From Kangiellaceae bacterium (GTDB lineage: Bacteria; Pseudomonadota; Gammaproteobacteria; Enterobacterales; Kangiellaceae), in assembly GCA_965230525.1 (NCBI GenBank), contig OZ246008.1, positions 903,251-967,250 on the forward strand: a DNA stretch of 64,000 nucleotides, written 5' to 3'. This document shows positions 1 through 64,000 of the stretch, piece after piece. The notes under the pieces are model-generated. The model ran no database searches. It saw nothing but the letters and a program-made list of their open reading frames with translations, and was not told the origin of the DNA. Within the stretch, counting starts at the first letter, position 1, and each line of letters opens with the position of its first letter. A program made the position numbers and the translations under genes.

Positions 1-778
1 ACACGTTAAGCAAAATCTTAACCCTATGCAGGAGACTAATGCGCTCCTTGGGAATGCATCACAGCTACTTTCCGAAATGACTAAAATGGCCAGTTTAGTG
101 CAGATCCCTTGCTCTCCAGTTAATAAGGTACAACACATAGACTTTGTACCTTTATCTGGGAATCGCCTGTTAGTGGTGTTGGTGCTTGAAAATGATGAAA
201 TTCAAAATCGAGTCATTCAAGTTGACCGAAGTTATCAGCGAGATGAGCTGGAAAAAATGTCAAACTTTCTCAATCAGCAATTAGTCGGTAAAGATATCGC
301 GACCGTCAGAGAGGCACTCTTAGCTCAGCTAATTAAGGAAAAGCAGCAATTAGACCAACTAATGCAGCGAGCAATCGATTTTGCGGCGCAAGGGTTTCAG
401 CAAGGGGATAACTCTAATGGCGCTAATAATCAGCCATTTCACCTTTCTGGACAAACTAACTTAGTCTCCATGGCCTCACATGGTCAGTTAGAAAATATCG
501 AGCAAGTTTTTTCTGCATTTAAACAAAAGCAACAGATTATGGGACTTTTAGATCGCTCATTAGCTGCAGAAGGTGTCAAGATATTTATCGGAGAAGAGTC
601 TGGCTCGCAAGAGTTAAGTGGTTGCAGTATCGTTTCTGCGCCCTATAAGCAGAAAGGTAAATCAGTTGGCGTGCTGGCGGTTGTTGGCCCAACCCGAATG
701 CAATATGATAAAGTCATACCGATTGTCGATGTGACCGCTAAAATGCTTTCTTCTGCGCTTGACTACAAAGCCAGTTAA
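1..778 (+). CDS. hrcA: Heat-inducible transcription repressor HrcA, C-terminal ~255 aa (5' end outside window)
   Basis: The frame is open from nt 2 to the stop at 776-778. The translation (VQHIDFVPLSGNRLLVVLVLENDEIQNRVIQVD ... GVLAVVGPTRMQYDKVIPIVDVTAK) fits the conserved HrcA C-terminal region. Confidence 0.85.
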   Translation, partial: HVKQNLNPMQETNALLGNASQLLSEMTKMASLVQIPCSPVNKVQHIDFVPLSGNRLLVVLVLENDEIQNRVIQVDRSYQRDELEKMSNFLNQQLVGKDIATVREALLAQLIKEKQQLDQLMQRAIDFAAQGFQQGDNSNGANNQPFHLSGQTNLVSMASHGQLENIEQVFSAFKQKQQIMGLLDRSLAAEGVKIFIGEESGSQELSGCSIVSAPYKQKGKSVGVLAVVGPTRMQYDKVIPIVDVTAKMLSSALDYKAS

Positions 779-860
779 GCAAAGAACCTGGCTAGGCTTT
801 ACTTGAGTCTTGGCGCATTTCGATATTGCTATTACTCAAAATATTAAAAAAGGTAGCCTT

Positions 861-1304
861 ATGAAACACTGGTCTTTTCTTGCGGTATTACTCTTGGCAC
901 TTACTGGTTCAGCCAAAGCAAATCAAAGCGATCAACAGCAAATTATCGATAATATCCAGGCGATGTGGAAAGCGGTTGAGACTGACAATCTAAAAGCCTA
1001 TCTCAAATACATTCATCCAGATTACACTGTTTTTGGTGAAGGTGATGCCTACCTGCATAAAGGTAAAGAGATGGAAGCAATCGACTACGCTGACTACATG
1101 GGCCGCTCTGAAGGGGTAAGAACCTTCATGCATCAGCCAGAAGTCACGGTAAGAGGCGATACCGCATGGATTACTTATTATTGGAGCGATGCAGGATATA
1201 TTAGTGGTAAGCGGTTTACCTCCCGAGGTAAGTCGACTCGAATTTTTGTTCGTTCTAACGAGCAATGGCTGTGTATTCACTCACATTTCACCGAACTGCC
1301 CTAA
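861..1304 (+). CDS. Secreted NTF2-fold (SnoaL-like/DUF4440-like) protein
   Basis: ATG at 861 is preceded by AAGG. The N-terminus MKHWSFLAVLLLALTGSAKA looks like a signal peptide. The size and the pattern ...AWITYYWS...QWLCIHSHFT are typical of SnoaL/DUF4440 proteins. The TTG at 810 in the ORF track is less likely to be the start. Confidence 0.6.
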   Translation: MKHWSFLAVLLLALTGSAKANQSDQQQIIDNIQAMWKAVETDNLKAYLKYIHPDYTVFGEGDAYLHKGKEMEAIDYADYMGRSEGVRTFMHQPEVTVRGDTAWITYYWSDAGYISGKRFTSRGKSTRIFVRSNEQWLCIHSHFTELP

Positions 1305-1327
1305 CCTATCACTCAGTTAATTCATTA

Positions 1328-1352
1328 GCCAGCGAGGCTATCGCTGGCTTTT
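1328..1352 (+). terminator. Rho-independent terminator
   Basis: Hairpin GCCAGCGA-ggcta-TCGCTGGC followed by TTTT, 24 nt after the stop at 1304. Confidence 0.65.
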
Positions 1353-1526
1353 GTACGCAAGCCAGCCAGAGTTTGAGAGCTAGGTCTAATATTAACGGAA
1401 TATCCCGCTACTTTGGCAGAGATTAGGCTATTATTAAGGATACTCTAAACCAACCTGGTGATGGCTAAACCCCGCCGTATTCCAGATTTATTCCATTTAA
1501 GCACTGTAGTGACTGACTTATAATCG

Positions 1527-3794
1527 ATGATTAAAAATACCCTCAAACAATCTGGGTGGTTCTATTTGTGGGTCGTTTTATCGATTGTTAGTTTATGGAT
1601 CACTGCTAATAACCGTTTTGAATACTTCGAAAGTCACAATTTAAAGCTACTCAGTCAAATGCGGCAAAGTGAAACGCTAGATCCGCATATCATTCGTTTG
1701 GTAATTGAGCAACAGTCTTCTGATGATATTGCATTCTATCAATCGCTGAAAAAGCAATTTCCGGTCGCCACCGTGATTCTTGCTAATGATTTAGCTCAGC
1801 GCACTCAGTTGATGATAAACCATCAAGTTGATTTATCTGATCGTGTGATAGCGTTATCCAAAAATACAATAACTAGCGACCCACTGACACAAGCCGATCT
1901 TGTTAGTCAATTTTTACCGACTGCAAATTCGTCACTCAGTTGGTCTACTTTGGCAAACTTAGAACTCGCAGTGCAATCCGTTCCATCGCTAAACTCAACC
2001 AGCGCTGTTTTTCGAAAGGACGATAAAATTTATCCTGGTTTATTGGTTGCGGCGTTAATTAAGTACCACAACGGCAGTGCTAAACTTTCACAAAACCTCA
2101 CCCACTTAACGCTGCAATTCGATTCGCAACGAACACAATTGTCTCAGTTAAATTTAGGACTCACCGGCAGGTTAATTAGTTTTGAAAAAAATGCGCCTTT
2201 ATTTGGTATCGAGCAATTGCAAGCAGCGATTGACGCTAAGTTTGACGGTCTTTTAATTGTTGATGATCTTTCAAGCTCTGTTGGAAAAAATCTATACAAT
2301 GCATTGCAGGGAATCCAAGCAAATGACTATTTAGTTGACAACCTATTTTGTTACTTGCTTATGTTTTTGGCTTGGGTTGTGATGAGCTTGATTATCTTTA
2401 AGTTTAATGTTCTTACCGTGGCTAGAAAAATCTTGCTAGTTTTTGCTTCAATAATTTCATTGTTGTTAATACAAATAGTGCTAAGTAAGTTTTCTATTTG
2501 GTTACCAATGACTAGTATTCTATTGTTTTCGATTTGTTCGATCCCTTTAATTTTTGGCGTTAACAAAGAAATGCAACAGAAGCAAAATATACACTCAAAT
2601 ATTAATAGTGCTGTGATCGAATCGGCGCTCTATCTGTTAAGAAATCAAAAAGCAAAAACATTATTAGATTTATTATCGAATTGTATTCCGACCAAAGCGC
2701 TCATCGATGTTTTGGTCGAGACTGCTGTGGAAGCAGAAACGCAACGCAACACCGCAGTCGCCTGCCAGCTTTATGAGTGGATTCTAACTCACGACAAAAA
2801 TCATTCTATTAGTAAACAGCGGTTGGCAGAAATTAACGCTGCCGATGAGCCCGCTGAATTAGACCAAACATTAGTGATCGAAAATGGCCAACAGTCCGTT
2901 GCTAAACCGACCAATACTAATGGCATTTTAGCCATCAAAAATTTTGGGCGATACCAAGTAGAAGGAATCATCGGGAAAGGCGCTATGGGGATGGTTTTTC
3001 AAGGTGTGGATCCCAAAATCAATCGGCATGTTGCGATTAAAACTTTACAGCTTAATGATGAACTAGATGATGAATCACTAAATGAAAGAAAGCAGCGGTT
3101 TTTTAGAGAAGCAGAAACTGCGGGTAATCTAAGTCATGCCAATATTGTTACTATCTACGATGTCGGCGAGCAGAAACACCCAAACTCAAACCAATCGCTG
3201 GGCTACATCGCAATGGATTTACTCACTGGCGCGCCGCTTTCAGAGTTTATTAAGGCGGATAAACTCCTTCCACCCCCGCTAGTCTATCAATTGATGATTC
3301 AAATGACTGACGCACTTGATTATGCGCATCGACAAAAAGTGATTCATCGAGATATTAAGCCTGCTAATATTATATTCGATGATGATTTACAACGAGGTAC
3401 CTTGACTGATTTTGGTATCGCTTATATGTCAGATCACAGTAAGACCAAAACCGGAACCATCATGGGTAGTCCCTATTACATGTCGCCCGAACAGGTTATG
3501 GGGCAAACCGTAGATGGACGATCTGATATTTTTAGCCTAGGTGTTACCTTCTATCAGTTGCTAAGTGGCCATCTTCCATTTAATGGAGAATCGATAGCCA
3601 CGGTCGCTTTTCACATTACCAAAACTAAGCACGAGTCAGTTCGAAACATGAACAAAAAACTCTATGCAAGTTCAACTAGAATTACTAATAAAGCGATGCA
3701 AAAAGATCCGGTTAAACGATACCAATCGATGCAAGAATTTCGTCAAGCATTAGTGAATGCACTTAAGAGGGACTACAAAAAGTCACCGCTATAA
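1527..3794 (+). CDS. Membrane Ser/Thr protein kinase (Hanks type) with N-terminal CHASE2-like sensor topology
   Basis: The C-terminal kinase domain carries GKGAMGMVFQG (P-loop), VAIK, HRDIKPANI, DFGIA and SPYYMSPE. The N-terminus has one TM helix, about 250 aa of predicted periplasmic sequence, then three TM helices (aa ~275-345). This is the CHASE2 layout. Confidence 0.9.
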   Translation: MIKNTLKQSGWFYLWVVLSIVSLWITANNRFEYFESHNLKLLSQMRQSETLDPHIIRLVIEQQSSDDIAFYQSLKKQFPVATVILANDLAQRTQLMINHQVDLSDRVIALSKNTITSDPLTQADLVSQFLPTANSSLSWSTLANLELAVQSVPSLNSTSAVFRKDDKIYPGLLVAALIKYHNGSAKLSQNLTHLTLQFDSQRTQLSQLNLGLTGRLISFEKNAPLFGIEQLQAAIDAKFDGLLIVDDLSSSVGKNLYNALQGIQANDYLVDNLFCYLLMFLAWVVMSLIIFKFNVLTVARKILLVFASIISLLLIQIVLSKFSIWLPMTSILLFSICSIPLIFGVNKEMQQKQNIHSNINSAVIESALYLLRNQKAKTLLDLLSNCIPTKALIDVLVETAVEAETQRNTAVACQLYEWILTHDKNHSISKQRLAEINAADEPAELDQTLVIENGQQSVAKPTNTNGILAIKNFGRYQVEGIIGKGAMGMVFQGVDPKINRHVAIKTLQLNDELDDESLNERKQRFFREAETAGNLSHANIVTIYDVGEQKHPNSNQSLGYIAMDLLTGAPLSEFIKADKLLPPPLVYQLMIQMTDALDYAHRQKVIHRDIKPANIIFDDDLQRGTLTDFGIAYMSDHSKTKTGTIMGSPYYMSPEQVMGQTVDGRSDIFSLGVTFYQLLSGHLPFNGESIATVAFHITKTKHESVRNMNKKLYASSTRITNKAMQKDPVKRYQSMQEFRQALVNALKRDYKKSPL

Positions 3795-4543
3795 TGAAAA
3801 CTCAAATATTATCAATCACTGATCGAGGTGCCTTCCGTCCTAATAATGAGGACACTGTCAAGCATGGACAAGCTTTTGATAGCAAGCTGGTTTGGCTAGT
3901 GATTGCTGATGGTATGGGGGGTCATTTGGCGGGAGAGGTTGCCAGTAAAACGCTGGTTGATGAAATCGAAAAATCCATTCAAGCAATTAGTAATCCCGAT
4001 GAGGTTGATTGGCTGTGTTGGTTAGAAATTGAAATTAATCGAGCGAATAATAAAATCTTATCTGCCTCGCAAAAAAATATTGAACAACAAGGAATGGGGA
4101 CTACCGGCGTTGTTGTGATCTTGTATGCAGGAACTTGTTACCTTGGATGGGTAGGTGATTCTCGTTGTTATCATTATCAAGCGAATCAGAAAAACCTCAA
4201 TCAACTAACGGTAGACCATACCATGGTGCAAGCGCTATTAGACAAAGGTGCGATCAGCCAAAAAGAAGCTGATAATTCAAATAACAAAAACATGTTATCG
4301 AAAGCCATTGGTATTAGAAAAGGCGTAGATGTCGATGTTAAATCGTTACCACTTCACTGTTCCGATAGCTTGTTATTATCAACCGATGGATTACATGATA
4401 GTCTTAGTCAGCAAGAGTTGGTCGATTTTATTGAGCGTCTCGCCAAGGGTGATGATGTTAGTAAAAAGATGGTCACCAAAGCCATCGAAAATGGCAGCAA
4501 AGACAACATCACCTTTATTTGCCTAACTTTGCTAGATGAATAA
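3794..4543 (+). CDS. PP2C-family Ser/Thr phosphatase
   Basis: Contains ADGMGGHLAGEVAS, GDSRCY and STDGL...GSKDNIT motifs. Its start overlaps the kinase stop (TAATG, 1-nt overlap). Confidence 0.9.
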   Translation: MKTQILSITDRGAFRPNNEDTVKHGQAFDSKLVWLVIADGMGGHLAGEVASKTLVDEIEKSIQAISNPDEVDWLCWLEIEINRANNKILSASQKNIEQQGMGTTGVVVILYAGTCYLGWVGDSRCYHYQANQKNLNQLTVDHTMVQALLDKGAISQKEADNSNNKNMLSKAIGIRKGVDVDVKSLPLHCSDSLLLSTDGLHDSLSQQELVDFIERLAKGDDVSKKMVTKAIENGSKDNITFICLTLLDE

Positions 4544-4569
4544 ACTTAACTTAATAAATTGGAAGTAAA

Positions 4570-4917
4570 ATGGCTTATTTAGCTTTAATAGTAGAAGATG
4601 TAATTATTAATAAATGGGAACTTGTTGAAGAAGTAACCATTTTAGGCCGAGCGAAAGATTGCGATATACAAATTGATGATCAGTCTGTGAGCTCTAAGCA
4701 TGCAAGAATTGTTAGCGAACCTGATCCATTTTTAGATGGCAATCGGATTCTTTTTATTGAAGATCTTAAGAGCACCAACGGAACGAAATTAAATGGAAAA
4801 CCGGTTGCAAAGCAAAAACTGACTGATGGCGATGCGCTAACGATTGGGTTTACAGAATTTCAATATATTGAGAATGAAAATAACAATCTTGACGAAACCG
4901 CAGTCATTTTATCCTAA
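4570..4917 (+). CDS. Small FHA-domain protein
   Basis: Contains ILGRAKDCDIQIDDQSVSSKHARIV ... STNGTKLNGKPV, which are FHA core motifs. It lies 26 nt after the phosphatase gene. Confidence 0.85.
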   Translation: MAYLALIVEDVIINKWELVEEVTILGRAKDCDIQIDDQSVSSKHARIVSEPDPFLDGNRILFIEDLKSTNGTKLNGKPVAKQKLTDGDALTIGFTEFQYIENENNNLDETAVILS

Positions 4918-4946
4918 TGCCAAATTGGTAATTACCTTTAGTTATT

Positions 4947-4980
4947 GCAAAAATGCCGACATTTTGTCGGCATTTTCTTA
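4947..4980. terminator. Bidirectional rho-independent terminator between convergent genes
   Basis: Hairpin ATGCCGAC-atttt-GTCGGCAT, flanked by an A-run upstream and a T-run downstream. Confidence 0.65.
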
Positions 4981-5010
4981 TCCATTTTTTACCCAATCGG
5001 ATAAAGGTTT

Positions 5011-5487
5011 TTAGCCAACGGCTTTGACCTTAAACACCCCTACCTCGACCGATGAAACAACCACTCGTTCACCGGCATCAATTGAGCTTTTGACAGAACT
5101 TGGATCTAACTCAACTTTCCAAGTCACGCCGCTATAAGCAGTTTTACTATCAGTGGTTTCGCTTAGTGGGCTACTTAGCTCAAACTCATGGCCGACCAGA
5201 TCACTGCTGTTATCTTTTTCGGGCGCTTTGCTTCCCTGCAAACGCTTTAGTGGCTTCCAAAGTATCGCTACACTTAATCCACTGGCAATACCGGTACTCG
5301 CAATTCCGGCAATCCATGTTTCTGGAAGTATGCCGAACATCATCAATAGTCCACTAATGACCGCCCCGATACCGGCAAACAAAAACACTCCACTCACGAA
5401 TCCCGTAGAGACTTCAATGACTAAGAATAAAAAACCTAATACTATCCAAAATTCAGCTTGGTGATTGATAATATAGTCATTAATCAT
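5011..5487 (-). CDS. ybbJ: NfeD-family membrane protein (YbbJ-like)
   Basis: Hydrophobic N-terminal half plus a C-terminal OB-like region (GVTWKVELD...GERVVVSSVEVGVFKV). It lies directly downstream of an SPFH gene, as in E. coli qmcA-ybbJ. Confidence 0.75.
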   Translation of the reverse strand: MINDYIINHQAEFWIVLGFLFLVIEVSTGFVSGVFLFAGIGAVISGLLMMFGILPETWIAGIASTGIASGLSVAILWKPLKRLQGSKAPEKDNSSDLVGHEFELSSPLSETTDSKTAYSGVTWKVELDPSSVKSSIDAGERVVVSSVEVGVFKVKAVG

Positions 5488-5498
5488 AAATCTTTCTC

Positions 5499-6452
5499 CT
5501 AAGCAGTACCTTTGCCGGCGTTTAATTTATTGATGATGGTCATAGCCTCTGCAACTATGCTGGCTGCACCACTTTTTTCGTCTGGTAGCAACACAACTGT
5601 CGAATCTTTGGCAATCGCTTTTTTGGCGTCGATGGCTTCGCTGGCTAATTCCAGTTGGATGGCTTTTTGTCCTTCGCCGGTAATCGCGACTTCACCCACC
5701 GTTCTGATCGCTTCAGATTTTGCGTTGGCGACGGCAATAATTGCTTGCGCTTCACCTTCAGCTTTTAAGATTTGCTCGGCTTTTTCTGCTTCAGCCGAAA
5801 GTACTTGAGCACGCTTGGCGCCTTCTGCAACATTGATAGCAGATTGGCGGTGACCTTCTGACTCTAAAATAGTCGCACGTTTCTCACGTTCAGCTTTCAT
5901 TTGTTGTTCCATCGCGTCCAAAATCGTTTTTGGAGGCTCAATATCCTTAATTTCATATCGTAGAACTTGGATACCCCAGGGTTCCGCAGCCATATTGATG
6001 GCTTCAACAATATTAGCGTTGAGTGACTCTCTTTCTTCAAAAGTTTTGTCCAGATCGATTTTACCAATTTCACTCCGCATGGTGGTTTGCGCAAGCTGAG
6101 TAACCGCAAACACATAAGCATCAACGCCATAAGAAGCTTTGTAAGGATCGAGCACTTTAATATAGAGTACTCCATCCACTACCAACGAAATATTGTCTTT
6201 TGTAATGGCTGACTGACTCGGTACGTCAAAAGCATGCTCTTTTAATGATTGGTCATAAGCGACTTTGTCGATAATGGGAAACAGAACGTTGAGTCCTGCC
6301 ACCATGGTCTTGTGATATTTTCCAAACCGTTCCACCACAAATGCTCGGTTTTGAGGGACAAACTTGACCGAGAACTTAACCAGTACGATGACTAAAATGG
6401 CGAGTCCGGTCCAAAAGTTAAAAAGAATATTCATCATTTCTTCCGCGGCCAT
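5499..6452 (-). CDS. qmcA: SPFH/band-7 (stomatin-like) protein, QmcA-like
   Basis: Contains VPQNRAFVVERFGKYHKT...PSQSAITKDNISLVVDGVLY...WGIQVLRYEIKDIEPP...QMKAEREKRATILESEG, which resembles E. coli QmcA. Confidence 0.85.
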   Translation of the reverse strand: MAAEEMMNILFNFWTGLAILVIVLVKFSVKFVPQNRAFVVERFGKYHKTMVAGLNVLFPIIDKVAYDQSLKEHAFDVPSQSAITKDNISLVVDGVLYIKVLDPYKASYGVDAYVFAVTQLAQTTMRSEIGKIDLDKTFEERESLNANIVEAINMAAEPWGIQVLRYEIKDIEPPKTILDAMEQQMKAEREKRATILESEGHRQSAINVAEGAKRAQVLSAEAEKAEQILKAEGEAQAIIAVANAKSEAIRTVGEVAITGEGQKAIQLELASEAIDAKKAIAKDSTVVLLPDEKSGAASIVAEAMTIINKLNAGKGTA

Positions 6453-6672
6453 ATTGTTTTCCTTTAATGATTGATTGACTAGTTGCGCTCCAACTAGAAC
6501 GATTAAGTAAACTTGTTATTCCCTTTAGGATACATGAAAATGGTGCTAAAAGTAGCGAAACCGCAACTAAACCACTTGATTAGGATAAATTGTTATCAAG
6601 CGGTGTTTTTACTGAGATTTGAAAGGTTTAGTTGTATAATCCGCGAAATATTCACCATAAGTAGCCAAAAAG

Positions 6673-7590
6673 ATGCTTTCTAAAGTTTTGCCTAAATTTG
6701 TTGTAGGTTCTTTTTCATTCTTATTGCATGTGGTTAATACCTTGTTTTGGGTGGTTCCCATTTTGGTATTCGCACTACTCAAAGTCCTATTACCGGTTCC
6801 TATGCTTCGAAAGGGGCTCGACCAGCTACTCAACGGTTGTGCTAGTTTATGGATTGGTTGCAACGGAATAATTATGCAGTCAACCAAAGCGATTGATTGG
6901 GATGTAGAAATACCAAAAGGGCTCTCTACCAAAGACTGGTATTTGGTGATGGCTAATCATCAAAGTTGGGTTGATATTTTAGTGCTTCAAAAAGTCTTTA
7001 ACGGCCAAATTCCGTTTCTCAAGTTTTTCTTAAAACAGCAACTTATTTGGGTTCCAGTATTAGGCTTGGCCTGGTGGGCCTTAGATTTTCCGTTTATGCG
7101 TCGCTACTCTAAGTCGTATATTAAGAAAAACCCGCACAAAAAAGGCAAGGATTTTGAAACCACTAAAAAAGCCTGTGAAAAGTTTAAGTCTATACCCATT
7201 TCGATAATGAACTTTTCAGAGGGTACTCGCTTTACCGAAGAAAAACACCGGCGTCAAAACTCACCCTATCAACATTTGCTCAAGCCTAAGGCTGGCGGGA
7301 TTGGCTATGTATTGACTTTGATGGGCAATGAAATCACTAAAATACTAGATGTGACTATAGACTATCCTAATCATCACTCACCAAGCTTTTGGGATTTAAT
7401 GACCGGCACTTTAGACAAAGTCGTGGTGCAAGCAACTTTGTTAGATATTCCCAGCGAAGTTCAAGGTAGTTACATTGAGAGTGCTGAGCAACGTAAAAAA
7501 GTTCAACAATGGGTCAACCAGCTGTGGACTGCCAAGGATCAAAAACTGACTGAGATTCGCCGAAGCGAAACAGCCAGCACAACAAACTAA
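6673..7590 (+). CDS. yihG: Acyltransferase, YihG-like (lysophospholipid acyltransferase family)
   Basis: NHQSWVDI (HX4D motif), FLKQQLIWVPVLGLAWWALDFPFMRRYSKSY and NFSEGTRFT closely parallel E. coli YihG. Confidence 0.8.
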   Translation: MLSKVLPKFVVGSFSFLLHVVNTLFWVVPILVFALLKVLLPVPMLRKGLDQLLNGCASLWIGCNGIIMQSTKAIDWDVEIPKGLSTKDWYLVMANHQSWVDILVLQKVFNGQIPFLKFFLKQQLIWVPVLGLAWWALDFPFMRRYSKSYIKKNPHKKGKDFETTKKACEKFKSIPISIMNFSEGTRFTEEKHRRQNSPYQHLLKPKAGGIGYVLTLMGNEITKILDVTIDYPNHHSPSFWDLMTGTLDKVVVQATLLDIPSEVQGSYIESAEQRKKVQQWVNQLWTAKDQKLTEIRRSETASTTN

Positions 7591-7615
7591 TTGATTGCTA
7601 TCTGAATAAGTTCCG

Positions 7616-7993
7616 TTACCAATAAACGGGCTTTTGCAGCGCATGAAAAAAGATTAAACCCACTGACACGAGAGCAATCAGTAACGCAACTCTTCGAGTA
7701 GCGGCTGAATTGGCTGGTTTTAATGCTATGCTGCCAGCAATAACATACCCTATCAGGAAAATGACCTTAGCGCCTAACCAACCCTGTTGAAACGGATATA
7801 GCTGTGTAACCACTGATAAATAGATGGCCGCTGCAAGTAACAAAGTGTCGTTGATATGTGGCAAAACCTTCACAGCTTTATGCTGCAATAGAGGATCGTT
7901 TTTGGACAACCACCATGCACGCAAAATAAACCCCGCAACAGATATGATCGCGGTCAAGATGTGCAGCTTTTTTACGACTAAGTAATATTCCAT
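7616..7993 (-). CDS. SirB-family small membrane protein
   Basis: 125 aa with four hydrophobic helices. The MEYYLVVKKLHILTAIISVAGFILRAWW start is typical of the SirB2/YchQ family. It overlaps the yigZ stop by 16 nt. Confidence 0.6.
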   Translation of the reverse strand: MEYYLVVKKLHILTAIISVAGFILRAWWLSKNDPLLQHKAVKVLPHINDTLLLAAAIYLSVVTQLYPFQQGWLGAKVIFLIGYVIAGSIALKPANSAATRRVALLIALVSVGLIFFHALQKPVYW

Positions 7994-8592
7994 TCTATTT
8001 GTCCTTTAAATTGATTTGCGACTAAATGCTTAAATGATTCGGCTTGCTCGACGGCAATTTCGAAAGTTGCATGTACTTTGGTTTGATAATCGAGACGTAG
8101 CTCTTGATGGGTAAAATCTTTTAGCAGATGCTGAAAGTCGTCTAGCTGAGCATAATCTAATTCGCACGCTAAACCGCAATAATGAATTTTTTGTATGACG
8201 CTAAGGCTATCCAAAGCCAATTTGGTGCCACCACCGTAGGCTCGGGCTAGGCCTCCTGTGCCCAATTTAGTGCCACCAAAATAACGTGTGCAAACCACCA
8301 CAATATCGCCAATGTGAGCATGTTGAAGTACATGCAACATAGGTTTGCCTGCGGTACCGGATGGCTCGCCATCATCGCTGCAACCAATAAGCGTTGTGGA
8401 TTGTGGATTTCCCACAATATAGGCCCAGCAGTGATGTGATGCCTCAGGAAAACGCTGATTAACTGACTTTATAAATGCTTTAGCTTGCTCAGCGCTACCC
8501 ACATTACTCACTCGAGTAATAAATTGACTGCCTTTGATCACTTCCTCAACCTTAAGTGAACTCGCAGGGACTAAGTAAGAGGCTAAACTCAT
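7978..8592 (-). CDS. yigZ: IMPACT/YigZ family protein
   Basis: Contains HHCWAYIVG...DDGEPSGTAGKPML...VVCTRYFGGTKLGTGGL motifs. It lies downstream of pepQ, as in E. coli. Confidence 0.85.
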   Translation of the reverse strand: MSLASYLVPASSLKVEEVIKGSQFITRVSNVGSAEQAKAFIKSVNQRFPEASHHCWAYIVGNPQSTTLIGCSDDGEPSGTAGKPMLHVLQHAHIGDIVVVCTRYFGGTKLGTGGLARAYGGGTKLALDSLSVIQKIHYCGLACELDYAQLDDFQHLLKDFTHQELRLDYQTKVHATFEIAVEQAESFKHLVANQFKGQIEWNIT

Positions 8593-8612
8593 TATTGACG
8601 GGCGGGCTTTAA

Positions 8613-9938
8613 CTAGCTGAGTTCGGCGAAGGCGTTTCGAGTCAGGTTAAGCACTGCGTCATCTTGGAGCACGATATCATCTTCGATACGAATCCCGCCA
8701 AAGGGCTTGAAAGACTCAATTTTTTGCCAATTGAAATCTGAGTGATGTTTTCCATTGCGGTGTTGTTTGAGTAGCGATTCAATAAAGTACAAACCGGGTT
8801 CAATAGTGTACGCCATTCGCGATTCCATTTTTCGAGTGCTTCGTAAAAATGGATGTTGAGCTGGTGGCGGGTTCTGGGTTCCGCTTGGGTCGGCAAACTG
8901 ACCACCGACATCATGCACTTGTAAGCCAATTAAATGGCCTAACCCATGTGGAAAGAAGCTATTTGAAATGCCGGTTTCCACCATTGACTCGGGTGCTAAG
9001 TTTACAAAGCCGAATTGTTGAATGATTTTTGCAATTTCCAAATGAGCAGAACAGTGTAAATCCACATAGCTTTGACCAGTCTTAATCGAGTCGATGCATG
9101 CCAGTTGCATTTCATCCATTGCGTTAATTAACTCGGCAAATTCATTATCAGCAAAAGCATACGTTCGAGTGATATCCGAATGATAACCATGCGCGGTGAC
9201 ACCGGCATCAATTAAGAATGATTTGGGCTGCTCAGGTTTGGCCGACTGGCATTCCATATAATGCAAAATAGAGCAATGTTGATTAAGCGCAACAATATTG
9301 CCATAAGGCATTTGGTGCTCCATCAAGCCAGTTGCTTCCACATAAGCAAGGTGAATTTGTTGTTCGCTTTTACCTGATCTAAACGCTGCTTCGGCAGCTC
9401 TATGGGCAACTGCCGCTTTTTCATTGGCCAGTTTTAAGCATGCAATTTCATAATCACTTTTATATGCACGTTGCCAATAGATTGGATTGATTAATTGCGC
9501 CGGGTTTTGTTGCGCTTTAGTCAGTTTTTGAGTGAGTCGAGTGTGCTCACCAAGGATCGCGGTTTGTTGATTATTTTCTGGAAAAAAGCGGATTGCTTGT
9601 TCAAACTCGGTGATCACTTGAATATCAAATTCACTTGACCAAAAACCGTTTGGATCTTCTGCTGGCGTATGCCAAAAGTCGACTGGTTGATAGTAGACTA
9701 AAGTCGGTTTACCAGTGAGTCCAATAATTAAATAACTATCTGGCAGTTCGGTCAATGGAACATAGGTTCTAAATAGAAAGCTTGATTTAAACGGATAATC
9801 CATATCATCCTGATAGATTCTGATCGGCGCGCCCGATGGCACAAGTAGATACTCTAAATCGTTTTGCCGCATTAAATCACGGTGGCGAGTAATTAGCGCT
9901 TGAAAGTGATTTTGAAATATATTTGCCAGTGTAGACAT
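8613..9938 (-). CDS. pepQ: Xaa-Pro dipeptidase (prolidase) PepQ
   Basis: 441 aa. Shows M24B metal-ligand context (DAGVTAHGYHSDITRT, HGLGHLIGLQVHD, YTIEPGLYF, GGIRIEDD) and a pepQ-yigZ arrangement. Confidence 0.9.
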   Translation of the reverse strand: MSTLANIFQNHFQALITRHRDLMRQNDLEYLLVPSGAPIRIYQDDMDYPFKSSFLFRTYVPLTELPDSYLIIGLTGKPTLVYYQPVDFWHTPAEDPNGFWSSEFDIQVITEFEQAIRFFPENNQQTAILGEHTRLTQKLTKAQQNPAQLINPIYWQRAYKSDYEIACLKLANEKAAVAHRAAEAAFRSGKSEQQIHLAYVEATGLMEHQMPYGNIVALNQHCSILHYMECQSAKPEQPKSFLIDAGVTAHGYHSDITRTYAFADNEFAELINAMDEMQLACIDSIKTGQSYVDLHCSAHLEIAKIIQQFGFVNLAPESMVETGISNSFFPHGLGHLIGLQVHDVGGQFADPSGTQNPPPAQHPFLRSTRKMESRMAYTIEPGLYFIESLLKQHRNGKHHSDFNWQKIESFKPFGGIRIEDDIVLQDDAVLNLTRNAFAELS

Positions 9939-10090
9939 AGATAAACCGCAGTGAAAATATTAGGGCGGCTATTTTAGCATAGCTAGAGTCTGATGTTCTT
10001 TCATTATTAACCCTTGCAACGCTCTCTGTGCTAAGCAGGAGCAGCCTGATTCAAGTGGGATATTCAGCATATGTACAATGCTCAAAACTA

Positions 10091-10127
10091 AAAAACCCGT
10101 TAAAGACTAGGTCCTTAACGGGTTTTC
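10091..10127 (-). terminator. Rho-independent terminator of the TonB-dependent receptor gene
   Basis: 10-bp stem AACCCGTTAA / TTAACGGGTT. On the minus strand it is followed by TTTTTT. It lies 38 nt after the stop. Confidence 0.7.
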
Positions 10128-10164
10128 CCTTTGACGGGATTGGATTAGATAGGTTTAACTTAAA

Positions 10165-12813
10165 TTAGAAGCGGTAATTTGCGCTAACGTAAGTGAACCG
10201 ACCTTGACCACTGTGAGTTGAATTAACAAATCCCATAAAGTCGTGATGACTGAATGGTGGTTCTTCGTTAAACAAGTTAGTGGCACCAAAAGTAAGGGTT
10301 GTATTTTCAATGCCTAAGTAGCTGATTGAGAAATCAACCGTAGTCATTGAATCAACAGTTCTATTTTCGAAACCACCGTCAGCATCACCTTTAAACGAAT
10401 CGATAAAGTTGATAGCCGCACTAGCAGTTAATTCGTCTTTAGACCAGCTACTAGCAAGAGTCCAGCGCATTTCAGGCTGTTCGAAATCGCCTTCAACTTT
10501 GTTTACACGCTTGCCGCCTGCACCGTCTGGGCGAAGCTCTTCGTAATCAAGTACGTAGTTTAGAATGTACGAGAAGTCGAACTTACCCATTTCAGTATCC
10601 ATGCCGTACTGAACATCGATATCAAGTCCAGAAGTGTTCAAATCACCAATGTTTTGGAAAGAATCAAACACATTAGCAATTTCACCTGGGTCGCCAGGAA
10701 TAGTCGATGGTAGTCTATCAACAACGTTTGGATCTAATCCGAAAGTGTTAACAACAAACTGAGTATCGGAGTCGATCACATCTTCGATTTCATAGTTGTA
10801 ATAGTCAACACTCACACTCAAGTCATCAGTTATTTCATAGATAACACCAAAGTTATAACTGGTTGACTCCTCTGGACCTAAGTCAGGGTTACCTTCAAAT
10901 ACTGCAGTGTATTCCCACGGACCACAAGCAATATCTCGAGCGGTTTCCACTTCAACAGAGTTGCCTGCACCCGCTAAAGCCGCACAACGTAGGTTATCAA
11001 CCAGGCTAGGTGATTCATCAGTTCGGCCTAAACCAATTTGATGTAATGAAGGTGCTCTAAATGCCGTTCCGTAAGAACCACGCACAACCATGGTATCCAT
11101 CGGTGCCCAGCGGAATGCTACTTTTGGATTAGTGGTTGTTCCAAAGTCACTATAATCTTCGTAACGCATCGCTAGCTGAAGTTCAAATGTTTCTAACAGC
11201 GGAATTGCGATCTCAGCGAAAATCGATTTGTTATCACGAACGCCGTTTGCCTGAGTGGCTTCAGTACCAAAAACGTCACCACGCAAGAACTGGTCATCGG
11301 GGTTATCGCTAATCGTTTCTTCACGATACTCAGCACCAACCGCTAACAATAATTCACCGTGCTCCATTTCGGTGATAGCACCGGAGATTTTTCCGTCAAT
11401 AGAACGGTTTGTGGATTTACCGACACGGGTTGTATTGGTTTCCATAAAATCAAGCGCTTCTTGGGTATTGGTAGAAGGTTCAAACGGGTTCCATAAACCA
11501 CTATCAATCGCTTCTTGTACTCGACGAGAATTCGGGAAACCATTGACTCCGCGCTCGATTGAATGGCTACGAATGTAGTTTGCCGCGACTTCCCAATCCC
11601 ACTCGCCAAAAACACCATTTAAACCAACCACAGCACGGTAGTAGTTAGTATCAGCGATTTTTTCGCGATTACCGATTTCAACTAAACGACGACGCATTGT
11701 GAGATCTTCTTGATAGAAGGGATGGGTTGGATCCGTTGCGAAAGGATGATTAATATTATCACCGTCCATAAATAGCTCGTTAAAGCTTGGGCTCGCCGCA
11801 CCTTTGATGTTCGACTTAGCACTTTGACCGTTTAATTCAGTGAAAATACTCAGATCTTCATTGATTTTATGATCGCCCATATAGTTAAAGCTGAATCGTT
11901 CGGTCGATGGAACCATTGTCATTACCGGCGCGTAGTCGTAACGACAAAGTGTGCCTACGATGTCTTCAGCCGCACAGACGTCATTTCCAAACGTGTCTGG
12001 AAGACGGTTGGATGGATCAGAGGCGAGTGCGATTGTTCCTGGAATACCAGAGGAGCTTCTGAAATCACTCGCATCAGAATCGTTTGGTCGACGAGCTGCT
12101 TGGTTAGCTGATTTAGAGTAATCTCTGTCAGCGTATAAAATCTCGTCACGTTGGTAGTAATCAAGAATAAAAGTATGGCTTGTGGTGGCGTTGGAGCTGC
12201 CCCAAACCATGCTGAAGTTTTGCTCTTCACCACCGCCATCAGCTGTGGTGCCTACTTTTCCTGAAATTTCAACGCCATCAAAGCCTTTCTTAAGGATGAT
12301 GTTGATTACCCCAGCAATTGCATCCGAACCGTAAGTTGCTGATGCGCCATCTTTCAAAATATCAACTCGCTCAATTGCTGCAAGCGGAATATTGTTTAAA
12401 TCAACAAACGCCGTATCAATACCTTTAGCAAAAGGAGAAACCGATACTCGACGACCATTGATTAGAATCAGCGTTGAGTCAGCACCGAGTCCGCGAAGAG
12501 AAACACTGGAGCCACCGTTAGCAGTGTCATCACTCGAGTTACCTTGGGTTGAAAATGTTCCTTGTCCAGAAATCGGCAGTTTAGTGAACAGACCAATAAT
12601 ATCTGTTACACCGGTTTGTGCGATTTCTTCCGCAGAAATAGTACTAATGGGTGATGGTCCTTCCATATCAGAACGCTTGATATGTGAACCGGTTATGGTA
12701 ATTCGATTACCTTCGTCTTCCCCTTCTTCCTCTGCTACCGCTGTTAAAGGGATGGTTAGTGCACTGGCAAGTGCAACACGGAGAAGATGGTATTTAAATG
12801 GAGTTTTTGCCAT
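10165..12813 (-). CDS. TonB-dependent outer-membrane receptor
   Basis: Has a signal peptide, plug-domain motifs (ITITGSHIKRS, VDILKDGASATYGSDAIAGVINIILKK), a long beta-barrel and a C-terminal aromatic residue (...ANYRF). Confidence 0.9.
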   Translation of the reverse strand: MAKTPFKYHLLRVALASALTIPLTAVAEEEGEDEGNRITITGSHIKRSDMEGPSPISTISAEEIAQTGVTDIIGLFTKLPISGQGTFSTQGNSSDDTANGGSSVSLRGLGADSTLILINGRRVSVSPFAKGIDTAFVDLNNIPLAAIERVDILKDGASATYGSDAIAGVINIILKKGFDGVEISGKVGTTADGGGEEQNFSMVWGSSNATTSHTFILDYYQRDEILYADRDYSKSANQAARRPNDSDASDFRSSSGIPGTIALASDPSNRLPDTFGNDVCAAEDIVGTLCRYDYAPVMTMVPSTERFSFNYMGDHKINEDLSIFTELNGQSAKSNIKGAASPSFNELFMDGDNINHPFATDPTHPFYQEDLTMRRRLVEIGNREKIADTNYYRAVVGLNGVFGEWDWEVAANYIRSHSIERGVNGFPNSRRVQEAIDSGLWNPFEPSTNTQEALDFMETNTTRVGKSTNRSIDGKISGAITEMEHGELLLAVGAEYREETISDNPDDQFLRGDVFGTEATQANGVRDNKSIFAEIAIPLLETFELQLAMRYEDYSDFGTTTNPKVAFRWAPMDTMVVRGSYGTAFRAPSLHQIGLGRTDESPSLVDNLRCAALAGAGNSVEVETARDIACGPWEYTAVFEGNPDLGPEESTSYNFGVIYEITDDLSVSVDYYNYEIEDVIDSDTQFVVNTFGLDPNVVDRLPSTIPGDPGEIANVFDSFQNIGDLNTSGLDIDVQYGMDTEMGKFDFSYILNYVLDYEELRPDGAGGKRVNKVEGDFEQPEMRWTLASSWSKDELTASAAINFIDSFKGDADGGFENRTVDSMTTVDFSISYLGIENTTLTFGATNLFNEEPPFSHHDFMGFVNSTHSGQGRFTYVSANYRF

Positions 12814-13224
12814 CGTTTTATGTCCTGTTGGTTTATGTTGTCAGTTCCAGAAATACGACTTTATTGGTCTTAAACGCCATGTCGCTTATCTGGGATATTG
12901 TTATTTAATTATTTACCCGAATTATCAAATTCGGATTTGTCCCTTGTATCAATAAATTGGGCAGTAAAGCAAATATGTGAATATTCACAATTCACTAATT
13001 GGTTAATAAGGAGCGAATAAGTCTACCGATGCCGCTATTTTCTAGGTGATATTGAATTGTTGTTGAATATTAATGAGAACGGCAATTTTGCGATGCAGCA
13101 AAAGCGGTAAGGTTATCCTGTGAGCAAAATATCTCACAGCGAAATATAAAGTCGCTTAATCCCTTGCATTTAGTAGCCTAGCGAGATTTTCAGGACGTCG
13201 AGGTATGTCACCAATTAGATGAGT

Positions 13225-13764
13225 TTAGGCAAATTTGGATTTTTGCCTTTCAAAGGCTCGACGCTTTTCCACTGCCATAGGGGTAATTTCTTGCTCCAAT
13301 TTTTTTAGGCTGCCTAGCGCAAAAAACAATTCTGCCAGTAAGAACATAGGGCCGATCAGTAATTGATTGAAATCATCGACAAATGCCGGCTTGGCTTTTT
13401 CATAATGATGCCCGATAAACTGGATAATCCAAGCGACAACGAAAACCGCAACAGCAATCCATAGTGCGTTATCTAAGTGGGTGATCTGAATCGCGCTGTA
13501 GAGTACCGGCGACAGCAATAGCATGGCTGCCACCGCGAGTGTGAGGTGAAGAAAAAAGTAATAAGCCAGTACAATTACAAAAAACAACATTGAAGCGGTA
13601 ACTGGTTGTTCAGTCATTGGTAGCAATAGGGGTAATTGAATAAGGCTTAATAACACTAATAAAGACCAAATGATCAGGGGAACACCAATGATATGAGTCA
13701 TCACATTTTTCTTATTGAGGTGAACGCTTTTATAGGTAGATAGTTGTTCTTGAACAGACTTCAT
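13225..13764 (-). CDS. DUF962/Mpo1-like membrane protein
   Basis: 179 aa. Contains YKSVHLNKKNVMTHIIGVPLI and IQFIGHHYEKAKPAFVDD motifs typical of the DUF962 family. Confidence 0.6.
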   Translation of the reverse strand: MKSVQEQLSTYKSVHLNKKNVMTHIIGVPLIIWSLLVLLSLIQLPLLLPMTEQPVTASMLFFVIVLAYYFFLHLTLAVAAMLLLSPVLYSAIQITHLDNALWIAVAVFVVAWIIQFIGHHYEKAKPAFVDDFNQLLIGPMFLLAELFFALGSLKKLEQEITPMAVEKRRAFERQKSKFA

Positions 13765-13888
13765 CGAGGTTCTCCATGCTTTTTAGTCTGATTTAGAGTA
13801 CCCAATCGTGATAGATGCTGCAACACACTGCATTGGATCGAACGCAACTTTAGGCACAGTGACAGGATTGCTTGGCGAGCAAGAATTA

Positions 13889-13910
13889 AATTCAAACAAG
13901 TGTTTGAATT
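13889..13910. promoter_or_regulatory. PsrA-type operator candidate in the fadBA upstream region
   Basis: Perfect inverted repeat AATTCAAACA-ag-TGTTTGAATT. Its core CAAAC-N4-GTTTG fits the published PsrA half-site pattern. It lies 131 nt upstream of the fadB ATG. Confidence 0.5.
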
Positions 13911-14040
13911 ATTCCTCAAACTCGCTATACTCGGGAACATCAATTTCAATCATTCCCATTAAAATGCGCGTCAACGCTTGTTTTGGCAACGGCTAAAACG
14001 AGTTTTGTTATCGCGAACAATTAATTTACTGGAGCAAACC

Positions 14041-16185
14041 ATGATATATGAAGGTCAATCACTTCGTTGCGAAATGCTGGATAACGGCATCGCCGAAGTA
14101 ATATTTGATAGTCAATCCGGCTCGGTCAATAAATTTGACAAAGATACCTTGGCAGAACTTAAAGCGGTTATTGAAGCCCTTAACTCTGCTCAAAATGTTC
14201 GCGGGGCAATTGTAACTAGCCCAAAAAGCGTATTTATTGTGGGTGCCGATATCACAGAATTTCTTGGTATGTTCAAAGAGCCCCGCGAGCAAATGATCGC
14301 TTGGTGCGAACAAGCTAATGCGATTTTTAGTGGATTTGAAGACTTGCCTTTTCCGACAGCTGTCGCTTTAAATGGCTTTGCCCTTGGTGGCGGAATGGAA
14401 ATGGCTCTTGTCTGCGATTTCCGTATTGCTTCACCTGCAGCGCGGGTTGGTTTACCAGAAACACAGCTAGGGATTATTCCTGGTTTTGGTGGTACTACTC
14501 GCTTACCGAGGCTCATCGGTTTTGATAACGCGATAGAATGGATTGCTACCGCCAAGCCACAAAAACCCGAAGCGGCCTTAAAAGTCGGTGCCATCGATGC
14601 CGTAGTAGAAGCAGATTCACTAAAGCAAGTCGCGTTACAAATGGTGACTGATGCGGCTGATGGTAAGCTCGACTGGAAAGCGCGTCGCCTCATCAAACAA
14701 CAGCCACTTAAACTGAATAAGCTAGAAAGTACCATGGCATTTAATGTTGCTAAAGGCGTGGTTGGAGCAAAAGCATTACCTCACTACCCAGCACCAATGG
14801 AAGCCATACGTGTGGTTGAAGAAAGCGCACAAATGTCGCGCGACGAGGCGTTAAAAGTAGAGCACGATGGTTTTGTGAACGTTTGTCAAACTTCGCAAGC
14901 GCGCGCCATGGTTCAAATTTTCTTAAGTGACCAGCTACTTAAAGCCAAAGCCAAAAAAGCAGCCAAAACAGCCACCAAAGAAGTCAAGCAGGCGGCGGTA
15001 CTGGGGGCTGGTATTATGGGGGGCGGAATTGCCTACCAATCTGCAAGCAAAGGCATTCCAGTGGTAATGAAAGATATCAATCAACCAGCGCTTGAGCTGG
15101 GCATGAATGAGGCCATTAAAATACTCAATAAAGGCGTTAAACTGGGTAAATTGACTGCGGAAAAAATGGCCAAAGTGGTAGCCTCAATTACCCCTACTTT
15201 GGACTATGTCAATGTTAAAAACGCCGACCTAGTAGTAGAAGCGGTGGTTGAAAATCCAAAAGTAAAAGATAGCGTTTTACAAGAAGTCGAGTCCATTATT
15301 GCTGACGATGCCATCCTGACTTCGAATACTTCAACCATTTCGATTGATCTATTAGCCAAAAACCTAAAACGACCGGAACTCTTCTGCGGTATGCATTTCT
15401 TTAATCCCGTGCATAAGATGCCATTAGTTGAAGTGATTCGAGGCTCAAAAACATCTGACGAAACAGTGGCAGCAACCGTAGCTTACGCTAGCGCAATGGG
15501 TAAGTCGGCGGTTGTAGTAGAAGATTGCCCTGGGTTTTATGTTAACCGAGTGTTGTTTCCTTATTTCCGCGGATTCAGTTTATTAGTCAACGAAGGTGCT
15601 GACTTTAGACAAGTGGATAAAGTGATGACTAAATTCGGTTGGCCAATGGGACCTGCTTATTTGATGGACGTCGTCGGAATCGATACTGGTTATCATTGTG
15701 CTGGTGTTTTGGCAGAAGGATATCCTGATCGCATGTCGATGATTGAAGGTGACGTGATTGAAAAGCTTTATCAAGATAAGCAGTATGGTCAAAAAACGGG
15801 CTCAGGCTTTTACACTTATGGTGTCGACAAAAAAGGCAAACCGAAAAAAGAATTTGTCGAAGATGTATTTAAGTTAATTGGTACACCGGATAAACAATAC
15901 GATGACCAGGAAATTGTAGAGCGAATGATGTTACCGCTAATTTTTGAAGTCGCTCGCTGCTTAGATGAATGCATTGTGGCTACCGCAGAAGAAGCTGATA
16001 TGGCATTGCTTTATGGCATCGGATTCCCTCCCTTTAGAGGTGGTGCGCTTAAGTATGCAGACGAAGTTGGATTAGCCAATATTGTTGCTATGGCTGAAAA
16101 ATATCAGTCGCTTGGCAGCTGTTATGAAGTGCCAGCGAGTTTCAAAGCGATGGCAGAAAATAATCAAACTTTTTATAACGCTTAA
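14041..16185 (+). CDS. fadB: Fatty-acid oxidation complex alpha subunit FadB (enoyl-CoA hydratase / 3-hydroxyacyl-CoA dehydrogenase)
   Basis: Start MIYEGQSL with GGAG 7 nt upstream; the ORF-track start at 13978 is probably too early. Has the crotonase motif ALNGFALGGGMEMALVCDFRI and the NAD fold AAVLGAGIMGGGIA. Confidence 0.95.
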   Translation: MIYEGQSLRCEMLDNGIAEVIFDSQSGSVNKFDKDTLAELKAVIEALNSAQNVRGAIVTSPKSVFIVGADITEFLGMFKEPREQMIAWCEQANAIFSGFEDLPFPTAVALNGFALGGGMEMALVCDFRIASPAARVGLPETQLGIIPGFGGTTRLPRLIGFDNAIEWIATAKPQKPEAALKVGAIDAVVEADSLKQVALQMVTDAADGKLDWKARRLIKQQPLKLNKLESTMAFNVAKGVVGAKALPHYPAPMEAIRVVEESAQMSRDEALKVEHDGFVNVCQTSQARAMVQIFLSDQLLKAKAKKAAKTATKEVKQAAVLGAGIMGGGIAYQSASKGIPVVMKDINQPALELGMNEAIKILNKGVKLGKLTAEKMAKVVASITPTLDYVNVKNADLVVEAVVENPKVKDSVLQEVESIIADDAILTSNTSTISIDLLAKNLKRPELFCGMHFFNPVHKMPLVEVIRGSKTSDETVAATVAYASAMGKSAVVVEDCPGFYVNRVLFPYFRGFSLLVNEGADFRQVDKVMTKFGWPMGPAYLMDVVGIDTGYHCAGVLAEGYPDRMSMIEGDVIEKLYQDKQYGQKTGSGFYTYGVDKKGKPKKEFVEDVFKLIGTPDKQYDDQEIVERMMLPLIFEVARCLDECIVATAEEADMALLYGIGFPPFRGGALKYADEVGLANIVAMAEKYQSLGSCYEVPASFKAMAENNQTFYNA

Positions 16186-16189
16186 TTAG

Positions 16190-17368
<1,179 letters not shown>

Positions 17369-17392
17369 TTTAAACTTTCAGTAACTGGAAAA

Positions 17393-17420
17393 AGGCGACT
17401 ATCAGTCGCCTTTTTATTTT
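17393..17420 (+). terminator. Rho-independent terminator of fadBA
   Basis: Hairpin AGGCGACT-atc-AGTCGCCT followed by TTTTTATTTT. Confidence 0.8.
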
Positions 17421-17530
17421 AAGTGGTATTTTTTATTACCAATAATTGGCAGCTTAATTCTTAAGATTTGTAATCGTGCCGTTCGGAAGCTAGCAAAATT
17501 ATATTTTGGTAAAAGCGAAAACAGTTATTT

Positions 17531-18004
17531 CTATTCGAATAAGTCATCCGAATCCTCAACTGGATAAAGGCTGTCGGCATCATCGTCGTAATTAAACGCA
17601 CCCAATAAAGTTAAGTATTCGTCTGCATCAACCCCAGAAAGCTTTGCGCTGTATTCGTAATCAAACAACAAGACTATCCAAGTAATTTCGCTAATCTTTT
17701 TTTGTTTTGCTTTGCTGAGTAACGGCGCAATATAAGAGCTGGAGAAAGAGCATTGCCCTGCCGCTTTTTCAATCGCAACGGTGGCATCCATTGAACCGTT
17801 GGTTTCCATATCTTCAGGTCGAAAATATCGCATTTTAAAATTATCTGACCACCGATTGCGCGCGCGAGTATTATTTTTACTATAACTTTCTTCAAAATAT
17901 TCATCCGGGATCTCAGCATAGGGTACGCAAGAAACCCAAACAGATACCTTATTCTTTTTTGCGAAAAGGAGACCCTTGTCGGACGCTTTAACGACCTTTT
18001 TCAT
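17531..18004 (-). CDS. Imm22-like (polymorphic-toxin immunity 22 family) protein, isolated
   Basis: ATG at 18004 (MKKVVKAS...). Contains VSVWVSCVPYAEIPDEYFEESY ... ITWIVLLFDYEYSAKLSG ... LLGAFNYDDD and an acidic tail. This resembles my recollection of Imm22 family signatures. The longer track ORF (to 18148) is unlikely. Confidence 0.45.
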   Translation of the reverse strand: MKKVVKASDKGLLFAKKNKVSVWVSCVPYAEIPDEYFEESYSKNNTRARNRWSDNFKMRYFRPEDMETNGSMDATVAIEKAAGQCSFSSSYIAPLLSKAKQKKISEITWIVLLFDYEYSAKLSGVDADEYLTLLGAFNYDDDADSLYPVEDSDDLFE

Positions 18005-18243
18005 GCACTGTTGACTCCTGTAATAGGTCTGATTTAGTGATTTTATCGCTGACTTAAGGCAAGCAACTTGCAAACCTTGCCCGCGCAAACCACAGACACT
18101 CATCCGCAGTTTGTCTGAATGACATAGTAAGTGAACTGAAAATTCCACTTTCTACGACTCGAAATTAATGCGAAGTATGTTACTCTTTTGTACACAAAAA
18201 CCAATAAAATTAAGTGATCATACAAAAATAAATAATAAGGGGA

Positions 18244-19887
18244 GTGACTATTTTGAACGACTTGCTGCCATTGGCTCAATTTTCCGCAAAGGTTAAACAG
18301 CAGCCAGATGCTGATTATCTCCATCAACCCATTGATGGCGAATTAAGGGTATTCACTTGGAGTGAAGTAGACAGCCAAGCACGTTCGGTTGCATCCGCAT
18401 TATTAGCGCTCGGCGCAACACCGGGTGATCGAGTCGGTATTTTTTCTAAAAACTGCGCTGAATGGTTTATTGCTGACCTTGCAATAATGATGGCTGGTCT
18501 AATATCAGTGCCCATCTATCACACTGCCAATCGCGATACGATTCGGTATATTTTGGACGACAGTGAATGCAAAGCTGTATTTGTAGGGAAGCTGGACGGC
18601 ACTGAAGAAGCGGAAGCTGCTTTAGATGGTTCAATCCCTCGCATTATTTTCCCTTATCCCAGTTTAACCGGCGAGCACGCTTGGCCAGATCTACTCGCGC
18701 ATACGCCGCTCGACACCATTCATCAAGCCGAAGAGCAAGATATGATGAGTGTCGTCTATACTTCCGGCAGTACAGGTAACCCTAAAGGGGTGGTGTTGGA
18801 GCACCAAAATTTTAAAGCGGCTGCGATTTCCGCTGTTGAACAACTCGATGCAACCCCAGAAAAGCGACTCATGTCATATTTACCACTTGCTCACATTACT
18901 GAGCGAGCATTGATTGAAAATTTATCTTTCTATGCCGGTTGTAAAATTTATTTCGTCGAATCCATTGATAGTTTTATAACTGACGTAAAACGATGCGACC
19001 CGCATGCTTTTATTTCTGTACCGCGATTGTGGAATAAATTTCAGAGCGAAATTTTGGCAAAAATTCCTGATCGCAAACTCCAGTTTTTACTCCGCGTCCC
19101 AGTATTCGGCAATCTTATTGCTAAAAAAATTCGCGCCGGACTTGGGCTCAGTAGTACCACGCTGTTTGGTTCTGGAACGGCACCAATCTCGCCTAGCGTA
19201 TTGCGTTGGTATGAAAGACTCGGCATGCCGATTTCAGAAGGCTGGGGAATGACAGAAACAACAGGGATGTCATGCAGCAATCTGCCATTCAAAAGTGGCT
19301 CAGTGGGCACAATCGGACGGCCGCTCGACTGTGTGGAAATGAAAATTGGTGAAAACAATGAAATTATGATCCGGGGCGAAGCGGTATTTAAAGAGTACTA
19401 TAAAAATCCAGTAGCAACGGCCAAAAGCTTTACGAATGGTTGGTTCCACACCGGTGATATGGGCGAAATCACAGAAAGTGGTGACTACAAAATTATAGGC
19501 CGGGTCAAAGAGCAGTTTAAGAGTGCCAAAGGAAAATACGTTGCGCCAGCTCCAATCGAAAATTACTTAGGCCGTAATAATGATATTGAACAAGTGTGCG
19601 TAATGGGTGAAGGTCGTAAACAACCGATAGCGTTAGTAGTATTAGGTCAACAGAGTGTCCGAGGATCTACTGAAATCAACAATAGTCTTAGTAAGACGTT
19701 GCATATTGTTAATAAAAAGTTAGAAAAACATCAAAAAATTGATCACATCATTGTGCTCAAAGAAGAATGGACAGTTGAAAACAACCTTTTAACTCCAACG
19801 CTAAAAATTAAGCGATCAGATATAGAAGCGAAATTTAAGCACATTTTAGAAATGGACATTGCTACACCTATTTATTGGGAAGAATAG
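18244..19887 (+). CDS. Long-chain acyl-CoA synthetase (AMP-dependent ligase)
   Basis: Has the AMP-binding motif YTSGSTGNPKGV, GWGMTETTG and WFHTGDMG...GRVKEQFK. The start is GTG at 18244 or TTG at 18253, after AAGGGGAG. Confidence 0.85.
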   Translation: MTILNDLLPLAQFSAKVKQQPDADYLHQPIDGELRVFTWSEVDSQARSVASALLALGATPGDRVGIFSKNCAEWFIADLAIMMAGLISVPIYHTANRDTIRYILDDSECKAVFVGKLDGTEEAEAALDGSIPRIIFPYPSLTGEHAWPDLLAHTPLDTIHQAEEQDMMSVVYTSGSTGNPKGVVLEHQNFKAAAISAVEQLDATPEKRLMSYLPLAHITERALIENLSFYAGCKIYFVESIDSFITDVKRCDPHAFISVPRLWNKFQSEILAKIPDRKLQFLLRVPVFGNLIAKKIRAGLGLSSTTLFGSGTAPISPSVLRWYERLGMPISEGWGMTETTGMSCSNLPFKSGSVGTIGRPLDCVEMKIGENNEIMIRGEAVFKEYYKNPVATAKSFTNGWFHTGDMGEITESGDYKIIGRVKEQFKSAKGKYVAPAPIENYLGRNNDIEQVCVMGEGRKQPIALVVLGQQSVRGSTEINNSLSKTLHIVNKKLEKHQKIDHIIVLKEEWTVENNLLTPTLKIKRSDIEAKFKHILEMDIATPIYWEE

Positions 19888-19942
19888 CGCTATTCCTTAT
19901 TCTAAGTATTAATCAGCTTATCAACTTAAATACCGGTCTATG

Positions 19943-19970
19943 CTAAGCCCATTGTCAAAAATGGGCTTAG
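19943..19970 (+). terminator. Candidate terminator hairpin
   Basis: 10-bp stem CTAAGCCCAT / ATGGGCTTAG with an 8-nt loop. The T-tract is imperfect (aaatcGTTTTTATTT). Confidence 0.5.
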
Positions 19971-20093
19971 AAATCGTTTTTATTTGTTAATATTGCGGAA
20001 GACCCCAAGTTTTTACATTGACATCTTTTTCACAGCGAGTAGGGTTTATCCATTAACAAGAAACGGCCTCACAAAAACAAAAGGAAGGTTGAA

Positions 20094-22976
20094 ATGTCTC
20101 ACTCTATCAAACAAATTGCCACCCTATTTAGTATCGTTCCCCTACTTTTTGCTTGCGGTGAACAAGAGCAGTCAGCAAAAACTAATCAGTCTGAAACGAC
20201 TGCAAAAACACAAACTGTTAACAAGTCATCGACGGATTTTGATATTGATTATCAGCAATATCAACTCGCTAATGGACTAAAGGTCATTTTGCATCAAGAC
20301 AGCTCCGACCCGATTGTGGCAATGGCTACCGTTGTGCATGTGGGCTCTAATCGTGAAAAGCCGGGCCGAACGGGTTTTGCCCATTTTTTCGAGCACATGT
20401 CATTTAATGATTCCGAAAATGTGCCGAAAGGTGCTAACCGAAAAATGATTCCTGAGTTGGGCGGTACTCGCAATGGCGGAACGTGGAGTGACGGTACCAT
20501 TTATTACGAAGTGGTTCCAAAAGATGCCTTCGATAAGTTGCTATGGATTGATTCAGACCGACTTGGTTTTATGATTAATACGGTCGATCAAGGTACTTTG
20601 GAGCGTGAAAAACAAGTTGTAAAAAATGAAAAGCGACAGCGAGTTGATAATCGTCCCTACGGGCACACTGGTCATGTTATTAAAAAAGCCTTGTACCCTA
20701 AAGATCATCCTTACAACTGGACGGTGATTGGTGACTTAGAAGATTTACAAGCAGCAACCCTTGATGATGTTAGGGAGTTTTATGATCAATATTACGTGCC
20801 TGCGAATGCAACCTTAGTTATTGCCGGGGATATTGATATTGAACAAACCAAACAAAAAGTGGAACGTTGGTTTGGTGAAATAAAACCGGGCAAGCCAATT
20901 GATAGTATGAAGCCGCGTCCAGTGAAGTTGCAAAAAGACATCAAGCTTTATCACTTGGATAACTTTGCCAAACTGCCCGAGTTGCGGTTGACCTACCCGA
21001 GCATCGAGCAGTACCACAAAGATGCTTACGCTCTCAGCGCGCTAGCTCAAATTTTGTCACAAGGCAAAGAGGCAAGTTTATATAAGACAATTGTTGAAGA
21101 GCAAAAACTTGCTCCCGGTGTTGCAGCTTGGAATCGCTCAGAAGAAATTGCAGGCACGTTTACTATTAGAGTAAGAGCTAATGCAGGAACTGAGCTGGAT
21201 AAAGTTTATCAGGGAATTCAACAGGCACTTGCCAATTTTGAAAAGAATGGCTTTTCTGATGAGCAACTTACTAAAATTAAAGCCAAACAAGAAACCGACT
21301 TTTATTATGATATTGAAAGTGTTCTCGACAAAGCGTTACAAATGGGAATTTACAATGAATATGCTGGCTCTCCGGATTTTATTAAGCAGGATGTTAAAAA
21401 CATTATTGCAGTCACTCGTGAAGATGTCATGCGGGTTTATCATCAATACATAAAAGATAAGCCAGCGATAATCACCAGCTTTGTTCCCAAAGATGGCAAA
21501 CAACTGGCCATTTCAAATTCAACCAAAGCCGACGTAGTCGAAGAAGAAATTAAGCAAGGCGCAGAAACAAAATTTGTTGAAAATGATGCGATTGAATATC
21601 AAAAAACGGTCACTAAACACGATCGGAGTGAGCCCCCATTAACAGAGCTTCCCAAAATCCAGGTGCCATCCGTATGGCGAAGCGCTACGAGCAACGGGGT
21701 AAAGGTTTACGGCATTGAAAGCACAGAGTTGCCAGTTGTGAATTTTAGTTTACGAATCGATGGCGGACAGAGTTTAGACCAAACCTCTAAGTTAGGTACT
21801 GCCTATTTATTAGCGCAACTAATGAACGAAGGCACAAAAACCAAAACGCCACAAGAGTTAGAACAAGCGATTGGCTTGCTCGGTGCAACTTTGTCAATTG
21901 ATGTGGGTAAAGAAGCTATCATTATCCGCGGTCGGAGCTTAGCAAAAAATTTCCAAGCAACCGTTGAATTGCTTGCGGAAATGTTACTCGAGCCAAGGTT
22001 TGACGCCAAGGAGTTTGAACGGTTAAAAGCTGCGCGTCTAACAGGCATTGAACAGTCCAAAGGTAACGCTTCTCGAATTGCTATCAATGCGTTTATGAAG
22101 CTGATTTACGGAAGTCAGCATCTTCTCGGTTTACCTATGGGCGGAACAAAACAAACGGTTGAAGCTATTAACTTGGATGATTTAAAACAATATTACCAAG
22201 CGAACTTATCGCCAGCGAATGCAAGTTTTCATGTGGTGGGCTCGGTCGATCAGGCACAAGTAGAACAAGCACTCGCTTCGTTTAAAAGCTGGCAAGGTGA
22301 AGCGATCGCAATGCCTGAGCAGCCAACCGTTAAGCCAGTCTCTAAACCGGCTTTGTATTTTATTGACTTACCGAATGCCAAACAGTCAGTAATCTATGTT
22401 GGTAAGCCTGTGGTGAGTGGATTTGAAGAAGATTTTTACCCGATTCAATTTGCTAATAATCGTCTTGGTGGTGGCATGAGTGCGCGACTAGCACAAACAC
22501 TAAGGATTCAAAAAGGCTATACCTATGGTGCTTATTCTTTTATTCGACCCAGTTATTATCAGTCTCCCTTTGTTGCTAGTTCTCAGGTTAGAACTAATGT
22601 GACTTTAGAGTCATTGGAGATTTTCAAAGATTTAATCGGAAACTATCAAGCAACCTATTTGGATGAAGACTTAGCGGTTGCTAAAAATATGACCATTAAA
22701 GGTAACGCACGACGCTTTGAAACACTTTCTCAACGCTTGGACATGTTACAAAATATTAGCTTATTTCAGTTGCCCAATAATTATGTGGAGCAACGACAAG
22801 CTTACGTTTCCGATGTGACCTTAGAACAGGTGCATAGCGTTATTGGCCAATATCTTGATGAGCAACAAATGATTTACCTAGTGGTCGGAGATGCTAAAAC
22901 TCAACTACCAAGAATGAAAGGGTTGGGTTATGGTGAACCAATCGTTTTGGATATTGATGGTGAATTAATTCAATAA
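20094..22976 (+). CDS. Two-domain M16 (pitrilysin/insulinase) zinc peptidase, lipoprotein
   Basis: Has the lipobox LLFAC, the inverted zinc motif HFFEH and NEKRQR. At 960 aa it has the duplicated M16 architecture. Confidence 0.9.
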   Translation: MSHSIKQIATLFSIVPLLFACGEQEQSAKTNQSETTAKTQTVNKSSTDFDIDYQQYQLANGLKVILHQDSSDPIVAMATVVHVGSNREKPGRTGFAHFFEHMSFNDSENVPKGANRKMIPELGGTRNGGTWSDGTIYYEVVPKDAFDKLLWIDSDRLGFMINTVDQGTLEREKQVVKNEKRQRVDNRPYGHTGHVIKKALYPKDHPYNWTVIGDLEDLQAATLDDVREFYDQYYVPANATLVIAGDIDIEQTKQKVERWFGEIKPGKPIDSMKPRPVKLQKDIKLYHLDNFAKLPELRLTYPSIEQYHKDAYALSALAQILSQGKEASLYKTIVEEQKLAPGVAAWNRSEEIAGTFTIRVRANAGTELDKVYQGIQQALANFEKNGFSDEQLTKIKAKQETDFYYDIESVLDKALQMGIYNEYAGSPDFIKQDVKNIIAVTREDVMRVYHQYIKDKPAIITSFVPKDGKQLAISNSTKADVVEEEIKQGAETKFVENDAIEYQKTVTKHDRSEPPLTELPKIQVPSVWRSATSNGVKVYGIESTELPVVNFSLRIDGGQSLDQTSKLGTAYLLAQLMNEGTKTKTPQELEQAIGLLGATLSIDVGKEAIIIRGRSLAKNFQATVELLAEMLLEPRFDAKEFERLKAARLTGIEQSKGNASRIAINAFMKLIYGSQHLLGLPMGGTKQTVEAINLDDLKQYYQANLSPANASFHVVGSVDQAQVEQALASFKSWQGEAIAMPEQPTVKPVSKPALYFIDLPNAKQSVIYVGKPVVSGFEEDFYPIQFANNRLGGGMSARLAQTLRIQKGYTYGAYSFIRPSYYQSPFVASSQVRTNVTLESLEIFKDLIGNYQATYLDEDLAVAKNMTIKGNARRFETLSQRLDMLQNISLFQLPNNYVEQRQAYVSDVTLEQVHSVIGQYLDEQQMIYLVVGDAKTQLPRMKGLGYGEPIVLDIDGELIQ

Positions 22977-23059
22977 GTTATCGATTTGAACTAAGCTAAG
23001 TAGGTATGTAAAAATAGGTGTAGGCTAGCAAAAGCCTGCTACCGAGCATACCTATTAGC

Positions 23060-23542
23060 ATGGTAAGATATTGGTTGGCTGGTAGTATAATTAATTTAAG
23101 TTCAGATTTAACAGAAGTAGCTGATTTAAAAGTAGTAGTGCGTAACGGAGGATTTGTGAGTAATCGAGATAGAAAGTTTGTCACCCAAGAAATCCTCAGT
23201 GCGATTAGTTCGAGCTCTAAATCTGGTAAAACCACCCAAGTGGCTTTCGAGTTATCGGATGAAGGCTATAAGCAACTAAAAATCGAAGCGGCCATGGATG
23301 ACATAACACCGGCAGAAAAAGCCCGAGAAGCGCTTGGGCTAAGAGTAAGGACCAAAAAAGCTAAGGCGAAGTTAATTGTGCGACTATCAGAACGTGATTT
23401 CACCTTTTTAGGGCTCAGATATGGAGTCGATCCAGAAGATAAATTAACGATTCGTAATATCGCTGCCGAGCAGCTTGCAGAACTCTATTCGGGAGAGCAG
23501 GACGAGGAAGATTCTCGACCAGATTATCAGTGGCCTGAGTAA
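23060..23542 (+). CDS. Hypothetical protein (start uncertain)
   Basis: This is the only long ORF in this interval. I recognise no family. The C-terminus is acidic. Two segments look vaguely ribbon-helix-helix-like. Confidence 0.3.
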   Translation: MVRYWLAGSIINLSSDLTEVADLKVVVRNGGFVSNRDRKFVTQEILSAISSSSKSGKTTQVAFELSDEGYKQLKIEAAMDDITPAEKAREALGLRVRTKKAKAKLIVRLSERDFTFLGLRYGVDPEDKLTIRNIAAEQLAELYSGEQDEEDSRPDYQWPE

Positions 23543-23620
23543 TCTTGTTATGCCACAATCTTTAATCCCGCAACAGTTGTTTCAAGTTTAATTTCTCTCG
23601 CCTAATTCTTTCATGGCATA

Positions 23621-23992
23621 CTATTTAAAATAGCCTGAATTCTCACCGTACTTTGCTTTCAAAATGGCTTGTTGGGTTGCGGTCAATTGGTTTAATGTTT
23701 GAAACTCTTCGATTTCAGTATTTGCCATGGGAATTTGAAGATAGATGGTTTTACCCGATACGCCAGCAGCGCGGGTATGGTAATAACCTTTGTCAGGCTC
23801 CGAAGTAACCTTGCCATCAATCACTAGCCATACATTCATTCCGGAATAGCCGTTATGAGTGATCACATAGTCACCATCAAAATAAGAAACACCCAATCGC
23901 TTTGCTCTGTTCTCGGTATCTCCTGGTAGTGCGAAATAAATCAACACACCCAAAACAACAAGGCCTAATAAGATGGCTAAAAATTTTTTCAT
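23621..23992 (-). CDS. Hypothetical N-terminally anchored/secreted protein
   Basis: Has the signal/anchor MKKFLAILLGLVVLGVLIYFALPG. I recognise no family. Confidence 0.5.
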   Translation of the reverse strand: MKKFLAILLGLVVLGVLIYFALPGDTENRAKRLGVSYFDGDYVITHNGYSGMNVWLVIDGKVTSEPDKGYYHTRAAGVSGKTIYLQIPMANTEIEEFQTLNQLTATQQAILKAKYGENSGYFK

Positions 23993-24051
23993 GATTCTTT
24001 GGACCCCTAATTTGTCTTCTGCATTTAGATTATCACGCTTACTCTTTGTTT

Positions 24052-24074
24052 TGTAGGTCGGACTTTAGTCCGTC
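24052..24074. repeat. REP-like palindromic unit (family copy 1)
   Basis: TGTAGGTCGGACtttaGTCCGTC. The same unit recurs at about 37.95, 42.45 and 46.2 kb. Confidence 0.55.
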
Positions 24075-24188
24075 ACTGCGCTATGAGGAGGCGAAATGCT
24101 TCAAAAATAAAAACATTTCACCACTAAGACACAGAGAATGAATTTTAGAATATATGTCTTTATGGTGGGTTGCATTTCAAGTTGCCAC

Positions 24189-24653
24189 CTAAGGTAATTT
24201 AACTGGTAGCGAAATGGTATGTTTGACTTCTTGTAAGACAAACAAGGTTTGTGCATCTTTGATTTCTGGAAACGACCTTAGGGTTTTTAAAATGAAATGG
24301 GACATTTCTTTGTTGTCCCTTGCCACCACCTTCATAAGGTGATCATAAGGACCTGATAATGAATAACATTCTAAAATCAATGGATGATATTTTACCGCCA
24401 TTTTAAATTTATCAAAGGCTGCTTCATTGGTTTGGTTGATGCTTACTTGGATAAACGCCATCACAGCAAATCCAGCTTGTTCTGCATCCAAGGTGACGCC
24501 ATAGCCCTTGATCACGCCGCGCTCTTCGAGACTTTTAGTTCGACGTAAGCAAGTCGATTCCGACATGTTAGTTGCTTTGGCCAGTTCGACCATCGGCATT
24601 CGGCCATTGTTTTGCAATTGAATAAGGATATCTTGGTCTTGTTGACTGAGCAT
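24189..24653 (-). CDS. Lrp/AsnC-family transcriptional regulator
   Basis: Has an HTH (QDILIQLQNNGRMPMVELAKATNMSESTCLRRTKSLEERGVI) plus a RAM domain. I prefer the ATG at 24653 (MLSQQ...) over 24668. Confidence 0.9.
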   Translation of the reverse strand: MLSQQDQDILIQLQNNGRMPMVELAKATNMSESTCLRRTKSLEERGVIKGYGVTLDAEQAGFAVMAFIQVSINQTNEAAFDKFKMAVKYHPLILECYSLSGPYDHLMKVVARDNKEMSHFILKTLRSFPEIKDAQTLFVLQEVKHTISLPVKLP

Positions 24654-24792
24654 GGAGTTTATCACCATTTATTTGCACTTGAATGAAGAATACCACCATA
24701 TTCGTACAGATCGAAGGAGATTTTGGTGAGTTCCGTCAGTAGCAATAGGGTAAAATAAGGACGAATTAAATCGACTTAATTGGAGCAGTGTC

Positions 24793-25389
24793 ATGTCATC
24801 AGAAAAATTCTATCACGTCGGCGAGCTTAGCGCGGAGCAACCTGAAAAAACTCAATATGAGTCAACAAAATTCACCAAAGCACGCCACCCAGAACCTTAT
24901 CGGTTTGAAGTGAATTTAAGCGCGGAAGCTGGAACTAAGCAAAGTAAAACCGGTGTTGTGTCGGTGAATATTCCGGGATTTAGTCCAGTAAAGCTTTATT
25001 GTGATGAGCAACCACCGGTGGGTGAAGACACTGCCCCACCGCCTTTGGCATTCTTTTCGGCCGGCATCGGATTCTGTTTAATGACTCATTTGACCGATAT
25101 TTTGACCGCTCGAAAAATTCAGGTCGATAGTCTTAAATTGGAACAACGGATCGTGTTTAGAACTAATTTAGGTCATATGCGAGATCATGGCTATATGACC
25201 AATGGTGGATGCGATGTGGTCGAAACTCACGTGATCATTGAGAGTCCTGAACCAGAAGAAAGTATTAAAGACTTACTTGATGAGGCGGAAAATGGTTGCA
25301 TGGCTCACTATGCTTTGAGAAACCCCATTCCTTGGTCGACTCGGTTAATTTATAACGGTAAGGAAGCAATCAACCGCTCAGGAAACTAA
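24793..25389 (+). CDS. OsmC-family protein
   Basis: Has GGAG before the ATG. PPLAFFSAGIGFCLMTHL and GCMAHYAL fit the two conserved Cys regions of the OsmC/Ohr fold. It is divergent from the Lrp-type regulator. Confidence 0.7.
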   Translation: MSSEKFYHVGELSAEQPEKTQYESTKFTKARHPEPYRFEVNLSAEAGTKQSKTGVVSVNIPGFSPVKLYCDEQPPVGEDTAPPPLAFFSAGIGFCLMTHLTDILTARKIQVDSLKLEQRIVFRTNLGHMRDHGYMTNGGCDVVETHVIIESPEPEESIKDLLDEAENGCMAHYALRNPIPWSTRLIYNGKEAINRSGN

Positions 25390-25396
25390 GCGTTAA

Positions 25397-25423
25397 AACA
25401 GCCGACAGTTTAGGTCGGCTGTT
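25397..25423. terminator. Hairpin between convergent genes (candidate terminator)
   Basis: 10-bp stem AACAGCCGAC / GTCGGCTGTT. A T-run is present only on the minus-strand reading. Confidence 0.45.
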
Positions 25424-25540
25424 ACTTAGCTTTAAATTCGGATCTCGCCAAATTTAGAGCATTCATAATTAAGACTAATCTAAACGATGTCCGCCCTCAG
25501 ATAGTCTATTTTTAAAATCATCCTTTTTATAAAAAGCTTT

Positions 25541-26650
25541 CTAAAACGTGATGCCATTTCTTAGGGCTTTGGTTTGCAAGTTAGTCTCTTTAAGAAGATG
25601 AGCGGTTTTGATCAAAGTTTCTTCAGTGGTTTGCCAATCGATACACCCATCGGTAATGGATACCCCATATTGCAATTTGGATAAGTCATCTTGAATTTTT
25701 TGGTTACCGGCGTGCAAGTGGCTTTCTAACATAAAGCCGATAATTGATTGGTTGCCATCAACAACTTGTTCGATGACATTCTCAAGGACCACAGGTTGTC
25801 TTGCAGGATCTTTATTGCTGTTGCCATGACTACAATCAACCATAATATTGTTGGGCAATCCACTGGCTTTTAACTTGGCTTCGTAGTCGGCTATATCATT
25901 AGGGTGGTAATTCGGTTGAGTTCCTCCGCGCAAAATAACGTGCCCATGACGATTGCCAGTGGTATTCAATAAGGTCACTTGTCCTAAATTGTTGATCCCC
26001 ATAAAGCTATGCCCAGAGGCAGCGGCTTTCATCGCATTAAGTGCTGCACCGGATGAACCACTGGTGCCATTTTTGAAGCCAATAGGCATCGAGAGTCCGC
26101 TGGCCATTTCTCGATGGGTTTGTGATTCACTGGTACGAGCGCCTATAGCTGTCCAGGCAATTAACTCGGAAAGGTACTGCGGACTGATGGGATCGAGCAT
26201 TTCGGTGGCGACAGGAATTTCATTTTCGGCTAACCACAATAGCAAATCGCGGGCGATGGTAAGGCCCTCTTCTACGTCAAAACTATTGTTCAAGTGTGGG
26301 TCATTGATCAATCCTTTCCACCCCACTGTGGTTCTAGGCTTTTCAAAGTAGACGCGCATAACCAAGAAAATTTCGCTTTCAACTTCTTTGGCCAAGTGCT
26401 TGAGTTTAAGGGCATACTCTTTAGCCGATTTCACATCATGAATTGAACAAGGGCCCACAATGGCGAGCTGACGGGTATCTTTTCTGTCTAATATTGCTTC
26501 AATTTGTTGTCTAGACCGAGAAACAAAAGCGGCGCTAGAAGGTGGCAAGGGCAGCTTTTCTTTTAATTCTCTTGGGGTCATCAATACTTTTTCGGATTCA
26601 ATATTGACGTTATTTACTTTGTTTAGTTGTGCAAGCGTTTGATTAGTCAT
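25541..26650 (-). CDS. Class I 3-deoxy-7-phosphoheptulonate (DAHP) synthase
   Basis: Start MTNQTLAQL at 26650. Contains IVGPCSIHD, RVYFEKPRTTVGWKGLINDP, IGARTSESQTHRE and DCSHGNS motifs. The feedback isozyme (F/G/H) cannot be assigned. Confidence 0.92.
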   Translation of the reverse strand: MTNQTLAQLNKVNNVNIESEKVLMTPRELKEKLPLPPSSAAFVSRSRQQIEAILDRKDTRQLAIVGPCSIHDVKSAKEYALKLKHLAKEVESEIFLVMRVYFEKPRTTVGWKGLINDPHLNNSFDVEEGLTIARDLLLWLAENEIPVATEMLDPISPQYLSELIAWTAIGARTSESQTHREMASGLSMPIGFKNGTSGSSGAALNAMKAAASGHSFMGINNLGQVTLLNTTGNRHGHVILRGGTQPNYHPNDIADYEAKLKASGLPNNIMVDCSHGNSNKDPARQPVVLENVIEQVVDGNQSIIGFMLESHLHAGNQKIQDDLSKLQYGVSITDGCIDWQTTEETLIKTAHLLKETNLQTKALRNGITF

Positions 26651-27291
26651 GTCTTTACTCTGTATAAAATTAGTCGTCGAGAATGTGCTTCGCAATGAGC
26701 ATAAGTCTCGAATTAATCCATCAATTAGTGATGGCAATATAGGTGTGTTGGTTTGGGCTTCGGCAGCAAAGATCGAGCCTATTCAGCTAAATCGTATTTA
26801 AGCCAAAATGGGTTTAAAGTTTAGTGACTAAAATAATAATAGAGTTGTCGAGATGAGTGATAAGACCAGAAATTGGAGAAAGACGATAGAAAGTCAGTGG
26901 CGTTATTGAGAGTGAGTTTGATAGTTGTTAAGCTACTCGGCTGTTGAGCAACTACTTGGGAACGCATGAATTGCGGTTCCTGTACAAGGCCTTGTGTTTG
27001 TGACACTGTCTTCTCCATTAAGAGTATTTTTGGGTTAGTTTGTTTAAGTATCGAACAAATTGCTAGTCAGAGGGAAATAACTTTTTGTCATGTTGCTGAA
27101 TCGGATAAGATTTTAAGCGGCCGCAAAGCAATGTTTTAGAGAGTCTCGGAAAATATATGAGATTAACCCAGTAAATTTCTAGTATGGTAAATTGGTTGTT
27201 TAGCTATAAGACCTGACTTCTTATGCTTTTGCAGCTTGTTCTTTTTAGTCTTAAGCGCAACAGCTTTAACAATTGATTTAAGCCGATTAGC

Positions 27292-28203
27292 TCACTTTAT
27301 CTTTTCACTTAAATATTCCTCAGCTTTTTGATAGCCGAGTTTGATCATCTCATCCGCTCGGTTCAGTTCTAAAATCCCGCATGCATTGCGAGCGATTTCA
27401 ACGGAAAAATCAGGGGGGTATGTCGCTAATTTATGTCGAGCAATCGTACTTTGCATCGCGTCGAAGGCTTGGTTAGCAACATCGTAAACCCCCCAGTTAT
27501 TGTGCGTACCGTTATCAGAAGAGCCTTTAAGAGATTCGATAAATCCAGTTATCCGTTTTGTCAGTGCTGAGGACTTCCTATTGCGTTGCGACTTAGATTT
27601 TTTACTGTCAGTGGTTTCCGGATGGTGAGTGTCGTCCACCTCCACAGGGCCACCTAAATTTACCGCTATAGTAATATCATTACCATCACCGAAAGTTGGT
27701 GCTATTGGAACTGGATTGAGTACTCCACCATCGATAAGATCGACGCCGCGATAAGGAAAGGGTGTAAAGAATAACGGCAATGAGATTGAAGCCCTGATGG
27801 CATCGAACAGCTTACCCGAATTCATCCAAACTTCTTTTTCATTCAGAATATCCGATGCGACCGCAGTGAAGCGAATGGGTAATTCATCGATGGTGAGATC
27901 GCCTACTAACTCTTTAAGTGTGTTAATTACTTTTTCACCTTTGACTAAACCGCTTTTTCGCCAAGAGATATCAAGTAAAGTAATAATATCGAGCTTAGTG
28001 ATTGCCCTAACCCACTCCTCAAATTCATCGAGTTTACCTGCAGCATAGACTCCACCAACCATCGCGCCTACGGAGCTGCCAGAAATCGATTTTATTTCAA
28101 CATTATGCTCCTCCAACCAATGGATTACCCCGATATGGGCTAAACCTCTGGCGCCACCGCTACCAAGAACTAACGAAACGGACTTTTTATCTTGCTCTTG
28201 CAT
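27292..28203 (-). CDS. Patatin-like phospholipase (RssA-like)
   Basis: Contains GSGGARG (oxyanion), GSSVGA (GxSxG) and a DGG dyad. The ATG at 28203 (MQEQDKK) is preferred. Confidence 0.85.
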   Translation of the reverse strand: MQEQDKKSVSLVLGSGGARGLAHIGVIHWLEEHNVEIKSISGSSVGAMVGGVYAAGKLDEFEEWVRAITKLDIITLLDISWRKSGLVKGEKVINTLKELVGDLTIDELPIRFTAVASDILNEKEVWMNSGKLFDAIRASISLPLFFTPFPYRGVDLIDGGVLNPVPIAPTFGDGNDITIAVNLGGPVEVDDTHHPETTDSKKSKSQRNRKSSALTKRITGFIESLKGSSDNGTHNNWGVYDVANQAFDAMQSTIARHKLATYPPDFSVEIARNACGILELNRADEMIKLGYQKAEEYLSEKIK

Positions 28204-28332
28204 TTTTCTGTTTCCAAGCCATCGATTCAGACAGATTACCACTGTGACACATTTTCAATTTCGAGTTAGTCTATCGAAGCAAAAATCACTGTCAACTATA
28301 GCAATAAGATTGATGGCGGAAATGCGACTTAT

Positions 28333-28791
28333 TTAGTGGTCGTAGCTTACTACCCGAGTAATCGTCCATTGTTGGTCATGCAATTTCCAAATATGTACAA
28401 ATTTAAAAATGCCACAGTCCTTTTTTCCATTAGCTAGGTGGCAGAATTGATGACGTCCTTCCTGAATTGCGCCGTACTTATTGATTGGAAAAATTGCAGT
28501 AAACTCAGGTAACAGGGTTCTTGTTAATCCTAGTTTGGCTTTGCAGTTGTTTTCACTTGATGTCATGGTTTGAGAATGGTCAGTTAGACCACTCTTGTCA
28601 TGATAAAACTCCAAATCTTGGTCTAATATGTCACTCATTATGCCTAGGTCACAGGTGTTAAAGGCGTCAAACAGTCGTTTATCCATTGCCAAGATTTCAT
28701 TTTCCAAATCGTTTAAGGGCTTATCGGTGGCGCTTGCGCCAAGCGATATCGCGGCTAAGAGAGTGAATAAAGGCTTTTTTAGGTAGTCCAT
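28333..28791 (-). CDS. Secreted NTF2-fold (DUF4440-like) protein
   Basis: ATG at 28791. Has the signal peptide MDYLKKPLFTLLAAISLGASA. The size and the C-terminal pattern (WKLHDQQWTITRVVSYDH) suggest an NTF2-like fold. Confidence 0.5.
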   Translation of the reverse strand: MDYLKKPLFTLLAAISLGASATDKPLNDLENEILAMDKRLFDAFNTCDLGIMSDILDQDLEFYHDKSGLTDHSQTMTSSENNCKAKLGLTRTLLPEFTAIFPINKYGAIQEGRHQFCHLANGKKDCGIFKFVHIWKLHDQQWTITRVVSYDH

Positions 28792-29074
28792 TTGGTAACT
28801 CCAGCTAATGACATAAATTACTATGTTGAGCAAGAAATAGACCAAGTTTAGCAATACACAGCTCAAGGATAACTTTGTGTAAGATAGAAATGCCTTAGCG
28901 CTTGGTTGACAGATTGAATTAATTCACTTTTTCAGATAAGTGTTTTGTACAGCTTTCGGTAAATAGTCTAAGATCTAACTTAGTCTTAGGTTAGCTCCTG
29001 CTGAAGTAAGCAAGCGCGAATTTAAAGTTAGTCTGGGCGCGCATCAGATTAGGTTAGATTAAGGAAAATAGAAT

Positions 29075-30097
29075 TTGCTACAAATCAATAATCAAACACC
29101 GTTTAACGCTGAATTACACCCCTATGAAGACCTGCACGGTAGAGATTATGCAATTATCATCATTAAAGGCACCTTCAATCCCTGTGGTGACCATTTAGGA
29201 ATGACCCTTTGTGATGAGCAAGCGCCAATTCAACATGCTGATGAGTATTATGGTGAGCCGGGGCAATCCAGCATTAAATACCCCACAGATCTCGCTTTAG
29301 TTAAAAAATCCACCGATTTGATATTACTCGGGCACGGTTATGCTCCCGGTGGACGGGCCACCAATCAATTCGATGTTAGTTTATCGGCGGGTAATTTTCA
29401 GCATACCGTCAGAGTGTTTGGTAATCGCTTTTGGCAAAAAGAGGGTCTTACTTGGCAGCCTAGTCGGCCAGAAAGCCTACAAAAAATGCCGCTTACCTAT
29501 GAAAACGCCTTTGGAGGAAGTGATCCTCATGCTGATCCACAAGGCAGCGAAGCGTTCGAATATGATCCGTCTAATCCGATTGGCAAAGGTTTTATCCCTA
29601 AAAAAGCAAATCCTATCGAAGGATTGGCTTTGCCTAACCTCGAAAACCCAAATGATTTAATCGTCGATGAAGATAGCCAGCCAAAGCCCTTTGGGTTTGG
29701 AGCGATAGCTAGGGACTGGCAACCTCGGCTTACTTGGGCCGGAAGCTATGATGAAGCCTGGCAATCACAAAGAATGCCACTATTACCTTTGGACTTTGAC
29801 GCTCGTTTTTTCAATGCTGCCCATCCCAACTTATGCATCTCACCTGAACTTGTAGGTGATGAAGTGATGACGATCAAAAATGCTACTGAATCAGGCTTAC
29901 TTTCATTTCAGCTCCCTAATCAACAACTAATCGCCACCGCAAGTATGCGAGGACAACAAGCCGATTTTATAGCGAAACTCGATACGGTTGTCATTGAGCC
30001 CGACGAGAACCGAGTTATGTTGACCTGGAGAGCGGCTATCCCAATCAAACGCAAGTTTCTGTATTTAGACTCTGTCACCATTAAAAGGCGTCACTAA
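29075..30097 (+). CDS. DUF2169-domain protein (T6SS adaptor/chaperone family)
   Basis: Contains NNQTPFNAEL...DYAIIIIKGTF, DEYYGEPGQSSIKYPTDLALVK, MPLTYENAFGG, NPIGKGF, LPNLENP, PFGFGAI..W.PRLTWAGSYDEAWQSQRMPLLPLDFDARFFNAA. This is the conserved DUF2169 pattern. The start is TTG after AAGGA. Confidence 0.85.
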   Translation: MLQINNQTPFNAELHPYEDLHGRDYAIIIIKGTFNPCGDHLGMTLCDEQAPIQHADEYYGEPGQSSIKYPTDLALVKKSTDLILLGHGYAPGGRATNQFDVSLSAGNFQHTVRVFGNRFWQKEGLTWQPSRPESLQKMPLTYENAFGGSDPHADPQGSEAFEYDPSNPIGKGFIPKKANPIEGLALPNLENPNDLIVDEDSQPKPFGFGAIARDWQPRLTWAGSYDEAWQSQRMPLLPLDFDARFFNAAHPNLCISPELVGDEVMTIKNATESGLLSFQLPNQQLIATASMRGQQADFIAKLDTVVIEPDENRVMLTWRAAIPIKRKFLYLDSVTIKRRH

Positions 30098-30098
30098 A

Positions 30099-31187
30099 AT
30101 GACTCATGCTGAGACTGGAACAAATAACTCAATTGTGATTACCGCAATGGGAGCGGTTACGGCTGTGGGTGGCAATGTAGAGCAAAGTACAGCGGCAATC
30201 GCAGCTGGCATTACACCTTTTGTTGAGCACTGCTATTACCAATGTACCCCCGCGGACCCAGAATGGGACGAAGACTTACCCGCCTATGTTGCAGCTGCCC
30301 CGTTTGTTGAGTTTCATGTCGACAACCTAGAACGTTTTAATCAATTGATCATTCCCGCTTTAAAAGAGTTATTCGCACAAAGTCACATTAAAAGACAAGC
30401 GTTGTCTAAAACTGGGCTCTTGGTGGCGCTGCCAGAGGCTGAAAGTGGATTGCAAAAACTAGCACTTGACGATCTGTGGTTAACTGATGTTCGACGTCAC
30501 ATGGGGTTAGTTGGACTAAAAAATGCTCGCACTAATCGCGATGCTCATGTTGGTGTTTTTAGCGCGATAAACCAAGCCATGGAATCTTTAAAAAATGGGC
30601 AATTAGAGCAATGTATAGTGGGTGGCGTGGACAGTTACTTGCTGCAAAGTAGAATGGCCCATTTTGATAAGCTCTGGCGGTTAAAAAGTAGCCGAAATGT
30701 AGACGGGTTCATACCGGGCGAGGCCGCTACAATGTTAATGTTAGAGACCGAGCAGCATGCGCTTGCTCGAGGCGCTGAAATTTTAGCGGTAATTGGAAGT
30801 GTTGGCTTTGGTGTCGAACCTAATCACATTTACTCTGAGCGAGCGAGTAGCGGTAAAGGTTTGACTGACGCAATTCGACAAGCGCTTGCAGCCGATTCAA
30901 GTGATCAAAATTTTGCCATGATCGGCTGTGACCTTAACGGTGAGAGTTATGCAAGCCAAGAACTTGGGTTGATTGGTACACGATTAGGTGATCGGTTTGG
31001 CGCTGATACCGAAATTAGCCATCCCGCAGACAGTTGTGGTGATGTGGGTGCAGCTTCAGGCGGGTTATTGATCATCAATGCAATCGATCGAATTCAGCAA
31101 ACCGACACCAACAATCTATTATTGACCACTGCTAATGATGACGGTCGGCGCGGAGCGCTCATCATCAAAGCTCCTAGAAAGGCTTAA
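30099..31187 (+). CDS. Thiolase-fold, beta-ketoacyl-synthase-like protein lacking the Cys-His-His triad
   Basis: Colinear with KAS I/II: IVITAMGAVTAVGGNVEQSTAAIAAG, DGFIPGEAATMLMLETEQHALARGAEILAVI, DSCGDVGAASGGLL. The catalytic positions read ...RDAHVGVFSA... (no Cys), ...CDLNGES... and ...CGDVGAA... (no His). The ATG is 1 nt after the DUF2169 stop. Confidence 0.7.
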   Translation: MTHAETGTNNSIVITAMGAVTAVGGNVEQSTAAIAAGITPFVEHCYYQCTPADPEWDEDLPAYVAAAPFVEFHVDNLERFNQLIIPALKELFAQSHIKRQALSKTGLLVALPEAESGLQKLALDDLWLTDVRRHMGLVGLKNARTNRDAHVGVFSAINQAMESLKNGQLEQCIVGGVDSYLLQSRMAHFDKLWRLKSSRNVDGFIPGEAATMLMLETEQHALARGAEILAVIGSVGFGVEPNHIYSERASSGKGLTDAIRQALAADSSDQNFAMIGCDLNGESYASQELGLIGTRLGDRFGADTEISHPADSCGDVGAASGGLLIINAIDRIQQTDTNNLLLTTANDDGRRGALIIKAPRKA

Positions 31188-31234
31188 AAGTACTAAAAAA
31201 GCGTTGCGATAAAGTATAATTTAAAGGAAGTAAC

Positions 31235-31705
31235 ATGGCTGCAACTATTAATGTAAATAATCGAACTGTTGTTCATAAATCCAGTGATGGGATTGTCACT
31301 GTTTTCCCTGATGTTTGTAAAACTCCGACTCCTGGAGGGCCGGTTCCTATCCCCTATCCCAATATTGCGATGTCTTCAGATACTGCTAAGGGGAGTAAGT
31401 CGGTCAAAATGGACGGCAACCCAATAATGCTCAAGGGATCCAATTTTAAAACCAGTACCGGCGATGAGCCAGGCTCCTTGAAAGGCGTTGTTAGTAGCAA
31501 AATTAAGGGTAAAGCGGAATTTGTTAATTATTCTTTTGATGTCAAAGTGGAAGGAAAAAACGTTCCGCGTTTAGCCGATATGATGATTCAAAATAAAGGT
31601 GGCGTTGCCAATACTGCCCCTATTCCAGAGGTTCAGCCACCTATTGTTGTGCCTCCGCCACCAAGTCCAGAAGAAAACCAAATAACCAAAATTGAGATTA
31701 TCTAA
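31235..31705 (+). CDS. DUF4150 (PAAR-like) protein with proline-rich C-terminal tail
   Basis: Contains FPDVCKTPTPGGPVPIPYPNIAMSSD..GSKSVKMDGNPIM..GSNFKTSTGDEPGS.KGVVSS...VKVEGKNVPRLADMMIQN, the DUF4150 signature. The tail is PIPEVQPPIVVPPPPSPEE. Confidence 0.85.
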   Translation: MAATINVNNRTVVHKSSDGIVTVFPDVCKTPTPGGPVPIPYPNIAMSSDTAKGSKSVKMDGNPIMLKGSNFKTSTGDEPGSLKGVVSSKIKGKAEFVNYSFDVKVEGKNVPRLADMMIQNKGGVANTAPIPEVQPPIVVPPPPSPEENQITKIEII

Positions 31706-31716
31706 AGGAGTAGAAC

Positions 31717-33207
31717 ATGGCATTGGTGCAATGGGTTAATTTGGACAAGCATAGTGACTATGCGGCTGATTCTGATATTGGAAGTATCGATCGATGTGGC
31801 GCGCTAGAAATAAAAACCGCGTTTGCTTCGGGCAGTGTGCCCCTCTCTTACAAAGTTAAAGTGTCCCCTTCGGGTTCAGATAACGTCACCTACACGACGG
31901 CAGAATTAGGACGCAATAGTAATTTCAAAATGACCAAAGGAGCGGCAGATTTAGGAACCCAATCCGAAGTGGTTATGAGTGATACTGTTAAACTTCCGGC
32001 TGCCGGTGGGAATAAATATAAACTTGAAGCAAAGGATGCGAACGGAAAGGTTGTCTCCAGTCAGGAAATAGAGGCCAAGCGAAAACTTTATTATCAGTTT
32101 ATGCACATGGAGGATTCTAACGGCAAAGTCACGCCCTATGCGCTTACTCAAATGGAAGGTCATTGTGCGAAGTATCATATTGTTTTAAGTAAAGCGGGTA
32201 CGGATAAAAAAATTCCGTTTCGCAAGTGCATCAACTCTGGTCCCGGTGGTAGGTTTACTCATGTTGGTTTTGCCGCGGACGTAAATTCTCAATACGATTT
32301 AACCGCGCCGCAAAAAAAGGTTGGCTGTGTTACGGCACTATCAAATTATATTGCCTCGTTTAAAAGCACAACTAAAACGCTCACTCATTCAATAGGTGGT
32401 CCGGCTAATCCGAAAATATCGATCACACCAAGTGTGGCAGCAGGCGCTGCTACTGCGGCAGGTATACCCGGAAAAATTACCTTAGCCGTTTTATCGGGTT
32501 ACGAGTTTTTATGGTACGGATTGGACGATGATGATGACCTGGCTAAAGTTTGGTTTATTGATGGAGCTGTGAGCTTTACTCCAAATACTTCTAGTTCTTC
32601 ACCTTCTGCTATGGCCGGTCAATCAATTCAAATTAGTCGTTCGGATGTCAGTATAGGTGGAAGCAAAAAACGAACTCATGGCGGTTATCAAGAGATAGAA
32701 GTAACCATCAATCCAGGATCTACTTTAGATAATATGATTTCGCAAACGAGTGGTACGCTAGATTTTGCTTTTGAGTTGAATCGAGTAAAAGGCTTTAGTG
32801 GTGGTTTTAGTTGGGGTGGTGCTGGATTTGCTTTAACGACTTGTTGTACTAAAGCATGGTTTGAAGATAAACAGCCATCTGCTAGTGACGTAATATGGAA
32901 TCACGAAGTAGGACATAGAATGGGTATGGTGGCATTTGGTGATAAGCCCAACGCTACTTACCCTAATCCGAAACTGCCAGATGCGCCGCCGCATTTGTAC
33001 GGTGAGAAACGTGGGGTTAATGATAAGGGGCATCAAGGTCCTCATTGCGAAGAAGGGGCTGTCACTTACAATGCAACCACAAATAGCTGGAGCGGCACGC
33101 CAGGTTGCGTGCTTTTTGGTGCGACCGGTACTTCAGCAGCCAGCTCGCCGCTCGATTATTGTAGCGACTGTACTCCGGTAGTCAGAAAATTAGATCTTTC
33201 TTTCTAA
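31717..33207 (+). CDS. Candidate cargo/effector: 496-aa protein with a single HExxH (HEVGH) motif and Cys-rich C-terminus
   Basis: AGGAG lies 6 nt upstream of the ATG, which is 11 nt after the PAAR-like stop. It contains WNHEVGHRMGM and a C-terminal 90 aa with 5 Cys (..GPHCEEG..PGCVLFG..DYCSDCTP..). I do not recognise the N-terminal ~380 aa. Confidence 0.55.
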   Translation: MALVQWVNLDKHSDYAADSDIGSIDRCGALEIKTAFASGSVPLSYKVKVSPSGSDNVTYTTAELGRNSNFKMTKGAADLGTQSEVVMSDTVKLPAAGGNKYKLEAKDANGKVVSSQEIEAKRKLYYQFMHMEDSNGKVTPYALTQMEGHCAKYHIVLSKAGTDKKIPFRKCINSGPGGRFTHVGFAADVNSQYDLTAPQKKVGCVTALSNYIASFKSTTKTLTHSIGGPANPKISITPSVAAGAATAAGIPGKITLAVLSGYEFLWYGLDDDDDLAKVWFIDGAVSFTPNTSSSSPSAMAGQSIQISRSDVSIGGSKKRTHGGYQEIEVTINPGSTLDNMISQTSGTLDFAFELNRVKGFSGGFSWGGAGFALTTCCTKAWFEDKQPSASDVIWNHEVGHRMGMVAFGDKPNATYPNPKLPDAPPHLYGEKRGVNDKGHQGPHCEEGAVTYNATTNSWSGTPGCVLFGATGTSAASSPLDYCSDCTPVVRKLDLSF

Positions 33208-33867
33208 ATGGAATTTAAGAAACATTTACCGATCATACTTTTAGCTCACTTATGCGTTATATTAATTTCGTGCAAAGCTAATACTTCCAACAAAGGAGAA
33301 AGCCTAATGGCGGACCAACTTTACCAAATACCTAAAGATTGTGATTTTAGTAAAGTGCTAAATGGAGACACCCATTCCAACGAATGTACTCCGATTCTCG
33401 ATAATAAATTCTTTAGCAAGTTTTCGGGAATTTTAATTAATGGCCCGGAGCAAGTGGTTTGGCCTAAAGATGGAAACCCTGAAGACTATCCAGTAGGGCC
33501 GTGGGGAACTTCCGAGGGACCATTCCGATTAATGCTTGCAGGGTTAGTTAGGACAGAATATAAAACCCTTGGTTTAAAGGGTGAGGCTTCGGAAGAGGTC
33601 TTGTTAGTTGCGGTTAATCAAAAAACGGCAAAAAGTTATTCAGGAAAAATGCCAAAGCCTGACGTCGATACTGCACCCGATTTTGATATGGGTATGGAAG
33701 AAATCCCGCTATCAGAAGAAGAGCAGAATAAACTAATTACCAGTTACTTTAATTTTGATCTCGTGCAAGATTTAGGTTTGCCGATTGCTAATGCCAGCTA
33801 CAATGTTTATGCAACACTCGGAGAAATGAAATCCAATTCAATCATTATTCACACCAAAGTGGAATGA
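33208..33867 (+). CDS. Island family A, copy 1: predicted lipoprotein (candidate immunity protein)
   Basis: The ATG directly abuts the upstream stop (TAAATG). It has the signal peptide plus lipobox MEFKKHLPIILLAHLCVILISC. It shares a conserved core with 34351..34911 and 35356..35949 (IP..CDFS......(E/Q)C(T/S)P, GILIN, GP(F/L)R(L/I)M(L/V)AG, (V/I)NQ(K/E)T, (Y/V)YA(T/V)LGE/A.KSN). Confidence 0.65.
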   Translation: MEFKKHLPIILLAHLCVILISCKANTSNKGESLMADQLYQIPKDCDFSKVLNGDTHSNECTPILDNKFFSKFSGILINGPEQVVWPKDGNPEDYPVGPWGTSEGPFRLMLAGLVRTEYKTLGLKGEASEEVLLVAVNQKTAKSYSGKMPKPDVDTAPDFDMGMEEIPLSEEEQNKLITSYFNFDLVQDLGLPIANASYNVYATLGEMKSNSIIIHTKVE

Positions 33868-33925
33868 TTGAAATTAGAGTTCTTAAATTTTTCGCTCAAT
33901 TATATGCTAAAAGGAACTTCGAGCC

Positions 33926-34300
33926 TTGAAAGAACATCAACAAAGTTCAAACAAAATCATTATCGAAGCTATATCGGCGATTAAAGCTGACCCCAATAAA
34001 ATAGTGATTCATGGAAAGTTTGATATCGAATATGAAGCTAGCGGTCTGTTGACTCGCGGCTCTGAAATCTTAAATCACATCATTCTCGTGGTGACTCGCT
34101 CAGGAAATTATCAATCTGTCACACCCTTTCAAGATGTTATTGCTTTTGAAGATGATGTCCAAGAAAATGATTCGGGCTGTAGTGGTGTTTTCAATATTGA
34201 TCTATTCAAAAAAATTCTCTTCGATGGGCCGGGTGACTATTACATCCTCTGTTCCATTGGTTCTGTTACTTCAAATATCTTGCACGTTAAACACAATTGA
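33926..34300 (+). CDS. Island family B, copy 1 (small all-beta-looking protein, no signal peptide)
   Basis: TTG start; the frame opens only at 33911. Clear paralog of 34939..35298 (HIILVVT, PF.D.I.FEDD.Q..(D/G).(S/G)CSG.F, DYYI(L/M)CSIG..TS.I). Confidence 0.55.
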   Translation: MKEHQQSSNKIIIEAISAIKADPNKIVIHGKFDIEYEASGLLTRGSEILNHIILVVTRSGNYQSVTPFQDVIAFEDDVQENDSGCSGVFNIDLFKKILFDGPGDYYILCSIGSVTSNILHVKHN

Positions 34301-34350
34301 TATTCAAGCAAGAATTTCGATTTATGCTTTACTAAGAGTAGTCGAAAAAT

Positions 34351-34911
34351 ATGCATAGTCGCCTTTATGAAATTCCAGAACAATGTGATTTCTCTACAGT
34401 TTGGAATAATACTGCTAACGCTAACGAATGCTCTCCAAAACTTACACCAGAATTCTTTAACCCTTTTCAAGGAATCTTAATTAATACTCCAATCACAGTG
34501 GAGCTAGATGGTAACTTAGACCTCAAAGACTTCATAGTAACACCTGCGGGTCATCGAGAAGGACCACTAAGAATCATGTTGGCAGGTTCACTTCAAGTAC
34601 CAGTCGGCACATTAAATAAAGACTGTGGATTGAATGAAAAAGTGTTGATAGTTGCTATCAATCAAAAAACTGCAGAAACGTTTAGTGGTTATATGAGTCT
34701 TTTCGGATTTAAAGTCGACCCCATTGAAATTCCGTTACCTGAAGGCGAAACAGAGGAAGATATCGCTAAAGGTGATGTTCGAGAGTTATTTAATGTTGAT
34801 TTAATAGAAAACCTAAAACTCCCAATTATGACAGCGGATTATACTGTTTACGCAGTTCTAGGCGAGTATAAGTCGAATGTGAGAGAGGTCAAAGTGCGAG
34901 TAAAGAAGTAG
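34351..34911 (+). CDS. Island family A, copy 2 (no signal peptide)
   Basis: ATG at 34351, with an in-frame stop 12 nt upstream. It is colinear with A1 from residue ~34 onward and is the most divergent of the three copies. Confidence 0.6.
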   Translation: MHSRLYEIPEQCDFSTVWNNTANANECSPKLTPEFFNPFQGILINTPITVELDGNLDLKDFIVTPAGHREGPLRIMLAGSLQVPVGTLNKDCGLNEKVLIVAINQKTAETFSGYMSLFGFKVDPIEIPLPEGETEEDIAKGDVRELFNVDLIENLKLPIMTADYTVYAVLGEYKSNVREVKVRVKK

Positions 34912-34938
34912 CCTCTTTAGTTACTGAGTCTAATAGTT

Positions 34939-35298
34939 ATGATTAAGAATAATTACTTTATAGCAATTGAAAATCCTTCAAAGACAAACAGTAAAGAAAC
35001 TTTGATGATTCAAGGACAATTCAGAGTTCCTTATCATCAATCTGGTATTACTGTGCAAGGTGCTGATATGCTAAAACACATAATATTGGTTGTCACAATG
35101 GGTGGTGCTCGTGCAGTCGTTCGCCCATTTAAGGACTATGTGATTTTTGAAGATGACATTCAAGACGATGGACAAAGTTGTAGTGGCTATTTTAAATTCA
35201 ATGCGTTTGAAAAGATATCGTTTACCGAGGGTGATCACTATTACATAATGTGTTCGATAGGAACCTTCACTTCTGATATTGTTAAAGTCTCAGTTTAA
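34939..35298 (+). CDS. Island family B, copy 2
   Basis: ATG start. Roughly half of its positions are identical to B1 by eye. Confidence 0.6.
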   Translation: MIKNNYFIAIENPSKTNSKETLMIQGQFRVPYHQSGITVQGADMLKHIILVVTMGGARAVVRPFKDYVIFEDDIQDDGQSCSGYFKFNAFEKISFTEGDHYYIMCSIGTFTSDIVKVSV

Positions 35299-35355
35299 TA
35301 CCTTGTTGCTTTTACAATCAAAACTCTACAAATAAAAATATTTTTATTCTGCGCT

Positions 35356-35949
35356 TTGTTTGCGTCAAAGGCATCAGTAGAGAAGCCGATGAAAAATGAA
35401 CATTATAAAATTCCTGAAAACTGTGATTTTAGTAAAATTTACAATGCGAATTCAGAAGAAAATCAATGCTCACCAAAACTAAACGACAAGTTCTTTAGTG
35501 AATTTTCTGGAATTCTAATTAATGCACCCAAAATAGTAGAATGGCCAAAGAATGTTCATTTAAAGGATTATTATCCAAGGCCATCAGGCACATCTTATGG
35601 GCCGCTAAGATTGATGGTCGCAGGTTTGATCCGGACGCAATATAAAACTCTTGGTCTAAATGGTGATACTAGCGAAGCCGTAGCATTGGTGGCTATTAAC
35701 CAAGAGACCAAAGCTATACTCTCAGCAAGAATGCCTAGACCAGATTTTGATTTACCACCAGATTTTGAAAACGAAAGTCCTGAAAGAACTCGAAATGAAG
35801 CCGAATTAAACGCACTAATTACAAATCACTTTAATTTTGATTTAGTTCATGACTTAGGATTACCGATAGCGGAAGCTAATTATCAGGTTTATGCTACTCT
35901 TGGAGCAATGAAGTCAAATGTGGTGGAAGTTAAAACTGTTATCAAATAA
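35356..35949 (+). CDS. Island family A, copy 3 (start uncertain: TTG 35356 or ATG 35389)
   Basis: Closest paralog of A1 (e.g. FFS.FSGILIN.P..V.WPK, RTxYKTLGL.G..SE.V.LVA(V/I)NQ, FNFDLV.DLGLPIA.A.Y.VYATLG.MKSN). Confidence 0.6.
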   Translation: MFASKASVEKPMKNEHYKIPENCDFSKIYNANSEENQCSPKLNDKFFSEFSGILINAPKIVEWPKNVHLKDYYPRPSGTSYGPLRLMVAGLIRTQYKTLGLNGDTSEAVALVAINQETKAILSARMPRPDFDLPPDFENESPERTRNEAELNALITNHFNFDLVHDLGLPIAEANYQVYATLGAMKSNVVEVKTVIK

Positions 35950-35967
35950 CCTTTATTTGCGTCTTCT

Positions 35968-36486
35968 TTAGAACTTCTTTAACCTTATTTTCGAATCTTT
36001 CACATTGATACTATTCGAAGTGAACTCAAGATACTTTGCAGTTAATTCGATATTTCCAAGCACATCTTCCAGAGCATCTTTAAAATAAACATCATCTACA
36101 GCTATGCTAAATTTCTCGGTTACTATTTGATCACATGGCTTTTGAGAGTATTCATCATATACTTGATTACCATCCCAAGAAATAGACAAATGATTATCAA
36201 TTGATTCATACTCTTGTCCACTTTCAAGATTCTTAATAGTAAACATAATGGTTTCTGGAAATTGAGACCAAATGGCATATTGACTGCCGCAATTAACAAA
36301 AACTGAAAAACTTCCTTCAATCCTCAGTTTATTCTTATCATTTGCTGCATCATGGCTTAATTGAATTCTTAGTCCTTGAGTTTGGTTCATTCTTTCCTTT
36401 CCATTTACTTCACTAGTGTATGAGTATATTAGTGTCAGTAGAGCTAACGGTAGAACCAACGACGTTTTGTCTCTAAAATGATTCAT
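35968..36486 (-). CDS. Secreted small protein, possible divergent family-B relative (convergent with the array)
   Basis: ATG at 36486 gives the signal peptide MNHFRDKTSLVLPLALLTLIYSYT. There is weak colinearity with B1/B2 (LRIEGSFSV ~ IVIHGKFDI; GNIELTAKYLEFTSNSINVK ~ GDYYILCSIGSVTSNILHVK). Confidence 0.45.
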   Translation of the reverse strand: MNHFRDKTSLVLPLALLTLIYSYTSEVNGKERMNQTQGLRIQLSHDAANDKNKLRIEGSFSVFVNCGSQYAIWSQFPETIMFTIKNLESGQEYESIDNHLSISWDGNQVYDEYSQKPCDQIVTEKFSIAVDDVYFKDALEDVLGNIELTAKYLEFTSNSINVKDSKIRLKKF

Positions 36487-36594
36487 TGTTTCTGAATCCT
36501 CAAAACTCATTTATTAACCCATTAAGCGCTATGGCGACTTGATTTTCAATTATATGTCACAATTAAAGTTATCTCGACTTTAACGGGAACTTCT

Positions 36595-37413
36595 ATGTCT
36601 CCACTTATAATTATCGGCTTGGCCGTTGTGGGTTTGATTGGCTATATACTTTTTAAGCCAAGATGGATTGAATCTAAACGCAATCAAATCAAATCGCAGC
36701 CCTTTCCTAAAGAGTGGCGATCCATTCTTAAGCGAAACGTTCCCTTTTTCTATTCAATGCCCGCAGATTTGCAACTTCAACTTAAGCAACACGTTTTAGT
36801 GTTCTTGCAAGAAAAGACGTTCTACGGATTTGAAGGGATTGAAATAAACGATGAAATTAGAGTCACAATCGCAGCACAGGCCTGTTTGTTACTACTTAAT
36901 CGAAAAACTAATTATTACCCCAAGCTGAAATCGATTTACGTTTATCCTGCCGCGTTTATCACTCGACATGCCACTCATGATTCTGCTGGCGTGTTACAGA
37001 ATCAAGCAAGAGTTTTAAGTGGTGAGTCTTGGGAATTAGGTAAAGTGATACTTTCTTGGAAAGACAGCCAGCATGGTGCACAAGTTTTTAACGATGGGCA
37101 CAACGTGGTGATTCACGAATTTGCTCATCAGTTAGATCAAGAGACCGGGATCGCTAACGGCGCGCCCTTCTTGAAACATAAAAACAAACAGTGTTGGTCA
37201 CAGGTTCTATCGAAAGAGTTTGAAGAGTTACAGCGTAAGGCGCAACGAGGCGAGGATTCATTGCTTGATCATTATGGCGCAACAAACCCCGCAGAATTCT
37301 TCGCGGTTGCTAGTGAAGTGTTTTTTGAGCGGCCACAAGCCATGCAGCGACAGCATTCTGCGTTGTACCAGCAATTACAAGGGTTTTATCATATAAACCC
37401 TGCTATTTGGTAA
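36595..37413 (+). CDS. mtfA: M90 zinc metallopeptidase MtfA-like
   Basis: Has an N-terminal TM segment, a HEFAHQLD zinc motif and the ...NPAEFFAVASEVFFERP motif typical of MtfA/DUF980. Confidence 0.8.
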   Translation: MSPLIIIGLAVVGLIGYILFKPRWIESKRNQIKSQPFPKEWRSILKRNVPFFYSMPADLQLQLKQHVLVFLQEKTFYGFEGIEINDEIRVTIAAQACLLLLNRKTNYYPKLKSIYVYPAAFITRHATHDSAGVLQNQARVLSGESWELGKVILSWKDSQHGAQVFNDGHNVVIHEFAHQLDQETGIANGAPFLKHKNKQCWSQVLSKEFEELQRKAQRGEDSLLDHYGATNPAEFFAVASEVFFERPQAMQRQHSALYQQLQGFYHINPAIW

Positions 37414-37550
37414 CCCCTGTTAACATCCGTTCACATTCTGAAATGAATAAAGGTAGAGTTTGTGCGTTGCCTATCGGTAGACTAGTCATCATGCTACAAA
37501 AGATGCATTGACTATTTTTTAATAGCGACAAAGTTTAGAGGGGGCTTTAA

Positions 37551-37940
37551 ATGCAATCATTTTCCATTCCGGTCAAATTAGCGGACAGCTTAGAAGGGTT
37601 TGCGGAGTCTAAAGGGCTGCTAAGCGTAAAAAATGAGATTATCAAAATTCAATTTCAAACCGTCGACGCAATTTTAGGTGTTGTTAAATCGGGGCTTAAT
37701 GAGGTTGAAATTCCACTGTCTCACTTGTTGGAATTAAGTTACAAGAAAAGTCTTTTCGGTAACAAGCTGATCTTAAAAGTCGATGATTTACGCGTAATCG
37801 AAAAGCTTCCCGAATGTAATAATAATGAAGTGGTCCTATCTATCGCACGTAAAGATATTGATGATGCCATTGATTTTGTAAGAGCAATAAAGATGGATAT
37901 TTCTGAAAAGGAATATCAAGAAGCGCTTAAACAAGCTTAA
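37551..37940 (+). CDS. Hypothetical protein
   Basis: 129-aa ORF with GGGG upstream. I recognise no family. Confidence 0.45.
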   Translation: MQSFSIPVKLADSLEGFAESKGLLSVKNEIIKIQFQTVDAILGVVKSGLNEVEIPLSHLLELSYKKSLFGNKLILKVDDLRVIEKLPECNNNEVVLSIARKDIDDAIDFVRAIKMDISEKEYQEALKQA

Positions 37941-37945
37941 TTTCA

Positions 37946-38006
37946 ATCTAAAGACCGACCTTCATAAAGAAGCGAATTAGCTGAGGGTCGGACTGCGCTC
38001 CGCTAC
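37946..38006. repeat. Degenerate inverted pair of REP-like units (family copy 2)
   Basis: ATCTAAAGACCGACCTTCA ... GGGTCGGACTGCGCTCCGCTAC, related to the 46.2 kb pair. Confidence 0.45.
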
Positions 38007-38206
38007 TAATCCAGATCAACCCTGCTTGAGTGCGCTCGTTTTCTACGGAAAGCCATTCCTCATATCAATAAATTTCATCGGGTTTCAAAGACTTACGCAT
38101 AGAATTTAATACGATTATCCGTTACATTAAGCCAGCTAAAAGAATTTATAAGACTCTAGCAGCAGTATTGTCATAACCAATTAAAACGAATCAATGGAGC
38201 TCGCTA

Positions 38207-40171
38207 ATGAAACCGACACGTACATTGTTACTTACGGGGTCGCTACTGACCTTACTAGTCAGCGGCTGTAAGCCTTCGGAGCAAGATGCTTCGTCCGCAA
38301 CTGAAAAAGTCGCTGAAGTAGCCAAACAAGCTGTACCAACCCAAGAAAAGCAGGTGTCTGTACCGTTTAAAGAGTATTCGGCTGAAGATTTCTTTAAAAC
38401 TACCACGGTATTTGGCTCTTCAATAAACCATGATGCCACCGCAGTTCTGGTGACAAGCGACCAAACTGGGGTTTTTAATGCTTACAAATATCCACTTGAC
38501 GGAAGTCCTACAACGCAACTAACTGACTCAAAAACTGATGCAATATACGGCGTTAGTTGGTTCCCAAAAGATGAGCGAATTCTTTACACCTCAGACCAAG
38601 GCGGTAATGAATTAAATCACCTATTTGTTAGAGAAATCGATGGTACTACCAAAGATCTAACGCCTGGAGAGAATCTTAAGGCTAGTTTTTACGGCTGGTT
38701 AGAGGACGACAGCGGCTTTTTTGTCGCGACAAATGAAAGGGATCCCAAAGCCTTTGACCTTTACCGCTACTCAATTAAAGATTATCAACGAGAGATGGTT
38801 TATAAAAATACTGACAACCTCTCGCTTGATACGGTCAGCCCTAATGGTCAATGGTTAGTACTCAATCGAAACATAAGTAATGCAGATTCTAATCTATATT
38901 TGATAGATCTTTATAGTAAAGAAAAATCGCCAGAACTTATTACCGAGCACACTGGAAATGTAAGTCACAATGCTTACACTTTTACGCCAGATAGCCAGCA
39001 GCTGATTTATGCCACCAATGAATTTGGAGAGTTTAATCAAGCGTGGAGCTTAAAGCTTGCCGATAAGTCTAAATCAATGTTTTACCAAGCTAACTGGGAT
39101 GTATCCTTTGTTTATTTTTCTGATGATGGAAAATATAGGGTTGTTGGAATTAATGACGACGGGCAAACACGAATTGATATTGCGGAAGTTGCCACCGGTA
39201 AAAGTATTTCACTGCCTAAATTACCAGCCGGTGATCTAAGAGGGGTTAATTTTTCTGATGATAGTCAACGCATGGTTTTCTATATTAACTCTGATACATC
39301 GCCATCCAATCTTTATAGCTACCAAATTGGTTCAAACTCGGCAAAACGTTTGACCTCTTCTTTAAATCCAGAAATGGATGAGTCTCATCTAGTCGCTAGT
39401 GAAGTGAGACGTTTTAAAAGTTTTGATGGCTTGGAAATTCCCGGCATTTTGTATAAACCAAAACAAGCGAACGCGGACGCTAAAGTACCAGCATTAGTTT
39501 GGGTTCATGGTGGGCCTGGAGGACAATCTCGTAAAGGTTATCGCGCAGCTATTCAACACTTAGTCAATCAAGGTTACGCCATTTTTGCCGTCAATAATCG
39601 CGGTTCGTCGGGTTACGGTAAAACATTTTTTCATCTTGATGATAAAAAGCACGGTGAAGATGATTTGCAAGATATTGTCTATGGCAAAAAGTATCTACAA
39701 ACTTTAAATTGGGTTAATCCAGAAAAAATTGGCATTATCGGTGGTAGCTACGGCGGCTACATGACTATGGCGGGAATGGCGTTTACCGATGAGTTTGAAG
39801 TTGGTATTAATATATTTGGTGTTACTAACTGGAAAAGAACACTAGAAAGCATACCACCTTGGTGGGAAGCATTTAAAAAAGCCTTGTATGATGAAATGGG
39901 TGACCCCGCAACTGATTCCGATCGACATTATGCAATTTCTCCTTTATTTCATGCCGATAAAATAAAAAATCCGGTTTTAATCGTTCAAGGGGCTAACGAC
40001 CCACGGGTTCTTCAAGTCGAAAGCGACGAAATGGTTGAAGCAATCCGTAAAAATGGAGTCGAGGTAGAGTATGTTCTATTTCCAGATGAAGGCCATGGTT
40101 TCCGTAAGAAAGTTAATCGAATTACGGCCTCTAAAGCCTACGTTGAGTTTTTAGATAAGCATCTAAAATAG
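38207..40171 (+). CDS. S9-family serine peptidase (prolyl oligopeptidase/dipeptidyl peptidase type), lipoprotein
   Basis: Has the lipobox LLVSGC, an N-terminal beta-propeller-like region, and a C-terminal alpha/beta hydrolase with GGSYGGYM (GxSxG), GANDPRV and DEGHGF. Confidence 0.9.
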   Translation: MKPTRTLLLTGSLLTLLVSGCKPSEQDASSATEKVAEVAKQAVPTQEKQVSVPFKEYSAEDFFKTTTVFGSSINHDATAVLVTSDQTGVFNAYKYPLDGSPTTQLTDSKTDAIYGVSWFPKDERILYTSDQGGNELNHLFVREIDGTTKDLTPGENLKASFYGWLEDDSGFFVATNERDPKAFDLYRYSIKDYQREMVYKNTDNLSLDTVSPNGQWLVLNRNISNADSNLYLIDLYSKEKSPELITEHTGNVSHNAYTFTPDSQQLIYATNEFGEFNQAWSLKLADKSKSMFYQANWDVSFVYFSDDGKYRVVGINDDGQTRIDIAEVATGKSISLPKLPAGDLRGVNFSDDSQRMVFYINSDTSPSNLYSYQIGSNSAKRLTSSLNPEMDESHLVASEVRRFKSFDGLEIPGILYKPKQANADAKVPALVWVHGGPGGQSRKGYRAAIQHLVNQGYAIFAVNNRGSSGYGKTFFHLDDKKHGEDDLQDIVYGKKYLQTLNWVNPEKIGIIGGSYGGYMTMAGMAFTDEFEVGINIFGVTNWKRTLESIPPWWEAFKKALYDEMGDPATDSDRHYAISPLFHADKIKNPVLIVQGANDPRVLQVESDEMVEAIRKNGVEVEYVLFPDEGHGFRKKVNRITASKAYVEFLDKHLK

Positions 40172-40244
40172 TTCTTATGACTGCTAGCGCAATTTAAATG
40201 CGTTAGTAGTCAACTCCTCCTTAATCAATACAATAAAGGTTGCC

Positions 40245-41933
40245 ATGAATATCCTCACAAAAAGTTCCATAAAACAATCAATAAAACTTTTATTCACTTT
40301 AATCTTTCTGACGGGAGCCAATTACAGCTTAGCAATCTCCAATGATTATCAAGGCCTGACCGAATTGTTTAAGCAATGGCGTGCCTTTGAAGTGCCACCG
40401 CTTTATAAGGGTGCACCGGATTATCGTCAACAGACCTTTAACAAACGATACAAAGAGTTTGAGGCAATTCGCGCTAAACTTTTAGCAATTGATAAGAAAA
40501 GTTGGCCAATTAATCATAAAGTAGACTGGTTTATCTTGTGGGCCGAGCTAAATGGTTATGAGTTCAACCACAAAGTTTTAAAACCATGGCAACGAGACCC
40601 AGCGTTTTATAAATCAGTTTGGACTTATCGAAGTGATGTACCTGCACATGAAGGACCTACTCATCACGGCGTAACAGAACTATGGACCTACCAATTTCCA
40701 CTCTCGGCAAAAGAACAAAAGCGATTGATATCCGATTTAGAAAAAATCGCTCCTATTAACGAACAAGCCAAAACAAATTTGACAGGAAACGCGGCAGAGT
40801 TATGGCAAGCAGGCATTCGTGATATTCGAACTCAAGTTCAAGTTCTCAAACAACTTAAAAACAAAATTTCTAATTTGGATAACAAAAAGCTTCATAAGCT
40901 GGTGGATGACGCCACAAAATCGAGTGAAGACTTTGCTGCTTGGTTGAGCAAAGAGTCAGTTAACAAAACCGGTCCCTCGGGCATAGGACAGCAATATTAC
41001 ACTTGGTATATGAACAATGTTCATTTAGTACCTTTAAATTGGCAAGAAGAAGTCACCATACTAAAACGAGAGCTTGATCGCTCATGGTCAACACTTAAAC
41101 TGGAAGAGCATCGCAATCGAAAATTACCAGAGTTGATCCCTGCTGCTAATGAAGCTGAGTACAATGCGCTAGCTAAGCGCTCTGCAAAGAACTTTATCGC
41201 TTTTTTACGCGACCAAGAAATTGTCACAGTAGCTGATTACTTTGAGCCCGCTCTTAATGAACATTTAGGTCAGTTTGTACCAGCCAATAAGCGAAACTTT
41301 TTCTGGATTGGTGCACATCTCGACCCAACCCCACTCTATTCCCATTTTTACCATTGGTTTGAGTTGGCTCGCATGGATAATACCCCTCATAAAAGCCCAA
41401 TTCGACGCGAAGCATTACTCTATAACATTTTTGATAGTCGCAATGAAGGCACAGCAACCGCGGTAGAGGAAATGTTTATGCATGCTGGACTTTATGATGA
41501 CAATCCGCGAGTGAGAGAAATTGTTTGGATAATGATCGCACAACGCGCCGCGCGTGGGCTAGGTTCGTTATACGCTCACGCAAATCAAATGACCATGGAA
41601 CAAGCCGGTCAAATTCATGCTGACAATACACCCCGTGGCTGGATGAAAGTCGAGCAAGACCTGCTTATTTTTGAACAACACTTGTACATGAGACAGCCCG
41701 GTTATGGTACTAGCTATATCACCGGAAAATATCTACTTGAAAGAACAATGGCTGATTACGCTATCCAACTTGAAGCTCAAGGGAAAGAATTTCATTTAAG
41801 AGAATTTTTTGACCGGTTGAATTCAATAGGCAGTATTCCCATTGCCCTAGGTCGCTGGGAAATGACTGGGCTAGACGATGAAATAAAATCAATTGTGGAG
41901 CGTTATAAGAAATTGGACAGTTTGATCAAGTAA
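40245..41933 (+). CDS. Secreted DUF885-like protein
   Basis: Has a signal peptide. The C-terminal region [16 protein letters not shown]...[23 protein letters not shown] resembles the DUF885 C-terminus. Confidence 0.5.
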
Positions 41934-42017
41934 AATAATCTTCAATAAAACAGCTTGAATCAAGACAGTCTTTCATTGCAAATGCTTAAACAAAAATTAT
42001 TATTTAGGGAAAAAAAT

Positions 42018-42413
42018 ATGATAAAAAAAATTTCGTCTCACACAGTAGGATTATTTTTAATCGGATCTATCATAGCATGTAACAGCCACGAAGGTGAGTT
42101 AGATGGTGTGTGGGTATCGAGTAAGAGCCATACTCTTGAAAATGTTTCTAAGAGTATGACTCTTAGCGATAAACATAAAGCCATCCTTGGAAATCTAGTT
42201 GGTAAAATGACGCATAGAATAAAGGGGAATGTTTGGACTTCAACCTATGATGGTATTCAATCAGATTCCACTTTTACTATAACCTCTAAAAATGAAAACT
42301 GCTATGAATTGCTAATTGAAAGTAACAAAACCGTTCAAGCGTGTTTGTACGATGACCAACTGCACCTTCCTTCGGGAATAGCAAACGTTCAAGAGGTTTT
42401 CATAAAGCAATAA
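42018..42413 (+). CDS. Hypothetical lipoprotein
   Basis: The ATG at 42018 gives MIKKISSHTVGLFLIGSIIAC (lipobox). Confidence 0.5.
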   Translation: MIKKISSHTVGLFLIGSIIACNSHEGELDGVWVSSKSHTLENVSKSMTLSDKHKAILGNLVGKMTHRIKGNVWTSTYDGIQSDSTFTITSKNENCYELLIESNKTVQACLYDDQLHLPSGIANVQEVFIKQ

Positions 42414-42437
42414 TCAAAGACGCGTTAATTTTTAAAG

Positions 42438-42523
42438 TAGATCGGACTTCAGCACGTCGATGAGCTCTGGGGCTTCCCGGAAATATCGATTTTCGAAATT
42501 GAGTCCAGTGTCGGTCTAAAGGG
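42438..42523. repeat. REP/MITE-like element (family copy 3)
   Basis: GTAGATCGGACTTCAGCACGTCG..TGGGGCTTCCCGGAAAT ... TCGGTCTAAAGGG, lying between convergent genes. Confidence 0.5.
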
Positions 42524-42533
42524 TTTGATTTTC

Positions 42534-44021
42534 CTACCTTATATTTGACCCATTATTTCTCAAAAAATCCACAATAATCGCTAAACCCTGTTGCATTTGT
42601 TTTGTCTCCATTGCCGCAAACCCTAACCGCACAAAGCGATTTTGACTTTTTTCTTTATCTAAATGAAATTGATGTTCAGTTTGTAAATAGATGTCATTGG
42701 CTAAGCAATATTTTTCAAGCGCTGTCGCATTATTTTTAATGTCCAACCAAATTGCCATGCCGCCCGCTGGAAGTTGGTAATTGAGTTCAATACCTTCATC
42801 AATATATTGATCCAAGGCATTCACCAGTGCTGCCCTTCGTTGTTGGTAAGTTTTTGTCATTCTCCTTAAATGTCTTTCGAATGCGCCATCTTTCATCCAT
42901 AGTGCGATTGATTCTTGAACTAAATTATTGGGTTTGTGATTGATCACTGCTCGATAATTTAATAACGCAGGCACTAACGAAGGGTCGACAGCCATACAAC
43001 CGATACGGCTCCCCGGAAACATAATTTTTGAAAAGGAAGCCAGATAAATCACTTGTCCGTTCGGGTCACTTGCAGCCATAGGTGCCAACGGCTGACTGTC
43101 GTAATGGAACTCATGGTCATAATCGTCCTCTACAATAATCACACCAAACTCTGTTGCTAGATTATAAATAGCCATTCGTTCTTCGATTGGCAGGGTGATG
43201 GTGGTTGGATATTGATGAAGTGGGGTCAAATATATAAGCTTTACTTTTTTGCGGACAATGAGCTTTCTTAAATGCTCGACATCGATTCCTGTTGGGTGCT
43301 GCTTGATGGCAACCAACTCGGCACCGGCACTTTTAAATGCATTCCAAGCTGGTCGATAACCAAGTGGTTCAACCGCTACGCGATCACCAGTGTTAAGTAG
43401 TAGTTGCGCAACCAGAAAGAGAGCTTCTTGCGTGCCGTTTACCGCTATAATTTCTTTATCCGTGATTGAGCGAATTCTTCTAAGGTAAGTTTCTAGTTGT
43501 TGAATAAATGACTCTGACCCCTGATTATTACCATAGCCTAAGGAATCAATATTTGGCCGCAGTAAACTTTGATTCATATAATATTTAAATTCCTTGAATG
43601 AAAATAAATTCAAGTCTGGCATGCCACCCGCAAAATTATACCGAAACGCGCTCGTTGGTTTGTTGATTAACAGGGTTTCGAATGCCTTTTTAGTGGGCCA
43701 ATTAAACCGAGTTTGGGGTTTATCTTTGACTGCGCTTGCTTGGCTTGAATCAATTGGCAAAAAAGATACGACGCGGTAATGCTTTCGTTCAATAGATTCT
43801 AGCCAACCTTGGGCGATAAGTTCTTGATAGGCAGACATTACAGTATGGCGATTGATGTCCAAAGTTCTAGCCAGCTCGCGAGCTGAGGGTAAAGGCTCCT
43901 TAGGTTTAAGTTGTCCAGTTTTAATGGCGGTACGTATCGCTGAGGCGATTTTTAAATAGAGCGAAGCAATGCTGTGGTCGAGCTCCAATATTAACCGACT
44001 CATAACGCTGGTATAGTCCAA
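42534..44021 (-). CDS. MocR-family regulator (GntR wHTH fused to fold-type I aminotransferase-like domain)
   Basis: The N-terminus has LPSARELARTLDINRHTVMSAYQELIAQGW. The C-terminus is a PLP-aminotransferase-like domain (SFSKIMFPGSRIG). The start is TTG at 44021 or ATG at 44003. Confidence 0.85.
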   Translation of the reverse strand: MDYTSVMSRLILELDHSIASLYLKIASAIRTAIKTGQLKPKEPLPSARELARTLDINRHTVMSAYQELIAQGWLESIERKHYRVVSFLPIDSSQASAVKDKPQTRFNWPTKKAFETLLINKPTSAFRYNFAGGMPDLNLFSFKEFKYYMNQSLLRPNIDSLGYGNNQGSESFIQQLETYLRRIRSITDKEIIAVNGTQEALFLVAQLLLNTGDRVAVEPLGYRPAWNAFKSAGAELVAIKQHPTGIDVEHLRKLIVRKKVKLIYLTPLHQYPTTITLPIEERMAIYNLATEFGVIIVEDDYDHEFHYDSQPLAPMAASDPNGQVIYLASFSKIMFPGSRIGCMAVDPSLVPALLNYRAVINHKPNNLVQESIALWMKDGAFERHLRRMTKTYQQRRAALVNALDQYIDEGIELNYQLPAGGMAIWLDIKNNATALEKYCLANDIYLQTEHQFHLDKEKSQNRFVRLGFAAMETKQMQQGLAIIVDFLRNNGSNIR

Positions 44022-44156
44022 TAGTTTAATCTGGTTGTTTCAATTATACCAAAAAGCTGGAGAATAGGCATTTCTATCACCATAAAGCGGCCATTCTCAA
44101 ACAATAGCGAGAGTTTAGTGACTCTTCTTGAGAAGGATTTGAGTAGGAGTTGACTT

Positions 44157-44768
44157 ATGCTATCGCGACCAAGCTTTAACCCCCAGCCAATCGAGCTATC
44201 TACCAACAAAGTGAAACTCAGGCCGCTGACAATTGACGATACAGAGGCTTTTTATCACGCAGGCAATGACCCTCAACTTTGGTTATGGGTAGTGCCAAAT
44301 CACTGCTTATCTAAAGAGTCGGCGAAACGTTGGATCCAAGAATCACTCGACCAACAGCAACAAGGAAATCATGTACCGTTTGTTATTATTGATCAATTAT
44401 CTGGTGAACTGGTTGGTTCAACTCGCTATTGCTCAATTCGCAAACAAGACAGAGGACTAGAAATAGGCTTTACTTTCATTGCTCCAAGCCATCAGCGAAC
44501 TCATGTGAATACCCATGCAAAATTCCTATTACTTGAGCACGCATTTGAAGCGCTTGGTGCGGTAAGAGTAGAGTTTAAAACGCATGAAAAGAACCAAAAA
44601 TCGAGAAATGCAATTCAACGAATTGGCGCAACTTTTGAAGGGATCTTAAGAAACTTAAGAATCTTACCTGATGGTAGTTTAAGAAATACGGCGATTTTTA
44701 GTATAACCGAACAGCAATGGCCAAGAATAAAAAGAACTTTGCAAAACCAAATCACCACCCGAGACTAG
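44157..44768 (+). CDS. GNAT-family N-acetyltransferase (RimJ/RimL-like)
   Basis: AGGAG precedes the ATG. It has the typical layout LRPLTIDD...LEIGFTF..PSHQRT..N....LLLEHAFE.LGA.RVEFKT...N..S..A..R.GA..EG. Confidence 0.8.
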   Translation: MLSRPSFNPQPIELSTNKVKLRPLTIDDTEAFYHAGNDPQLWLWVVPNHCLSKESAKRWIQESLDQQQQGNHVPFVIIDQLSGELVGSTRYCSIRKQDRGLEIGFTFIAPSHQRTHVNTHAKFLLLEHAFEALGAVRVEFKTHEKNQKSRNAIQRIGATFEGILRNLRILPDGSLRNTAIFSITEQQWPRIKRTLQNQITTRD

Positions 44769-44779
44769 GAGCAAATCGT

Positions 44780-45412
44780 ATGTATGTACCAAACAGTCTA
44801 AGAATGGAACCAGCTAGCCAAATCGAGCAATTTATTCATGCTCACGGATTTGGCATTGTGGTTTCGCAATCCCTTCAAGCCAGTCATTTGCCCTTTTTGT
44901 TTGACTCTCAGGTTGGCAAGCACGGAGAGCTTTATAGCCATCTAGCAAAAGCTAATCCCCAATCGCAACAACTTGATGGTCAACCAGTTTTGATCATCTT
45001 TAATGGGCCTCACAGTTATATTTCGCCAACTTGGTATGAAAGTGGTCCTGCGGTTCCTACGTGGAATTATGCAGCGGTTCATATTTACGGAAAAATTGAA
45101 ATTCTCGACGATAGTCATACATTACATATCGTTCAAGAAACAGTGAAAAAGTATGAAGCAGAATTGTTAAATGACCAAAGTGTTATGCCTGTCGATTATC
45201 AACAAAAACTCTGCAAGGCTATCACCTCCTTCAAAGTGACAATATCACGCATTGAAGCAAAACATAAACTTGGTCAGCAGCGAAGAATAGCAGATCAAAT
45301 GGGTGTTTACATTGCCCTAAAGAATTCATCCGATCTTGATGCCAAGCAATTGGCAGATTATATGCTTCAAACTGGCGTTGGGTGTGGTAAGAATGAAGGG
45401 AACAGTGATTGA
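44780..45412 (+). CDS. PaiB-family FMN-binding protein
   Basis: The ATG at 44780 follows AGGAG. Contains GPHSYISPTWY...VPTWNYAAVH..G and AKHKLGQ motifs. Confidence 0.75.
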   Translation: MYVPNSLRMEPASQIEQFIHAHGFGIVVSQSLQASHLPFLFDSQVGKHGELYSHLAKANPQSQQLDGQPVLIIFNGPHSYISPTWYESGPAVPTWNYAAVHIYGKIEILDDSHTLHIVQETVKKYEAELLNDQSVMPVDYQQKLCKAITSFKVTISRIEAKHKLGQQRRIADQMGVYIALKNSSDLDAKQLADYMLQTGVGCGKNEGNSD

Positions 45413-45442
45413 AAATAAATTTCAAAATATGGGAGAAATATT

Positions 45443-46120
45443 TTGCTAGATAATTCAATTTTAGCTTTTATTATTATGGTTTCCTTAATGGTGATGTCGC
45501 CCGGTCCAAATGGCGCATTAATCTTAAAGAATGTATCCACAGCTGGTAAACAACATGGTTATGTCAATGTACTAGGAATTGTTGTCGCTTTTTATTTGCA
45601 TGGGCTTTTGTCGGCATTAGGCGTTTCCGCCATTATCGTTTCTTCAGCAGAATTATTCTTGGTTATTAAAATTCTAGGCGCAATTTATCTTGCTTACCTA
45701 GGTGGAAAGGCAATTTTGAATGCGATAAATAGCATGGCCACTGGACATTCGGTTGATGAAAACCTCGAGCGAAAAGTCCATGATTTGAATAGTCAGCACC
45801 GAGTAAACTTATTATCGCCACGAAGATATAGGACCAGTTTTTTCGAGGGTCTATTAACCAACCTATTAAACCCTAAAGTTTCAATATTTTATCTTGCGGC
45901 ATTTCCACAATTTATGGAGACAAAACAGGACGCATTGTTGAGCGCGGCTGGATTAGTTACAATTCACGCCTTAATTGCACTGTTATGGTTTAGTATGATG
46001 GTCAAATTCATCGCCAAGTCTAAACAAGCGATTGCCAACCAAACTTTGCAAAGAATTTTACAAACCGCCGTTGGTGGCTTTTTACTTTGGTTTAGCTATA
46101 GGGTTGCGACTTCAAAATAG
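45443..46120 (+). CDS. LysE/RhtB-family amino-acid exporter
   Basis: Has an N-terminal ...MSPGPNG... motif and a 6-TM profile. It is the last gene of the unit divergent from the MocR regulator. Confidence 0.75.
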   Translation: MLDNSILAFIIMVSLMVMSPGPNGALILKNVSTAGKQHGYVNVLGIVVAFYLHGLLSALGVSAIIVSSAELFLVIKILGAIYLAYLGGKAILNAINSMATGHSVDENLERKVHDLNSQHRVNLLSPRRYRTSFFEGLLTNLLNPKVSIFYLAAFPQFMETKQDALLSAAGLVTIHALIALLWFSMMVKFIAKSKQAIANQTLQRILQTAVGGFLLWFSYRVATSK

Positions 46121-46159
46121 TCCAATTAGTCGTGGTAGATTCTAGTTCAGTCTTTTATT

Positions 46160-46296
46160 GAGTCTAGGGGCTTTCCCAAACATCGCGTTTAAGGTTAGTT
46201 CCATTATCGGTCTAAAGACCGACCTACAAAGATAGAATTCACCCCTTTAGGTCGGACTTCAGTCCGTCGCTGAAGGTTGGGGCTTCCCTGAAATCC
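46160..46296. repeat. REP/MITE-like element with inverted unit pair (family copy 4, best preserved)
   Basis: GGGGCTTTCCCAAACATCG ... CGGTCTAAAGACCGACCTACA ... TAGGTCGGACTTCAGTCCGTC..GGGGCTTCCCTGAAAT, lying between convergent genes. Confidence 0.6.
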
Positions 46297-46336
46297 TGTG
46301 TCATTAAAACGTTAATTAATTTAAAACCAACGGCAA

Positions 46337-47023
46337 CTAAATCTTGCTTGATTGTTCCTCTACAGCGTGAACCAATTCATCGGGAATTTGTAATCCTCTT
46401 GCTAACAAATTGAGGTAGGCTCTGCCGTTATCTAGCTCGCTGTCTATGGCAAAATGTGAAGCGGTATAAACTTCTAATGCGAGTTGAGGGCAATCGCATT
46501 GTTCAATCACTTGTTCCAGTTTCATTGGAGAAGACATTTCTGATAACAGCATATTTTTTTCTTCTAGGGACAAGCCAATTTGGTCAGCTTTGCTCAATAT
46601 TTTTTGATACTCTGTGGCGTCCACATGACCATCGGCCATGGCGGCTGCGACCATTGTTTTAAGTACAAATTGTGCTTGCTGCTCGGCTTGGTCGCCACCT
46701 TCTAAATTTCTAAAATTGCTCGCTTGAAGTCCCTGCCAACTCGGGGTTTGCGTTAATTTTTTGGTTAAGTCTGATTGGCTAGAGCTTTGCTGATTAGTTT
46801 GTTGGGTGTTAGTGGCATATTGCTTGTAAGCTTTCCAAGCAATCGCTCCGACTGCTGCAACGCCACCATACTTTAATAATTTCGCAGCACCCTTACGCCC
46901 TTTTTTACTTGTCAGTAAATTGGTTGTGGCACCGCCAGCGACGCCACCCAAAAATCCCTTAGCAGCGGAGCTAGAAGTCAAATTTCTTAAAACATTATTT
47001 ACATCAATCATATTAAAGTCCAA
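46337..47023 (-). CDS. DUF533 / TerB-like (YebE-like) membrane protein
   Basis: Has a Gly-rich N-terminus with a TM segment (GGVAAVGAIAWKAY), a Q-rich linker and a C-terminal TerB-like domain (MVAAAMADGHVD..E). Confidence 0.65.
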   Translation of the reverse strand: MDFNMIDVNNVLRNLTSSSAAKGFLGGVAGGATTNLLTSKKGRKGAAKLLKYGGVAAVGAIAWKAYKQYATNTQQTNQQSSSQSDLTKKLTQTPSWQGLQASNFRNLEGGDQAEQQAQFVLKTMVAAAMADGHVDATEYQKILSKADQIGLSLEEKNMLLSEMSSPMKLEQVIEQCDCPQLALEVYTASHFAIDSELDNGRAYLNLLARGLQIPDELVHAVEEQSSKI

Positions 47024-47092
47024 GCGTTGATAGACAGTCTAATTCATTCCATTTTGAACGGATTAAGTATTCGCTAACTAAACATTTAGTGA

Positions 47093-48328
47093 CTAGGCCG
47101 TTGCTTTTGAATCCGACTGCACAGTTTTAATTGAGTCGTCTTTGTCTTTGTTTTTCAAATAGCTTTTATTCACTCTGGCAATCACTAGAGCACCTAGCGC
47201 TGCTGAGAATAGTGACCCGACTAACACGCCTACTTTCACGCTTTCTTGTAAAAATAAACCGTTATGTTCGAAAGCCAAGGTACCGATAAATAAGCTCATG
47301 GTGAAACCGATTCCGCAAAGTAAACATACACCGTAAAGTTGCGACCAATTGGTGCCCTCGGGTAATCGAGTTAGCTTCAATTGCACTGCCAACCAGCAAG
47401 CGCCAAATATACCAACTTGTTTACCAACGAATAATCCAAGAGCAATACCAATGGTCACCGGGTTGAGTAAAGTCTCCATGCTCGCACCAGTTAAATTAAC
47501 ACCCGCATTGGCAAACGCGAATACGGGTAAAATAAAGAAAGTAACCCAAGGGTGAAGTGAGTGTTCAATGCTTTCCAGCATCGAGTCTTCATCGGAATCA
47601 GACTTAGACATTAGCGGAATAAACCAGGCTACCGCAAAACCGGCCAAGGTTGCATGCACCCCTGATTTTAAAACTGCCGCCCAAACGACTAAACCAATTA
47701 GAATGTAGGCAGCTTTAATATGGAGATTAAAAAAGTTTAGAACAAACAAACCGACTATACCGATGGAGGCCACCAAGATCGAAATCATTGAAAGGTCTTC
47801 AGAATAAAACAAGGCGATTATGACTACCGCCGCAATGTCATCGAAGATTGCAACCGATAATAAAAACAGCTTTAAAGAAAGTGGAAGGTGCTTTCCAAAA
47901 ATAACAAACACACCCAATGCAAAAGCGATATCCGTGGCGGAAGGGATTGCCCAGCCGTTAGCTGCAATGGGATCCTCCGCATTGAAAAACATGTAGATTA
48001 ATGCTGGCGCAACAATTCCAGCAACGGCTGCAATCAGTGGCAAAACCAGTTGCTTTGCATCTGAAAGTTGACCATTGAGTACTTCGCGCTTTATCTCCAG
48101 TCCAACTAAAAAGAAGAAGAGTGCCATTAAGCCATCGTTAACCCAAAGTAGCAAACCCTTATCAATTACAAATGTACCAATGCTAAACACCACTGGAATG
48201 TCTAACAATGACTTATACCAATCTTGCGCAGGTGAGTTTGCGATAATCATTGCAAGCACTGCGGCCACGACTAAGAAAATGCCGCCAGACGCCTCGCTTC
48301 GAAATAGATATTTAACTTTATTAACCAC
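47093..48328 (-). CDS. nhaA: Na+/H+ antiporter NhaA
   Basis: Contains FFFLVGLEIKRE, IPSATDIAFALGV and LLSVAIFDDI(A)AV, which are hallmark NhaA motifs. Confidence 0.92.
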   Translation of the reverse strand: MVNKVKYLFRSEASGGIFLVVAAVLAMIIANSPAQDWYKSLLDIPVVFSIGTFVIDKGLLLWVNDGLMALFFFLVGLEIKREVLNGQLSDAKQLVLPLIAAVAGIVAPALIYMFFNAEDPIAANGWAIPSATDIAFALGVFVIFGKHLPLSLKLFLLSVAIFDDIAAVVIIALFYSEDLSMISILVASIGIVGLFVLNFFNLHIKAAYILIGLVVWAAVLKSGVHATLAGFAVAWFIPLMSKSDSDEDSMLESIEHSLHPWVTFFILPVFAFANAGVNLTGASMETLLNPVTIGIALGLFVGKQVGIFGACWLAVQLKLTRLPEGTNWSQLYGVCLLCGIGFTMSLFIGTLAFEHNGLFLQESVKVGVLVGSLFSAALGALVIARVNKSYLKNKDKDDSIKTVQSDSKATA

Positions 48329-48459
48329 GACAATATTTCCTTCTAATAGTTGTTGGTGAGCCTAGAGACTCACCATTCCTGAGTTAAAGCAAAAACACAG
48401 CTCTGATATCAAGGTGCCACCGAGTGAGCTGCAAATTTTGAACTGAACTAATATATACG

Positions 48460-48927
48460 CTAACTCGTGCTACATGGATACTTTTGTTGCAAAACTTCTT
48501 GCATCGCAGTTAAGGCACTTTGATCTTGGTATCTGGAAGCATCAATATTAGTAGCCACAGTTTTGATCACATCTGCAATGGTGACTGGATGGCCCAAACA
48601 GAACTGGCCGTTTGACTCATCACCTAAAGTTAAGTGAGGTACGCGAGCACCAATGCGGTTTTGGATCGCTCTTTCCTTAAATGATGATAACGGGCGATCG
48701 GCCTGTTGTTGGCTTTTGGCAATGTCTGCGTCCGCTGCGATAGCGCCATCAATAAATCCCTTTATGTAACGAGCACACTCCATACTTTCAGTGATTTGTG
48801 GCTGACTTTCGTAGTTTGCACAAAGTTGGCTCAATTGATCAGACGATAAAGGCTGAACCGCGTCGGCACGCATTGCGAGCAATGCCAGTGGAACTAATAT
48901 TAGAAGTGAAAAATATTTATTGAACAT
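48460..48927 (-). CDS. Secreted Rap1a/Tai-like (T6SS amidase-effector immunity family) protein, isolated
   Basis: Has a signal peptide. Contains LSQLC...ECARYIKGFIDGA ... GQFCLGHPVTIADVIKTV ... ALTAMQEVLQQKYPC. The spacing of 4 Cys and the C..Y..G..DG / FC..P...vt / ..(F/Y)PC pattern match my recollection of the Rap1a/Tai family. Confidence 0.45.
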   Translation of the reverse strand: MFNKYFSLLILVPLALLAMRADAVQPLSSDQLSQLCANYESQPQITESMECARYIKGFIDGAIAADADIAKSQQQADRPLSSFKERAIQNRIGARVPHLTLGDESNGQFCLGHPVTIADVIKTVATNIDASRYQDQSALTAMQEVLQQKYPCSTS

Positions 48928-49070
48928 AACTTACTCCTTAGTAAATTGATCTGTCTCTATTTAAAAACACGTACATTGACATTACGGTTGTATTAATGGG
49001 TCCAGTGGTTAGCCTGAGTAACCATTATGCGGCTTAATTTATATTTATAAAAATATATTTAAATTAAGGA

Positions 49071-49100
49071 TACTATTTATTATTATAAATGTATTAAGTC
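49071..49100 (+). promoter_or_regulatory. AT-rich block shared with 50223..50251 (candidate LysR operator/promoter)
   Basis: TACTATTTATTATTATAAATGTATTAAGTC shares the CTATTT.TTAT and ATGTATTA(A)GTC sub-motifs with the second block. It ends 24 nt before the LysR ATG. Confidence 0.35.
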
Positions 49101-49124
49101 CTAAGATTTGGGAGTTATAACCTT

Positions 49125-50096
49125 ATGCCACTGCCCCATTCCAGATTTCATGCGCGCTTAGGCACTTTTAGACAACTCGAAATTTTCGTTAAGTTTGCTG
49201 AAACCGGCAGTATTAGTCAGACCGCTCAAGAGCTTCATTTAGCTCAACCTTCGGTGTCAATCCAATTGAAAAAGCTGTCGGATAATTTAAATGTGGCGCT
49301 GCTAGAGCAAATAGGTCGCAAGCTCTATTTAACTGATGCGGGGCGAGAGCTTTACGCCAGCTCAATGGAAATATTCGATGCCGTCGGCCGATTAGAAAGT
49401 CGGCTTGGCAGTCTCTCTGGATTGCAAGCCGGTCTCCTTAAACTTTCGGTTGTGACAACCGCTAAGTATTTCTTTCCGCATTTGCTGGGGCCATTTTGTC
49501 GGCTATATCCGAATATTGAAGTGACTTTTAACATCGGCAATCGAGGCTCCATGATCCAGCGTTTAAGAGAAAACAAAGATGATTTTTATGTGTTTAGCCA
49601 TCCGCCGGAAGACATTGATATTGAAACGCTGGAGTTTGTAAAAAACCCACTTGTGGTGGTGGCTCCAGCCGATCATCCGCTTGCCAATAAGAAAAATATT
49701 GATTTCGCAGCACTAGCGGATGAGCCCTTCATAATGCGGGAACCAGGATCAGGAACGCGTCATTCAGTAGAGAAATATTTGCTGGATTCTGGGCACAGCA
49801 TCAACGAAAAGATGACCATTGAAAGTAATGAAGCGATTAAACACTCGGTAATGTCGGGACTTGGTTTGTCGATTCTTTCAGTTCACACATTGGCCCAAGA
49901 AAGCAATAAGGATATTTCGATATTGGATATCAAAGAGTTTCCAATGCAATTTAAGTGGTACTTAGTCTATCTTAGAAACAAACAGCTCTCGGACATTGCA
50001 ACCACTTTTCTCAATTTCTTGAAAAGTGATGGCAGTGAAATTGCCGCCGAACTCTTGCAAAACTCACCGGCAAAAGACTATATCGACACTCTATAA
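49125..50096 (+). CDS. LysR-family transcriptional regulator
   Basis: Has the N-terminal HTH FRQLEIFVKFAETGSISQTAQELHLAQPSVSIQLKKL plus a LysR substrate-binding domain. Confidence 0.9.
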   Translation: MPLPHSRFHARLGTFRQLEIFVKFAETGSISQTAQELHLAQPSVSIQLKKLSDNLNVALLEQIGRKLYLTDAGRELYASSMEIFDAVGRLESRLGSLSGLQAGLLKLSVVTTAKYFFPHLLGPFCRLYPNIEVTFNIGNRGSMIQRLRENKDDFYVFSHPPEDIDIETLEFVKNPLVVVAPADHPLANKKNIDFAALADEPFIMREPGSGTRHSVEKYLLDSGHSINEKMTIESNEAIKHSVMSGLGLSILSVHTLAQESNKDISILDIKEFPMQFKWYLVYLRNKQLSDIATTFLNFLKSDGSEIAAELLQNSPAKDYIDTL

Positions 50097-50222
50097 TTAC
50101 TTTTTTCAGATCCGCTCATTAACTTAGCCAAGCTAATTAAAAACAATGAACCCCTTAAAACCTTAGCTCTCACCTCTGCAATATCCAATATATAGATTTA
50201 TATAAATATTAATAGCAAATAG

Positions 50223-50251
50223 ATTCTATTTTTATCTATGTATTAGTCGTG
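50223..50251 (+). promoter_or_regulatory. Second copy of the AT-rich block, upstream of the sbtA-like/purEK unit
   Basis: ATTCTATTTTTATCTATGTATTAGTCGTG. Confidence 0.35.
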
Positions 50252-50298
50252 AAAGAATATCCTCATTGAATCCACTGACTGAGGAATATGAGGCTCTC

Positions 50299-50505
50299 AT
50301 GACCAATTCTCAATTTATCTTTTGTTTTTTCGCCGGCAGCCTATTGCTCGCCATTGGTTTGTTGACAACAACGCTGTTATCGACCAATTGGTTTTTCGTG
50401 GCAATAGGCGGCTGCTTATGTTTGCTCAGCCTGTTGCAATTTAAGCGTGCACAACCAAAACGCTTGTTGGCTAGGACACCTAAGTCACTCCCTCAACAAA
50501 AGTGA
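50299..50505 (+). CDS. Small two-TM membrane protein (uncertain)
   Basis: The ATG at 50299 follows GAGG. It has two hydrophobic helices and a basic tail. I recognise no family. Confidence 0.35.
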   Translation: MTNSQFIFCFFAGSLLLAIGLLTTTLLSTNWFFVAIGGCLCLLSLLQFKRAQPKRLLARTPKSLPQQK

Positions 50506-50540
50506 GTTGTCACTTTATACCTGACTAGAGGAAAAAAGAA

Positions 50541-51482
50541 GTGCAACTCGACATAATGATACTGTTTTTCATGCTCGGCGTAGCAGCGCGCTTAATCGGC
50601 TCTGAGTTAAAGTTACCAAAAGGTTTATATCAAGCAATAAGCCTGTTCTTGATGTTGGCAATAGGCTTAAAAGGCGGTATGGCGCTAGCGGAGCACCTGT
50701 CATTTGAATTGATTACTCAGTCTTTAACCATCATGTTGCTGGGACTAATTTTTCCACTCATCGCGTTTCCAATTTTGAATAGAGTCGGCGCATTTTCCAA
50801 GAATGATTCAGCCGCCATTGCAGCGCATTTTGGCTCGGTGAGCATTGGAACCTTTGCAGTGGCAATTGCATTGTTAGAGTCGCGCAATATCCCTTATGAA
50901 ACTTATTTTCCATTGTTTGTTGTGTTGCTGGAATTTCCCGCCATTATTGTCGGATTTTTACTCGCTAAGGACAAAAACTCCAATGTGTCGATGTCGGAGT
51001 GGGGAAAAGAAATCATTAGTAACCAGAGTATGATTTTGCTCTTCGGCGGCTTGCTCATCGGTTTGATTGCGGGTGACCAAGCGACCAAAGTGATGCCACT
51101 GTTTAATGATTTATTCTACGGGGTGTTAGCGCTATTTCTTCTTGAAATGGGCATCGTGGCTGCAGAACGAATCAAAGATCTAAAACAAAACGGACTCTTC
51201 TTAACAGCTTTTTCAATGGTAATGCCAATTATTAATGGTGTAATCGGAGGAGCGGTTGGCGCGCTGCTTGGCTTCACCGCGGGAGGTATTTTCCTAACCA
51301 TTGTTTTGAGTGCGAGTGTTTCTTACATCGCCGTTCCTGTTGCAATGAAAAGTCTACTGCCGAGTGCAAATCACTCACTGGGTTTGACCGCATCGCTCGG
51401 TGTCGCCTTCCCATTTAACATTGTTATTGGCTTACCTTTGTACTGGCTAATGGCAAGCTGGTTGTTTAGTTTTGTTTCGTAA
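50541..51482 (+). CDS. SbtA-like sodium-dependent bicarbonate transporter family permease
   Basis: GTG start after GAGGAAAAAAG. Colinear with cyanobacterial SbtA (LMLAIGLKGGMAL; AAHFGSVSIGTFAVAIALLE; LPSANHSLGLTASLGVAFPFNIVIGLPLY). It lacks the long cytoplasmic loop. Confidence 0.7.
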   Translation: MQLDIMILFFMLGVAARLIGSELKLPKGLYQAISLFLMLAIGLKGGMALAEHLSFELITQSLTIMLLGLIFPLIAFPILNRVGAFSKNDSAAIAAHFGSVSIGTFAVAIALLESRNIPYETYFPLFVVLLEFPAIIVGFLLAKDKNSNVSMSEWGKEIISNQSMILLFGGLLIGLIAGDQATKVMPLFNDLFYGVLALFLLEMGIVAAERIKDLKQNGLFLTAFSMVMPIINGVIGGAVGALLGFTAGGIFLTIVLSASVSYIAVPVAMKSLLPSANHSLGLTASLGVAFPFNIVIGLPLYWLMASWLFSFVS

Positions 51483-51497
51483 TTTGGAGTTAATAAA

Positions 51498-51980
51498 ATG
51501 TCTAAACCATTAGTCAGTATCATCATGGGTTCGCAATCCGATTGGAGCACCATGCAAGAAGCAACAAACTTGCTGGATGCAATGCAAATCGCTTACGAAA
51601 CAAAAGTGGTGTCGGCGCATAGAACACCACAACGATTGTATGAGTTTGCTCAATCCGCCCAACAGCGCGGAGTTCAAGTAATTATCGCCGGTGCTGGTGG
51701 CGCGGCGCATCTTCCAGGAATGACGGCCGCTATGACTATCTTGCCGGTCATTGCGGTACCGGTGCAAAGTAAAGCACTTAATGGCATGGATAGTTTGCTC
51801 TCAATAGCACAGATGCCACGGGGCGTATGCGTCGCGACTCAAGCGATTGGTGGAGCTGGTGCATTTAATGCGGGTTTAATGGCAACTCAAATAATCGCCT
51901 TAAGTGATCAAAAAATTTCCGAAAAACTTAGCCTTTGGCGTGAACAACAAACCAGCGATGTCGCTGAGGAGGTAGCATAA
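51498..51980 (+). CDS. purE: N5-carboxyaminoimidazole ribonucleotide mutase PurE
   Basis: Contains [17 protein letters not shown] and [13 protein letters not shown] motifs. GGAG lies upstream, 15 nt after the transporter stop. Confidence 0.95.
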
Positions 51981-53188
51981 TGCATGTTGCAATTATTGGT
52001 TGTGGTCAACTCGCGAGATTACTCGCACAAGCTGGCAAAACATTAGGGATTAAAACTTCTTTCATAGCACTTGAAAATGAAGCAACTCAATGTGTTGAAG
52101 GTTTAGGGAGAATAATTCACTGGCATCGTCCCATGAGTATACAAGGTCTGCTCGACGCCCTGGATTATCCGGATGTAGTAACCGTAGAACGCGAAAATGT
52201 AGATATCCGGCTCATGCTCGAATTGTCGATGCATGTCAAAGTTTACCCATCCCCTGAAAGTGTGGCGACTTGTAAAAATCAATTGAAAGAAAAATTGGCA
52301 TTAGGGAAATTAAACATAGCGGCGACACCTTGGTTGTCGGCCACTGATGCAGATTCTGCCAAAAAAGCGGTGGATACCTTTGGATTGCCGGTACTGATCA
52401 AGGCGGCGGAAGAAGGCTACGATGGTAAAAATCAGTGGCATATAAAAACTCGTAAGCAGCTTCATAACCTGCTCAATCAAACGCCACAAATTAATTGGAT
52501 TATTGAGCCTAAAATAGATTTCATAAAAGAAGTTTCTCTGATCGGTACGCGTTCTGCCAATGGCGAATGTAAGTTTTATCCTCTAACCGAAAACCGCCAT
52601 CAACATGGAATTTTACGTTCCTCGATTGCTCCCGACCGGTCGGTGGATGAGTCGCTTGTTCAATCAATTGAAGCCGATCTAACAAAGCTTTTTGAGCACT
52701 GGCAATATGTGGGTGTTATGGCAATGGAATTGTTCTTGGTTCATGACGGATATTATGTCAATGAACTTGCGCCCAGAGTGCACAACAGTGGCCATTGGAC
52801 CGCCAATCAAGTGATTACCAGCCAATTTGAAAATCATTTACGAGCAATACTCGGTTTACCACTTGGACCAACTCACTTTAATCGCTTTGCGGGCATGGTT
52901 AATATTTTAGGGCAAACTGAAGTTAACCAATCTCAATTAGCTAACGACCCAGCAATCCTTGCCAAAGCCGATCGCGCTAGCCGAAAAGTTAAAAACAAGT
53001 TATCCGCAGGTGAAGTGTTTATTTACAACAAAACGCCCAGACCTAATCGTAAACTTGGGCACGTGAATTTGTTAGATGATGATCATCAAAGTTTGCTCAG
53101 AAAAATGGAGCAAACTGAAGCGGGTATCAACGGGTCAAATTTATTTGTAGCAAATAAAACAACTACTGTTAATGTGAGCACTTCCTAA
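51980..53188 (+). CDS. purK: N5-carboxyaminoimidazole ribonucleotide synthase PurK
   Basis: Has an ATP-grasp fold: IIGCGQLARLL, GYDGKNQW, ELAPRVHNSGHWT, RKLGHVNL. The start overlaps the purE stop (TAATG). Confidence 0.93.
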   Translation: MHVAIIGCGQLARLLAQAGKTLGIKTSFIALENEATQCVEGLGRIIHWHRPMSIQGLLDALDYPDVVTVERENVDIRLMLELSMHVKVYPSPESVATCKNQLKEKLALGKLNIAATPWLSATDADSAKKAVDTFGLPVLIKAAEEGYDGKNQWHIKTRKQLHNLLNQTPQINWIIEPKIDFIKEVSLIGTRSANGECKFYPLTENRHQHGILRSSIAPDRSVDESLVQSIEADLTKLFEHWQYVGVMAMELFLVHDGYYVNELAPRVHNSGHWTANQVITSQFENHLRAILGLPLGPTHFNRFAGMVNILGQTEVNQSQLANDPAILAKADRASRKVKNKLSAGEVFIYNKTPRPNRKLGHVNLLDDDHQSLLRKMEQTEAGINGSNLFVANKTTTVNVSTS

Positions 53189-53195
53189 CGCCAGA

Positions 53196-53858
53196 TTAAC
53201 CAATAGGATCAAATGCGCTGAGGAACTGTTTTAGCGCATTTGCTTCGTTAGGGTTTATTAGAACTTTATCTGAACTAACGCTTGCCAGTTCTGTAATTCC
53301 TTTTTGCCAGTGGACATCCACTGCCGGCGCTGGCTTGTCAAAATGAATGGTTAATTGTTCACTCTGAATAACGACCCATGCCTGCGCCACGGCTTTTTTC
53401 AGGTCGATTTGATCAGCTTGGTTATGCTTCATTTCACCCTGCAAATCGAATGCAACACAAAGTGTTAACCCTTGGCTTTTAGTTGGATTAAACAATGACT
53501 TTAAAGCGAGCAAATCCCACTCGGGTCGGTGCAAATAGTTTTCATCAGACAGCGAATCACTAAATTGCAAGCCCCATCGAATCAATCCTAAAACAGCTGG
53601 TTCGAGTGCTTTGCCGGTCGAAGTGAGTTGATAGTAGCTTTGTTGCTTTTCAATAATTTGCAACTCACTAAGCTCTTTCAGCCGTGTAGCTAGCAAATTA
53701 GTCCCCATCCCAAGCAAATTATTTAATAGCTCGCCATATCGACGGGGTTTGAGCAGTAGCTCCCGCACAATCAGCAAAGTCCAGCGTTCACTCAATATAT
53801 CAGCTGCAAAGGCTAGCGAGCAGTTTTGTTTATGGCTTCGTTTAATCATTGGACTCAA
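53196..53858 (-). CDS. HxlR-type winged-helix regulator with C-terminal extension
   Basis: Contains CSLAFAADILSERWTLLIVRELLLKPRRYGEL, the HxlR signature, plus about 110 extra C-terminal residues. Confidence 0.8.
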   Translation of the reverse strand: MSPMIKRSHKQNCSLAFAADILSERWTLLIVRELLLKPRRYGELLNNLLGMGTNLLATRLKELSELQIIEKQQSYYQLTSTGKALEPAVLGLIRWGLQFSDSLSDENYLHRPEWDLLALKSLFNPTKSQGLTLCVAFDLQGEMKHNQADQIDLKKAVAQAWVVIQSEQLTIHFDKPAPAVDVHWQKGITELASVSSDKVLINPNEANALKQFLSAFDPIG

Positions 53859-54004
53859 TTTAACATTCTACTATAGATTTTTAAAGTAAAATGCTCTATG
53901 ATTTAATATACTATATGTTTTTAAAGTATTTATTTCCAAATGGAATTATTTAAAGTGCGTATTCTTAAAGCATCTATACCAATTTTTAGCCATAAATCTA
54001 TGGA

Positions 54005-54424
54005 GTGTCGCGAATGTCAGTAAACCCTAAACTTAAATTAGCCTTTCGATTTAACGCTCTATTTTCTGCATCTTGTGCAACGGTCTTGCTTCTCACTGCA
54101 AATTGGTGGGCTAATCAGTTTGGTCTGGATGAAGTCATTTGGATATATCTTGCTGCGCTAGGCTTACTTTTGTTTGCAAGCTACTTAGTTTGGCTTTCCA
54201 CTACCCAACGTCAGCCAAAAGAGGCGGTTGTTAGCATTATTATTTCCGACTGGGCTTACGTTTTTGCTGCCCTGCTTGGTGTGGTAATCGGGTGGACGGT
54301 GATCAGTGCAATGGGGGTTGGTTTCTTAGTCATAACCTCAGTGGTGGTGGCTATTGCTGCCGAATGGCAACGGCGAGCGGCGTTTAATCTATCAATCACA
54401 AACAAGATTTCAAAGAATTCTTGA
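54005..54424 (+). CDS. Hypothetical 4-TM membrane protein
   Basis: Has a hydrophobic profile and is divergent from the HxlR regulator. The start may be ATG at 54014. Confidence 0.5.
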   Translation: MSRMSVNPKLKLAFRFNALFSASCATVLLLTANWWANQFGLDEVIWIYLAALGLLLFASYLVWLSTTQRQPKEAVVSIIISDWAYVFAALLGVVIGWTVISAMGVGFLVITSVVVAIAAEWQRRAAFNLSITNKISKNS

Positions 54425-54500
54425 GCAGCGATAGAAGAAATTTATTTCATTTTCAGTTATGGTGTTATCTCCCAAAATATCTTGGATTTAGAGGAACACC

Positions 54501-56339
54501 ATGCCACATTTGTTACCTGTTAAAGCGATCAAGCAATCTTTTCGTAAGTTTCTAATTTTTTTGTTTGCACTGGTATTAATCAGTTGTGGACAACAGCAGC
54601 AGCCAGAAGAGCAAACAGATGCAAAGTCTAAGGTTGAAACCAAACCAATGGCGCAGCTGGTGTTAAAAAATGCCAAAGTGTATAGCCTACGTTGGCCCGA
54701 CCCAAATCCAGATGGTACTCCCGCGGCCACAGCGCCTTATGATGGTGGCTGGCATCCCGATGCAACCGCAGTGGCAATAAGAGATGGCAAAATTATTTAT
54801 GTAGGTGATGATACTAAGCTCGGTGATTTTGTTGATGAAGCCACACAACAAATGGATATGCAGGGCGCAACCGTCATTCCTGGATTGATTGATTCGCATG
54901 TCCATGTTGAAGAACTTGGTGAAATGTTAAGACGCGTCAATTTGGTGGACGTTAAGTCACCACAAGAAGCCATTCAGCGAGCCAAAGTTTTCGAAAAGAA
55001 CTTGAGCGCAGATGAATGGTTGATTGGTCAAGGCTGGGATGAAGGGGCATGGGCAACTAATTATCCCAATCGACAGATCTTAGACCAAGCCTTCCCGACT
55101 CGTCCGGTAGTTTTTAAAAGCCTGCATGGCTTTGCGATTTGGGCAAATTCTAAAGCCCTTGAATTGATTGGCATTAATGACAAAACGCAAGCGCCCGTGG
55201 GTGGTGAAATTGTTCGTGATGAGAAATTTCAACCAACTGGAATTTTTCTTAACAACGCAACCAACTTAATTAAAGACGGGATCCCAAAGCCTACTGAATC
55301 AGAATTTAAACAATTTGTTTATGACGGCTTAGCCCAGCTAGCAAAAGATGGTTATGTTGCGGTTCATCAAGCAGGCGCAGCAACAGAGCATATGAACGCA
55401 TTTGAAAGTTTGCGGGCGGAAAATAATTTACCTATTCGAGTTTATGCGATGCTGTCGGCAAGAGATAAAGCACTCTCAAAAAAGTGGATCGAAAAAGGCC
55501 CATACACCGACCCCAAAGGTTGGTTAGATATTCGGTCGGTAAAAGCCTATTACGATGGAGCTTTAGGTAGCCGAGGCGCTAGACTACTAGAGCCCTATTC
55601 GGATTTGCCCGATCATAAAGGGGTTAGTGGTGACGGGTATGGCTTTGATGGTGATATTGTTAGAGATTTACTCAAAGCAGGTTTTCAGGTTGGGATTCAT
55701 GCAATCGGCGATGCCGGAAATCGTGAAACGTTAGATTACTTGGCGGCTATTTATAAAGATAACCCGCGAGTCAAAAATCAAAGAAATCGAATTGAACATG
55801 CACAAGTGCTCAGTGATCAAGATATTCCTCGCTTAGCAAAAATGTCGATTATTGCATCAATGGAACCACCGCATGCGGTAGAAGATAAGACTTGGGCTGA
55901 AGATCGTTTGGGTAGCAAAAGGATAAAAGGTGCTTACGCTTGGCGAAGCTTGCGCGAAGCCAATGTGCTGTTAACGTTTAATTCCGACTTACCGGGTTCT
56001 GATCATGATATTTTTTACGGGCTGCATTCGGCAATCACCCGTCAAGATAAACAATTTCAACCAGAAAATGGTTGGTATCCAGAGCAATCCATGACCGCAG
56101 AAGAAGCATTGCGAGGTTATACAGTATGGGCTGCATTCTCTGCATTTAGAGAAGAGCAAACCGGGGTACTCGATGTTGGTCGATGGGCTGATATTACCGT
56201 GCTGGATATTGACCCTATGCAGCTTGGAGAAACAGAGCCAAGCAAGTTGTTTCAGGGTAATGTGTTGATGACCATAGTAAACGGCAAAATTGTTTATCAG
56301 AATCAAGCTGCGAAAATGCCGGGTAATCAACAAAATTAG
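54501..56339 (+). CDS. Amidohydrolase-family (amidohydrolase 3 / YtcJ-like) metal hydrolase, lipoprotein
   Basis: GAGGA precedes the ATG. Has the lipobox LVLISC, PGLIDSHVHV (HxH), the IHAIGD motif, and a C-terminal ...GRWADITVLD. Confidence 0.85.
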   Translation: MPHLLPVKAIKQSFRKFLIFLFALVLISCGQQQQPEEQTDAKSKVETKPMAQLVLKNAKVYSLRWPDPNPDGTPAATAPYDGGWHPDATAVAIRDGKIIYVGDDTKLGDFVDEATQQMDMQGATVIPGLIDSHVHVEELGEMLRRVNLVDVKSPQEAIQRAKVFEKNLSADEWLIGQGWDEGAWATNYPNRQILDQAFPTRPVVFKSLHGFAIWANSKALELIGINDKTQAPVGGEIVRDEKFQPTGIFLNNATNLIKDGIPKPTESEFKQFVYDGLAQLAKDGYVAVHQAGAATEHMNAFESLRAENNLPIRVYAMLSARDKALSKKWIEKGPYTDPKGWLDIRSVKAYYDGALGSRGARLLEPYSDLPDHKGVSGDGYGFDGDIVRDLLKAGFQVGIHAIGDAGNRETLDYLAAIYKDNPRVKNQRNRIEHAQVLSDQDIPRLAKMSIIASMEPPHAVEDKTWAEDRLGSKRIKGAYAWRSLREANVLLTFNSDLPGSDHDIFYGLHSAITRQDKQFQPENGWYPEQSMTAEEALRGYTVWAAFSAFREEQTGVLDVGRWADITVLDIDPMQLGETEPSKLFQGNVLMTIVNGKIVYQNQAAKMPGNQQN

Positions 56340-56371
56340 TTTGACCAAACCAATTAGCGAGCGTCATCACA

Positions 56372-56749
56372 GTGGATCATAAACAAGCGAGAAAATATTT
56401 ACTGGACAAGCCTTTCTCTGAAGAAACTTTCCCATTCGGGCCAGACGTTTCAGTATTTAAAGTGAAAGGCAAAATGTTTGCAACGCTTGCCATCGGAAAA
56501 ATGGGTAACGGTGATGACCAAGGTAATCTGGATTGGTGGATGAACTTAAAATGTGACCCCGATGAAGCGTCTGCATTGAGGGATATTTTTAAATCGGTAA
56601 TCCCTGGTTACCATATGAATAAACGACTTTGGAACACCATCATTTTAGATGGCACGATTCCTAGTGGTGAAATTGAGCGAATGATTGATAATTCGTTTCA
56701 ATTAGTAGTGGACAAATTGCCGAAGAAGCAGCGACTAGGATTGCTGTAG
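56372..56749 (+). CDS. MmcQ/YjbR-family protein
   Basis: 125 aa. Contains ...FPFGPDVSVFKVKGKMFA ... PGYHMNKRLWNTI, typical of the YjbR fold family. GTG start. Confidence 0.65.
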   Translation: MDHKQARKYLLDKPFSEETFPFGPDVSVFKVKGKMFATLAIGKMGNGDDQGNLDWWMNLKCDPDEASALRDIFKSVIPGYHMNKRLWNTIILDGTIPSGEIERMIDNSFQLVVDKLPKKQRLGLL

Positions 56750-56764
56750 ATGCAATTTAGTGGA

Positions 56765-57208
56765 TTAACTTTTGGGTGAAGTGTGAGAGCATTTTTTGCC
56801 ATCGCAATTTGTGGGCTCAATTTTTAGCCTATTGCCTAGCAGAGTCGAAATCGGATGACGATATTTAGCAATTAATAAGTAAAACCAATGACAGACTGTT
56901 ATTAGAACGGGCCAATTTAACGGGGCTACCCACAGCCCTTTACCGACTAATGTCCAAGCCCTATGGGTAACTTCGAGCCCCAATAAAAGCTTACCTTGAT
57001 AATATCCATGCAAGATCTTCATTGCTTCAGAAAAATTAATTTCAGAATATTCTTTTGCTAGTTGCGGATTGTGCAAGTCGAATAAAATGATTCTATTATT
57101 TGTGTCTTGTCGTTTCAAACTGCGCATCTCTGCGCTGCAAAGCGGACATTTACCATCATAAAAAATAGTTAAACTATTTGAATTCGTACTCTCGGGCTGG
57201 TAACTCAT
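56765..57208 (-). CDS. DCC-family thiol-disulfide oxidoreductase (DUF393)
   Basis: Has the FYDGKCPLC motif. The ATG at 57208 forms an ATGA overlap with the upstream gene's stop. Confidence 0.8.
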   Translation of the reverse strand: MSYQPESTNSNSLTIFYDGKCPLCSAEMRSLKRQDTNNRIILFDLHNPQLAKEYSEINFSEAMKILHGYYQGKLLLGLEVTHRAWTLVGKGLWVAPLNWPVLITVCHWFYLLIAKYRHPISTLLGNRLKIEPTNCDGKKCSHTSPKS

Positions 57209-57618
57209 AGCATTGTCCAAAAATATAAAGCTACTGCATGTAGCAATACCACGGCGACTGTTAAGTGAAAACGCATTTTTAAGTAATGATTTAAGTCATG
57301 CGTGTTCGATAAAAATTTTTCATAATAAAATAACCACAGATAGCCAACTGCCAAAATGACTAAGGACAGTGAAGTTTCAACTAGTAATGCAAGGAAAGCG
57401 ATTAAACAGAACATATTGCTAATAATTTGTCGTTTAACACTACTTTCTTTGGTATTAACTTGCCAGAGCGAACCCGCCAAAAAACTTAAAATTATCGCGC
57501 TGTAAGAGATAAAAACTTGCAACCCTTTCAAGCGCCATTCTTGTACCAGAAAGCTAGCCGATAAAGCGCCTAAAAACGGTAATAACCCTAAGTAGCCGAG
57601 TGTCCGCCAAGTTTTCAT
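57205..57618 (-). CDS. DUF3429 membrane protein
   Basis: The ATG at 57618 gives MKTWRTLGYLGLLPFLG, the family's N-terminal signature. It has 4 TM helices. Confidence 0.65.
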   Translation of the reverse strand: MKTWRTLGYLGLLPFLGALSASFLVQEWRLKGLQVFISYSAIILSFLAGSLWQVNTKESSVKRQIISNMFCLIAFLALLVETSLSLVILAVGYLWLFYYEKFLSNTHDLNHYLKMRFHLTVAVVLLHAVALYFWTML

Positions 57619-57690
57619 TGGAAAAAACTTCTCGGTTGACAGGTTAGCGAATATAAGCCTAAACACAAAAGTAAATGGATACCTTTCATG

Positions 57691-58335
57691 TTACTTTAGC
57701 TCTTCTTTTATTCGAGTGGATTTATTTGGTTCGGCATAACTTAACCGAGAAATCCGCTTGGTAAGGTGGTAGCTATCGAGTCCAGAGTTAGTAACGGTGC
57801 CCAGTGATTCAATATCAATATAGCCATCTTCACAAATTGCAGATGCGTCACATAACAAATCAGTTATCTCACCGACAACGAGTTGCGTCCCGTTGCTGAC
57901 AATGGGCAAAATTTCGCAAAGCTCAACCGCGTATTTCAATCGACTTTCCTTTACAAATGGCGCTTTGATGTTTTCAAAGAATAACTTTGTTAGACCTGTT
58001 TGCTGAAATTCACACTGTTGCTTGGAATATTTGGCAGAAGTCTGATGAGCAGCTTTGAAAAAATCGCGATTTACTTGGTTAATCGTAAATTGTTTTGTCT
58101 GTTGAATATTATCGAAAGTATGTCGCTCGACGATGTCTGGCCTCATTACAAATCCAACTAACGCTGGGTTAGCTCCTAGATGTACGACAGAACTGAAAAT
58201 GGCCAGATTAGTTTGCCCGTGCCGATCTATGCTGCCTATGAGGTTCGTACTTTTGAACCCTGATAAGCTATTGATCAATCTCGCCCGGTAGCGTGATTGC
58301 ATTTGGCTAAAGCTGTTTGTATCAAAATGCTGCAA
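57691..58335 (-). CDS. Flavin reductase-like (FMN-binding split-barrel) protein
   Basis: The LSGFKSTNLIGSIDRHGQTNLAIFSSVVHLGANPALVGFVMRP pattern is typical of flavin-reductase-domain proteins. Confidence 0.65.
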   Translation of the reverse strand: MQHFDTNSFSQMQSRYRARLINSLSGFKSTNLIGSIDRHGQTNLAIFSSVVHLGANPALVGFVMRPDIVERHTFDNIQQTKQFTINQVNRDFFKAAHQTSAKYSKQQCEFQQTGLTKLFFENIKAPFVKESRLKYAVELCEILPIVSNGTQLVVGEITDLLCDASAICEDGYIDIESLGTVTNSGLDSYHLTKRISRLSYAEPNKSTRIKEELK

Positions 58336-58502
58336 TTTAGTTTAGAACGTTGAATTGGTTAGAGCTATAGTTACGTTCAAAACCTCATTTGAGATCAGTT
58401 TGATCTGCGCTATAGCACGCATTCAATGTAATAAAATTTTTACCGCCAAATGAGGATAAAATGCCAACGATCTATGTGTAGCTCGACCAGAGGTTTAATT
58501 GA

Positions 58503-59366
58503 TTAGAATTTTTCCAACCAATCAATTACATGCTGCCATAAAACTTGCGAACGCTTGCTAAAGAACTTCATATGACCAATTTCTTTTAGTTGATAGGTTT
58601 TTGGATCAAGAGTTAAGGTCTCATAATCAATATTTGAATACACCGAAATCATATCCTGAACATTCTTATTATTGGCAATGGGATCATCAACCGAATTGAT
58701 CCACAATGATGGCAGGGTCAACTCATCGTAAAAGTGAGTATTAATGGTTTTACCAAATTCAGTTTTAACGTAGCCAGTGCCATTGCACCAGATTCGCCAT
58801 TGTTGAGCGACACGCTTAGGCAAAGGCTCACCCATACCGACAAGCTCGCTTCGGGTATGCCCAAACAACAAGTTGCTGAGCGGAATAAAAACGTTCATAA
58901 AAAAGTGAGCTTGAAACCAAAACGGCATATTCATATTCCGTAAACTACCCGAGGAACAAGCCACATTAAATACCGAGGTAAACTCATGGGCATTAGGCAT
59001 CAACCCGACTAACTGACCGCCTGCACTATGCCCGATTAAGTGATATTGAGTGTTAGGGAAATGCGCTTTTAGTGATTCAAATGCTGCGGGCATATCTTGC
59101 TCGCCCCAACTAATGATACTGGCAGGGCTGTTCTTAACCGAACCAGTTAAGGAATCACCAATTCCGCGGTTATCAAAGGTTAATACCGCATAACCTTGCG
59201 CGCATAAAAACTTAGCAAAGCTTGCATAAAATTGTCGCCTGATGCCAGTGGCAGGGCCAATTAATAATGCGCCTTTGAGTTGTCCAGCTGGAGCATAAGT
59301 TGAGCCGACTATATTTACCCTATCGTTGCAGGTGATGGTGATAGTTTGTGGCTGATTATCCGTCAT
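58503..59366 (-). CDS. Alpha/beta-fold hydrolase
   Basis: Has the nucleophile elbow GHSAGG and an HGF/NRGIG-type oxyanion region (FDNRGIGDS). Confidence 0.8.
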   Translation of the reverse strand: MTDNQPQTITITCNDRVNIVGSTYAPAGQLKGALLIGPATGIRRQFYASFAKFLCAQGYAVLTFDNRGIGDSLTGSVKNSPASIISWGEQDMPAAFESLKAHFPNTQYHLIGHSAGGQLVGLMPNAHEFTSVFNVACSSGSLRNMNMPFWFQAHFFMNVFIPLSNLLFGHTRSELVGMGEPLPKRVAQQWRIWCNGTGYVKTEFGKTINTHFYDELTLPSLWINSVDDPIANNKNVQDMISVYSNIDYETLTLDPKTYQLKEIGHMKFFSKRSQVLWQHVIDWLEKF

Positions 59367-59547
59367 AAAGTGAACCCTAGATGAGTTTGACTAATAACAT
59401 ACAGGTGGTCATACCAGTATGCAAGTGATAATTCGTGCGATCGTGTACGTTCACCAGTTGCGTTTAGTAAGCGTTGTCATTTCGATCTAAAAGTCCCCAT
59501 GACACGTAAAACTTATCTAAGCACTCAGCTAAATAAGAGATACTGAA

Positions 59548-60177
59548 TTGAAATCACTCAACCAAATTAAAGACATTCGATTTCAATTTAAACTTCTGCT
59601 TGGAGGTTTTTTGTTCATGGCGTTTTTAGGCAACTGGTTATTCGGTAAATTGGCGATGAGCGGGGAATTAGAGTCCGTTAATCGGCAAAATTTGGTTATC
59701 GATTTAGCGCATTCTAACGAGCCGAAGCGTTGGTACATTATCAATGATGGCGTAATGGGAGGTCGCTCTTACGGCGAGTTCCAATCTTTTCAGCAAACCG
59801 CAAAATTTAGCGGTGAAATTTCACTAGAAAACAATGGCGGCTTTAGCTCTGTTTATCGACCGATTAACAACTTTAATCAGGCGTATACTAAAGTCACCAT
59901 TGATATCGTTGGTGATGGCCAAACTTACCAGCTGAGAACAACCAGCAACATTCAGGGCTATCGGGTGGCGTATAAACACGAATTTAAAACTCAGTCGGGA
60001 GAAAGACAAACAATTCAATTTCGACTCGATCACTTTGATGCAACCTTTAGAGGGCGAGCTATTCCAAATGCTCCGCTACTGACCGAGACTGAAATTAGGG
60101 AAGTTGGTTTTCTAATGACTAAAAAACAACCTGGTCGATTTGCACTGCAAGTCAATCAAATTACTTTTTCAAAGTAA
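59548..60177 (+). CDS. CIA30-family protein
   Basis: Contains W.IINDGVMGGRSYGEF ... GGFSSV ... EIREVGFLM, motifs of the complex-I intermediate-associated protein 30 family. TTG start is uncertain. Confidence 0.7.
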   Translation: MKSLNQIKDIRFQFKLLLGGFLFMAFLGNWLFGKLAMSGELESVNRQNLVIDLAHSNEPKRWYIINDGVMGGRSYGEFQSFQQTAKFSGEISLENNGGFSSVYRPINNFNQAYTKVTIDIVGDGQTYQLRTTSNIQGYRVAYKHEFKTQSGERQTIQFRLDHFDATFRGRAIPNAPLLTETEIREVGFLMTKKQPGRFALQVNQITFSK

Positions 60178-60204
60178 AGTTTAGTCAACCAAGCTATCAA
60201 AATC

Positions 60205-60423
60205 ATGATGAATCAGTTTCACCCTAAAGCACTATTAAATAGTAAATGGACTAAGGTTGAAGTGGCTAACAAAGAAAAGCATTTTACTGTCACCAAATTA
60301 GAGTTTGATGAACAGCAAAAGGTCATTGAATGTGTGTTAGAGGCTGTGATTAATTGTGCAGAATACTCAATCGATTGGAGGGAATTAAGAGACTCAAATC
60401 GGTGGAAAATTGGTTGGCAGTAA
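60205..60423 (+). CDS. Trp-rich small protein (TIGR02450-like)
   Basis: 72 aa. Contains LLNSKWTKVE...EKHFTVTKLEFDE ... W(R/K)..L.D...W..GW. Confidence 0.65.
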   Translation: MMNQFHPKALLNSKWTKVEVANKEKHFTVTKLEFDEQQKVIECVLEAVINCAEYSIDWRELRDSNRWKIGWQ

Positions 60424-60594
60424 ATATCTAATCAATCGAAATCTATTCTACCAAAGCCAACCATCCACATTGGAGCATCTAATAATTAAAATAACGGTAA
60501 ATGACATCCTCAATTAACAAGGCTTTTGTTCGTAGATAGCTTGCATAGTGTTATGGTAGGAGCTCTTAGTGGCTTCCCTTCCCAAGTACGTGAT

Positions 60595-61491
60595 TTAGTA
60601 TTTGGGTCTGAGACTTTCAATCACCTGAGTGTCCACCCAATATTTCTTCCCAACATAATCACGACTTCCATCTTTTTTTACTTTCCATTCTCCTCTAGTA
60701 AAAAATAGAAATTTTCCATCATGTGTCAGCTGCGGCCCTCCTTCCGGCATTTCGGTGTTTATTGTTGGGCCCATATTGATTGCCGGTAACCAAGACCCAT
60801 CTTCCTGCTTAAAGCTAATATACAAGTCTGTATCCCCATACCCATCTTTTCGATCCATATACCAGATTAAATATGATTCGTCTGGGGCAATAGTAGAGCC
60901 GCCGACATATTTTGCTGAACTAATACCCAGACCAATGATTTTCACTGACGGTTCGTACTTTCCATCTATAAGGCGAGAATAATGGATAGAGCCATTTTCA
61001 CTATGTTCTCCCTTTTTATAGACAGTAATATAATAAGTTCCTTTTGCCGATATTGACATCCCATGTGCCATATCGTTAATAAAGTCTCCTGGGCTTTTGG
61101 GTTCCGACCAACCAGTATCAGTTCGTTCTCTATACTTTTTTCCCGTATACATGATATTACCGTCAGCGGAAAATTGCGGCCACCTTATATCAGTCTCAGA
61201 TTCCTGACCCCAACGATCATTTTCATATCGAATAACAAAAAATGCACGCTTTTTATATTTTCCATGTTTTCTAGTGAAGTAGAACTCCTTCATATCTGGT
61301 GTAAACGAACCATGGTCAAACCTTCCATCAGGAGAGATTATTTTAGGATCAAAAAGTTTAGGTATCAGCCCAGGTGGTTTTTCTCCGAAATAATGGCTTT
61401 CTTCTGCTTGTGATTTATTTTTACCCTGACTATGGCCGCTCAAAGCTATAATTGAAAACAATAGACCAATTGAAATACTGATATGGTTCAT
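60595..61491 (-). CDS. Secreted PD40/TolB-like beta-propeller repeat protein
   Basis: The ATG at 61491 gives the signal peptide MNHISISIGLLFSIIALSG. It has repeated ...DG..(L/M)(Y/F)F(T/S)R... and DTDLYISF...GSW..A.NMGPTINT motifs. Confidence 0.6.
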   Translation of the reverse strand: MNHISISIGLLFSIIALSGHSQGKNKSQAEESHYFGEKPPGLIPKLFDPKIISPDGRFDHGSFTPDMKEFYFTRKHGKYKKRAFFVIRYENDRWGQESETDIRWPQFSADGNIMYTGKKYRERTDTGWSEPKSPGDFINDMAHGMSISAKGTYYITVYKKGEHSENGSIHYSRLIDGKYEPSVKIIGLGISSAKYVGGSTIAPDESYLIWYMDRKDGYGDTDLYISFKQEDGSWLPAINMGPTINTEMPEGGPQLTHDGKFLFFTRGEWKVKKDGSRDYVGKKYWVDTQVIESLRPKY

Positions 61492-62218
61492 AGTTTGCCT
61501 CTCCTTTGAATTCAAAGAACTTCCACATTGAAGTCCCTTTCTATTGATATATTGAATAATTGTGACATTTCGATTAGTTGTAATTGAACCGACGGTCAGA
61601 ATAGTCAATCCGTTGTCAAATAACCTGACGTCCTTATGACTTCTAGCTGATATTGTTCTGACGACGATAAGTACCTTACTAGGTACATATAAAAATAACT
61701 ATCATCGGTCGGGCCTCGCCAACTGATTGATAAAGATAAACAAAGTGCTAATACAACGGGTAAATAAGCGCTTAAAACCGCTTTTATGAAATACTTTTCA
61801 GTGCTTCAAAAAAAGCAAATAACTCTCGCAAATCGTCATAATAGGACAGGCAATATTTGCCACTTAGTTCATAGATGTCGTAAAAGTAATTTTTGACCAA
61901 GTTTAAACGAGATCTCAATCGGTTAAAGCATTGGTCATTAGAAGCCTAAAAACAGAAAAGATTAAGTTGATAGATGATAAATGTATTGTGAACAGACCAG
62001 CTGTCACTTTCACTATATCTTTTTATGGTAAAAAGGCTAGTTCAAGCGAATAAGTGGCTGTATATTGAGTTCGAACTTCAATGATGACAATTAATTACTG
62101 CGGTCCTACCTGGAGAGCTAGTATTAAAGTAGGAATTTTTTTACTGAGAATGGTGTGTTACTCTCAACAAACAACATACAAAAAGCGTTAAAAGAAAGAG
62201 CTAACTTGGGGAGAAAAA

Positions 62219-62752
62219 GTGAAAAACAGTTTGATAAAGGGATGTAGCTTATTTACAACAATCGTATTATTGCTGACAAGTTTTAGCCTAATGTCAGAAG
62301 AATCTGCTGGTGAATGGCAACTAGGAAAATACATTACAGTCGCACCAAAGGGGTTGGATGTTACTTTTCAACTACTTGAAGAGTACGACCCAAATCAAAA
62401 GCTAGTGATGGGTTGGAACGGTGAAGATTCACTCTTTACTATGGTGGTCGACGAGCAGCCAGGAGGAGAAAAAGTAGAACTCTATTGGAAAGGCATTCTT
62501 CAAGAAATGAAAAAAGCATCTGCCATTGACGTTGCTCATGAAGGAAGTTTTAAAAGTAATTCCGGCTTAGAGATAACATTTAAGGTAATTGCACTAAATA
62601 TCGACGGACAACCTGCATTGCAGATTTATTATCTAGTAAAAAACGACAAGATTGCTTATTGGGCAATTGCCAATGTTTCAGATTTAAAAACGGTGAACGA
62701 AGCCTACCAGCAAAGCGCGCGGGTTTTAAAAACCGTTCAATTGACAAAGTAA
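62219..62752 (+). CDS. Hypothetical secreted protein
   Basis: GTG follows GGGGAG. It has a signal-like N-terminus, LFTTIVLLLTSFSLMS. I recognise no family. Confidence 0.45.
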   Translation: MKNSLIKGCSLFTTIVLLLTSFSLMSEESAGEWQLGKYITVAPKGLDVTFQLLEEYDPNQKLVMGWNGEDSLFTMVVDEQPGGEKVELYWKGILQEMKKASAIDVAHEGSFKSNSGLEITFKVIALNIDGQPALQIYYLVKNDKIAYWAIANVSDLKTVNEAYQQSARVLKTVQLTK

Positions 62753-62879
62753 GTTAATGGTGGACCAGTATTTAGGTTTATCGAAATTCTTAAGTCAGAG
62801 TACAGTGCTGCGAAGTCGTACCAGGCCGTTAAATTCATGTTCGAATTATTAAATTCCGTAGATACCATCTACCTTTCTT

Positions 62880-64000
62880 CTAATAATTAAAATACCGATA
62901 AACAACATCCTCAATCAACAACGCACTGGTTAGCCAAAAATTAGGATGTTCCTTGGCTGACTCTTTCAATTTATCAAGTTGCTCCCTTGCAACCCACTGC
63001 CCGTTTTTAATCACCGCGTTAGGCGTTTTTAAATGTCCAATATCATCACTGGGATCTTCCAAAGTTATTACCAAATCGGCAACCTTGCCTACTCTAATAC
63101 TGCCATACTGTTCAGCAATTTTTAGAGCTTTTGCCGGATTAATCGTTGCGGCTTTAATGACTTCAAAATCACTTAAGCCAGATTGCTTTAGTAATGCCAT
63201 CTCTCGGTGTGTCGACACTCCAGCTGCCATGTACATCATGCCAGAATCTGAACCGACTAAAAGATCGACTTGTTGCCGGTGTAATTCCTTAACGATTTGT
63301 TTTAAGAACTCGCCCTTTTCAATGTGAAACGCACTTTGTTCCGGGGTATCAGCTAGCCACCTTGCGATAGCATGTTCTTCTTCTAGACTGACTCTCACTG
63401 GGTTTAGGTAAGCTAAATCAAGTGTATCTATATAGCTTTGTTTGCCATTACTTAAATTTGTAAGATGATCAAAAACTGCCAGTGTGGGCGTCACCGGAAC
63501 ACCCGTATTTTTAATCTTATTGACAACCCCTTTAAGTCTCACATGATCAAATTGATAATCTAACGGACCTTGGTAAATATCTTCAACATGTTCCAATGAC
63601 TGTAAGCCGTTAAGGTATTGCCAATCAGAACATTTTGCGGGGTGAGGGCCGTGTTTTGCAACGGCGATATCTAACTGATTCGCTCGCTCAATAATCGCTT
63701 CGAATTGCGCCGCATCTTGGTAGCCGTATAATTTAATCATATCGAAACCGTCAGCTTTGGCCTCCTCTACCAATTTATAGGCATGTTGCGGTGAAGTTAC
63801 GGCTTGATTGAGTGCATGACTATTTGGGCTGGCCATGACCGGTGAGCTTAAGTATAGGTTACTACCAAGCCATTCATTTTGATCGAGTTCCTCTCGCCAA
63901 AGCAAATGCATCCGATAGCCGCGCATCATTCTAACCGAGGTCACGCCATGAGCTAAACTCAAGGCCAATGCTTTACGTTCTAAATGATGCACATGCATAT
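62880..64000 (-). CDS. Amidohydrolase-family protein (N-terminus outside window)
   Basis: The frame is open to the window edge. The window edge falls at the metal-binding M-H-V-H motif. The C-terminal ...GSIRVGKVADLVI... is typical of amidohydrolases. Confidence 0.75.
   Translation of the reverse strand, partial: MHVHHLERKALALSLAHGVTSVRMMRGYRMHLLWREELDQNEWLGSNLYLSSPVMASPNSHALNQAVTSPQHAYKLVEEAKADGFDMIKLYGYQDAAQFEAIIERANQLDIAVAKHGPHPAKCSDWQYLNGLQSLEHVEDIYQGPLDYQFDHVRLKGVVNKIKNTGVPVTPTLAVFDHLTNLSNGKQSYIDTLDLAYLNPVRVSLEEEHAIARWLADTPEQSAFHIEKGEFLKQIVKELHRQQVDLLVGSDSGMMYMAAGVSTHREMALLKQSGLSDFEVIKAATINPAKALKIAEQYGSIRVGKVADLVITLEDPSDDIGHLKTPNAVIKNGQWVAREQLDKLKESAKEHPNFWLTSALLIEDVVYRYFNY

Follow-up and report, generated by a model that had tools for sequence, protein, structure and literature searches.

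Among the closest described counterparts of the locus analysed here is the P. aeruginosa vgrG1b cluster PA0095-PA0101, which encodes Tse7 and belongs to Tvp Class II/type A (PMC13373197, PMC11883445). The chaperone role of TvpA (DUF2169) is taken from these two studies. The PRK06147 protein PA0098 was named TvpD (PMC13373197; the family is also treated in PMC7714669) and, in the published models, TvpA and TvpD touch the PAAR protein and scarcely VgrG or TvpC. Class I and II systems were reported to pair with PAAR proteins bearing effector domains (PMC13373197). In V. parahaemolyticus T6SS1 (VP1398/VP1399/VP1415, PMC11883445), a PIPY tip also needs its cognate DUF2169 chaperone.

The island from a Kangiellaceae bacterium has the same DUF2169-PRK06147-DUF4150/PIPY order as PA0095-PA0101, that is, the TvpA-TvpD-PIPY order of DUF2169 synteny type A or Tvp Class II (PMC11883445). 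Full clusters related to the island likewise include genes for DUF6484 (TvpC) and for a HEAT/armadillo protein, whereas the vgrG of the island itself and, by extrapolation, its tvpC and HEAT gene would lie outside the locus, elsewhere in the genome. Its PIPY protein is toxin-free and ends in a conserved tail of ~35 aa, followed by a separate gene for a 496-aa cargo, and the putative toxin is a HExxH protein and not a Tox-GHH2 as in the Tse7 cluster. Since this PIPY protein has no effector domain, the island is an exception to the pairing rule above. DUF6484 and TvpD-like genes are found nearby in V. parahaemolyticus T6SS1 as well. However, the DUF2169 and PIPY-effector genes of this system are inside the T6SS1 region, its PIPY domain being built into the toxin, while the module described here is detached and its toxin a separate protein. 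We consider it likely that the region represents an auxiliary effector module of the T6SS, in which the PAAR-side half of a Class II Tvp/synteny type A cluster stands detached from the vgrG-tvpC(DUF6484)-HEAT half.

Architecture of the island and its tip genes

The window, i.e., the whole 64-kb stretch of DNA analysed, contains ten island ORFs, all intact, tightly coupled, and with good SD sequences, in which a co-directional four-gene block is followed by six small genes (Table 1). The block and its three junctions, as given in the initial annotation, were reproduced exactly: TAA-a-ATG between genes 1 and 2 (30095-30101), AGGAG at 31706-31710, 6 nt 5' of the ATG at 31717, and TAAATG between the effector and A1 (33205-33210). 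The flanks are ordinary genes, as was noted initially, namely patatin, DUF4440 (NTF2-like) and Peptidase_M90/MtfA. The AT-richness of the distal part, previously judged by eye, was confirmed by calculation, with a GC of 0.361 for 33208-36510 against 0.449 for 29075-33207 and 0.413 for the whole window; the distal part is the window's lowest-GC 3.3-kb stretch, ~3 SD under the mean.

Table 1. Positions of the island features within the window
Feature	Position	Strand	Remarks
tvpA (gene 1), DUF2169 chaperone of PIPY tip	29075..30097	+	340 aa, TTG start; PF09937
tvpD (gene 2), PRK06147-type pseudo-ketosynthase, predicted PIPY co-chaperone	30099..31187	+	362 aa
PIPY (gene 3; DUF4150, PAAR-like) spike tip, no fused toxin	31235..31705	+	156 aa; PF13665
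PIPY C-terminal tail, residues ~123-156 (NTAPIPEVQPP...EENQITKIEII)	31601..31705	+	candidate cargo-docking element
Putative cargo effector (gene 4), uncurated HExxH (zincin-like) family	31717..33207	+	496 aa
HEVGH motif H396-E397-x-G399-H400, putative zinc/catalytic site	32902..32916	+	
A1, lipoprotein-type Ig-like, likely cognate immunity protein	33208..33867	+	219 aa; lipobox LISC
A1 internal start: AAGGAG (33293-33298), 8 nt, ATG (33307)	33293..33309	+	186-aa leaderless isoform
B1, leaderless short paralogue of A core domain	33926..34300	+	124 aa, TTG start
A2, extra leaderless A copy	34351..34911	+	186 aa
B2, extra B copy	34939..35298	+	119 aa
A3, extra A copy with start-less leader vestige	35356..35949	+	probable true start ATG 35389
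B3m, distant superfamily member with signal peptide, convergent with A3	35968..36510	-	180 aa

Genes 1-3 are an already known set, TvpA (DUF2169), TvpD (PRK06147/PA0098) and a PIPY/DUF4150 tip. The DUF2169 and DUF4150 assignments made initially hold in Pfam: TvpA covers the full PF09937 model (E=9.9e-93) and the PIPY protein, which carries the motif VPIPYPN, matches PF13665 (Tox-PAAR-like/DUF4150) over residues 20-122 (E=1.6e-42). The 362-aa protein had been proposed as a new accessory protein but belongs to the known PRK06147/PA0098/TvpD family, with matches to NCBIfam PRK06147 (E=3.3e-67 over 10-359, although at 227 bits it falls below the 342-bit cutoff) and Pfam ketoacyl-synt (E=7.6e-10). 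When aligned to FabF, His150 replaces the nucleophile Cys and an Asn the second catalytic His. A congeneric MAG keeps the arrangement in the same chromosomal slot, between flanks 85-97% identical; its TvpA, TvpD and PIPY are 75%, 81% and 97% identical to those of the island, whereas identity to the paralogues of the congener's main cluster is merely 38%, 25% and 59%, respectively. This low paralogue identity fits both a TvpA and TvpD dedicated to one PIPY protein, and hence island-borne, and the published contact models.

The PIPY tail was present in 27 of 27 non-redundant loci in which PIPY is followed by a close effector-family member (proteins of 155-169 aa). PIPY proteins without such a neighbour are shorter (126-127 aa), with NKKN(I/A)MG at the C-terminus (related loci L027, L031, L055 and the second copy of L015). 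The tail probably docks the 496-aa cargo. Given that the conserved N-terminus of the effector occurs also in VgrG-fused and PIPY-less relatives, the tail cannot be the sole loading route.

Linkage to VgrG

The initial description of the island as VgrG-less is correct locally, as a Pfam scan of every ORF of >=150 aa detected neither vgrG nor hcp nor any tss gene within the 64-kb window, but it probably does not extend to the genome. A VgrG of the cassette-linked subfamily (P0271) is encoded on a 4,830,707-bp contig, and two proteins exactly matching A1 and A3 of the window (P0210 and P0231) are on a contig likewise of 4,830,707 bp. Based on this shared contig size, a cognate-subfamily VgrG is likely encoded elsewhere in the same genome. 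In the congener, the island is located at 2.03 Mb and a cluster of hcp...vgrG-DUF6484-DUF2169-PIPY-HEAT-351aa-AHH-Imm11 at 4.12 Mb, 2.1 Mb apart.

Among related loci, at least 14 have hcp and/or vgrG immediately upstream. In L002, L005, L006, L008, and L013, TvpA-TvpD-PIPY-Eff-A-B comes directly after hcp-vgrG-DUF6484-HEAT, and in L010, L015-L017, L019-L021, L052, and L053 the block stands after vgrG. This second group is drawn from Planctomycetota, Myxococcota, Smithella and Nitrospiraceae and also includes other gammaproteobacterial loci. In Alteromonadaceae Bs31, vgrG-DUF6484-DUF2169-HEAT adjoins ClpV and TvpD-PIPY-Eff-A-B is found on a separate contig. TvpA/TvpD-PIPY-Eff-A-B modules lacking vgrG were encountered repeatedly in genomes unrelated to one another (L004, L009, L014, L018). 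The hcp/vgrG neighbours and the VgrG and DUF4280 fusions described below support the earlier view of a T6SS-type auxiliary cargo module.

The putative HExxH cargo and the Ig-like small genes

As initially remarked, the 496-aa protein lies outside nameable families: it has no sequence match in Pfam, NCBIfam or PDB, and belongs to an uncurated HExxH family of 89 clusters at 90% identity and 816 representative clusters (50% identity, E<=1e-3) from several phyla. Its AF2 model (pLDDT 89.6, pTM 0.85) retrieved nothing from the PDB with Foldseek at E<=1e-3, with no significant match to solved zincins. In 30 family sequences of 30-84% identity, H396, E397, G399, H400, G403, and M404 are invariant, as are H439, H443, C444, C464, C482, and C485, so that the family signature is HExGHxxGM plus a His/Cys cluster. 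This motif, along with profile matches to metzincin HExxHxxG helices that are marginal only, suggests a putative zinc metallopeptidase. Relatives are fused to a full VgrG (P0387, P0395) or to the PAAR-like DUF4280 (P0347), and others come after a PIPY protein with the family-specific tail; one relative bears a LysM peptidoglycan-binding domain. The predicted site of action in target bacteria is most likely the envelope. As judged from sequence, this is a widespread, unnamed family of zinc-peptidase-like, putative toxins. The effector and A are only 48% and 44% identical to those of the congener, in contrast to the flanks.

The C-terminal metallopeptidase of P. aeruginosa VgrG2b is reportedly a T6SS-delivered HExxH toxin that targets the periplasm and has a periplasmic immunity protein. 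The cargo resembles it in being a HExxH-type putative T6SS toxin, with some family members likewise VgrG-fused; however, it is a separate three-domain protein, and VgrG2b was absent from its PDB sequence-profile matches and from the top 50 Foldseek matches.

Six small genes had been assigned to two paralogous families. The number stands, but the profile comparisons indicate a single Ig-like superfamily in three forms, A, B and the minus-strand B3m. The A and B profiles align with 97% probability in hhalign (E=1.2e-10), and B3m has no similarity to B detectable by BLAST (E 0.035-0.06) and in hhalign favours the A profile (89% probability, E=2e-6) over the B profile (33%). Pairwise identities are 42-56% among the A copies (A2 vs A1 42%, A3 vs A1 56%) and 46% between B1 and B2. 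The AF2 model of the A1 core (pLDDT 90.5) has an Ig V-set-like fold, for which none of the known immunity families gave a match. The small genes behave as the immunity/accessory cassette initially suggested, since most related loci have an A homologue after the effector and most A homologues bear an L-x-x-C lipobox leader, both across phyla; B comes after A in about 25 related loci. A1 is the likely cognate immunity protein.

B is always leaderless, with no signal peptide in B1. Upstream of A2 there is neither room for nor trace of a leader, and the in-frame stretch upstream of A3 (...KIFLFCALFASK) has no start codon (the public annotation, P0231, gives residues 12-197). Being leaderless, A2 and A3 cannot confer periplasmic immunity. 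The sole A copy in Myxococcota and Planctomycetota is leaderless as well, and thus neutralisation may be cytoplasmic, or its compartment lineage-dependent. The congener's syntenic island lacks A2 and B2 and has a B3m orthologue in the same place and on the same strand (58% identity, AMA-Q cleavage site); L005 and L002 likewise have B3m-related genes downstream of their cassettes.

Arrays of orphan immunity genes occur downstream of T6SS effector loci, as in the auxiliary clusters of V. cholerae and in Bacteroidales. The effector-less, divergent A2-B2-A3 with deviant GC is similar to these, as is the case of Colwellia echini, where the effector is reduced to its final 62 codons beside intact A and B. 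In contrast to such arrays, the extra A copies have no export leaders and A2-B2-A3 contains no interposed effector remnant, which makes their protection against a periplasmic toxin doubtful.

For A1, the publicly available annotation of the genome gives the short form (P0210, residues 34-219). The internal A start is kept across phyla as ATG, or as GTG/TTG where the residue is not Met, and the SD ahead of it is enriched versus the control (p=1.3e-7). A lipoprotein with a predicted leaderless isoform recalls E. cloacae Tli (bioRxiv 10.1101/2023.03.28.534661). In E. cloacae, however, the pair comprises an ankyrin-repeat protein (Tli) and a phospholipase (Tle), whereas the counterparts predicted here are Ig-like and zincin-like; conservation of the internal start with its SD extends across phyla, and a permanently leaderless paralogue (B) and one with a signal peptide (B3m) are encoded additionally.

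Alternative readings and proposed mechanism

The island might instead be a stranded, non-functional remnant of a type A cluster from which vgrG, tvpC and HEAT are gone, with the small genes as pieces of a decaying cassette. Transposon mutagenesis in P. mirabilis suggests that type A clusters require all three absent genes, the leaders of A2 and A3 are lost, the distal GC deviates, and TvpA and TvpD are less conserved in the congener than the flanks. We regard this as quite unlikely, considering that the ten ORFs are intact and well coupled with good SD sequences, that the congener retains the arrangement at the same locus with a nearly identical PIPY protein, that vgrG-less modules recur, with Bs31 keeping the missing half at its T6SS cluster, and that the same assembly probably holds a cognate-type VgrG. 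Service to another machine, raised initially, could mean a contractile one other than the T6SS, for instance an extracellular contractile injection system (eCIS): no T6SS structural gene lies within the 64 kb, and eCIS, too, have PAAR-type tips (PMC8651086). This is highly improbable: hcp and vgrG stand immediately upstream in related loci, the split Bs31 cluster adjoins ClpV, strict VgrG co-occurrence was reported for DUF2169 and DUF4150, fusions to VgrG or DUF4280 exist among the effector relatives, and no eCIS gene was seen at any examined locus.

It is also unlikely that A and/or B are dedicated adaptors, chaperones or co-secreted partners and the 496-aa protein an anti-eukaryotic or extracellular protease. 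Every B and many A genes lack a leader (or, for A, have an internal start), an Ig-like fold serves for binding in general and here matches none of the known immunity families, cytosolic Tli is an activator and not an immunity protein in E. cloacae, and Kangiella species are reportedly rich in extracellular proteases (PMC6000758). However, the lipoprotein leader found on most A homologues across phyla would be needless for an adaptor, Colwellia echini keeps A and B after effector loss, and the effector-less, divergent A2, B2 and A3, together with the fast divergence of effector and A, are typical of effector-immunity pairs; in addition, one relative has the LysM peptidoglycan-binding domain.

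Under the preferred reading of a detached T6SS module, TvpA and TvpD, the latter a predicted catalytically dead ketosynthase fold, would chaperone the small PIPY tip, which would cap a trimer of VgrG whose gene lies at another chromosomal site, with TvpC and the HEAT protein probably provided in trans too (extrapolating from the congener and Bs31). The 496-aa protein would travel as a separate cargo, probably held by the family-specific PIPY tail, and be fired into neighbouring bacteria, whose envelope is the most likely place for its action as a zinc metallopeptidase. The A1 lipoprotein would give periplasmic immunity, while the leaderless A isoform and B would act in the producer's cytoplasm, where, by analogy with E. 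cloacae Tli, they may silence, fold or load the effector; A2-B2-A3 may be extra cassette copies, horizontally acquired or relic. Beside the known genes 1-3, the island thus carries two unnamed families, one of putative zinc-peptidase-like toxins and one of Ig-like, immunity-type A/B proteins that appears to have periplasmic and cytoplasmic forms.

Gene content and surroundings of the island

Based on its gene content, the island is predicted to be one half, the PAAR-side one, of a Class II Tvp (synteny type A) type VI secretion system (T6SS) cluster, detached from the other. Its cargo would be a separate effector of an unnamed metallopeptidase-like family, together with an unnamed Ig-like immunity-type cassette. 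On re-reading, the ORF coordinates of the initial annotation proved exact, and its junctions were correct to the base (TAA-a-ATG at 30095-30101, AGGAG 6 nt 5' of the ATG at 31717 and TAAATG at 33205-33210). Both domain assignments made there also held. TvpA matches DUF2169 along the entire model (PF09937, E=9.9e-93, model positions 1-294 of 294), and the tip protein matches the Tox-PAAR-like DUF4150 model (PF13665, E=1.6e-42) and carries the P(I/V)P(Y/F) motif within GGPVPIPYPN.

The 362-aa protein, which had been put forward as a new accessory protein, is not new, since it belongs to the already known PRK06147/TvpD family (NCBIfam, E=3.3e-67, residues 10-359) and lies in a known gene set. Its score of 227 bits is under the 342-bit equivalog cutoff, which makes it a relative within the family rather than an equivalog. 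A T6SS adaptor role was proposed for PRK06147 proteins in 2020 (PMC7714669), and these proteins correspond to the "thiolase-like" gene of the DUF2169 synteny type A (PMC11883445). The name TvpD was given to the P. aeruginosa PA0098 family, the predicted PAAR-domain co-chaperone of Class II Tvp systems (PMC13373197). The gene lies directly 3' of the DUF2169 gene in the window, and its orthologues hold the same position in full clusters. In the alignment to FabF, the nucleophile Cys is replaced by His and the second catalytic His by Asn, and TvpD is thus predicted to be a pseudo-enzyme. DUF2169 itself is TvpA, a demonstrated chaperone of DUF4150 "PIPY" domains (PMC11883445, PMC13373197). The first three genes of the island are a known set.

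Coordinates of the island genes and of other features in the window and at related loci
Feature	Sequence	Position (strand)	Description
tvpA	window	29075-30097 (+)	DUF2169
tvpD	window	30099-31187 (+)	362 aa, PRK06147-type
PIPY	window	31235-31705 (+)	DUF4150 tip protein
effector	window	31717-33207 (+)	496 aa
A1	window	33208-33867 (+)	
B1	window	33926-34300 (+)	
A2	window	34351-34911 (+)	
B2	window	34939-35298 (+)	
A3	window	35356-35949 (+)	
B3m	window	35968-36510 (-)	
DUF4440/SnoaL-like paralogue	window	810-1304 (+)	
DUF4440/SnoaL-like paralogue	window	28333-28866 (-)	borders the island
kinase and phosphatase genes	window	1527-4543 (+)	755-aa protein with C-terminal Ser/Thr kinase domain, then PP2C phosphatase; phosphatase start overlaps kinase stop (3794)
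Imm22-type gene	window	17531-18148 (-)	stand-alone, 205 aa, PF14112 "Immunity protein 22", E=9e-31; neighbours thiolase and AMP-binding enzyme
Rap1a-type gene	window	48460-48927 (-)	stand-alone, 155 aa, PF18602 (Rap1a T6SS immunity family), E=4e-10, 40.4 bits vs 27.7 cutoff; between Na+/H+ antiporter and LysR regulator
B3m orthologue	L001 (congener)	12425-12952 (-)	
exoprotein and transporter genes	L002 (Gilvimarinus)	1-2574	very large TPS-domain exoprotein and ShlB/POTRA transporter directly 5' of hcp
exoprotein and transporter genes	L055 (Kangiellaceae MAG)	1-6209	as in L002
cassette repeats	L006 (MAG Gammaproteobacteria OB6)	9500-15800	one TvpA-TvpD pair, then tandem repeats
full cluster with effector remnant	L027 (Colwellia echini A3)	300-11300	complete hcp-vgrG-DUF6484-DUF2169-PIPY(short)-HEAT-TvpD cluster

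The flanks are ordinary, as previously described, and encode a patatin, a DUF4440 NTF2-like protein and a Peptidase_M90/MtfA protein. The same chromosomal slot (AsnC-OsmC-DAHP synthase-patatin-DUF4440, island, MtfA-129aa) is occupied by an island in a second Kangiellaceae MAG (OZ246006, 5.05 Mb), hereafter the congener. The two genomes are probably congeneric, since their flank proteins are 85-97% identical. The AT-richness of the distal part, judged by eye before, was borne out by computation, with a GC content of 0.361 for 33208-36510 versus 0.449 for 29075-33207 and 0.413 for the window; this distal part is the lowest-GC 3.3-kb stretch of the window, about 3 SD under the mean. Scanning 28.7-36.8 kb for promoters and terminators was uninformative, given that the counts equalled the shuffled expectation.

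Several other genes of the window deserve mention. One of its two DUF4440/SnoaL-like paralogues borders the island and is just 62% identical to its congener counterpart, against 85-97% for its neighbours. The Imm22-type gene has no evident toxin gene beside it and is possibly an orphan polymorphic-toxin immunity gene; the Rap1a-type gene would be a second orphan immunity gene, of T6SS type. A kinase gene is followed by an overlapping phosphatase gene near the left end of the window, and some T6SSs are regulated by kinase/phosphatase pairs.

Whereabouts of the cognate VgrG

Type A clusters carry vgrG, DUF6484 (TvpC) and armadillo/HEAT genes, whereas the window locus has none of the three. The locus had been described as VgrG-less, and this stands for the 64 kb: vgrG, hcp and tss genes were absent in a Pfam scan of all window ORFs of at least 150 aa, and Pfam scans of the window ORFs likewise found no DUF6484 or armadillo/HEAT protein. 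As a puzzle, it did not survive, given a VgrG of the linked subfamily (P0271), the cluster of the congener and a split cluster in another genome, all of which make the arrangement an ordinary one.

A VgrG search profile was built from the VgrGs that accompany this cassette at other loci. One of its matches, P0142, lies on the 5,049,388-bp contig of the congener, 2.1 Mb away from the island, in a cluster with genes for ShlB, Hcp, a two-component pair, VgrG, DUF6484, DUF2169, a short PIPY, HEAT, a 351-aa TvpD-like protein, an AHH-type toxin and Imm11. A second VgrG, P0271, is a member of the 90% cluster of P0142 (93% identical to it) and comes from a 4,830,707-bp contig. Two proteins that match the window exactly (P0210, residues 34-219 of A1, and P0231, residues 12-197 of A3) are likewise on a 4,830,707-bp contig. 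Because of this shared contig size, a cognate-type VgrG is very probably present in the window's own genome.

The split is explicit in the Alteromonadaceae genome Bs31, where hcp-vgrG-DUF6484-DUF2169-HEAT adjoins TPR genes and ClpV, and TvpD-PIPY-effector-A-B lies on another contig. DUF6484 and HEAT genes are present at the vgrG clusters of both Bs31 and the congener. The modules of three further loci (L009, L014 and L018) also have no local vgrG. The 2020 survey counted 339 VgrG homologues within ±10 genes of 407 PRK06147 loci (PMC7714669), so some of these loci must be without a local vgrG. In comparison with the main-cluster paralogues of the congener, the island proteins are only distantly related (TvpA 38%, TvpD 25% and PIPY 59% identity). 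This fits a predicted arrangement in which TvpA and TvpD act as chaperones for one particular PIPY protein alone, and VgrG, TvpC and HEAT are shared. At two of the loci, in two families (L002 and L055), the T6SS genes are linked to two-partner secretion genes, that is, to another contact-dependent system.

The effector family and its tip protein

As initially stated, the 496-aa protein is not assignable to a known family, having no match in Pfam, NCBIfam or PDB sequences. Its relatives among 90%-identity clusters number 89, none with a functional name, and an exhaustive profile search recovered 816 representative clusters at E<=1e-3 (232 at E<=1e-30). A search of the literature found nothing specific on this effector family or on PIPY cargo loading. 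The genome scan yielded 52 loci from Gammaproteobacteria, Myxococcota, Planctomycetota, Desulfobacterota, Eisenbacteria, Verrucomicrobiota, Bacteroidota and others. The neighbourhood check that had been proposed placed the block 3' of hcp and/or vgrG in at least 14 loci, and the order in the closest gammaproteobacterial loci is hcp-vgrG-DUF6484-HEAT-TvpA-TvpD-PIPY-effector-A-B. Two members, P0387 and P0395, are C-terminal fusions to a complete VgrG, locus L029 has a 1,226-aa VgrG-effector ORF, and P0347 is a member fused to the PAAR-like DUF4280. In one metagenomic member of 711 aa (P0348), a LysM peptidoglycan-binding domain (30.2 bits vs the 20.9 cutoff) lies in an N-terminal extension, which weakly suggests that the cell wall is where the family acts.

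In 30 aligned members that range down to 30% identity, the HExGH(R/K)xGM motif (H396, E397 and H400) is invariant, and so are Y428, H439, H443 and four Cys, two of them in a CxxC. The AlphaFold2 model of the effector (pLDDT 89.6, pTM 0.85) starts with a beta-sandwich, followed by a middle domain and a sheet-plus-helix part, in which HExxH is placed within helix 387-401, after the strands of 346-377. No match to a curated peptidase family or a solved zincin fold was found by Pfam, PDB profile or Foldseek searches. The window protein has no Pfam match, and 30 homologues, scanned singly, reach at most E ~0.01 to Reprolysin_3/5 and Peptidase_M57. The best hits of the PDB profile search are marginal (E=0.003-0.005 over ~35 residues) and fall on metzincin active-site helices. 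Foldseek of the full model against the PDB returned nothing at E<=1e-3, the best being generic Ig-like/pilin beta-sandwiches at a TM of ~0.1. The third zinc ligand is a Glu in gluzincins and a His/Asp at position +6 in metzincins. The metzincin ligand pattern is not present here, because position +6 after H400 is Ala; the invariant H439 and H443 are candidates for the third ligand. We conclude that the 496-aa protein is predicted to be an effector borne on the T6SS spike, from a zincin-like family that has not been curated. At first, tblastn matches over residues ~350-495 alone (Bacteroidota and Paraglaciecola) suggested that the toxin domain at the C-terminus was swappable; this was ruled out, as the matched ORFs are full-length (484-511 aa) and have the same N-terminal QFVNL...RNSKFKF signature.

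In Class I/II Tvp systems, PAAR/PIPY is typically fused to an effector domain (PMC13373197), whereas the window PIPY protein has none: its 156 aa comprise the domain and a 34-aa tail, and the effector is encoded by an ORF of its own, in a different reading frame. Across 27 non-redundant loci, a PIPY protein encoded directly 5' of a close effector member always has a conserved tail (155-169 aa in total; consensus NTPPxPEVQPP, an acidic linker and ΦxxIEΦ). PIPY proteins without such a neighbour end at 126-127 aa, including those of the Colwellia echini cluster and the main cluster of the congener. Since it is present with, and absent without, an adjacent close effector member, the tail would be the best candidate for effector docking. 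It is not the sole loading route, since VgrG-fused and PIPY-less relatives retain the same effector N-terminus. In L006, tblastn on the repeats after the chaperone pair matched PIPY twice, the effector three times, A three times and B twice, which suggests that PIPY-effector-A-B is a duplicating unit with shared chaperones.

The small-gene superfamily and its second start

The small genes had been divided into two paralogous families. Identities are 42-56% among A1, A2 and A3, and 46% between B1 and B2; profile-profile comparison makes A and B homologous (97%, E=1e-10) and merges A, B and B3m into a single superfamily. Nor is B3m a plain B paralogue, as it had been labelled: BLAST gave E values of 0.035-0.06, hmmsearch gave no match, and only profile-profile comparison links it, to A (89%) rather than to B (33%). 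The A core model (pLDDT 90.5) is an Ig V-set-like beta-sandwich for which Foldseek returned generic Ig V-set matches alone and no known immunity family; A and B had no match in Pfam and NCBIfam. Most A homologues have a lipoprotein-type leader, no B has any leader, and B3m has a signal peptide.

A is likely an immunity-type protein of the effector, as argued by linkage, co-variation and retention after effector loss. Across phyla, most of the 52 loci have it directly 3' of the effector. Identity between the window and the congener is 48% for the effector and 44% for A, versus 97% for PIPY and 85-97% for the flanks. In Colwellia echini, the effector is reduced to its last 62 codons, and A and B are intact after the remnant. 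At that locus (L027), the remnant, 79% identical, lies ~2.6 kb 3' of the complete cluster and is followed by A and B, which looks like an effector replacement with the immunity genes left behind. A2-B2-A3 is absent from the congener, leaderless and within the low-GC stretch; we read these genes as extra or relic cassette copies, and their protective value is doubtful.

In 24 of the 27 leader-bearing homologues, the linker, otherwise unconserved, has Met as the residue directly N-terminal to the A domain. Non-Met positions instead have the codon GTG (L030, L032, L049 and L051) or TTG (L002), with AAGGAG ~7 nt upstream in each. In A1, AAGGAG is followed after 8 nt by the ATG at 33307. Shine-Dalgarno pairing energy at the internal start averages -5.35 kcal/mol, versus -2.2 kcal/mol at controls (p=1.3e-7, uncorrected for relatedness). 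For about half of the A homologues, this genome's among them, public gene calls choose the short form. In L013, stop codons sever the leader and leave the A-domain ORF intact, and the A proteins of Myxococcota and Planctomycetota wholly lack a leader. A conserved internal start with a Shine-Dalgarno sequence, beside a lipoprotein leader, implies that one A gene would give both a periplasmic lipoprotein and a cytosolic isoform. The parallel is Tli, the E. cloacae immunity protein of Tle, whose cytosolic form is needed to deploy Tle (bioRxiv 10.1101/2023.03.28.534661). As in Tli, A has an in-frame start and ribosome-binding site 3' of the lipoprotein signal. B3m and its orthologue in the congener have a Met directly 5' of the core and 3' of the signal peptide (...NGKERM-NQTQGLRIQL and ...AMAQM-SEFQGLKIRL), and the two-start logic of A may extend to B3m, for which there are few homologues.

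The framework is already known; new leads come from the effector family, the tail of the PIPY protein, the grouping of A, B and B3m in one superfamily and the conservation of the dual start. A joint reading, which we offer tentatively and regard as rather unlikely, is that this gene structure encodes a cross-phylum, two-compartment neutralisation and activation. One Ig-like domain would be deployed as a periplasmic lipoprotein (A-long), a cytosolic internal-start isoform (A-short), a permanently cytosolic paralogue (B) and a secreted paralogue (B3m). The cytosolic forms would be required to fold and silence a zinc metallopeptidase of a new fold class and to hand it to the tail of a toxin-less PIPY protein. 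If true, this would generalise the "paradoxical" Tli mechanism, and TvpA and TvpD would be the PAAR-specific half of Class II Tvp, with VgrG, TvpC and HEAT as the shareable half. The natural splits of type A clusters indicate that TvpA and TvpD travel with a PAAR-effector pair and that VgrG, TvpC and HEAT can be shared, and the tail on a toxin-less PIPY protein points to how Class II Tvp could load separate cargo. The second start in the Ig-like superfamily suggests that the need for cytosolic immunity in effector deployment is more general. The cargo itself would represent a widespread spike-borne toxin family, with neither a name, a curated model nor a solved relative, whose 816 representative clusters span Pseudomonadota, Myxococcota, Planctomycetota, Verrucomicrobiota, Bacteroidota and others.

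What the first reader, a model, noticed from the sequence alone, without database searches (positions are those of the whole stretch)
30099..31187. Catalytically dead ketosynthase-like protein sandwiched between a T6SS adaptor gene and a PAAR-like gene
Seen in the sequence: the 362-aa product is colinear with KAS I/II enzymes. The matching segments are IVITAMGAVTAVGGNVEQSTAAIAAG, ERFNQLIIPALKELF, QLEQCIVGGVDS, DGFIPGEAATMLMLETEQHALARGAEILAVI and DSCGDVGAASGGLLI.

Where FabF/FabB carry the acyl-Cys (..ACxSG..) it reads RDAHVGVFSA. The two catalytic His positions read CDLNGES and SCGDVGA.

Established knowledge: the Cys-His-His triad is essential for condensing activity.

Inference: this is a thiolase-fold pseudoenzyme recruited as a structural partner, such as a co-chaperone, cargo-loading platform or lipid/acyl binder, in a PAAR-dependent delivery module. 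I am not aware of a described T6SS accessory family of this fold. The 1-nt gap to the DUF2169 stop suggests stoichiometric co-translation.
Basis: partly seen in the sequence, partly recalled or inferred. Interest (0 to 1): 0.75.

Follow-up and report, generated by a model that had tools for sequence, protein, structure and literature searches.

The report
Dead ketosynthase-like T6SS co-chaperone (TvpD)
The gene encodes a protein shaped like a fatty-acid ketosynthase that has lost all its catalytic residues; it belongs to an already described family (PRK06147/TvpD) thought to help load a PAAR-like spike tip and its toxin onto the type VI secretion system, so the reading is correct but not new.

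Summary
ORF 30099..31187 (+) encodes 362 aa. It starts 1 nt after the stop of a DUF2169 gene and lies 47 nt upstream of a DUF4150/PIPY PAAR-like gene.

The AlphaFold2 model (pLDDT 96) matches FabF/FabB (Foldseek E 1e-24, TM about 0.8, 15-19% identity). The Cys-His-His triad is absent. The Cys163 elbow reads A149-H150, His303 is N280, His340 is D315 and Lys335 is A310. The same holds in 112 homologues and in 80 species-representative genomes. The replacements themselves are conserved.

In those genomes DUF2169 is the upstream neighbour in 70 of 79 cases and a PAAR-like gene the downstream neighbour in 74 of 76. VgrG and DUF6484 usually lie further upstream.

The family is already described. It is PRK06147, a proposed T6SS adaptor (Liu 2020). 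It is the "thiolase-like" gene of DUF2169 synteny type A (Sachar 2025). It is TvpD/PA0098, the predicted PAAR co-chaperone of Class II Tvp systems (Monlezun 2026).

The local features are an orphan module with no vgrG or DUF6484 in 64 kb, a short stand-alone PAAR-like protein, a separate uncharacterised 496-aa HExxH protein, and an array of immunity-like paralogues.

The parts
29075..30097 (+). DUF2169 protein (TvpA-type PAAR-like/PIPY chaperone), 340 aa, single domain
   Evidence: Pfam PF09937 E 9.9e-93, residues 21-319. It is the immediate upstream neighbour of the KS-like gene in 70 of 79 related genomes. TTG start with an AAGGAA motif 9 nt upstream.
30099..31187 (+). KS-like pseudoenzyme of the PRK06147/TvpD family, 362 aa; the finding itself
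   Evidence: The fold is FabF/FabB. The Cys-His-His triad is replaced by (A/G)-(H/R), N and D. NCBIfam NF004798 scores 227 bits over the full length.
31235..31705 (+). Short stand-alone PAAR-like (DUF4150/PIPY) protein, 156 aa. It carries the VPIPYPN motif and a conserved Pro-rich C-terminal tail that ends in a short hydrophobic strand.
   Evidence: Pfam PF13665 E 1.6e-42. Alignment of the short PAAR-like proteins of this clade.
31717..33207 (+). 496-aa uncharacterised protein with an invariant HExxH motif (H396-E397-x-x-H400). Putative cargo effector of the module.
   Evidence: No Pfam or NCBIfam hit. 89 homologues, none carrying a functional name (those named are 'hypothetical' or 'uncharacterized'). 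Invariant H396, E397, H400, H439, H443, C444, C464, C482 and C485. Weak profile hits to the reprolysin Zn-site helix. Confident AF2 model with no credible PDB fold match. It co-occurs with the KS-like gene only in the closest clade.
33208..33867 (+). 219-aa protein with a lipoprotein-type signal (..LISC). Putative periplasmic immunity protein.
   Evidence: Sequence. A homologue follows the E496 homologue in related loci.
33926..34300 (+). 124-aa ORF, paralogue of 34939..35298. Unknown partner of the immunity-like genes.
   Evidence: blastp between s124 and s119: 46% identity, E 7e-31.
34351..34911 (+). 186-aa paralogue of the 219-aa immunity-like protein. No signal peptide in the ORF as called.
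   Evidence: blastp 42% identity, E 5e-45.
34939..35298 (+). 119-aa paralogue of the 124-aa ORF
35356..35949 (+). 197-aa paralogue of the 219-aa immunity-like protein
   Evidence: blastp 56% identity, E 3e-77.

Best explanation
The 362-aa protein is a member of the PRK06147/TvpD family. It is a FabF/FabB-fold protein that has lost condensing chemistry. It most likely acts with the DUF2169 protein encoded just upstream (TvpA) as a non-secreted co-chaperone. The pair would hold and shield the DUF4150/PIPY PAAR-like protein encoded just downstream until it is mounted on a VgrG spike.

In this genome the genes form an orphan auxiliary module: tvpA, tvpD, a PAAR-like gene, a 496-aa HExxH cargo gene and immunity-like genes. 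The VgrG and the DUF6484 (TvpC) template must be encoded elsewhere.

Shown here: the fold, the loss of the triad, family membership and the near-obligate gene order. Inferred from the literature and not tested here: physical binding to the PAAR-like and DUF2169 proteins, and a requirement for effector delivery.
For: Fold and dead site.
- AF2 model pLDDT 96; Foldseek best hits are FabF/FabB at TM about 0.8.
- Cys163 aligns to A149/H150, His303 to N280, His340 to D315 and Lys335 to A310. The FabF NSFGFGG motif reads TANDDGRRG, and the FabF 367-392 hairpin is deleted.
- The same pattern holds in 112 homologues and across 80 genomes from several phyla.

Family.
- The best NCBIfam model is PRK06147, full length, E 3e-67.
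- Homologues in canonical VgrG-DUF6484-DUF2169 contexts score the same, 196-234 bits.

Context.
- DUF2169 is immediately upstream in 70 of 79 loci. A PAAR-like gene is immediately downstream in 74 of 76. Both are present in 67 of 76.
- VgrG lies within 5 kb upstream in 49 of 66 loci. DUF6484 lies within 3.5 kb in 51 of 66.
- Pfam confirmed Hcp, VgrG, DUF6484, ClpV and HEAT in L004 and L030.
- An annotated Rhizobium plasmid carries tssK-tssM-tagF, then DUF2169, '3-oxoacyl-ACP synthase' and DUF4150.

Literature.
- Liu 2020, PMC7714669: 74.4% of PRK06147 genes are adjacent to DUF2169.
- Sachar 2025, PMC11883445: synteny type A; DUF2169 binds PIPY domains and is required for delivery.
- Monlezun 2026, PMC13373197: an AlphaFold model in which PA0097 and PA0098 form a groove around the Tse7 PAAR domain; PA0098 is named TvpD.
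Against: - No direct experiment on any TvpD protein was found in the papers read. The co-chaperone role rests on AlphaFold models and operon-level genetics, and polar effects were acknowledged.
- The window lacks the Class II hallmarks VgrG, DUF6484 and the HEAT/ARM protein.
- The PAAR-like protein here is not fused to a toxin, unlike the Class II prototype.
- The residues that replace the triad are themselves highly conserved: N280 in 109 of 112, D315 in 99 of 112. That could point to a retained pocket function rather than pure scaffolding.
- The NCBIfam score of 227 bits is below the curated equivalog cutoff of 342.
Confidence: 0.8

Rival explanations
1. TvpD here acts mainly as a cargo-specific adaptor. 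It would bridge the separate 496-aa HExxH protein to the short PAAR-like tip, rather than (or in addition to) chaperoning the PAAR-like domain.
For: - TvpD sequence similarity tracks effector type. Most of the closest loci (13 of L001-L013 and L016) carry an E496 homologue, and all but L002 a short 139-169-aa PAAR-like protein nearby (in L002 both lie upstream of the KS-like gene), although their lineages are very different (Gammaproteobacteria, Acidobacteriota, Manganitrophaceae, Smithella, Myxococcota).
- No locus more distant than these carries E496, and most of them have toxin-fused PAAR-like proteins of 260-390 aa.
- Liu 2020 noted that PRK06147 genes lie closer to effectors than DUF2169 genes do.
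- E496 has a conserved N-terminal QWVNL motif, and the PAAR-like protein has a conserved C-terminal tail. Either could be a docking element.
Against: - Co-inheritance of a mobile module explains the correlation equally well.
- In most family members there is no separate cargo, because the toxin is fused to the PAAR-like domain.
- No interaction data exist.
Confidence: 0.2
2. TvpD keeps a functional pocket. In this reading it is a non-canonical enzyme or small-molecule/acyl binder that uses the conserved His150, Asn280, Glu282, Tyr284, Asp315 and Cys277/Cys312 cluster. It might, for example, modify or sense the spike tip.
For: The substituted positions and their neighbours are the most conserved part of the protein. 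N280 is in 109 of 112, G281 in 112, E282 in 110, Y284 in 111, G314 in 112, D315 in 99 and C277 in 96 of 112, against a mean column identity of 46%.
Against: - No nucleophile sits at the elbow, and Lys335 and the NSFGFGG motif (which includes the gatekeeper Phe) are lost.
- The cap hairpin that closes the acyl pocket in FabF is deleted.
- No ACP, acyltransferase or lipid genes recur in the surveyed neighbourhoods.
- Conservation is equally well explained by a protein-binding groove or by core packing.
Confidence: 0.07
3. It is an ordinary fatty-acid or polyketide ketosynthase that merely happens to lie next to T6SS genes, as the RefSeq name '3-oxoacyl-ACP synthase' implies.
For: Pfam PF00109 and the fabF models hit the protein. 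RefSeq annotates homologues as 3-oxoacyl-ACP synthase.
Against: - The triad is absent in every family member examined.
- The gene order with DUF2169 and DUF4150 is near-obligate.
- The protein is about 50 aa shorter than FabF, with deletions in pocket and cap segments.
Confidence: 0.01

Closest known systems
TvpD / PA0098 (PRK06147) of the P. aeruginosa vgrG1b-tse7 cluster; Class II Tvp systems (Monlezun, Earl & Coulthurst, EMBO J 2026, PMC13373197)
   Same: - Same NCBIfam/CDD model (PRK06147) as best full-length hit.
- Same position between the DUF2169 (TvpA) gene and a DUF4150 PAAR-like gene.
- Same size class, about 350-360 aa.
- Relatives of the window protein sit in VgrG-DUF6484-DUF2169-TvpD-PAAR clusters.
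   Different: - The window module has no vgrG, DUF6484 (TvpC) or HEAT/ARM gene within 64 kb.
- The PAAR-like protein is a short stand-alone protein followed by a separate 496-aa cargo, whereas Tse7 is a PAAR-toxin fusion.
- The score against PRK06147 is below the equivalog cutoff.
'Thiolase-like' gene of DUF2169 synteny type A (Sachar et al., JBC 2025, PMC11883445), including the Proteus mirabilis pef operon (Alteri 2017, PMC5714391)
   Same: The gene order DUF2169, thiolase-like, DUF4150 is the defining feature of synteny type A. It is met here and in 67 of 76 related loci.
   Different: Type A also includes DUF6484 and an armadillo/HEAT-like protein, both absent from this window. Equating pefC with the thiolase-like gene is my inference from gene order and was not checked.
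PRK06147 as a candidate fourth T6SS adaptor class (Liu et al., CSBJ 2020, PMC7714669)
   Same: Same family and the same genomic-context argument. Liu et al. report adjacency to DUF2169 for 74% of members and a PAAR gene downstream for 52%. My survey gives higher figures.
   Different: Liu et al. treated the protein as a predicted 3-oxoacyl-ACP synthase and did not address the active site in the passages read.
TsmK (AsaB), the pseudo-ketoacyl synthase of the Acinetobacter T6SS (PMC10564176)
   Same: A KS-fold protein without the catalytic triad, co-opted as a T6SS accessory.
   Different: - TsmK is encoded in the core cluster and stabilises the TssM/TssL membrane complex.
- It is largely restricted to Acinetobacter and keeps one His.
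- It has no link to DUF2169 or PAAR-like genes.
- Sequence relatedness to TvpD was not tested.
FabF/FabB (KAS II/I)
   Same: Same thiolase-type two-lobed fold (TM about 0.8). Colinear motifs: VVVTGxG, GGxE/DS, DGFxxGEG and GxxGAAG.
   Different: - 15-19% identity.
- Cys163, His303, His340, Lys335 and the NSFGFGG motif are all replaced.
- About 50 residues are deleted, including the 367-392 hairpin.
- The Pfam C-terminal KS domain PF02801 is not detected.

Membership tests
TvpD / PRK06147 T6SS accessory family | Full-length match to the PRK06147 model (NCBIfam NF004798) | tested here: inconclusive
   It is the best hit: E 3.3e-67, 227 bits, residues 10-359 against model positions 4-344 of 349. 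The score is below the curated equivalog cutoff of 342. Ten homologues, nine of them from canonical VgrG-DUF6484-DUF2169 clusters, score the same, 196-234 bits. The cutoff therefore appears narrow rather than the protein atypical.
TvpD / PRK06147 T6SS accessory family | Gene lies immediately downstream of a DUF2169 (tvpA) gene and immediately upstream of a DUF4150 PAAR-like gene | tested here: met
   for the window. In related loci: 70 of 79, 74 of 76, and both in 67 of 76.
Class II Tvp system / DUF2169 synteny type A | DUF6484 (short TvpC) and vgrG upstream, with an ARM/HEAT-like gene in the cluster | tested here: not met
   HMMs built from related loci find no VgrG, DUF6484, HEAT, Hcp or ClpV ORF anywhere in the 64-kb window. 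These genes are present in close relatives L003-L005, L007 and L009. They may lie elsewhere in the genome.
Class II Tvp system | PAAR-like domain fused to a specialised toxin domain | tested here: not met
   The PAAR-like protein is 156 aa, with the domain at residues 20-122 and only a Pro-rich tail beyond it. A separate 496-aa gene follows.
TvpD / PRK06147 T6SS accessory family | Binds the PAAR-like domain together with TvpA and is needed for effector delivery | not testable with these tools
   No multimer modelling or experiments were available. In the literature this rests on AlphaFold models.
KAS I/II condensing enzymes (FabB/FabF) | Thiolase-type KS fold | tested here: met
   Foldseek E 1e-24, TMq 0.75-0.83.
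KAS I/II condensing enzymes (FabB/FabF) | Cys-His-His catalytic triad, plus Lys335 and the NSFGFGG motif that includes the gatekeeper Phe | tested here: not met
   A149/H150, N280, D315 and A310; NSFGFGG reads TANDDGRRG. The triad is absent family-wide.
TsmK pseudo-ketoacyl synthase (Acinetobacter) | Encoded in the T6SS core cluster and interacts with TssM/TssL | not tested
   No TsmK sequence was available. The genomic context here is different.

The most novel reading that the evidence does not exclude
The former KS active-site cleft of TvpD may be the working surface of the protein. It has been opened by deletion of the cap hairpin and is lined by the family-invariant NGESY...E and GDVGAAS motifs. 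It would either clamp the PIPY/PAAR-like tip or bind a small ligand. In the clade represented here, TvpD would additionally recruit a separate HExxH effector that belongs to a previously undescribed family and has no PDB-matching fold.
Probability: 0.2. Interest if true: 0.55.

Novelty: new member of a known kind. Interest (0 to 1): 0.25.

Why it matters
The finding adds little conceptually, because T6SS specialists already list this family as TvpD/PRK06147.

Three points are useful.
- The complete, family-wide loss of Cys-His-His, with conserved replacement residues, is now documented. Term searches found no explicit statement of it in the papers I could read. It shows that the RefSeq name '3-oxoacyl-ACP synthase' is a functional misannotation.
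- The locus shows that a TvpA-TvpD pair can travel as an orphan module with a short PAAR-like protein and a separate cargo. This blurs the published rule that Class II goes with toxin-fused PAAR.
- The 496-aa HExxH protein is a candidate new effector family, together with its immunity array.

Tried and rejected
- Placing Cys163 by MAFFT --add gave K141. I rejected this because the N-terminal middle of that alignment is visibly misregistered. hhalign, phmmer and the model's secondary structure agree on A149/H150.
- My first crude greedy gene calling lost 12 loci to over-extended ORFs. I replaced it with counts based on domain envelopes.
- Foldseek of the 496-aa model against PDB gave no credible match, TMq 0.16 or less. 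Only the HExxH motif and weak reprolysin-helix hits support a metallopeptidase reading.
- The look-up of encoding contigs on P0001, to name the source genome, returned nothing. The closest genome is a Kangiellaceae MAG at 81% identity.
- The promoter and terminator scan of the module was at background level and uninformative.
- I considered a relocated nucleophile. C277 and C312/C313 lie next to the former His positions, but C277 aligns to a buried strand residue (FabF Val) and column 313 is variable. This was not pursued further because model coordinates could not be inspected.
- I ran no further search on fetching PA0098 itself.

Full report
**Observation.** The ORF at 30099..31187 (+) is real: ATG start, 362 aa. 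The upstream ORF 29075..30097 is a single-domain DUF2169 protein (Pfam E 9.9e-93). The downstream ORF 31235..31705 is a Tox-PAAR-like/DUF4150 protein (E 1.6e-42) carrying the VPIPYPN 'PIPY' motif. The DUF2169 stop codon TAA occupies 30095-30097. One A follows, then the ATG at 30099.

**Ketosynthase homology.**
- Pfam PF00109: E 7.6e-10, residues 154-221 only.
- fabF TIGR03150: E 9e-18.
- phmmer against PDB FabF chains: E 1e-8.
- hhalign of a 112-sequence family profile against E. coli FabF: probability 97.5% over residues 7-265.
- AlphaFold2 with that alignment: pLDDT 96, pTM 0.94.
- Foldseek against PDB: only FabF/FabB/KS chains at the top, E about 1e-24, TMq 0.75-0.83, 15-19% identity.

**Active site.**
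- His303 of FabF aligns with N280 (CDLNGES against NAHGTS).
- His340 aligns with D315 (CGDVGAASG against TGHLLGAAG).
- Lys335 aligns with A310.
- These three placements agree between phmmer and MAFFT.
- The Cys163 elbow is placed at H150 by phmmer, at A149 by hhalign and at K141 by MAFFT. The MAFFT alignment is visibly misregistered in that region.
- In the model a strand at 143-146 is followed by a helix starting at 149. This is the KS nucleophile-elbow geometry and favours A149 or H150.
- No method places a Cys there.
- The C-terminal NSFGFGG motif reads TANDDGRRG.
- FabF residues 367-392, a hairpin that caps the pocket, are deleted.

**Family-wide pattern.**
- In 112 homologues, column 149 is G in 103 and A in 7.
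- Column 150 is H in 73 and R in 25.
- Column 280 is N in 109.
- Column 315 is D in 99, E in 6 and N in 5.
- Column 310 is A in 107.
- No sequence has Cys at column 149 or 150.
- In 80 species-representative genomes spanning Pseudomonadota, Myxococcota, Acidobacteriota, Nitrospirota, Planctomycetota and others, none has His at 280 or 315. Only two have a stray Cys near the elbow.
- By the canonical criterion the protein is a pseudoenzyme. The replacement residues and their neighbours (NGESY...E, PAD-C-x-GDVGAASG) are nevertheless the most conserved part of the protein.

**What it is.** The best NCBIfam model by far is NF004798 'PRK06147': E 3.3e-67, 227 bits, full length. The next best is fabF at 64 bits. 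The score is below the curated equivalog cutoff of 342. However, ten homologues, nine of them from canonical T6SS clusters, score 196-234 bits. The cutoff is therefore narrow and the window protein is a typical member of the broader family.

**Genomic context.** A scan of one genome per species returned 80 loci. I counted neighbours using domain envelopes.
- DUF2169 lies immediately upstream on the same strand in 70 of 79 evaluable loci.
- A PAAR-like gene lies immediately downstream in 74 of 76.
- Both are present in 67 of 76.
- VgrG lies within 5 kb upstream in 49 of 66 loci.
- A short DUF6484 protein lies within 3.5 kb in 51 of 66.
- Pfam confirmed Hcp, VgrG, DUF6484, ClpV and a HEAT-repeat protein of about 415 aa in L004 and L030.
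- An annotated Rhizobium plasmid shows tssK-tssM-tagF followed by DUF2169, '3-oxoacyl-ACP synthase' and DUF4150.
- The refuting scenario, ordinary lipid or polyketide enzymes with no link to DUF2169/PAAR, is excluded.

**Comparison with the literature.** The family is already described.
- Liu et al. 2020 (PMC7714669) singled out PRK06147 as a probable fourth class of T6SS adaptor from gene context. They report 74.4% of members adjacent to DUF2169.
- Sachar et al. 2025 (PMC11883445) defined DUF2169 'synteny type A' by the thiolase-like gene downstream of DUF2169, together with DUF6484 and an ARM-like protein. They showed that DUF2169 binds PIPY domains and is needed for delivery.
- Monlezun et al. 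2026 (PMC13373197) modelled PA0096, PA0097, PA0098 and the Tse7 PAAR domain. They proposed that PA0097 and PA0098 form a groove protecting the PAAR domain, and they named PA0098 TvpD, the signature of Class II Tvp systems.
- A different KS-fold pseudoenzyme, TsmK, is a membrane-complex accessory in Acinetobacter.
- Term searches for 'catalytic', 'ketoacyl' and 'thiolase' in the TvpD paper found nothing. Explicit documentation of the triad loss may therefore be a small addition.

**Mechanism.**
- Shown here: the fold, the dead site, family membership and the near-obligate gene order.
- Inferred: TvpD acts as a cytoplasmic, non-secreted co-chaperone. Together with TvpA it would shield the PAAR-like tip before it is handed to VgrG.
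- The tight gene spacing is conserved in related loci, with ATGA overlaps or gaps of a few nt. This is compatible with translational coupling.
- I speculate that the former active-site cleft, uncovered by the hairpin deletion, is the binding groove.

**What is particular to this window.**
- No VgrG, DUF6484, HEAT, Hcp or ClpV ORF occurs in the 64 kb. The same is true around the closest genome, a Kangiellaceae MAG (L001, 81% identity). This is an orphan auxiliary module, set among DAHP synthase, patatin, DUF4440 and peptidase M90 genes.
- The closest clade (L001-L013, L016) differs from the Class II prototype. Most of its loci carry a short PAAR-like protein of 139-169 aa. In 12 of the 14 it lies directly downstream of the KS-like gene.
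- That protein has a conserved Pro-rich tail. In most of these loci it is followed by a homologue of the 496-aa protein and a homologue of the 219-aa protein.
- More distant relatives have toxin-fused PAAR-like proteins of 260-390 aa.
- The clade's members come from very different phyla. This suggests the five-gene module moves as a unit.

**The 496-aa protein and the downstream array.**
- The protein has no Pfam or NCBIfam hit.
- It has 89 homologues, none carrying a functional name.
- H396-E397-x-x-H400 is invariant, as are further His and Cys residues.
- Profile searches give only weak matches to the reprolysin Zn-site helix.
- The AF2 model is confident (pLDDT 92.7) but has no credible PDB neighbour.
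- The next gene encodes a 219-aa protein with a lipoprotein-type signal.
- Two paralogues of that protein (42-56% identity) follow. They are interleaved with a pair of small paralogous ORFs.
- GC content falls to 0.34-0.38 over this stretch.
- This looks like an effector followed by an immunity array, but that is inference.

**Verdict.** The functional interpretation is supported and agrees with published proposals. The novelty claim is not supported. The protein is a new member of a known kind. The side leads are modest: the HExxH cargo family, and an orphan Class-II-like module with a split PAAR and effector.

Noticed in passing
window 31717-33207 (+): 496-aa protein directly after the PAAR-like gene. 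It has an invariant HExxH motif (H396, E397, H400), conserved H439, H443, C444, C464, C482 and C485, and a conserved N-terminal QWVNL. There is no Pfam or NCBIfam hit. None of the 89 homologues carries a functional name. The AF2 model is confident (pLDDT 92.7) but has no credible PDB fold match. It is a candidate new metallopeptidase-like T6SS cargo effector family.
   Followed up: partly
window 33208-35949 (+): Array of three paralogous immunity-like genes of 219, 186 and 197 aa (42-56% identity). Only the first has a lipoprotein-type signal. They are interleaved with two small paralogous ORFs of 124 and 119 aa (46% identity). GC content drops to 0.34-0.38 here, against 0.44-0.46 in the tvpA-tvpD-effector part.
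   Followed up: partly
window 31235-31705 (+) and short PAAR-like ORFs in L001-L016: The short stand-alone PAAR-like proteins of this clade share a C-terminal extension beyond the DUF4150 domain. It consists of NTPP(M/F)PEVQPP, an acidic stretch and a short terminal hydrophobic strand. It may be a docking element for the separate effector.
   Followed up: no
L003-L006 and L002 versus L017-L078: The HEAT/ARM-repeat protein of about 415 aa (synteny type A) sits upstream, between DUF6484 and DUF2169, in part of the E496 clade (L002-L006). In the rest of that clade and in most other loci it sits several genes downstream of the PAAR-like gene.
   Followed up: no
L004 14145-16091: A second cassette follows the first: an identical-length PAAR-like gene, a truncated E496 homologue (245 aa) and an I219 homologue. 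This looks like tandem duplication or diversification of the cargo cassette.
   Followed up: no
L081 (NZ_CP140855.1 Rhizobium plasmid) 6998-8020, and other PLSDB hits: RefSeq names TvpD-family proteins '3-oxoacyl-ACP synthase' although the whole family lacks the catalytic triad. The NCBIfam equivalog NF004798 carries the same enzyme name. Its cutoff of 342 bits excludes all eleven family members tested here (the window protein and ten homologues, 196-234 bits).
   Followed up: partly
L037, L038, L047 (Myxococcales MAGs), L079, L069: In a minority of loci the KS-like gene has no adjacent DUF2169. Some have the order DUF6484, KS-like, PAAR-like. This agrees with Liu 2020's remark that some clusters carry PRK06147 without another adaptor.
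   Followed up: no
window 1527-3794 (+): 755-aa protein with a C-terminal Ser/Thr protein kinase domain (Pfam Pkinase E 3.5e-48). It appears unrelated to the module.
   Followed up: no

Follow-up and report, generated by a model that had tools for sequence, protein, structure and literature searches.

To our knowledge, few metallopeptidase toxins of the T6SS are known, and their substrates are largely unknown. One of these, the C-terminal domain of P. aeruginosa VgrG2b with PA0261, is a T6SS-delivered HExxH toxin with lipoprotein immunity; the domain is a thermolysin-like gluzincin (HExxH plus E983) of ~190 aa and is mostly helical (PMC6899460). Archaemetzincins (MEROPS M54; AfAmzA 3ZVS/4AXQ, MkAmzA 2X7M, MlAmzA 3LMC) are housekeeping enzymes of 160-210 aa. 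They have the signature HEXXHXXGXXHC-X4-CXM-X17-CXXC and a Cys4-Zn site, where the adamalysins have two disulfides (PMC3427221). Their protease activity has been hard to demonstrate, and some of their relatives are non-proteolytic, e.g., CarG, in which the catalytic glutamate is lost (PMC3427221). As for delivery, DUF2169 synteny type A / Tvp class II modules have been defined (PMC11883445, PMC13373197), and in the PIPY/DUF4150 effectors associated with them (Tse7 PA0099, PefE and VP1415) the toxin is a C-terminal extension of the PAAR-like protein.

The locus described here, lying in a 64-kb stretch of DNA from a Kangiellaceae bacterium (the window), centers on a gene, X, whose product is most likely a previously undescribed contact-weapon toxin, zinc protease-like, with a split metal-binding motif and its own antidote genes adjacent.

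Gene X and its probable loading module

X and the genes upstream of it are as follows:

29075..30097, + strand: TvpA-type chaperone (DUF2169) for PAAR-like spike tips (PF09937, E 9.9e-93; role from PMC11883445, PMC13373197)
30099..31187, + strand: thiolase/ketoacyl-synthase (KS)-like accessory protein (partial PF00109 match, E 7.6e-10; NCBIfam PRK06147, E 3.3e-67, below its cut-off)
31235..31705, + strand: stand-alone PAAR-like (DUF4150/PIPY; Tox-PAAR-like) spike-tip protein of 156 aa whose C-terminal tail is Pro-rich (PF13665, E 1.6e-42; PIPYPNIA motif)
31717..33207, + strand: X, candidate T6SS cargo effector, 496 aa (from homologue searches; no Pfam/NCBIfam model match)

X starts at an ATG with an AAGGAG Shine-Dalgarno sequence 7 nt 5' of it, and its product lacks a signal peptide. 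The PAAR-like gene that the initial annotation had placed upstream of it is borne out by the PF13665 match. The upstream order DUF2169, thiolase-like, DUF4150 is that of DUF2169 synteny type A / Tvp class II, and hence the same as the loading-gene order of Tse7, PefE and VP1415. The thiolase/KS-like gene is kept at the same position in ~35 loci, and we take its product to be the TvpD-type protein described for Tvp class II as an "additional PAAR chaperone". Unlike those effectors, X is a separate gene following the 156-aa PAAR-like protein; further, it is a putative metallopeptidase, whereas Tse7 is a nuclease. The VgrG, DUF6484 and armadillo-like genes of Tvp class II are missing from the X cassette, which carries an additional small cytoplasmic protein, Y. 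As no VgrG, DUF6484 (TvpC), armadillo-like or T6SS core gene was found within the window, a functional T6SS in the host genome is an assumption of what follows.

Comparison across genomes shows that the order KS-like, PAAR-like, X, I (the gene downstream of X), Y is conserved from Gammaproteobacteria to Myxococcota. In one locus (L003) Hcp, VgrG, DUF6484 and ClpV adjoin the X module, and a 417-aa gene without a Pfam match occupies the expected armadillo-like position. Other loci have VgrG or DUF4123 upstream of X, and in one (L069) a canonical PAAR-type gene was identified by eye. Additionally, the entire X module is found fused to VgrG (P0216, P0206), PAAR (P0170), DUF4280 (P0159) and TssD/Hcp (P0217, P0219), and one homologue (P0165) carries a LysM domain, which binds peptidoglycan.

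The family is large: 89 full-length homologues without Pfam annotation were recovered, and clustering at 50% identity gives 850 clusters with E<=1e-3, of which 232 reach E<=1e-30. These are spread over at least nine phyla, including Proteobacteria, Myxococcota, Planctomycetota, Bacteroidota, Verrucomicrobiota, Acidobacteriota and Nitrospirota. In Pfam and NCBIfam, none of the three proteins X, I and Y had a match above threshold; a plasmid tblastn search gave no match, and our literature search found no paper on the X family, for which neither database has a model. A genome scan returned N-terminal-only and C-terminal-only matches that could have signified domain shuffling; this was ruled out for the two loci inspected (L078 and L070), which encode full-length, more divergent members keeping the HExGH, HC, CxM and CxxC elements discussed below.

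The putative metal-binding motif and a possible relationship of X to metzincins

The following elements, all on the + strand, can be recognised within X:

31798..32091, + strand: N-terminal Ig-like β-sandwich, ~residues 28-125, with an invariant LPAAGG (AlphaFold2 secondary structure; Foldseek; conservation)
32896..32928, + strand: WNHEVGHRMGM, putative HExGHxxGM zinc-binding/catalytic motif within predicted helix 387-402 (conservation; AlphaFold2 helix; adamalysin profile matches to E 8e-5)
32929..33030, + strand: insert between the motif glycine and the HC dipeptide, 34-38 aa by choice of bounds and longer in some members (lengths vary in alignment A1), with a conserved LPD..P..LYG that includes Y428 (288/289); pLDDT ~70
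33031..33048, + strand: HQGPHC, containing H439 and H443-C444, with H443 proposed as the third zinc ligand in a displaced position, and with C444 opening a four-Cys cluster (conservation; aligns to the archaemetzincin HC once the insert is spliced out)
33106..33120, + strand: CVLFG, putative equivalent of the CxM Met-turn (conservation; hhalign to archaemetzincin fragments)
33160..33171, + strand: CSDC, the CxxC pair and last of the four invariant Cys, followed by a predicted C-terminal helix (485-491) (conservation; alignments; AlphaFold2)

The initial annotation had noted WNHEVGHRMGM at about residue 395 of a 496-aa protein, followed by a tail of ~90 aa with five cysteines. The motif indeed occupies residues 394-404 and the tail is 92 aa long, but it holds four cysteines (C444, C464, C482 and C485), with C376 and C377 lying N-terminal to the motif. 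A lone HExxH would by our estimate arise by chance in about 1 in 70 proteins of 496 aa and is thus not rare; it is its conservation that makes it significant. Whether the motif is conserved among homologues had been raised at the outset, and inspection of 294 distinct members, with identities down to ~23%, gives a clear answer: H396 and E397 are kept in 291/291, and G399 and H400 in 290/291. G403 and M404 follow with 272/291. In the tail, C464, C482 and C485 are each found in 289/289 sequences, C444 in 288/289, H443 in 287/289 and H439 in 276/287. C464 is followed by V-M in most members (M466 in 264/289), with a leucine replacing the methionine in the present copy.

It had also been stated that X does not fit the metzincin extension. 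Taken literally this holds, for the contiguous HExxHxxGxxH/D is present in X only as HExxHxxG, with an alanine at position +6 after the second histidine; other members have serine, threonine or proline at this unconserved position, and the nearest invariant histidines after the motif are H439 and H443. Similarly, the contiguous archaemetzincin signature is not found as such in X. However, the tail carries the HC, CxM and CxxC of that signature, so that all its elements are present in order (HExxHxxG...HC...CxM...CxxC), albeit with different spacings: ~38-75 residues from the glycine to HC across the family (~38 in X), 19 between the HC and CxM cysteines, and 15 from the methionine to CxxC. X is, on sequence grounds, better read as a metzincin-like enzyme in which the third-ligand histidine would have been displaced by an insert.

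Profile searches point in the same direction. A profile of the C-terminal domain (A5) matched almost exclusively metzincins in the PDB: snake-venom metalloproteinases at E 8e-5, myroilysin at 1.6e-3, serralysins at ~0.02, and archaemetzincins at 0.14, the last via the CVM...CxxC part alone. When the insert was spliced out (profile A6), archaemetzincins ranked top (E 1.8e-4 to 7.5e-4), with one alignment spanning HExGH, HC, CVM and CxxC; as the splicing recreates HExxHxxGxxHC by design, only the C-terminal half of this test constitutes independent evidence. The unspliced profile, aligned by hhalign with three archaemetzincin fragments picked from an earlier match, gave a probability of 96.7% over CVM...FCxxC..R. 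The CVM...CxxC region aligns with archaemetzincins independently of HExxH, and the family's C-V-M, of which the present copy has the leucine variant, aligns by sequence with their CxM Met-turn. Among Pfam models, sub-threshold matches to Reprolysin_3/5, Peptidase_M57 and DUF3152 were seen in 2-4 of 33 family members, and Peptidase_M54 (PF07998) matched neither X nor any of these 33, even at E<=1.

X shares with archaemetzincins the order HExGHxxG[LM], HC, CxM, ~15-17 residues, CxxC and C-terminal helix, along with the four invariant cysteines. It differs from them in the ~38-75 residues before HC, in having 19 residues, a predicted β-hairpin, where they have a spacing of 4 between the HC and CxM cysteines, in the missing PF07998 and Foldseek matches, and in its length of 496 aa, with the Ig-like domain and ~270 further, mostly β residues preceding the motif. 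Moreover, they are housekeeping enzymes, whereas X is a candidate T6SS toxin with immunity genes. The adamalysin/reprolysin family (M12B snake-venom metalloproteinases and ADAMs), together with myroilysin, provides the best unmanipulated profile matches (E 8e-5 to 2e-3). The X motif resembles the adamalysin HExGHxLGMxHD, and adamalysins have four cysteines in comparable places, there forming two disulfides (PMC3427221). However, X has no third histidine at +6, the likeness is limited to ~50 residues around the motif, and both architecture and biology differ.

In the AlphaFold2 model (pLDDT 89.8), the N-terminal ~380 aa are mostly β, as had been surmised from composition. In Foldseek, the N-terminal Ig-like domain locally matched HAP2 domain 3 (probability 1.00; target-normalised TM 0.51-0.57), beyond which the full model had no significant counterpart in the PDB. 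The HExxH lies in a helix preceded by β-strands, and another helix follows CxxC, a secondary-structure order compatible with a metzincin catalytic domain and its twisted sheet, backing helix, active-site helix and C-terminal helix; yet Foldseek yielded no significant metzincin match, the best and only one being the TACE catalytic domain (E 0.3; TM 0.24 query-normalised, 0.33 target-normalised). A second model covering residues 118-496 had no significant match in the PDB. A viral structure library likewise gave nothing.

The VgrG2b precedent invoked earlier holds only by analogy, both being HExxH proteins linked to the T6SS and to a lipoprotein gene, and relatives of X do occur as VgrG C-terminal extensions, although X itself is a separate cargo protein. 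It does not extend to sequence or fold: the VgrG2b chain is absent from the PDB profile matches and from the Foldseek matches listed (top 50), and homology was rejected on the basis of these searches and the family features (PMC6899460).

These observations also bear on whether X is an enzyme at all. It could instead serve the T6SS in a structural or accessory capacity, or be a toxin that keeps a metzincin-like scaffold without catalysis, comparable to CarG, and the want of a fold match and the existence of non-proteolytic archaemetzincin relatives (PMC3427221) would be in keeping with this. The catalytic glutamate, lost in CarG, is nevertheless invariant in the X family, fusion partners such as VgrG, PAAR and Hcp are typical of toxin domains, and X is strictly paired with a downstream gene that diverges fast and is accompanied by orphan arrays (see below), a hallmark of toxin-immunity systems; we regard a non-enzymatic role as very improbable. 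In the favored, metzincin-like reading, H396 and H400 would bind the catalytic zinc, with E397 as the general base and H443, ~43 residues downstream rather than at the canonical +6, as the third ligand. C444, C464, C482 and C485 would form, beneath the active site and adjoining the Met-turn, either a Cys4 structural zinc site as in archaemetzincins or two disulfides as in adamalysins.

The downstream I and Y genes

X is followed by an array of two kinds of genes:

33208..33867, + strand: I1, candidate cognate immunity lipoprotein, 219 aa, with lipobox Cys22 and a conserved internal ATG at 33307 (Met34) preceded by AAGGAG (X-I adjacency; internal-start analysis)
33926..34300, + strand: Y1, 124-aa cytoplasmic paralogue of the I C-terminal domain (hhalign of A3 vs A4, probability 95.4%, E 1.7e-8)
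34351..34911, + strand: I2, signal-less orphan I paralogue beginning at the conserved Met (alignment with the I family)
34939..35298, + strand: Y2, second Y paralogue (similarity to Y)
35356..35949, + strand: I3, orphan I paralogue without a signal peptide, with the conserved Met at 35389 (alignment with the I family)

As the initial annotation had recognised, a lipoprotein gene directly abuts X: I1 begins one base past its stop codon and has the lipoprotein signal ...VILISC ending in Cys22. I follows X in nearly all of 74 loci, often as several copies. Relative to a syntenic locus of another Kangiellaceae member (L001), X and I are 48% and 44% identical, respectively, and have thus diverged far more than the neighboring genes (85-90% for the flanks and 97% for the PAAR-like protein). 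The gene on the minus strand at 35968-36510, encoding a 180-aa secreted protein, was considered as a further I/Y relative and rejected (hhalign probability 11%). Inhibition by a "cysteine switch" via the C[ST]P motif of I was likewise set aside, as the cysteine is missing in several lineages, with only S/T-P kept.

The periplasmic target proposed in the initial annotation is only partly upheld. I has a signal peptide or lipobox in the present locus and in the majority of proteobacterial and Bacteroidota loci, but about one-third of first-position I genes lack a signal peptide, among them those of Myxococcota, Planctomycetota, Thiodictyon, Colwellia and Desulfobacterales. Further, 52 of 58 signal-bearing I genes have a methionine exactly at the start position of the signal-less copies. 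The Shine-Dalgarno strength at this internal methionine (mean -4.71 kcal/mol) equals that at real gene starts (-4.77), in contrast to the mean of -2.5 kcal/mol at other internal Met codons (p 1.6e-6); at the I1 internal start it reaches -8.7 kcal/mol. Y carries a signal peptide in 0/42 copies and is found only together with the TvpA-KS-PAAR-like module. The signal-less first-position I genes, the internal start with its Shine-Dalgarno sequence and the cytoplasmic Y together render a purely periplasmic target doubtful. A strictly periplasm-acting X, with its four cysteines disulfide-bonded there, I solely a periplasmic lipoprotein with its internal Met unused, and Y merely a loading adaptor, could draw additional support from the two disulfides of adamalysins, the LysM domain of one homologue, and the fact that Y tracks the PAAR-like module and not X-I itself. 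Weighed against the I signal-peptide distribution and internal start strength, we consider such an arrangement possible, if unlikely.

Immunity in two compartments would also suit a zinc hydrolase with a non-protein substrate found on both faces of the inner membrane, such as peptidoglycan stem peptides or cross-links, or another amide or ester bond of an envelope precursor. HExxH chemistry is not limited to proteins, and the LysM fusion could be seen in the same light. All detectable sequence relatives of X are, however, protein- or peptide-cleaving metzincins, and Pfam, PDB profile and Foldseek searches uncovered no similarity to known cell-wall hydrolase families, leaving this option improbable. 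The reading of X as a probable peptidase is retained below.

A model for the locus and its implications

Several features of the X family are observed directly: its signature, its conserved gene order, its occurrence in fusion with T6SS core components, and the pairing of X with I. The initial proposal of a new metallopeptidase-type antibacterial T6SS effector stands well in light of the invariant HExxH, the cross-phylum synteny, the core fusions, the downstream I and the divergence of X and I; an effector of this type with cognate immunity is supported, though not proven, by these sequence-derived data. In full, we think it probable that the cassette is an orphan T6SS "auxiliary" one and that X, a zinc hydrolase neutralised by I, is its toxic cargo. 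Going by published work on such modules, the DUF2169 chaperone and the thiolase-like protein would stabilise the small PAAR-like/PIPY tip, and X, as a separate protein, would be attached either to this tip or to the tip's Pro-rich tail. The assembly would sit on a VgrG from another part of the genome, and firing would deliver X into a neighboring bacterium, where it would act as a zinc-dependent hydrolase, most likely a peptidase. I would block X, here as a lipoprotein and probably also as a cytoplasmic isoform from the internal start, and Y could serve as a producer-side cytoplasmic antidote or as a loading adaptor.

A more specific version can be offered tentatively, at odds we place below even: that X founds a new metzincin-derived toxin family, in which an insert has set the third histidine and the Cys4 cluster ~40 residues apart from the motif, coupled to a two-compartment antidote, with I as lipoprotein and internal-start isoform, and with Y, a truncated paralogue in the cytoplasm, having joined the PAAR-like loading genes to act as a safety catch before secretion or as an adaptor. 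If this were true, X would already be active in the cytoplasm of the producer.

The X family is large, widespread and unstudied, and, if the metzincin-like reading is correct, the metzincins would gain a new arrangement of the catalytic site. X also makes a tractable cargo with which to study the DUF2169/Tvp class II loading pathway; this pathway was described only recently, and the effectors characterised for it, Tse7, PefE and VP1415, are tip-fused. The I and Y genes present a testable case of two-compartment immunity achieved via an internal translation start and a paralogue.

The X gene and the surrounding cassette

The candidate effector, here termed X, is encoded by an open reading frame whose ATG is preceded at 7 nt by an AAGGAG Shine-Dalgarno sequence. 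Its neighborhood, in which I denotes the candidate immunity protein and Y a small paralogue of the C-terminal domain of I, comprises:

29075..30097: DUF2169 gene (E 9.9e-93)
30099..31187: thiolase/ketoacyl-synthase-like (KS-like) gene
31235..31705: Tox-PAAR-like/DUF4150 protein, 156 aa (PF13665, E 1.6e-42), with a PIPY motif and a Pro-rich tail
31717..33207, + strand: X, 496 aa
33208..33867: I1, lipoprotein gene (signal …LISC)
33926-34300: Y1
34351-35949: I2-Y2-I3 (Y2 at 34939-35298), following the first I-Y pair; I2 and I3 without signal peptide
35968-36510, - strand: 180-aa signal-peptide protein at the cassette edge
36595-37413: Peptidase_M90 protein

The reading frame with its lone HEVGH motif (WNHEVGHRMGM, residues 394-404), the PAAR-like gene upstream and the lipoprotein gene beginning right after the X stop codon are all as described in the initial annotation, with the minor correction that the 92-aa tail after the motif holds four cysteines (444, 464, 482 and 485) and not five. 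No Pfam or NCBIfam model matches X. No VgrG or T6SS core genes were found within the 64-kb window, and the cassette, an orphan auxiliary module, is flanked by housekeeping genes.

Adjoining the cassette is a further protein with HExxH (HEFAH), an ordinary MtfA-type Peptidase_M90 (E 7.8e-92) that is 85% identical in a Kangiellaceae relative; it is a housekeeping protein and does not belong to the cassette. The 180-aa protein occupies the same place in that relative, with another in locus L008; it matches a c-type lysozyme inhibitor weakly and below threshold (E 0.0039) and has no relationship to Y. Elsewhere in the window, a 755-aa protein (1527-3794), with about 470 unassigned N-terminal residues and a Ser/Thr protein kinase domain at its C terminus (E 3.5e-48), bears no relation to the finding on X.

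Conservation and the catalytic domain of X

A word-indexed search recovered 89 full-length relatives of X, all unnamed and without Pfam domains, while an exhaustive profile search yielded 850 clusters at 50% identity (E<=1e-3; 232 at E<=1e-30) and a genome scan 74 loci. These are found in Gammaproteobacteria (including a Kangiellaceae MAG syntenic with the window), Massilia, Telluria, Myxococcota, Planctomycetota, Desulfobacterota, Verrucomicrobiota, Bacteroidota, Acidobacteriota and Nitrospirota.

Conservation of X positions among 294 distinct members aligned to the family profile
H396, E397: 291/291
G399, H400: 290/291
G403, M404: 272/291
Y428: 288/289
H439: 276/287
G441: 286/289
H443: 287/289
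C444: 288/289
C464, C482, C485: 289/289
M466: 264/289 (Leu in 21, including the window copy)
G468: 288/289

The enzymatic reading had been made to depend on conservation of HExxH among homologues, and the motif is clearly kept; X is very probably a zinc-dependent hydrolase using it. Invariant positions also occur in the N-terminal part (N8, E63, R66-N67, the AGG of LPAAGG and R122) and are kept in every architecture, so that this part belongs to the functional unit and is more than a docking tag.

The AlphaFold2 model of X from the family alignment (pLDDT 89.8, pTM 0.84) predicts an Ig-like sandwich (residues about 28-125), a large region of mixed but mostly beta structure, strands at 346-377 that run into a helix at 387-402 bearing HExxH, a long loop at 403-446 (pLDDT about 70), a hairpin at 447-462, and a short C-terminal helix following the CxxC. 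In Foldseek comparisons with the PDB, the whole model gave only Ig-like local matches and a second model of residues 118-496 no significant match, its best metzincin being the TACE catalytic domain (E 0.3, target-normalised TM 0.33); a viral library gave no match. The predicted fold is thus either far from any solved structure or too decorated for recognition.

Profile searches against PDB sequences matched metzincins almost exclusively: adamalysins (E 0.0025) and myroilysin (0.05) with the full-length profile, and snake-venom metalloproteinases (8e-5), myroilysin (1.6e-3) and serralysins (about 0.02) with residues 340-496. The latter also reached archaemetzincins (E 0.14) via a separate part of the profile, the CVM...CxxC block. 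[quoted passage not shown] The X family shows the pattern HExGHxxGM-(about 38-75)-HxGxHC-X19-CVM[FY]G-X13-CxxC, i.e., the same elements in the same order but with an insert between the Gly and the HC.

With this insert removed from 28 diverse members, archaemetzincins became the top PDB matches (3ZVS 1.8e-4, 4AXQ 2e-4, 2X7M 6.8e-4, 3LMC 7.5e-4), one alignment spanning all four elements, of which only the second half is independent evidence since the splice is designed to rebuild the signature's first half. The unspliced profile, compared by hhalign with three archaemetzincin fragments chosen from the earlier match, gave a probability of 96.7% (E 4.7e-10, calculated for this one comparison) over tPgCVMFGa...p..FC.dC..VR, HExxH not being involved. 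On these sequence grounds, the catalytic domain of X more likely than not derives from metzincins, its third ligand displaced (to H443 or, with lower probability, H439) and its four Cys forming a brace of the archaemetzincin/adamalysin type. The original view that X does not fit HExxHxxGxxH holds for the contiguous motif, although the tail carries the other archaemetzincin elements after the insert. As X shows neither the contiguous motif nor the family-profile match expected of metzincins or archaemetzincins, it is not filed in either.

Effector role and loading

The order KS-like, PAAR-like, X, I, Y recurs in Gammaproteobacteria, Myxococcota, Planctomycetota, Nitrospirota and others, a context kept far beyond expectation from drift. 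In locus L003, Hcp, VgrG, DUF6484, a 417-aa gene and DUF2169 precede the KS-like/PAAR-like/X/I/Y block, with ClpV nearby. The DUF2169/thiolase-like/DUF4150 loading genes in the window correspond to "synteny type A" as published (PMC11883445) and to Tvp class II (PMC13373197). The toxins characterised in such systems, Tse7, PefE and VP1415, are fusions with the PAAR-like protein (PMC11883445, PMC13373197); X is a separate cargo gene.

A second, more distant group of loci is without the DUF2169/KS-like/PAAR-like module. Several of those inspected carry in its place VgrG (L030, L032), a DUF4123 adaptor (L065, L066) or a canonical PAAR-type gene (L069, identified by eye), or have, directly before X, a conserved protein of 250-270 aa from an unknown family, which may be an undescribed T6SS adaptor for X effectors. 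It occurs in L030, L031, L033, L034, L056, L061, L067, L069 and L071, without a Pfam match, usually ending 3-36 nt upstream of X (in L030 and L056 its maximal ORF overlaps the X gene), and several copies start "MLKI..EQ".

The complete X module is also fused to VgrG (P0216, P0206), PAAR (P0170), DUF4280 (P0159) and TssD/Hcp (P0217, P0219). A single module that occurs fused to each class of secreted T6SS core protein bears the classical mark of a T6SS toxin domain. Of the initial proposal of a new metallopeptidase effector with a periplasmic target, the effector role is strongly supported and the chemistry likely, but a target confined to the periplasm is doubtful.

Immunity proteins and the compartment of action

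Nearly every locus has an I homologue after X, often in multiple copies, and the window carries the orphan array I1-Y1-I2-Y2-I3. In the syntenic Kangiellaceae MAG (L001), the cassette (29075-35949 in the window) occupies the same site on the chromosome, flanked by a DUF4440 gene and the M90 gene. Between the two, identity is 85-90% for flanking genes, 97% for PAAR-like, 81% for KS-like and 75% for DUF2169, against 48% for X and 44% for I, which is the usual effector-immunity pattern under diversification or cassette exchange. The difference between PAAR-like and X suggests that the toxin-immunity part alone has been replaced or is diverging fast. I2 and I3 share only 38-47% identity with the I proteins of the two closest relatives.

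The periplasmic target initially proposed agrees with the signal peptide or lipobox of I in most loci. However, about a third of first-position copies lack one (Myxococcota, Planctomycetota, Thiodictyon, Colwellia, Desulfobacterales). Further, 52/58 signal-bearing I genes have a Met lying 19-36 residues ahead of the invariant C[ST]P motif, at the exact start position of the signal-less copies. Mean Shine-Dalgarno pairing energy at this internal ATG is -4.71 kcal/mol, against -4.77 at X gene starts, and -2.56 (I) and -2.48 (X) kcal/mol at other internal Met codons (Mann-Whitney p 1.3e-5 and 1.6e-6, values that overstate independence because the sequences are related). In I1 the site reads AAAGGAGAAAGCCTAATG (ATG at 33307; AAGGAG, -8.7 kcal/mol). 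This suggests that a single I gene may yield both a lipoprotein and a cytoplasmic isoform.

Y proteins (116-149 aa; 119-124 aa in the window), encoded after I, show homology to the last ~100 residues of I (hhalign probability 95.4%, E 1.7e-8) and never have a signal peptide. They are restricted to loci with the DUF2169/KS-like/PAAR-like module (both in 21 loci, neither in 24, discordant 2+2), the two cases of Y without PAAR-like being parsing artefacts and the association being confounded with subfamily. Y may act as an antidote on the producer side or as a loading adaptor derived from an immunity protein.

Together, these features suggest that protection against X, or at least X binding, is needed in cytoplasm and periplasm alike; a metzincin braced by zinc could already be active ahead of its export. 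One relative (P0165) has a LysM fusion, which points towards the cell wall. On this evidence, the main lethal action is about as likely as not to be periplasmic.

The VgrG2b C-terminal toxin, cited initially as precedent, resembles X in how it works but is a small helical gluzincin unrelated to X. In the literature outside subscription journals we found no paper tying archaemetzincin-like enzymes to T6SS, or on DUF2169 or DUF4150 modules with metallopeptidase cargo. X is best described as a new, metzincin-like family of T6SS effectors.
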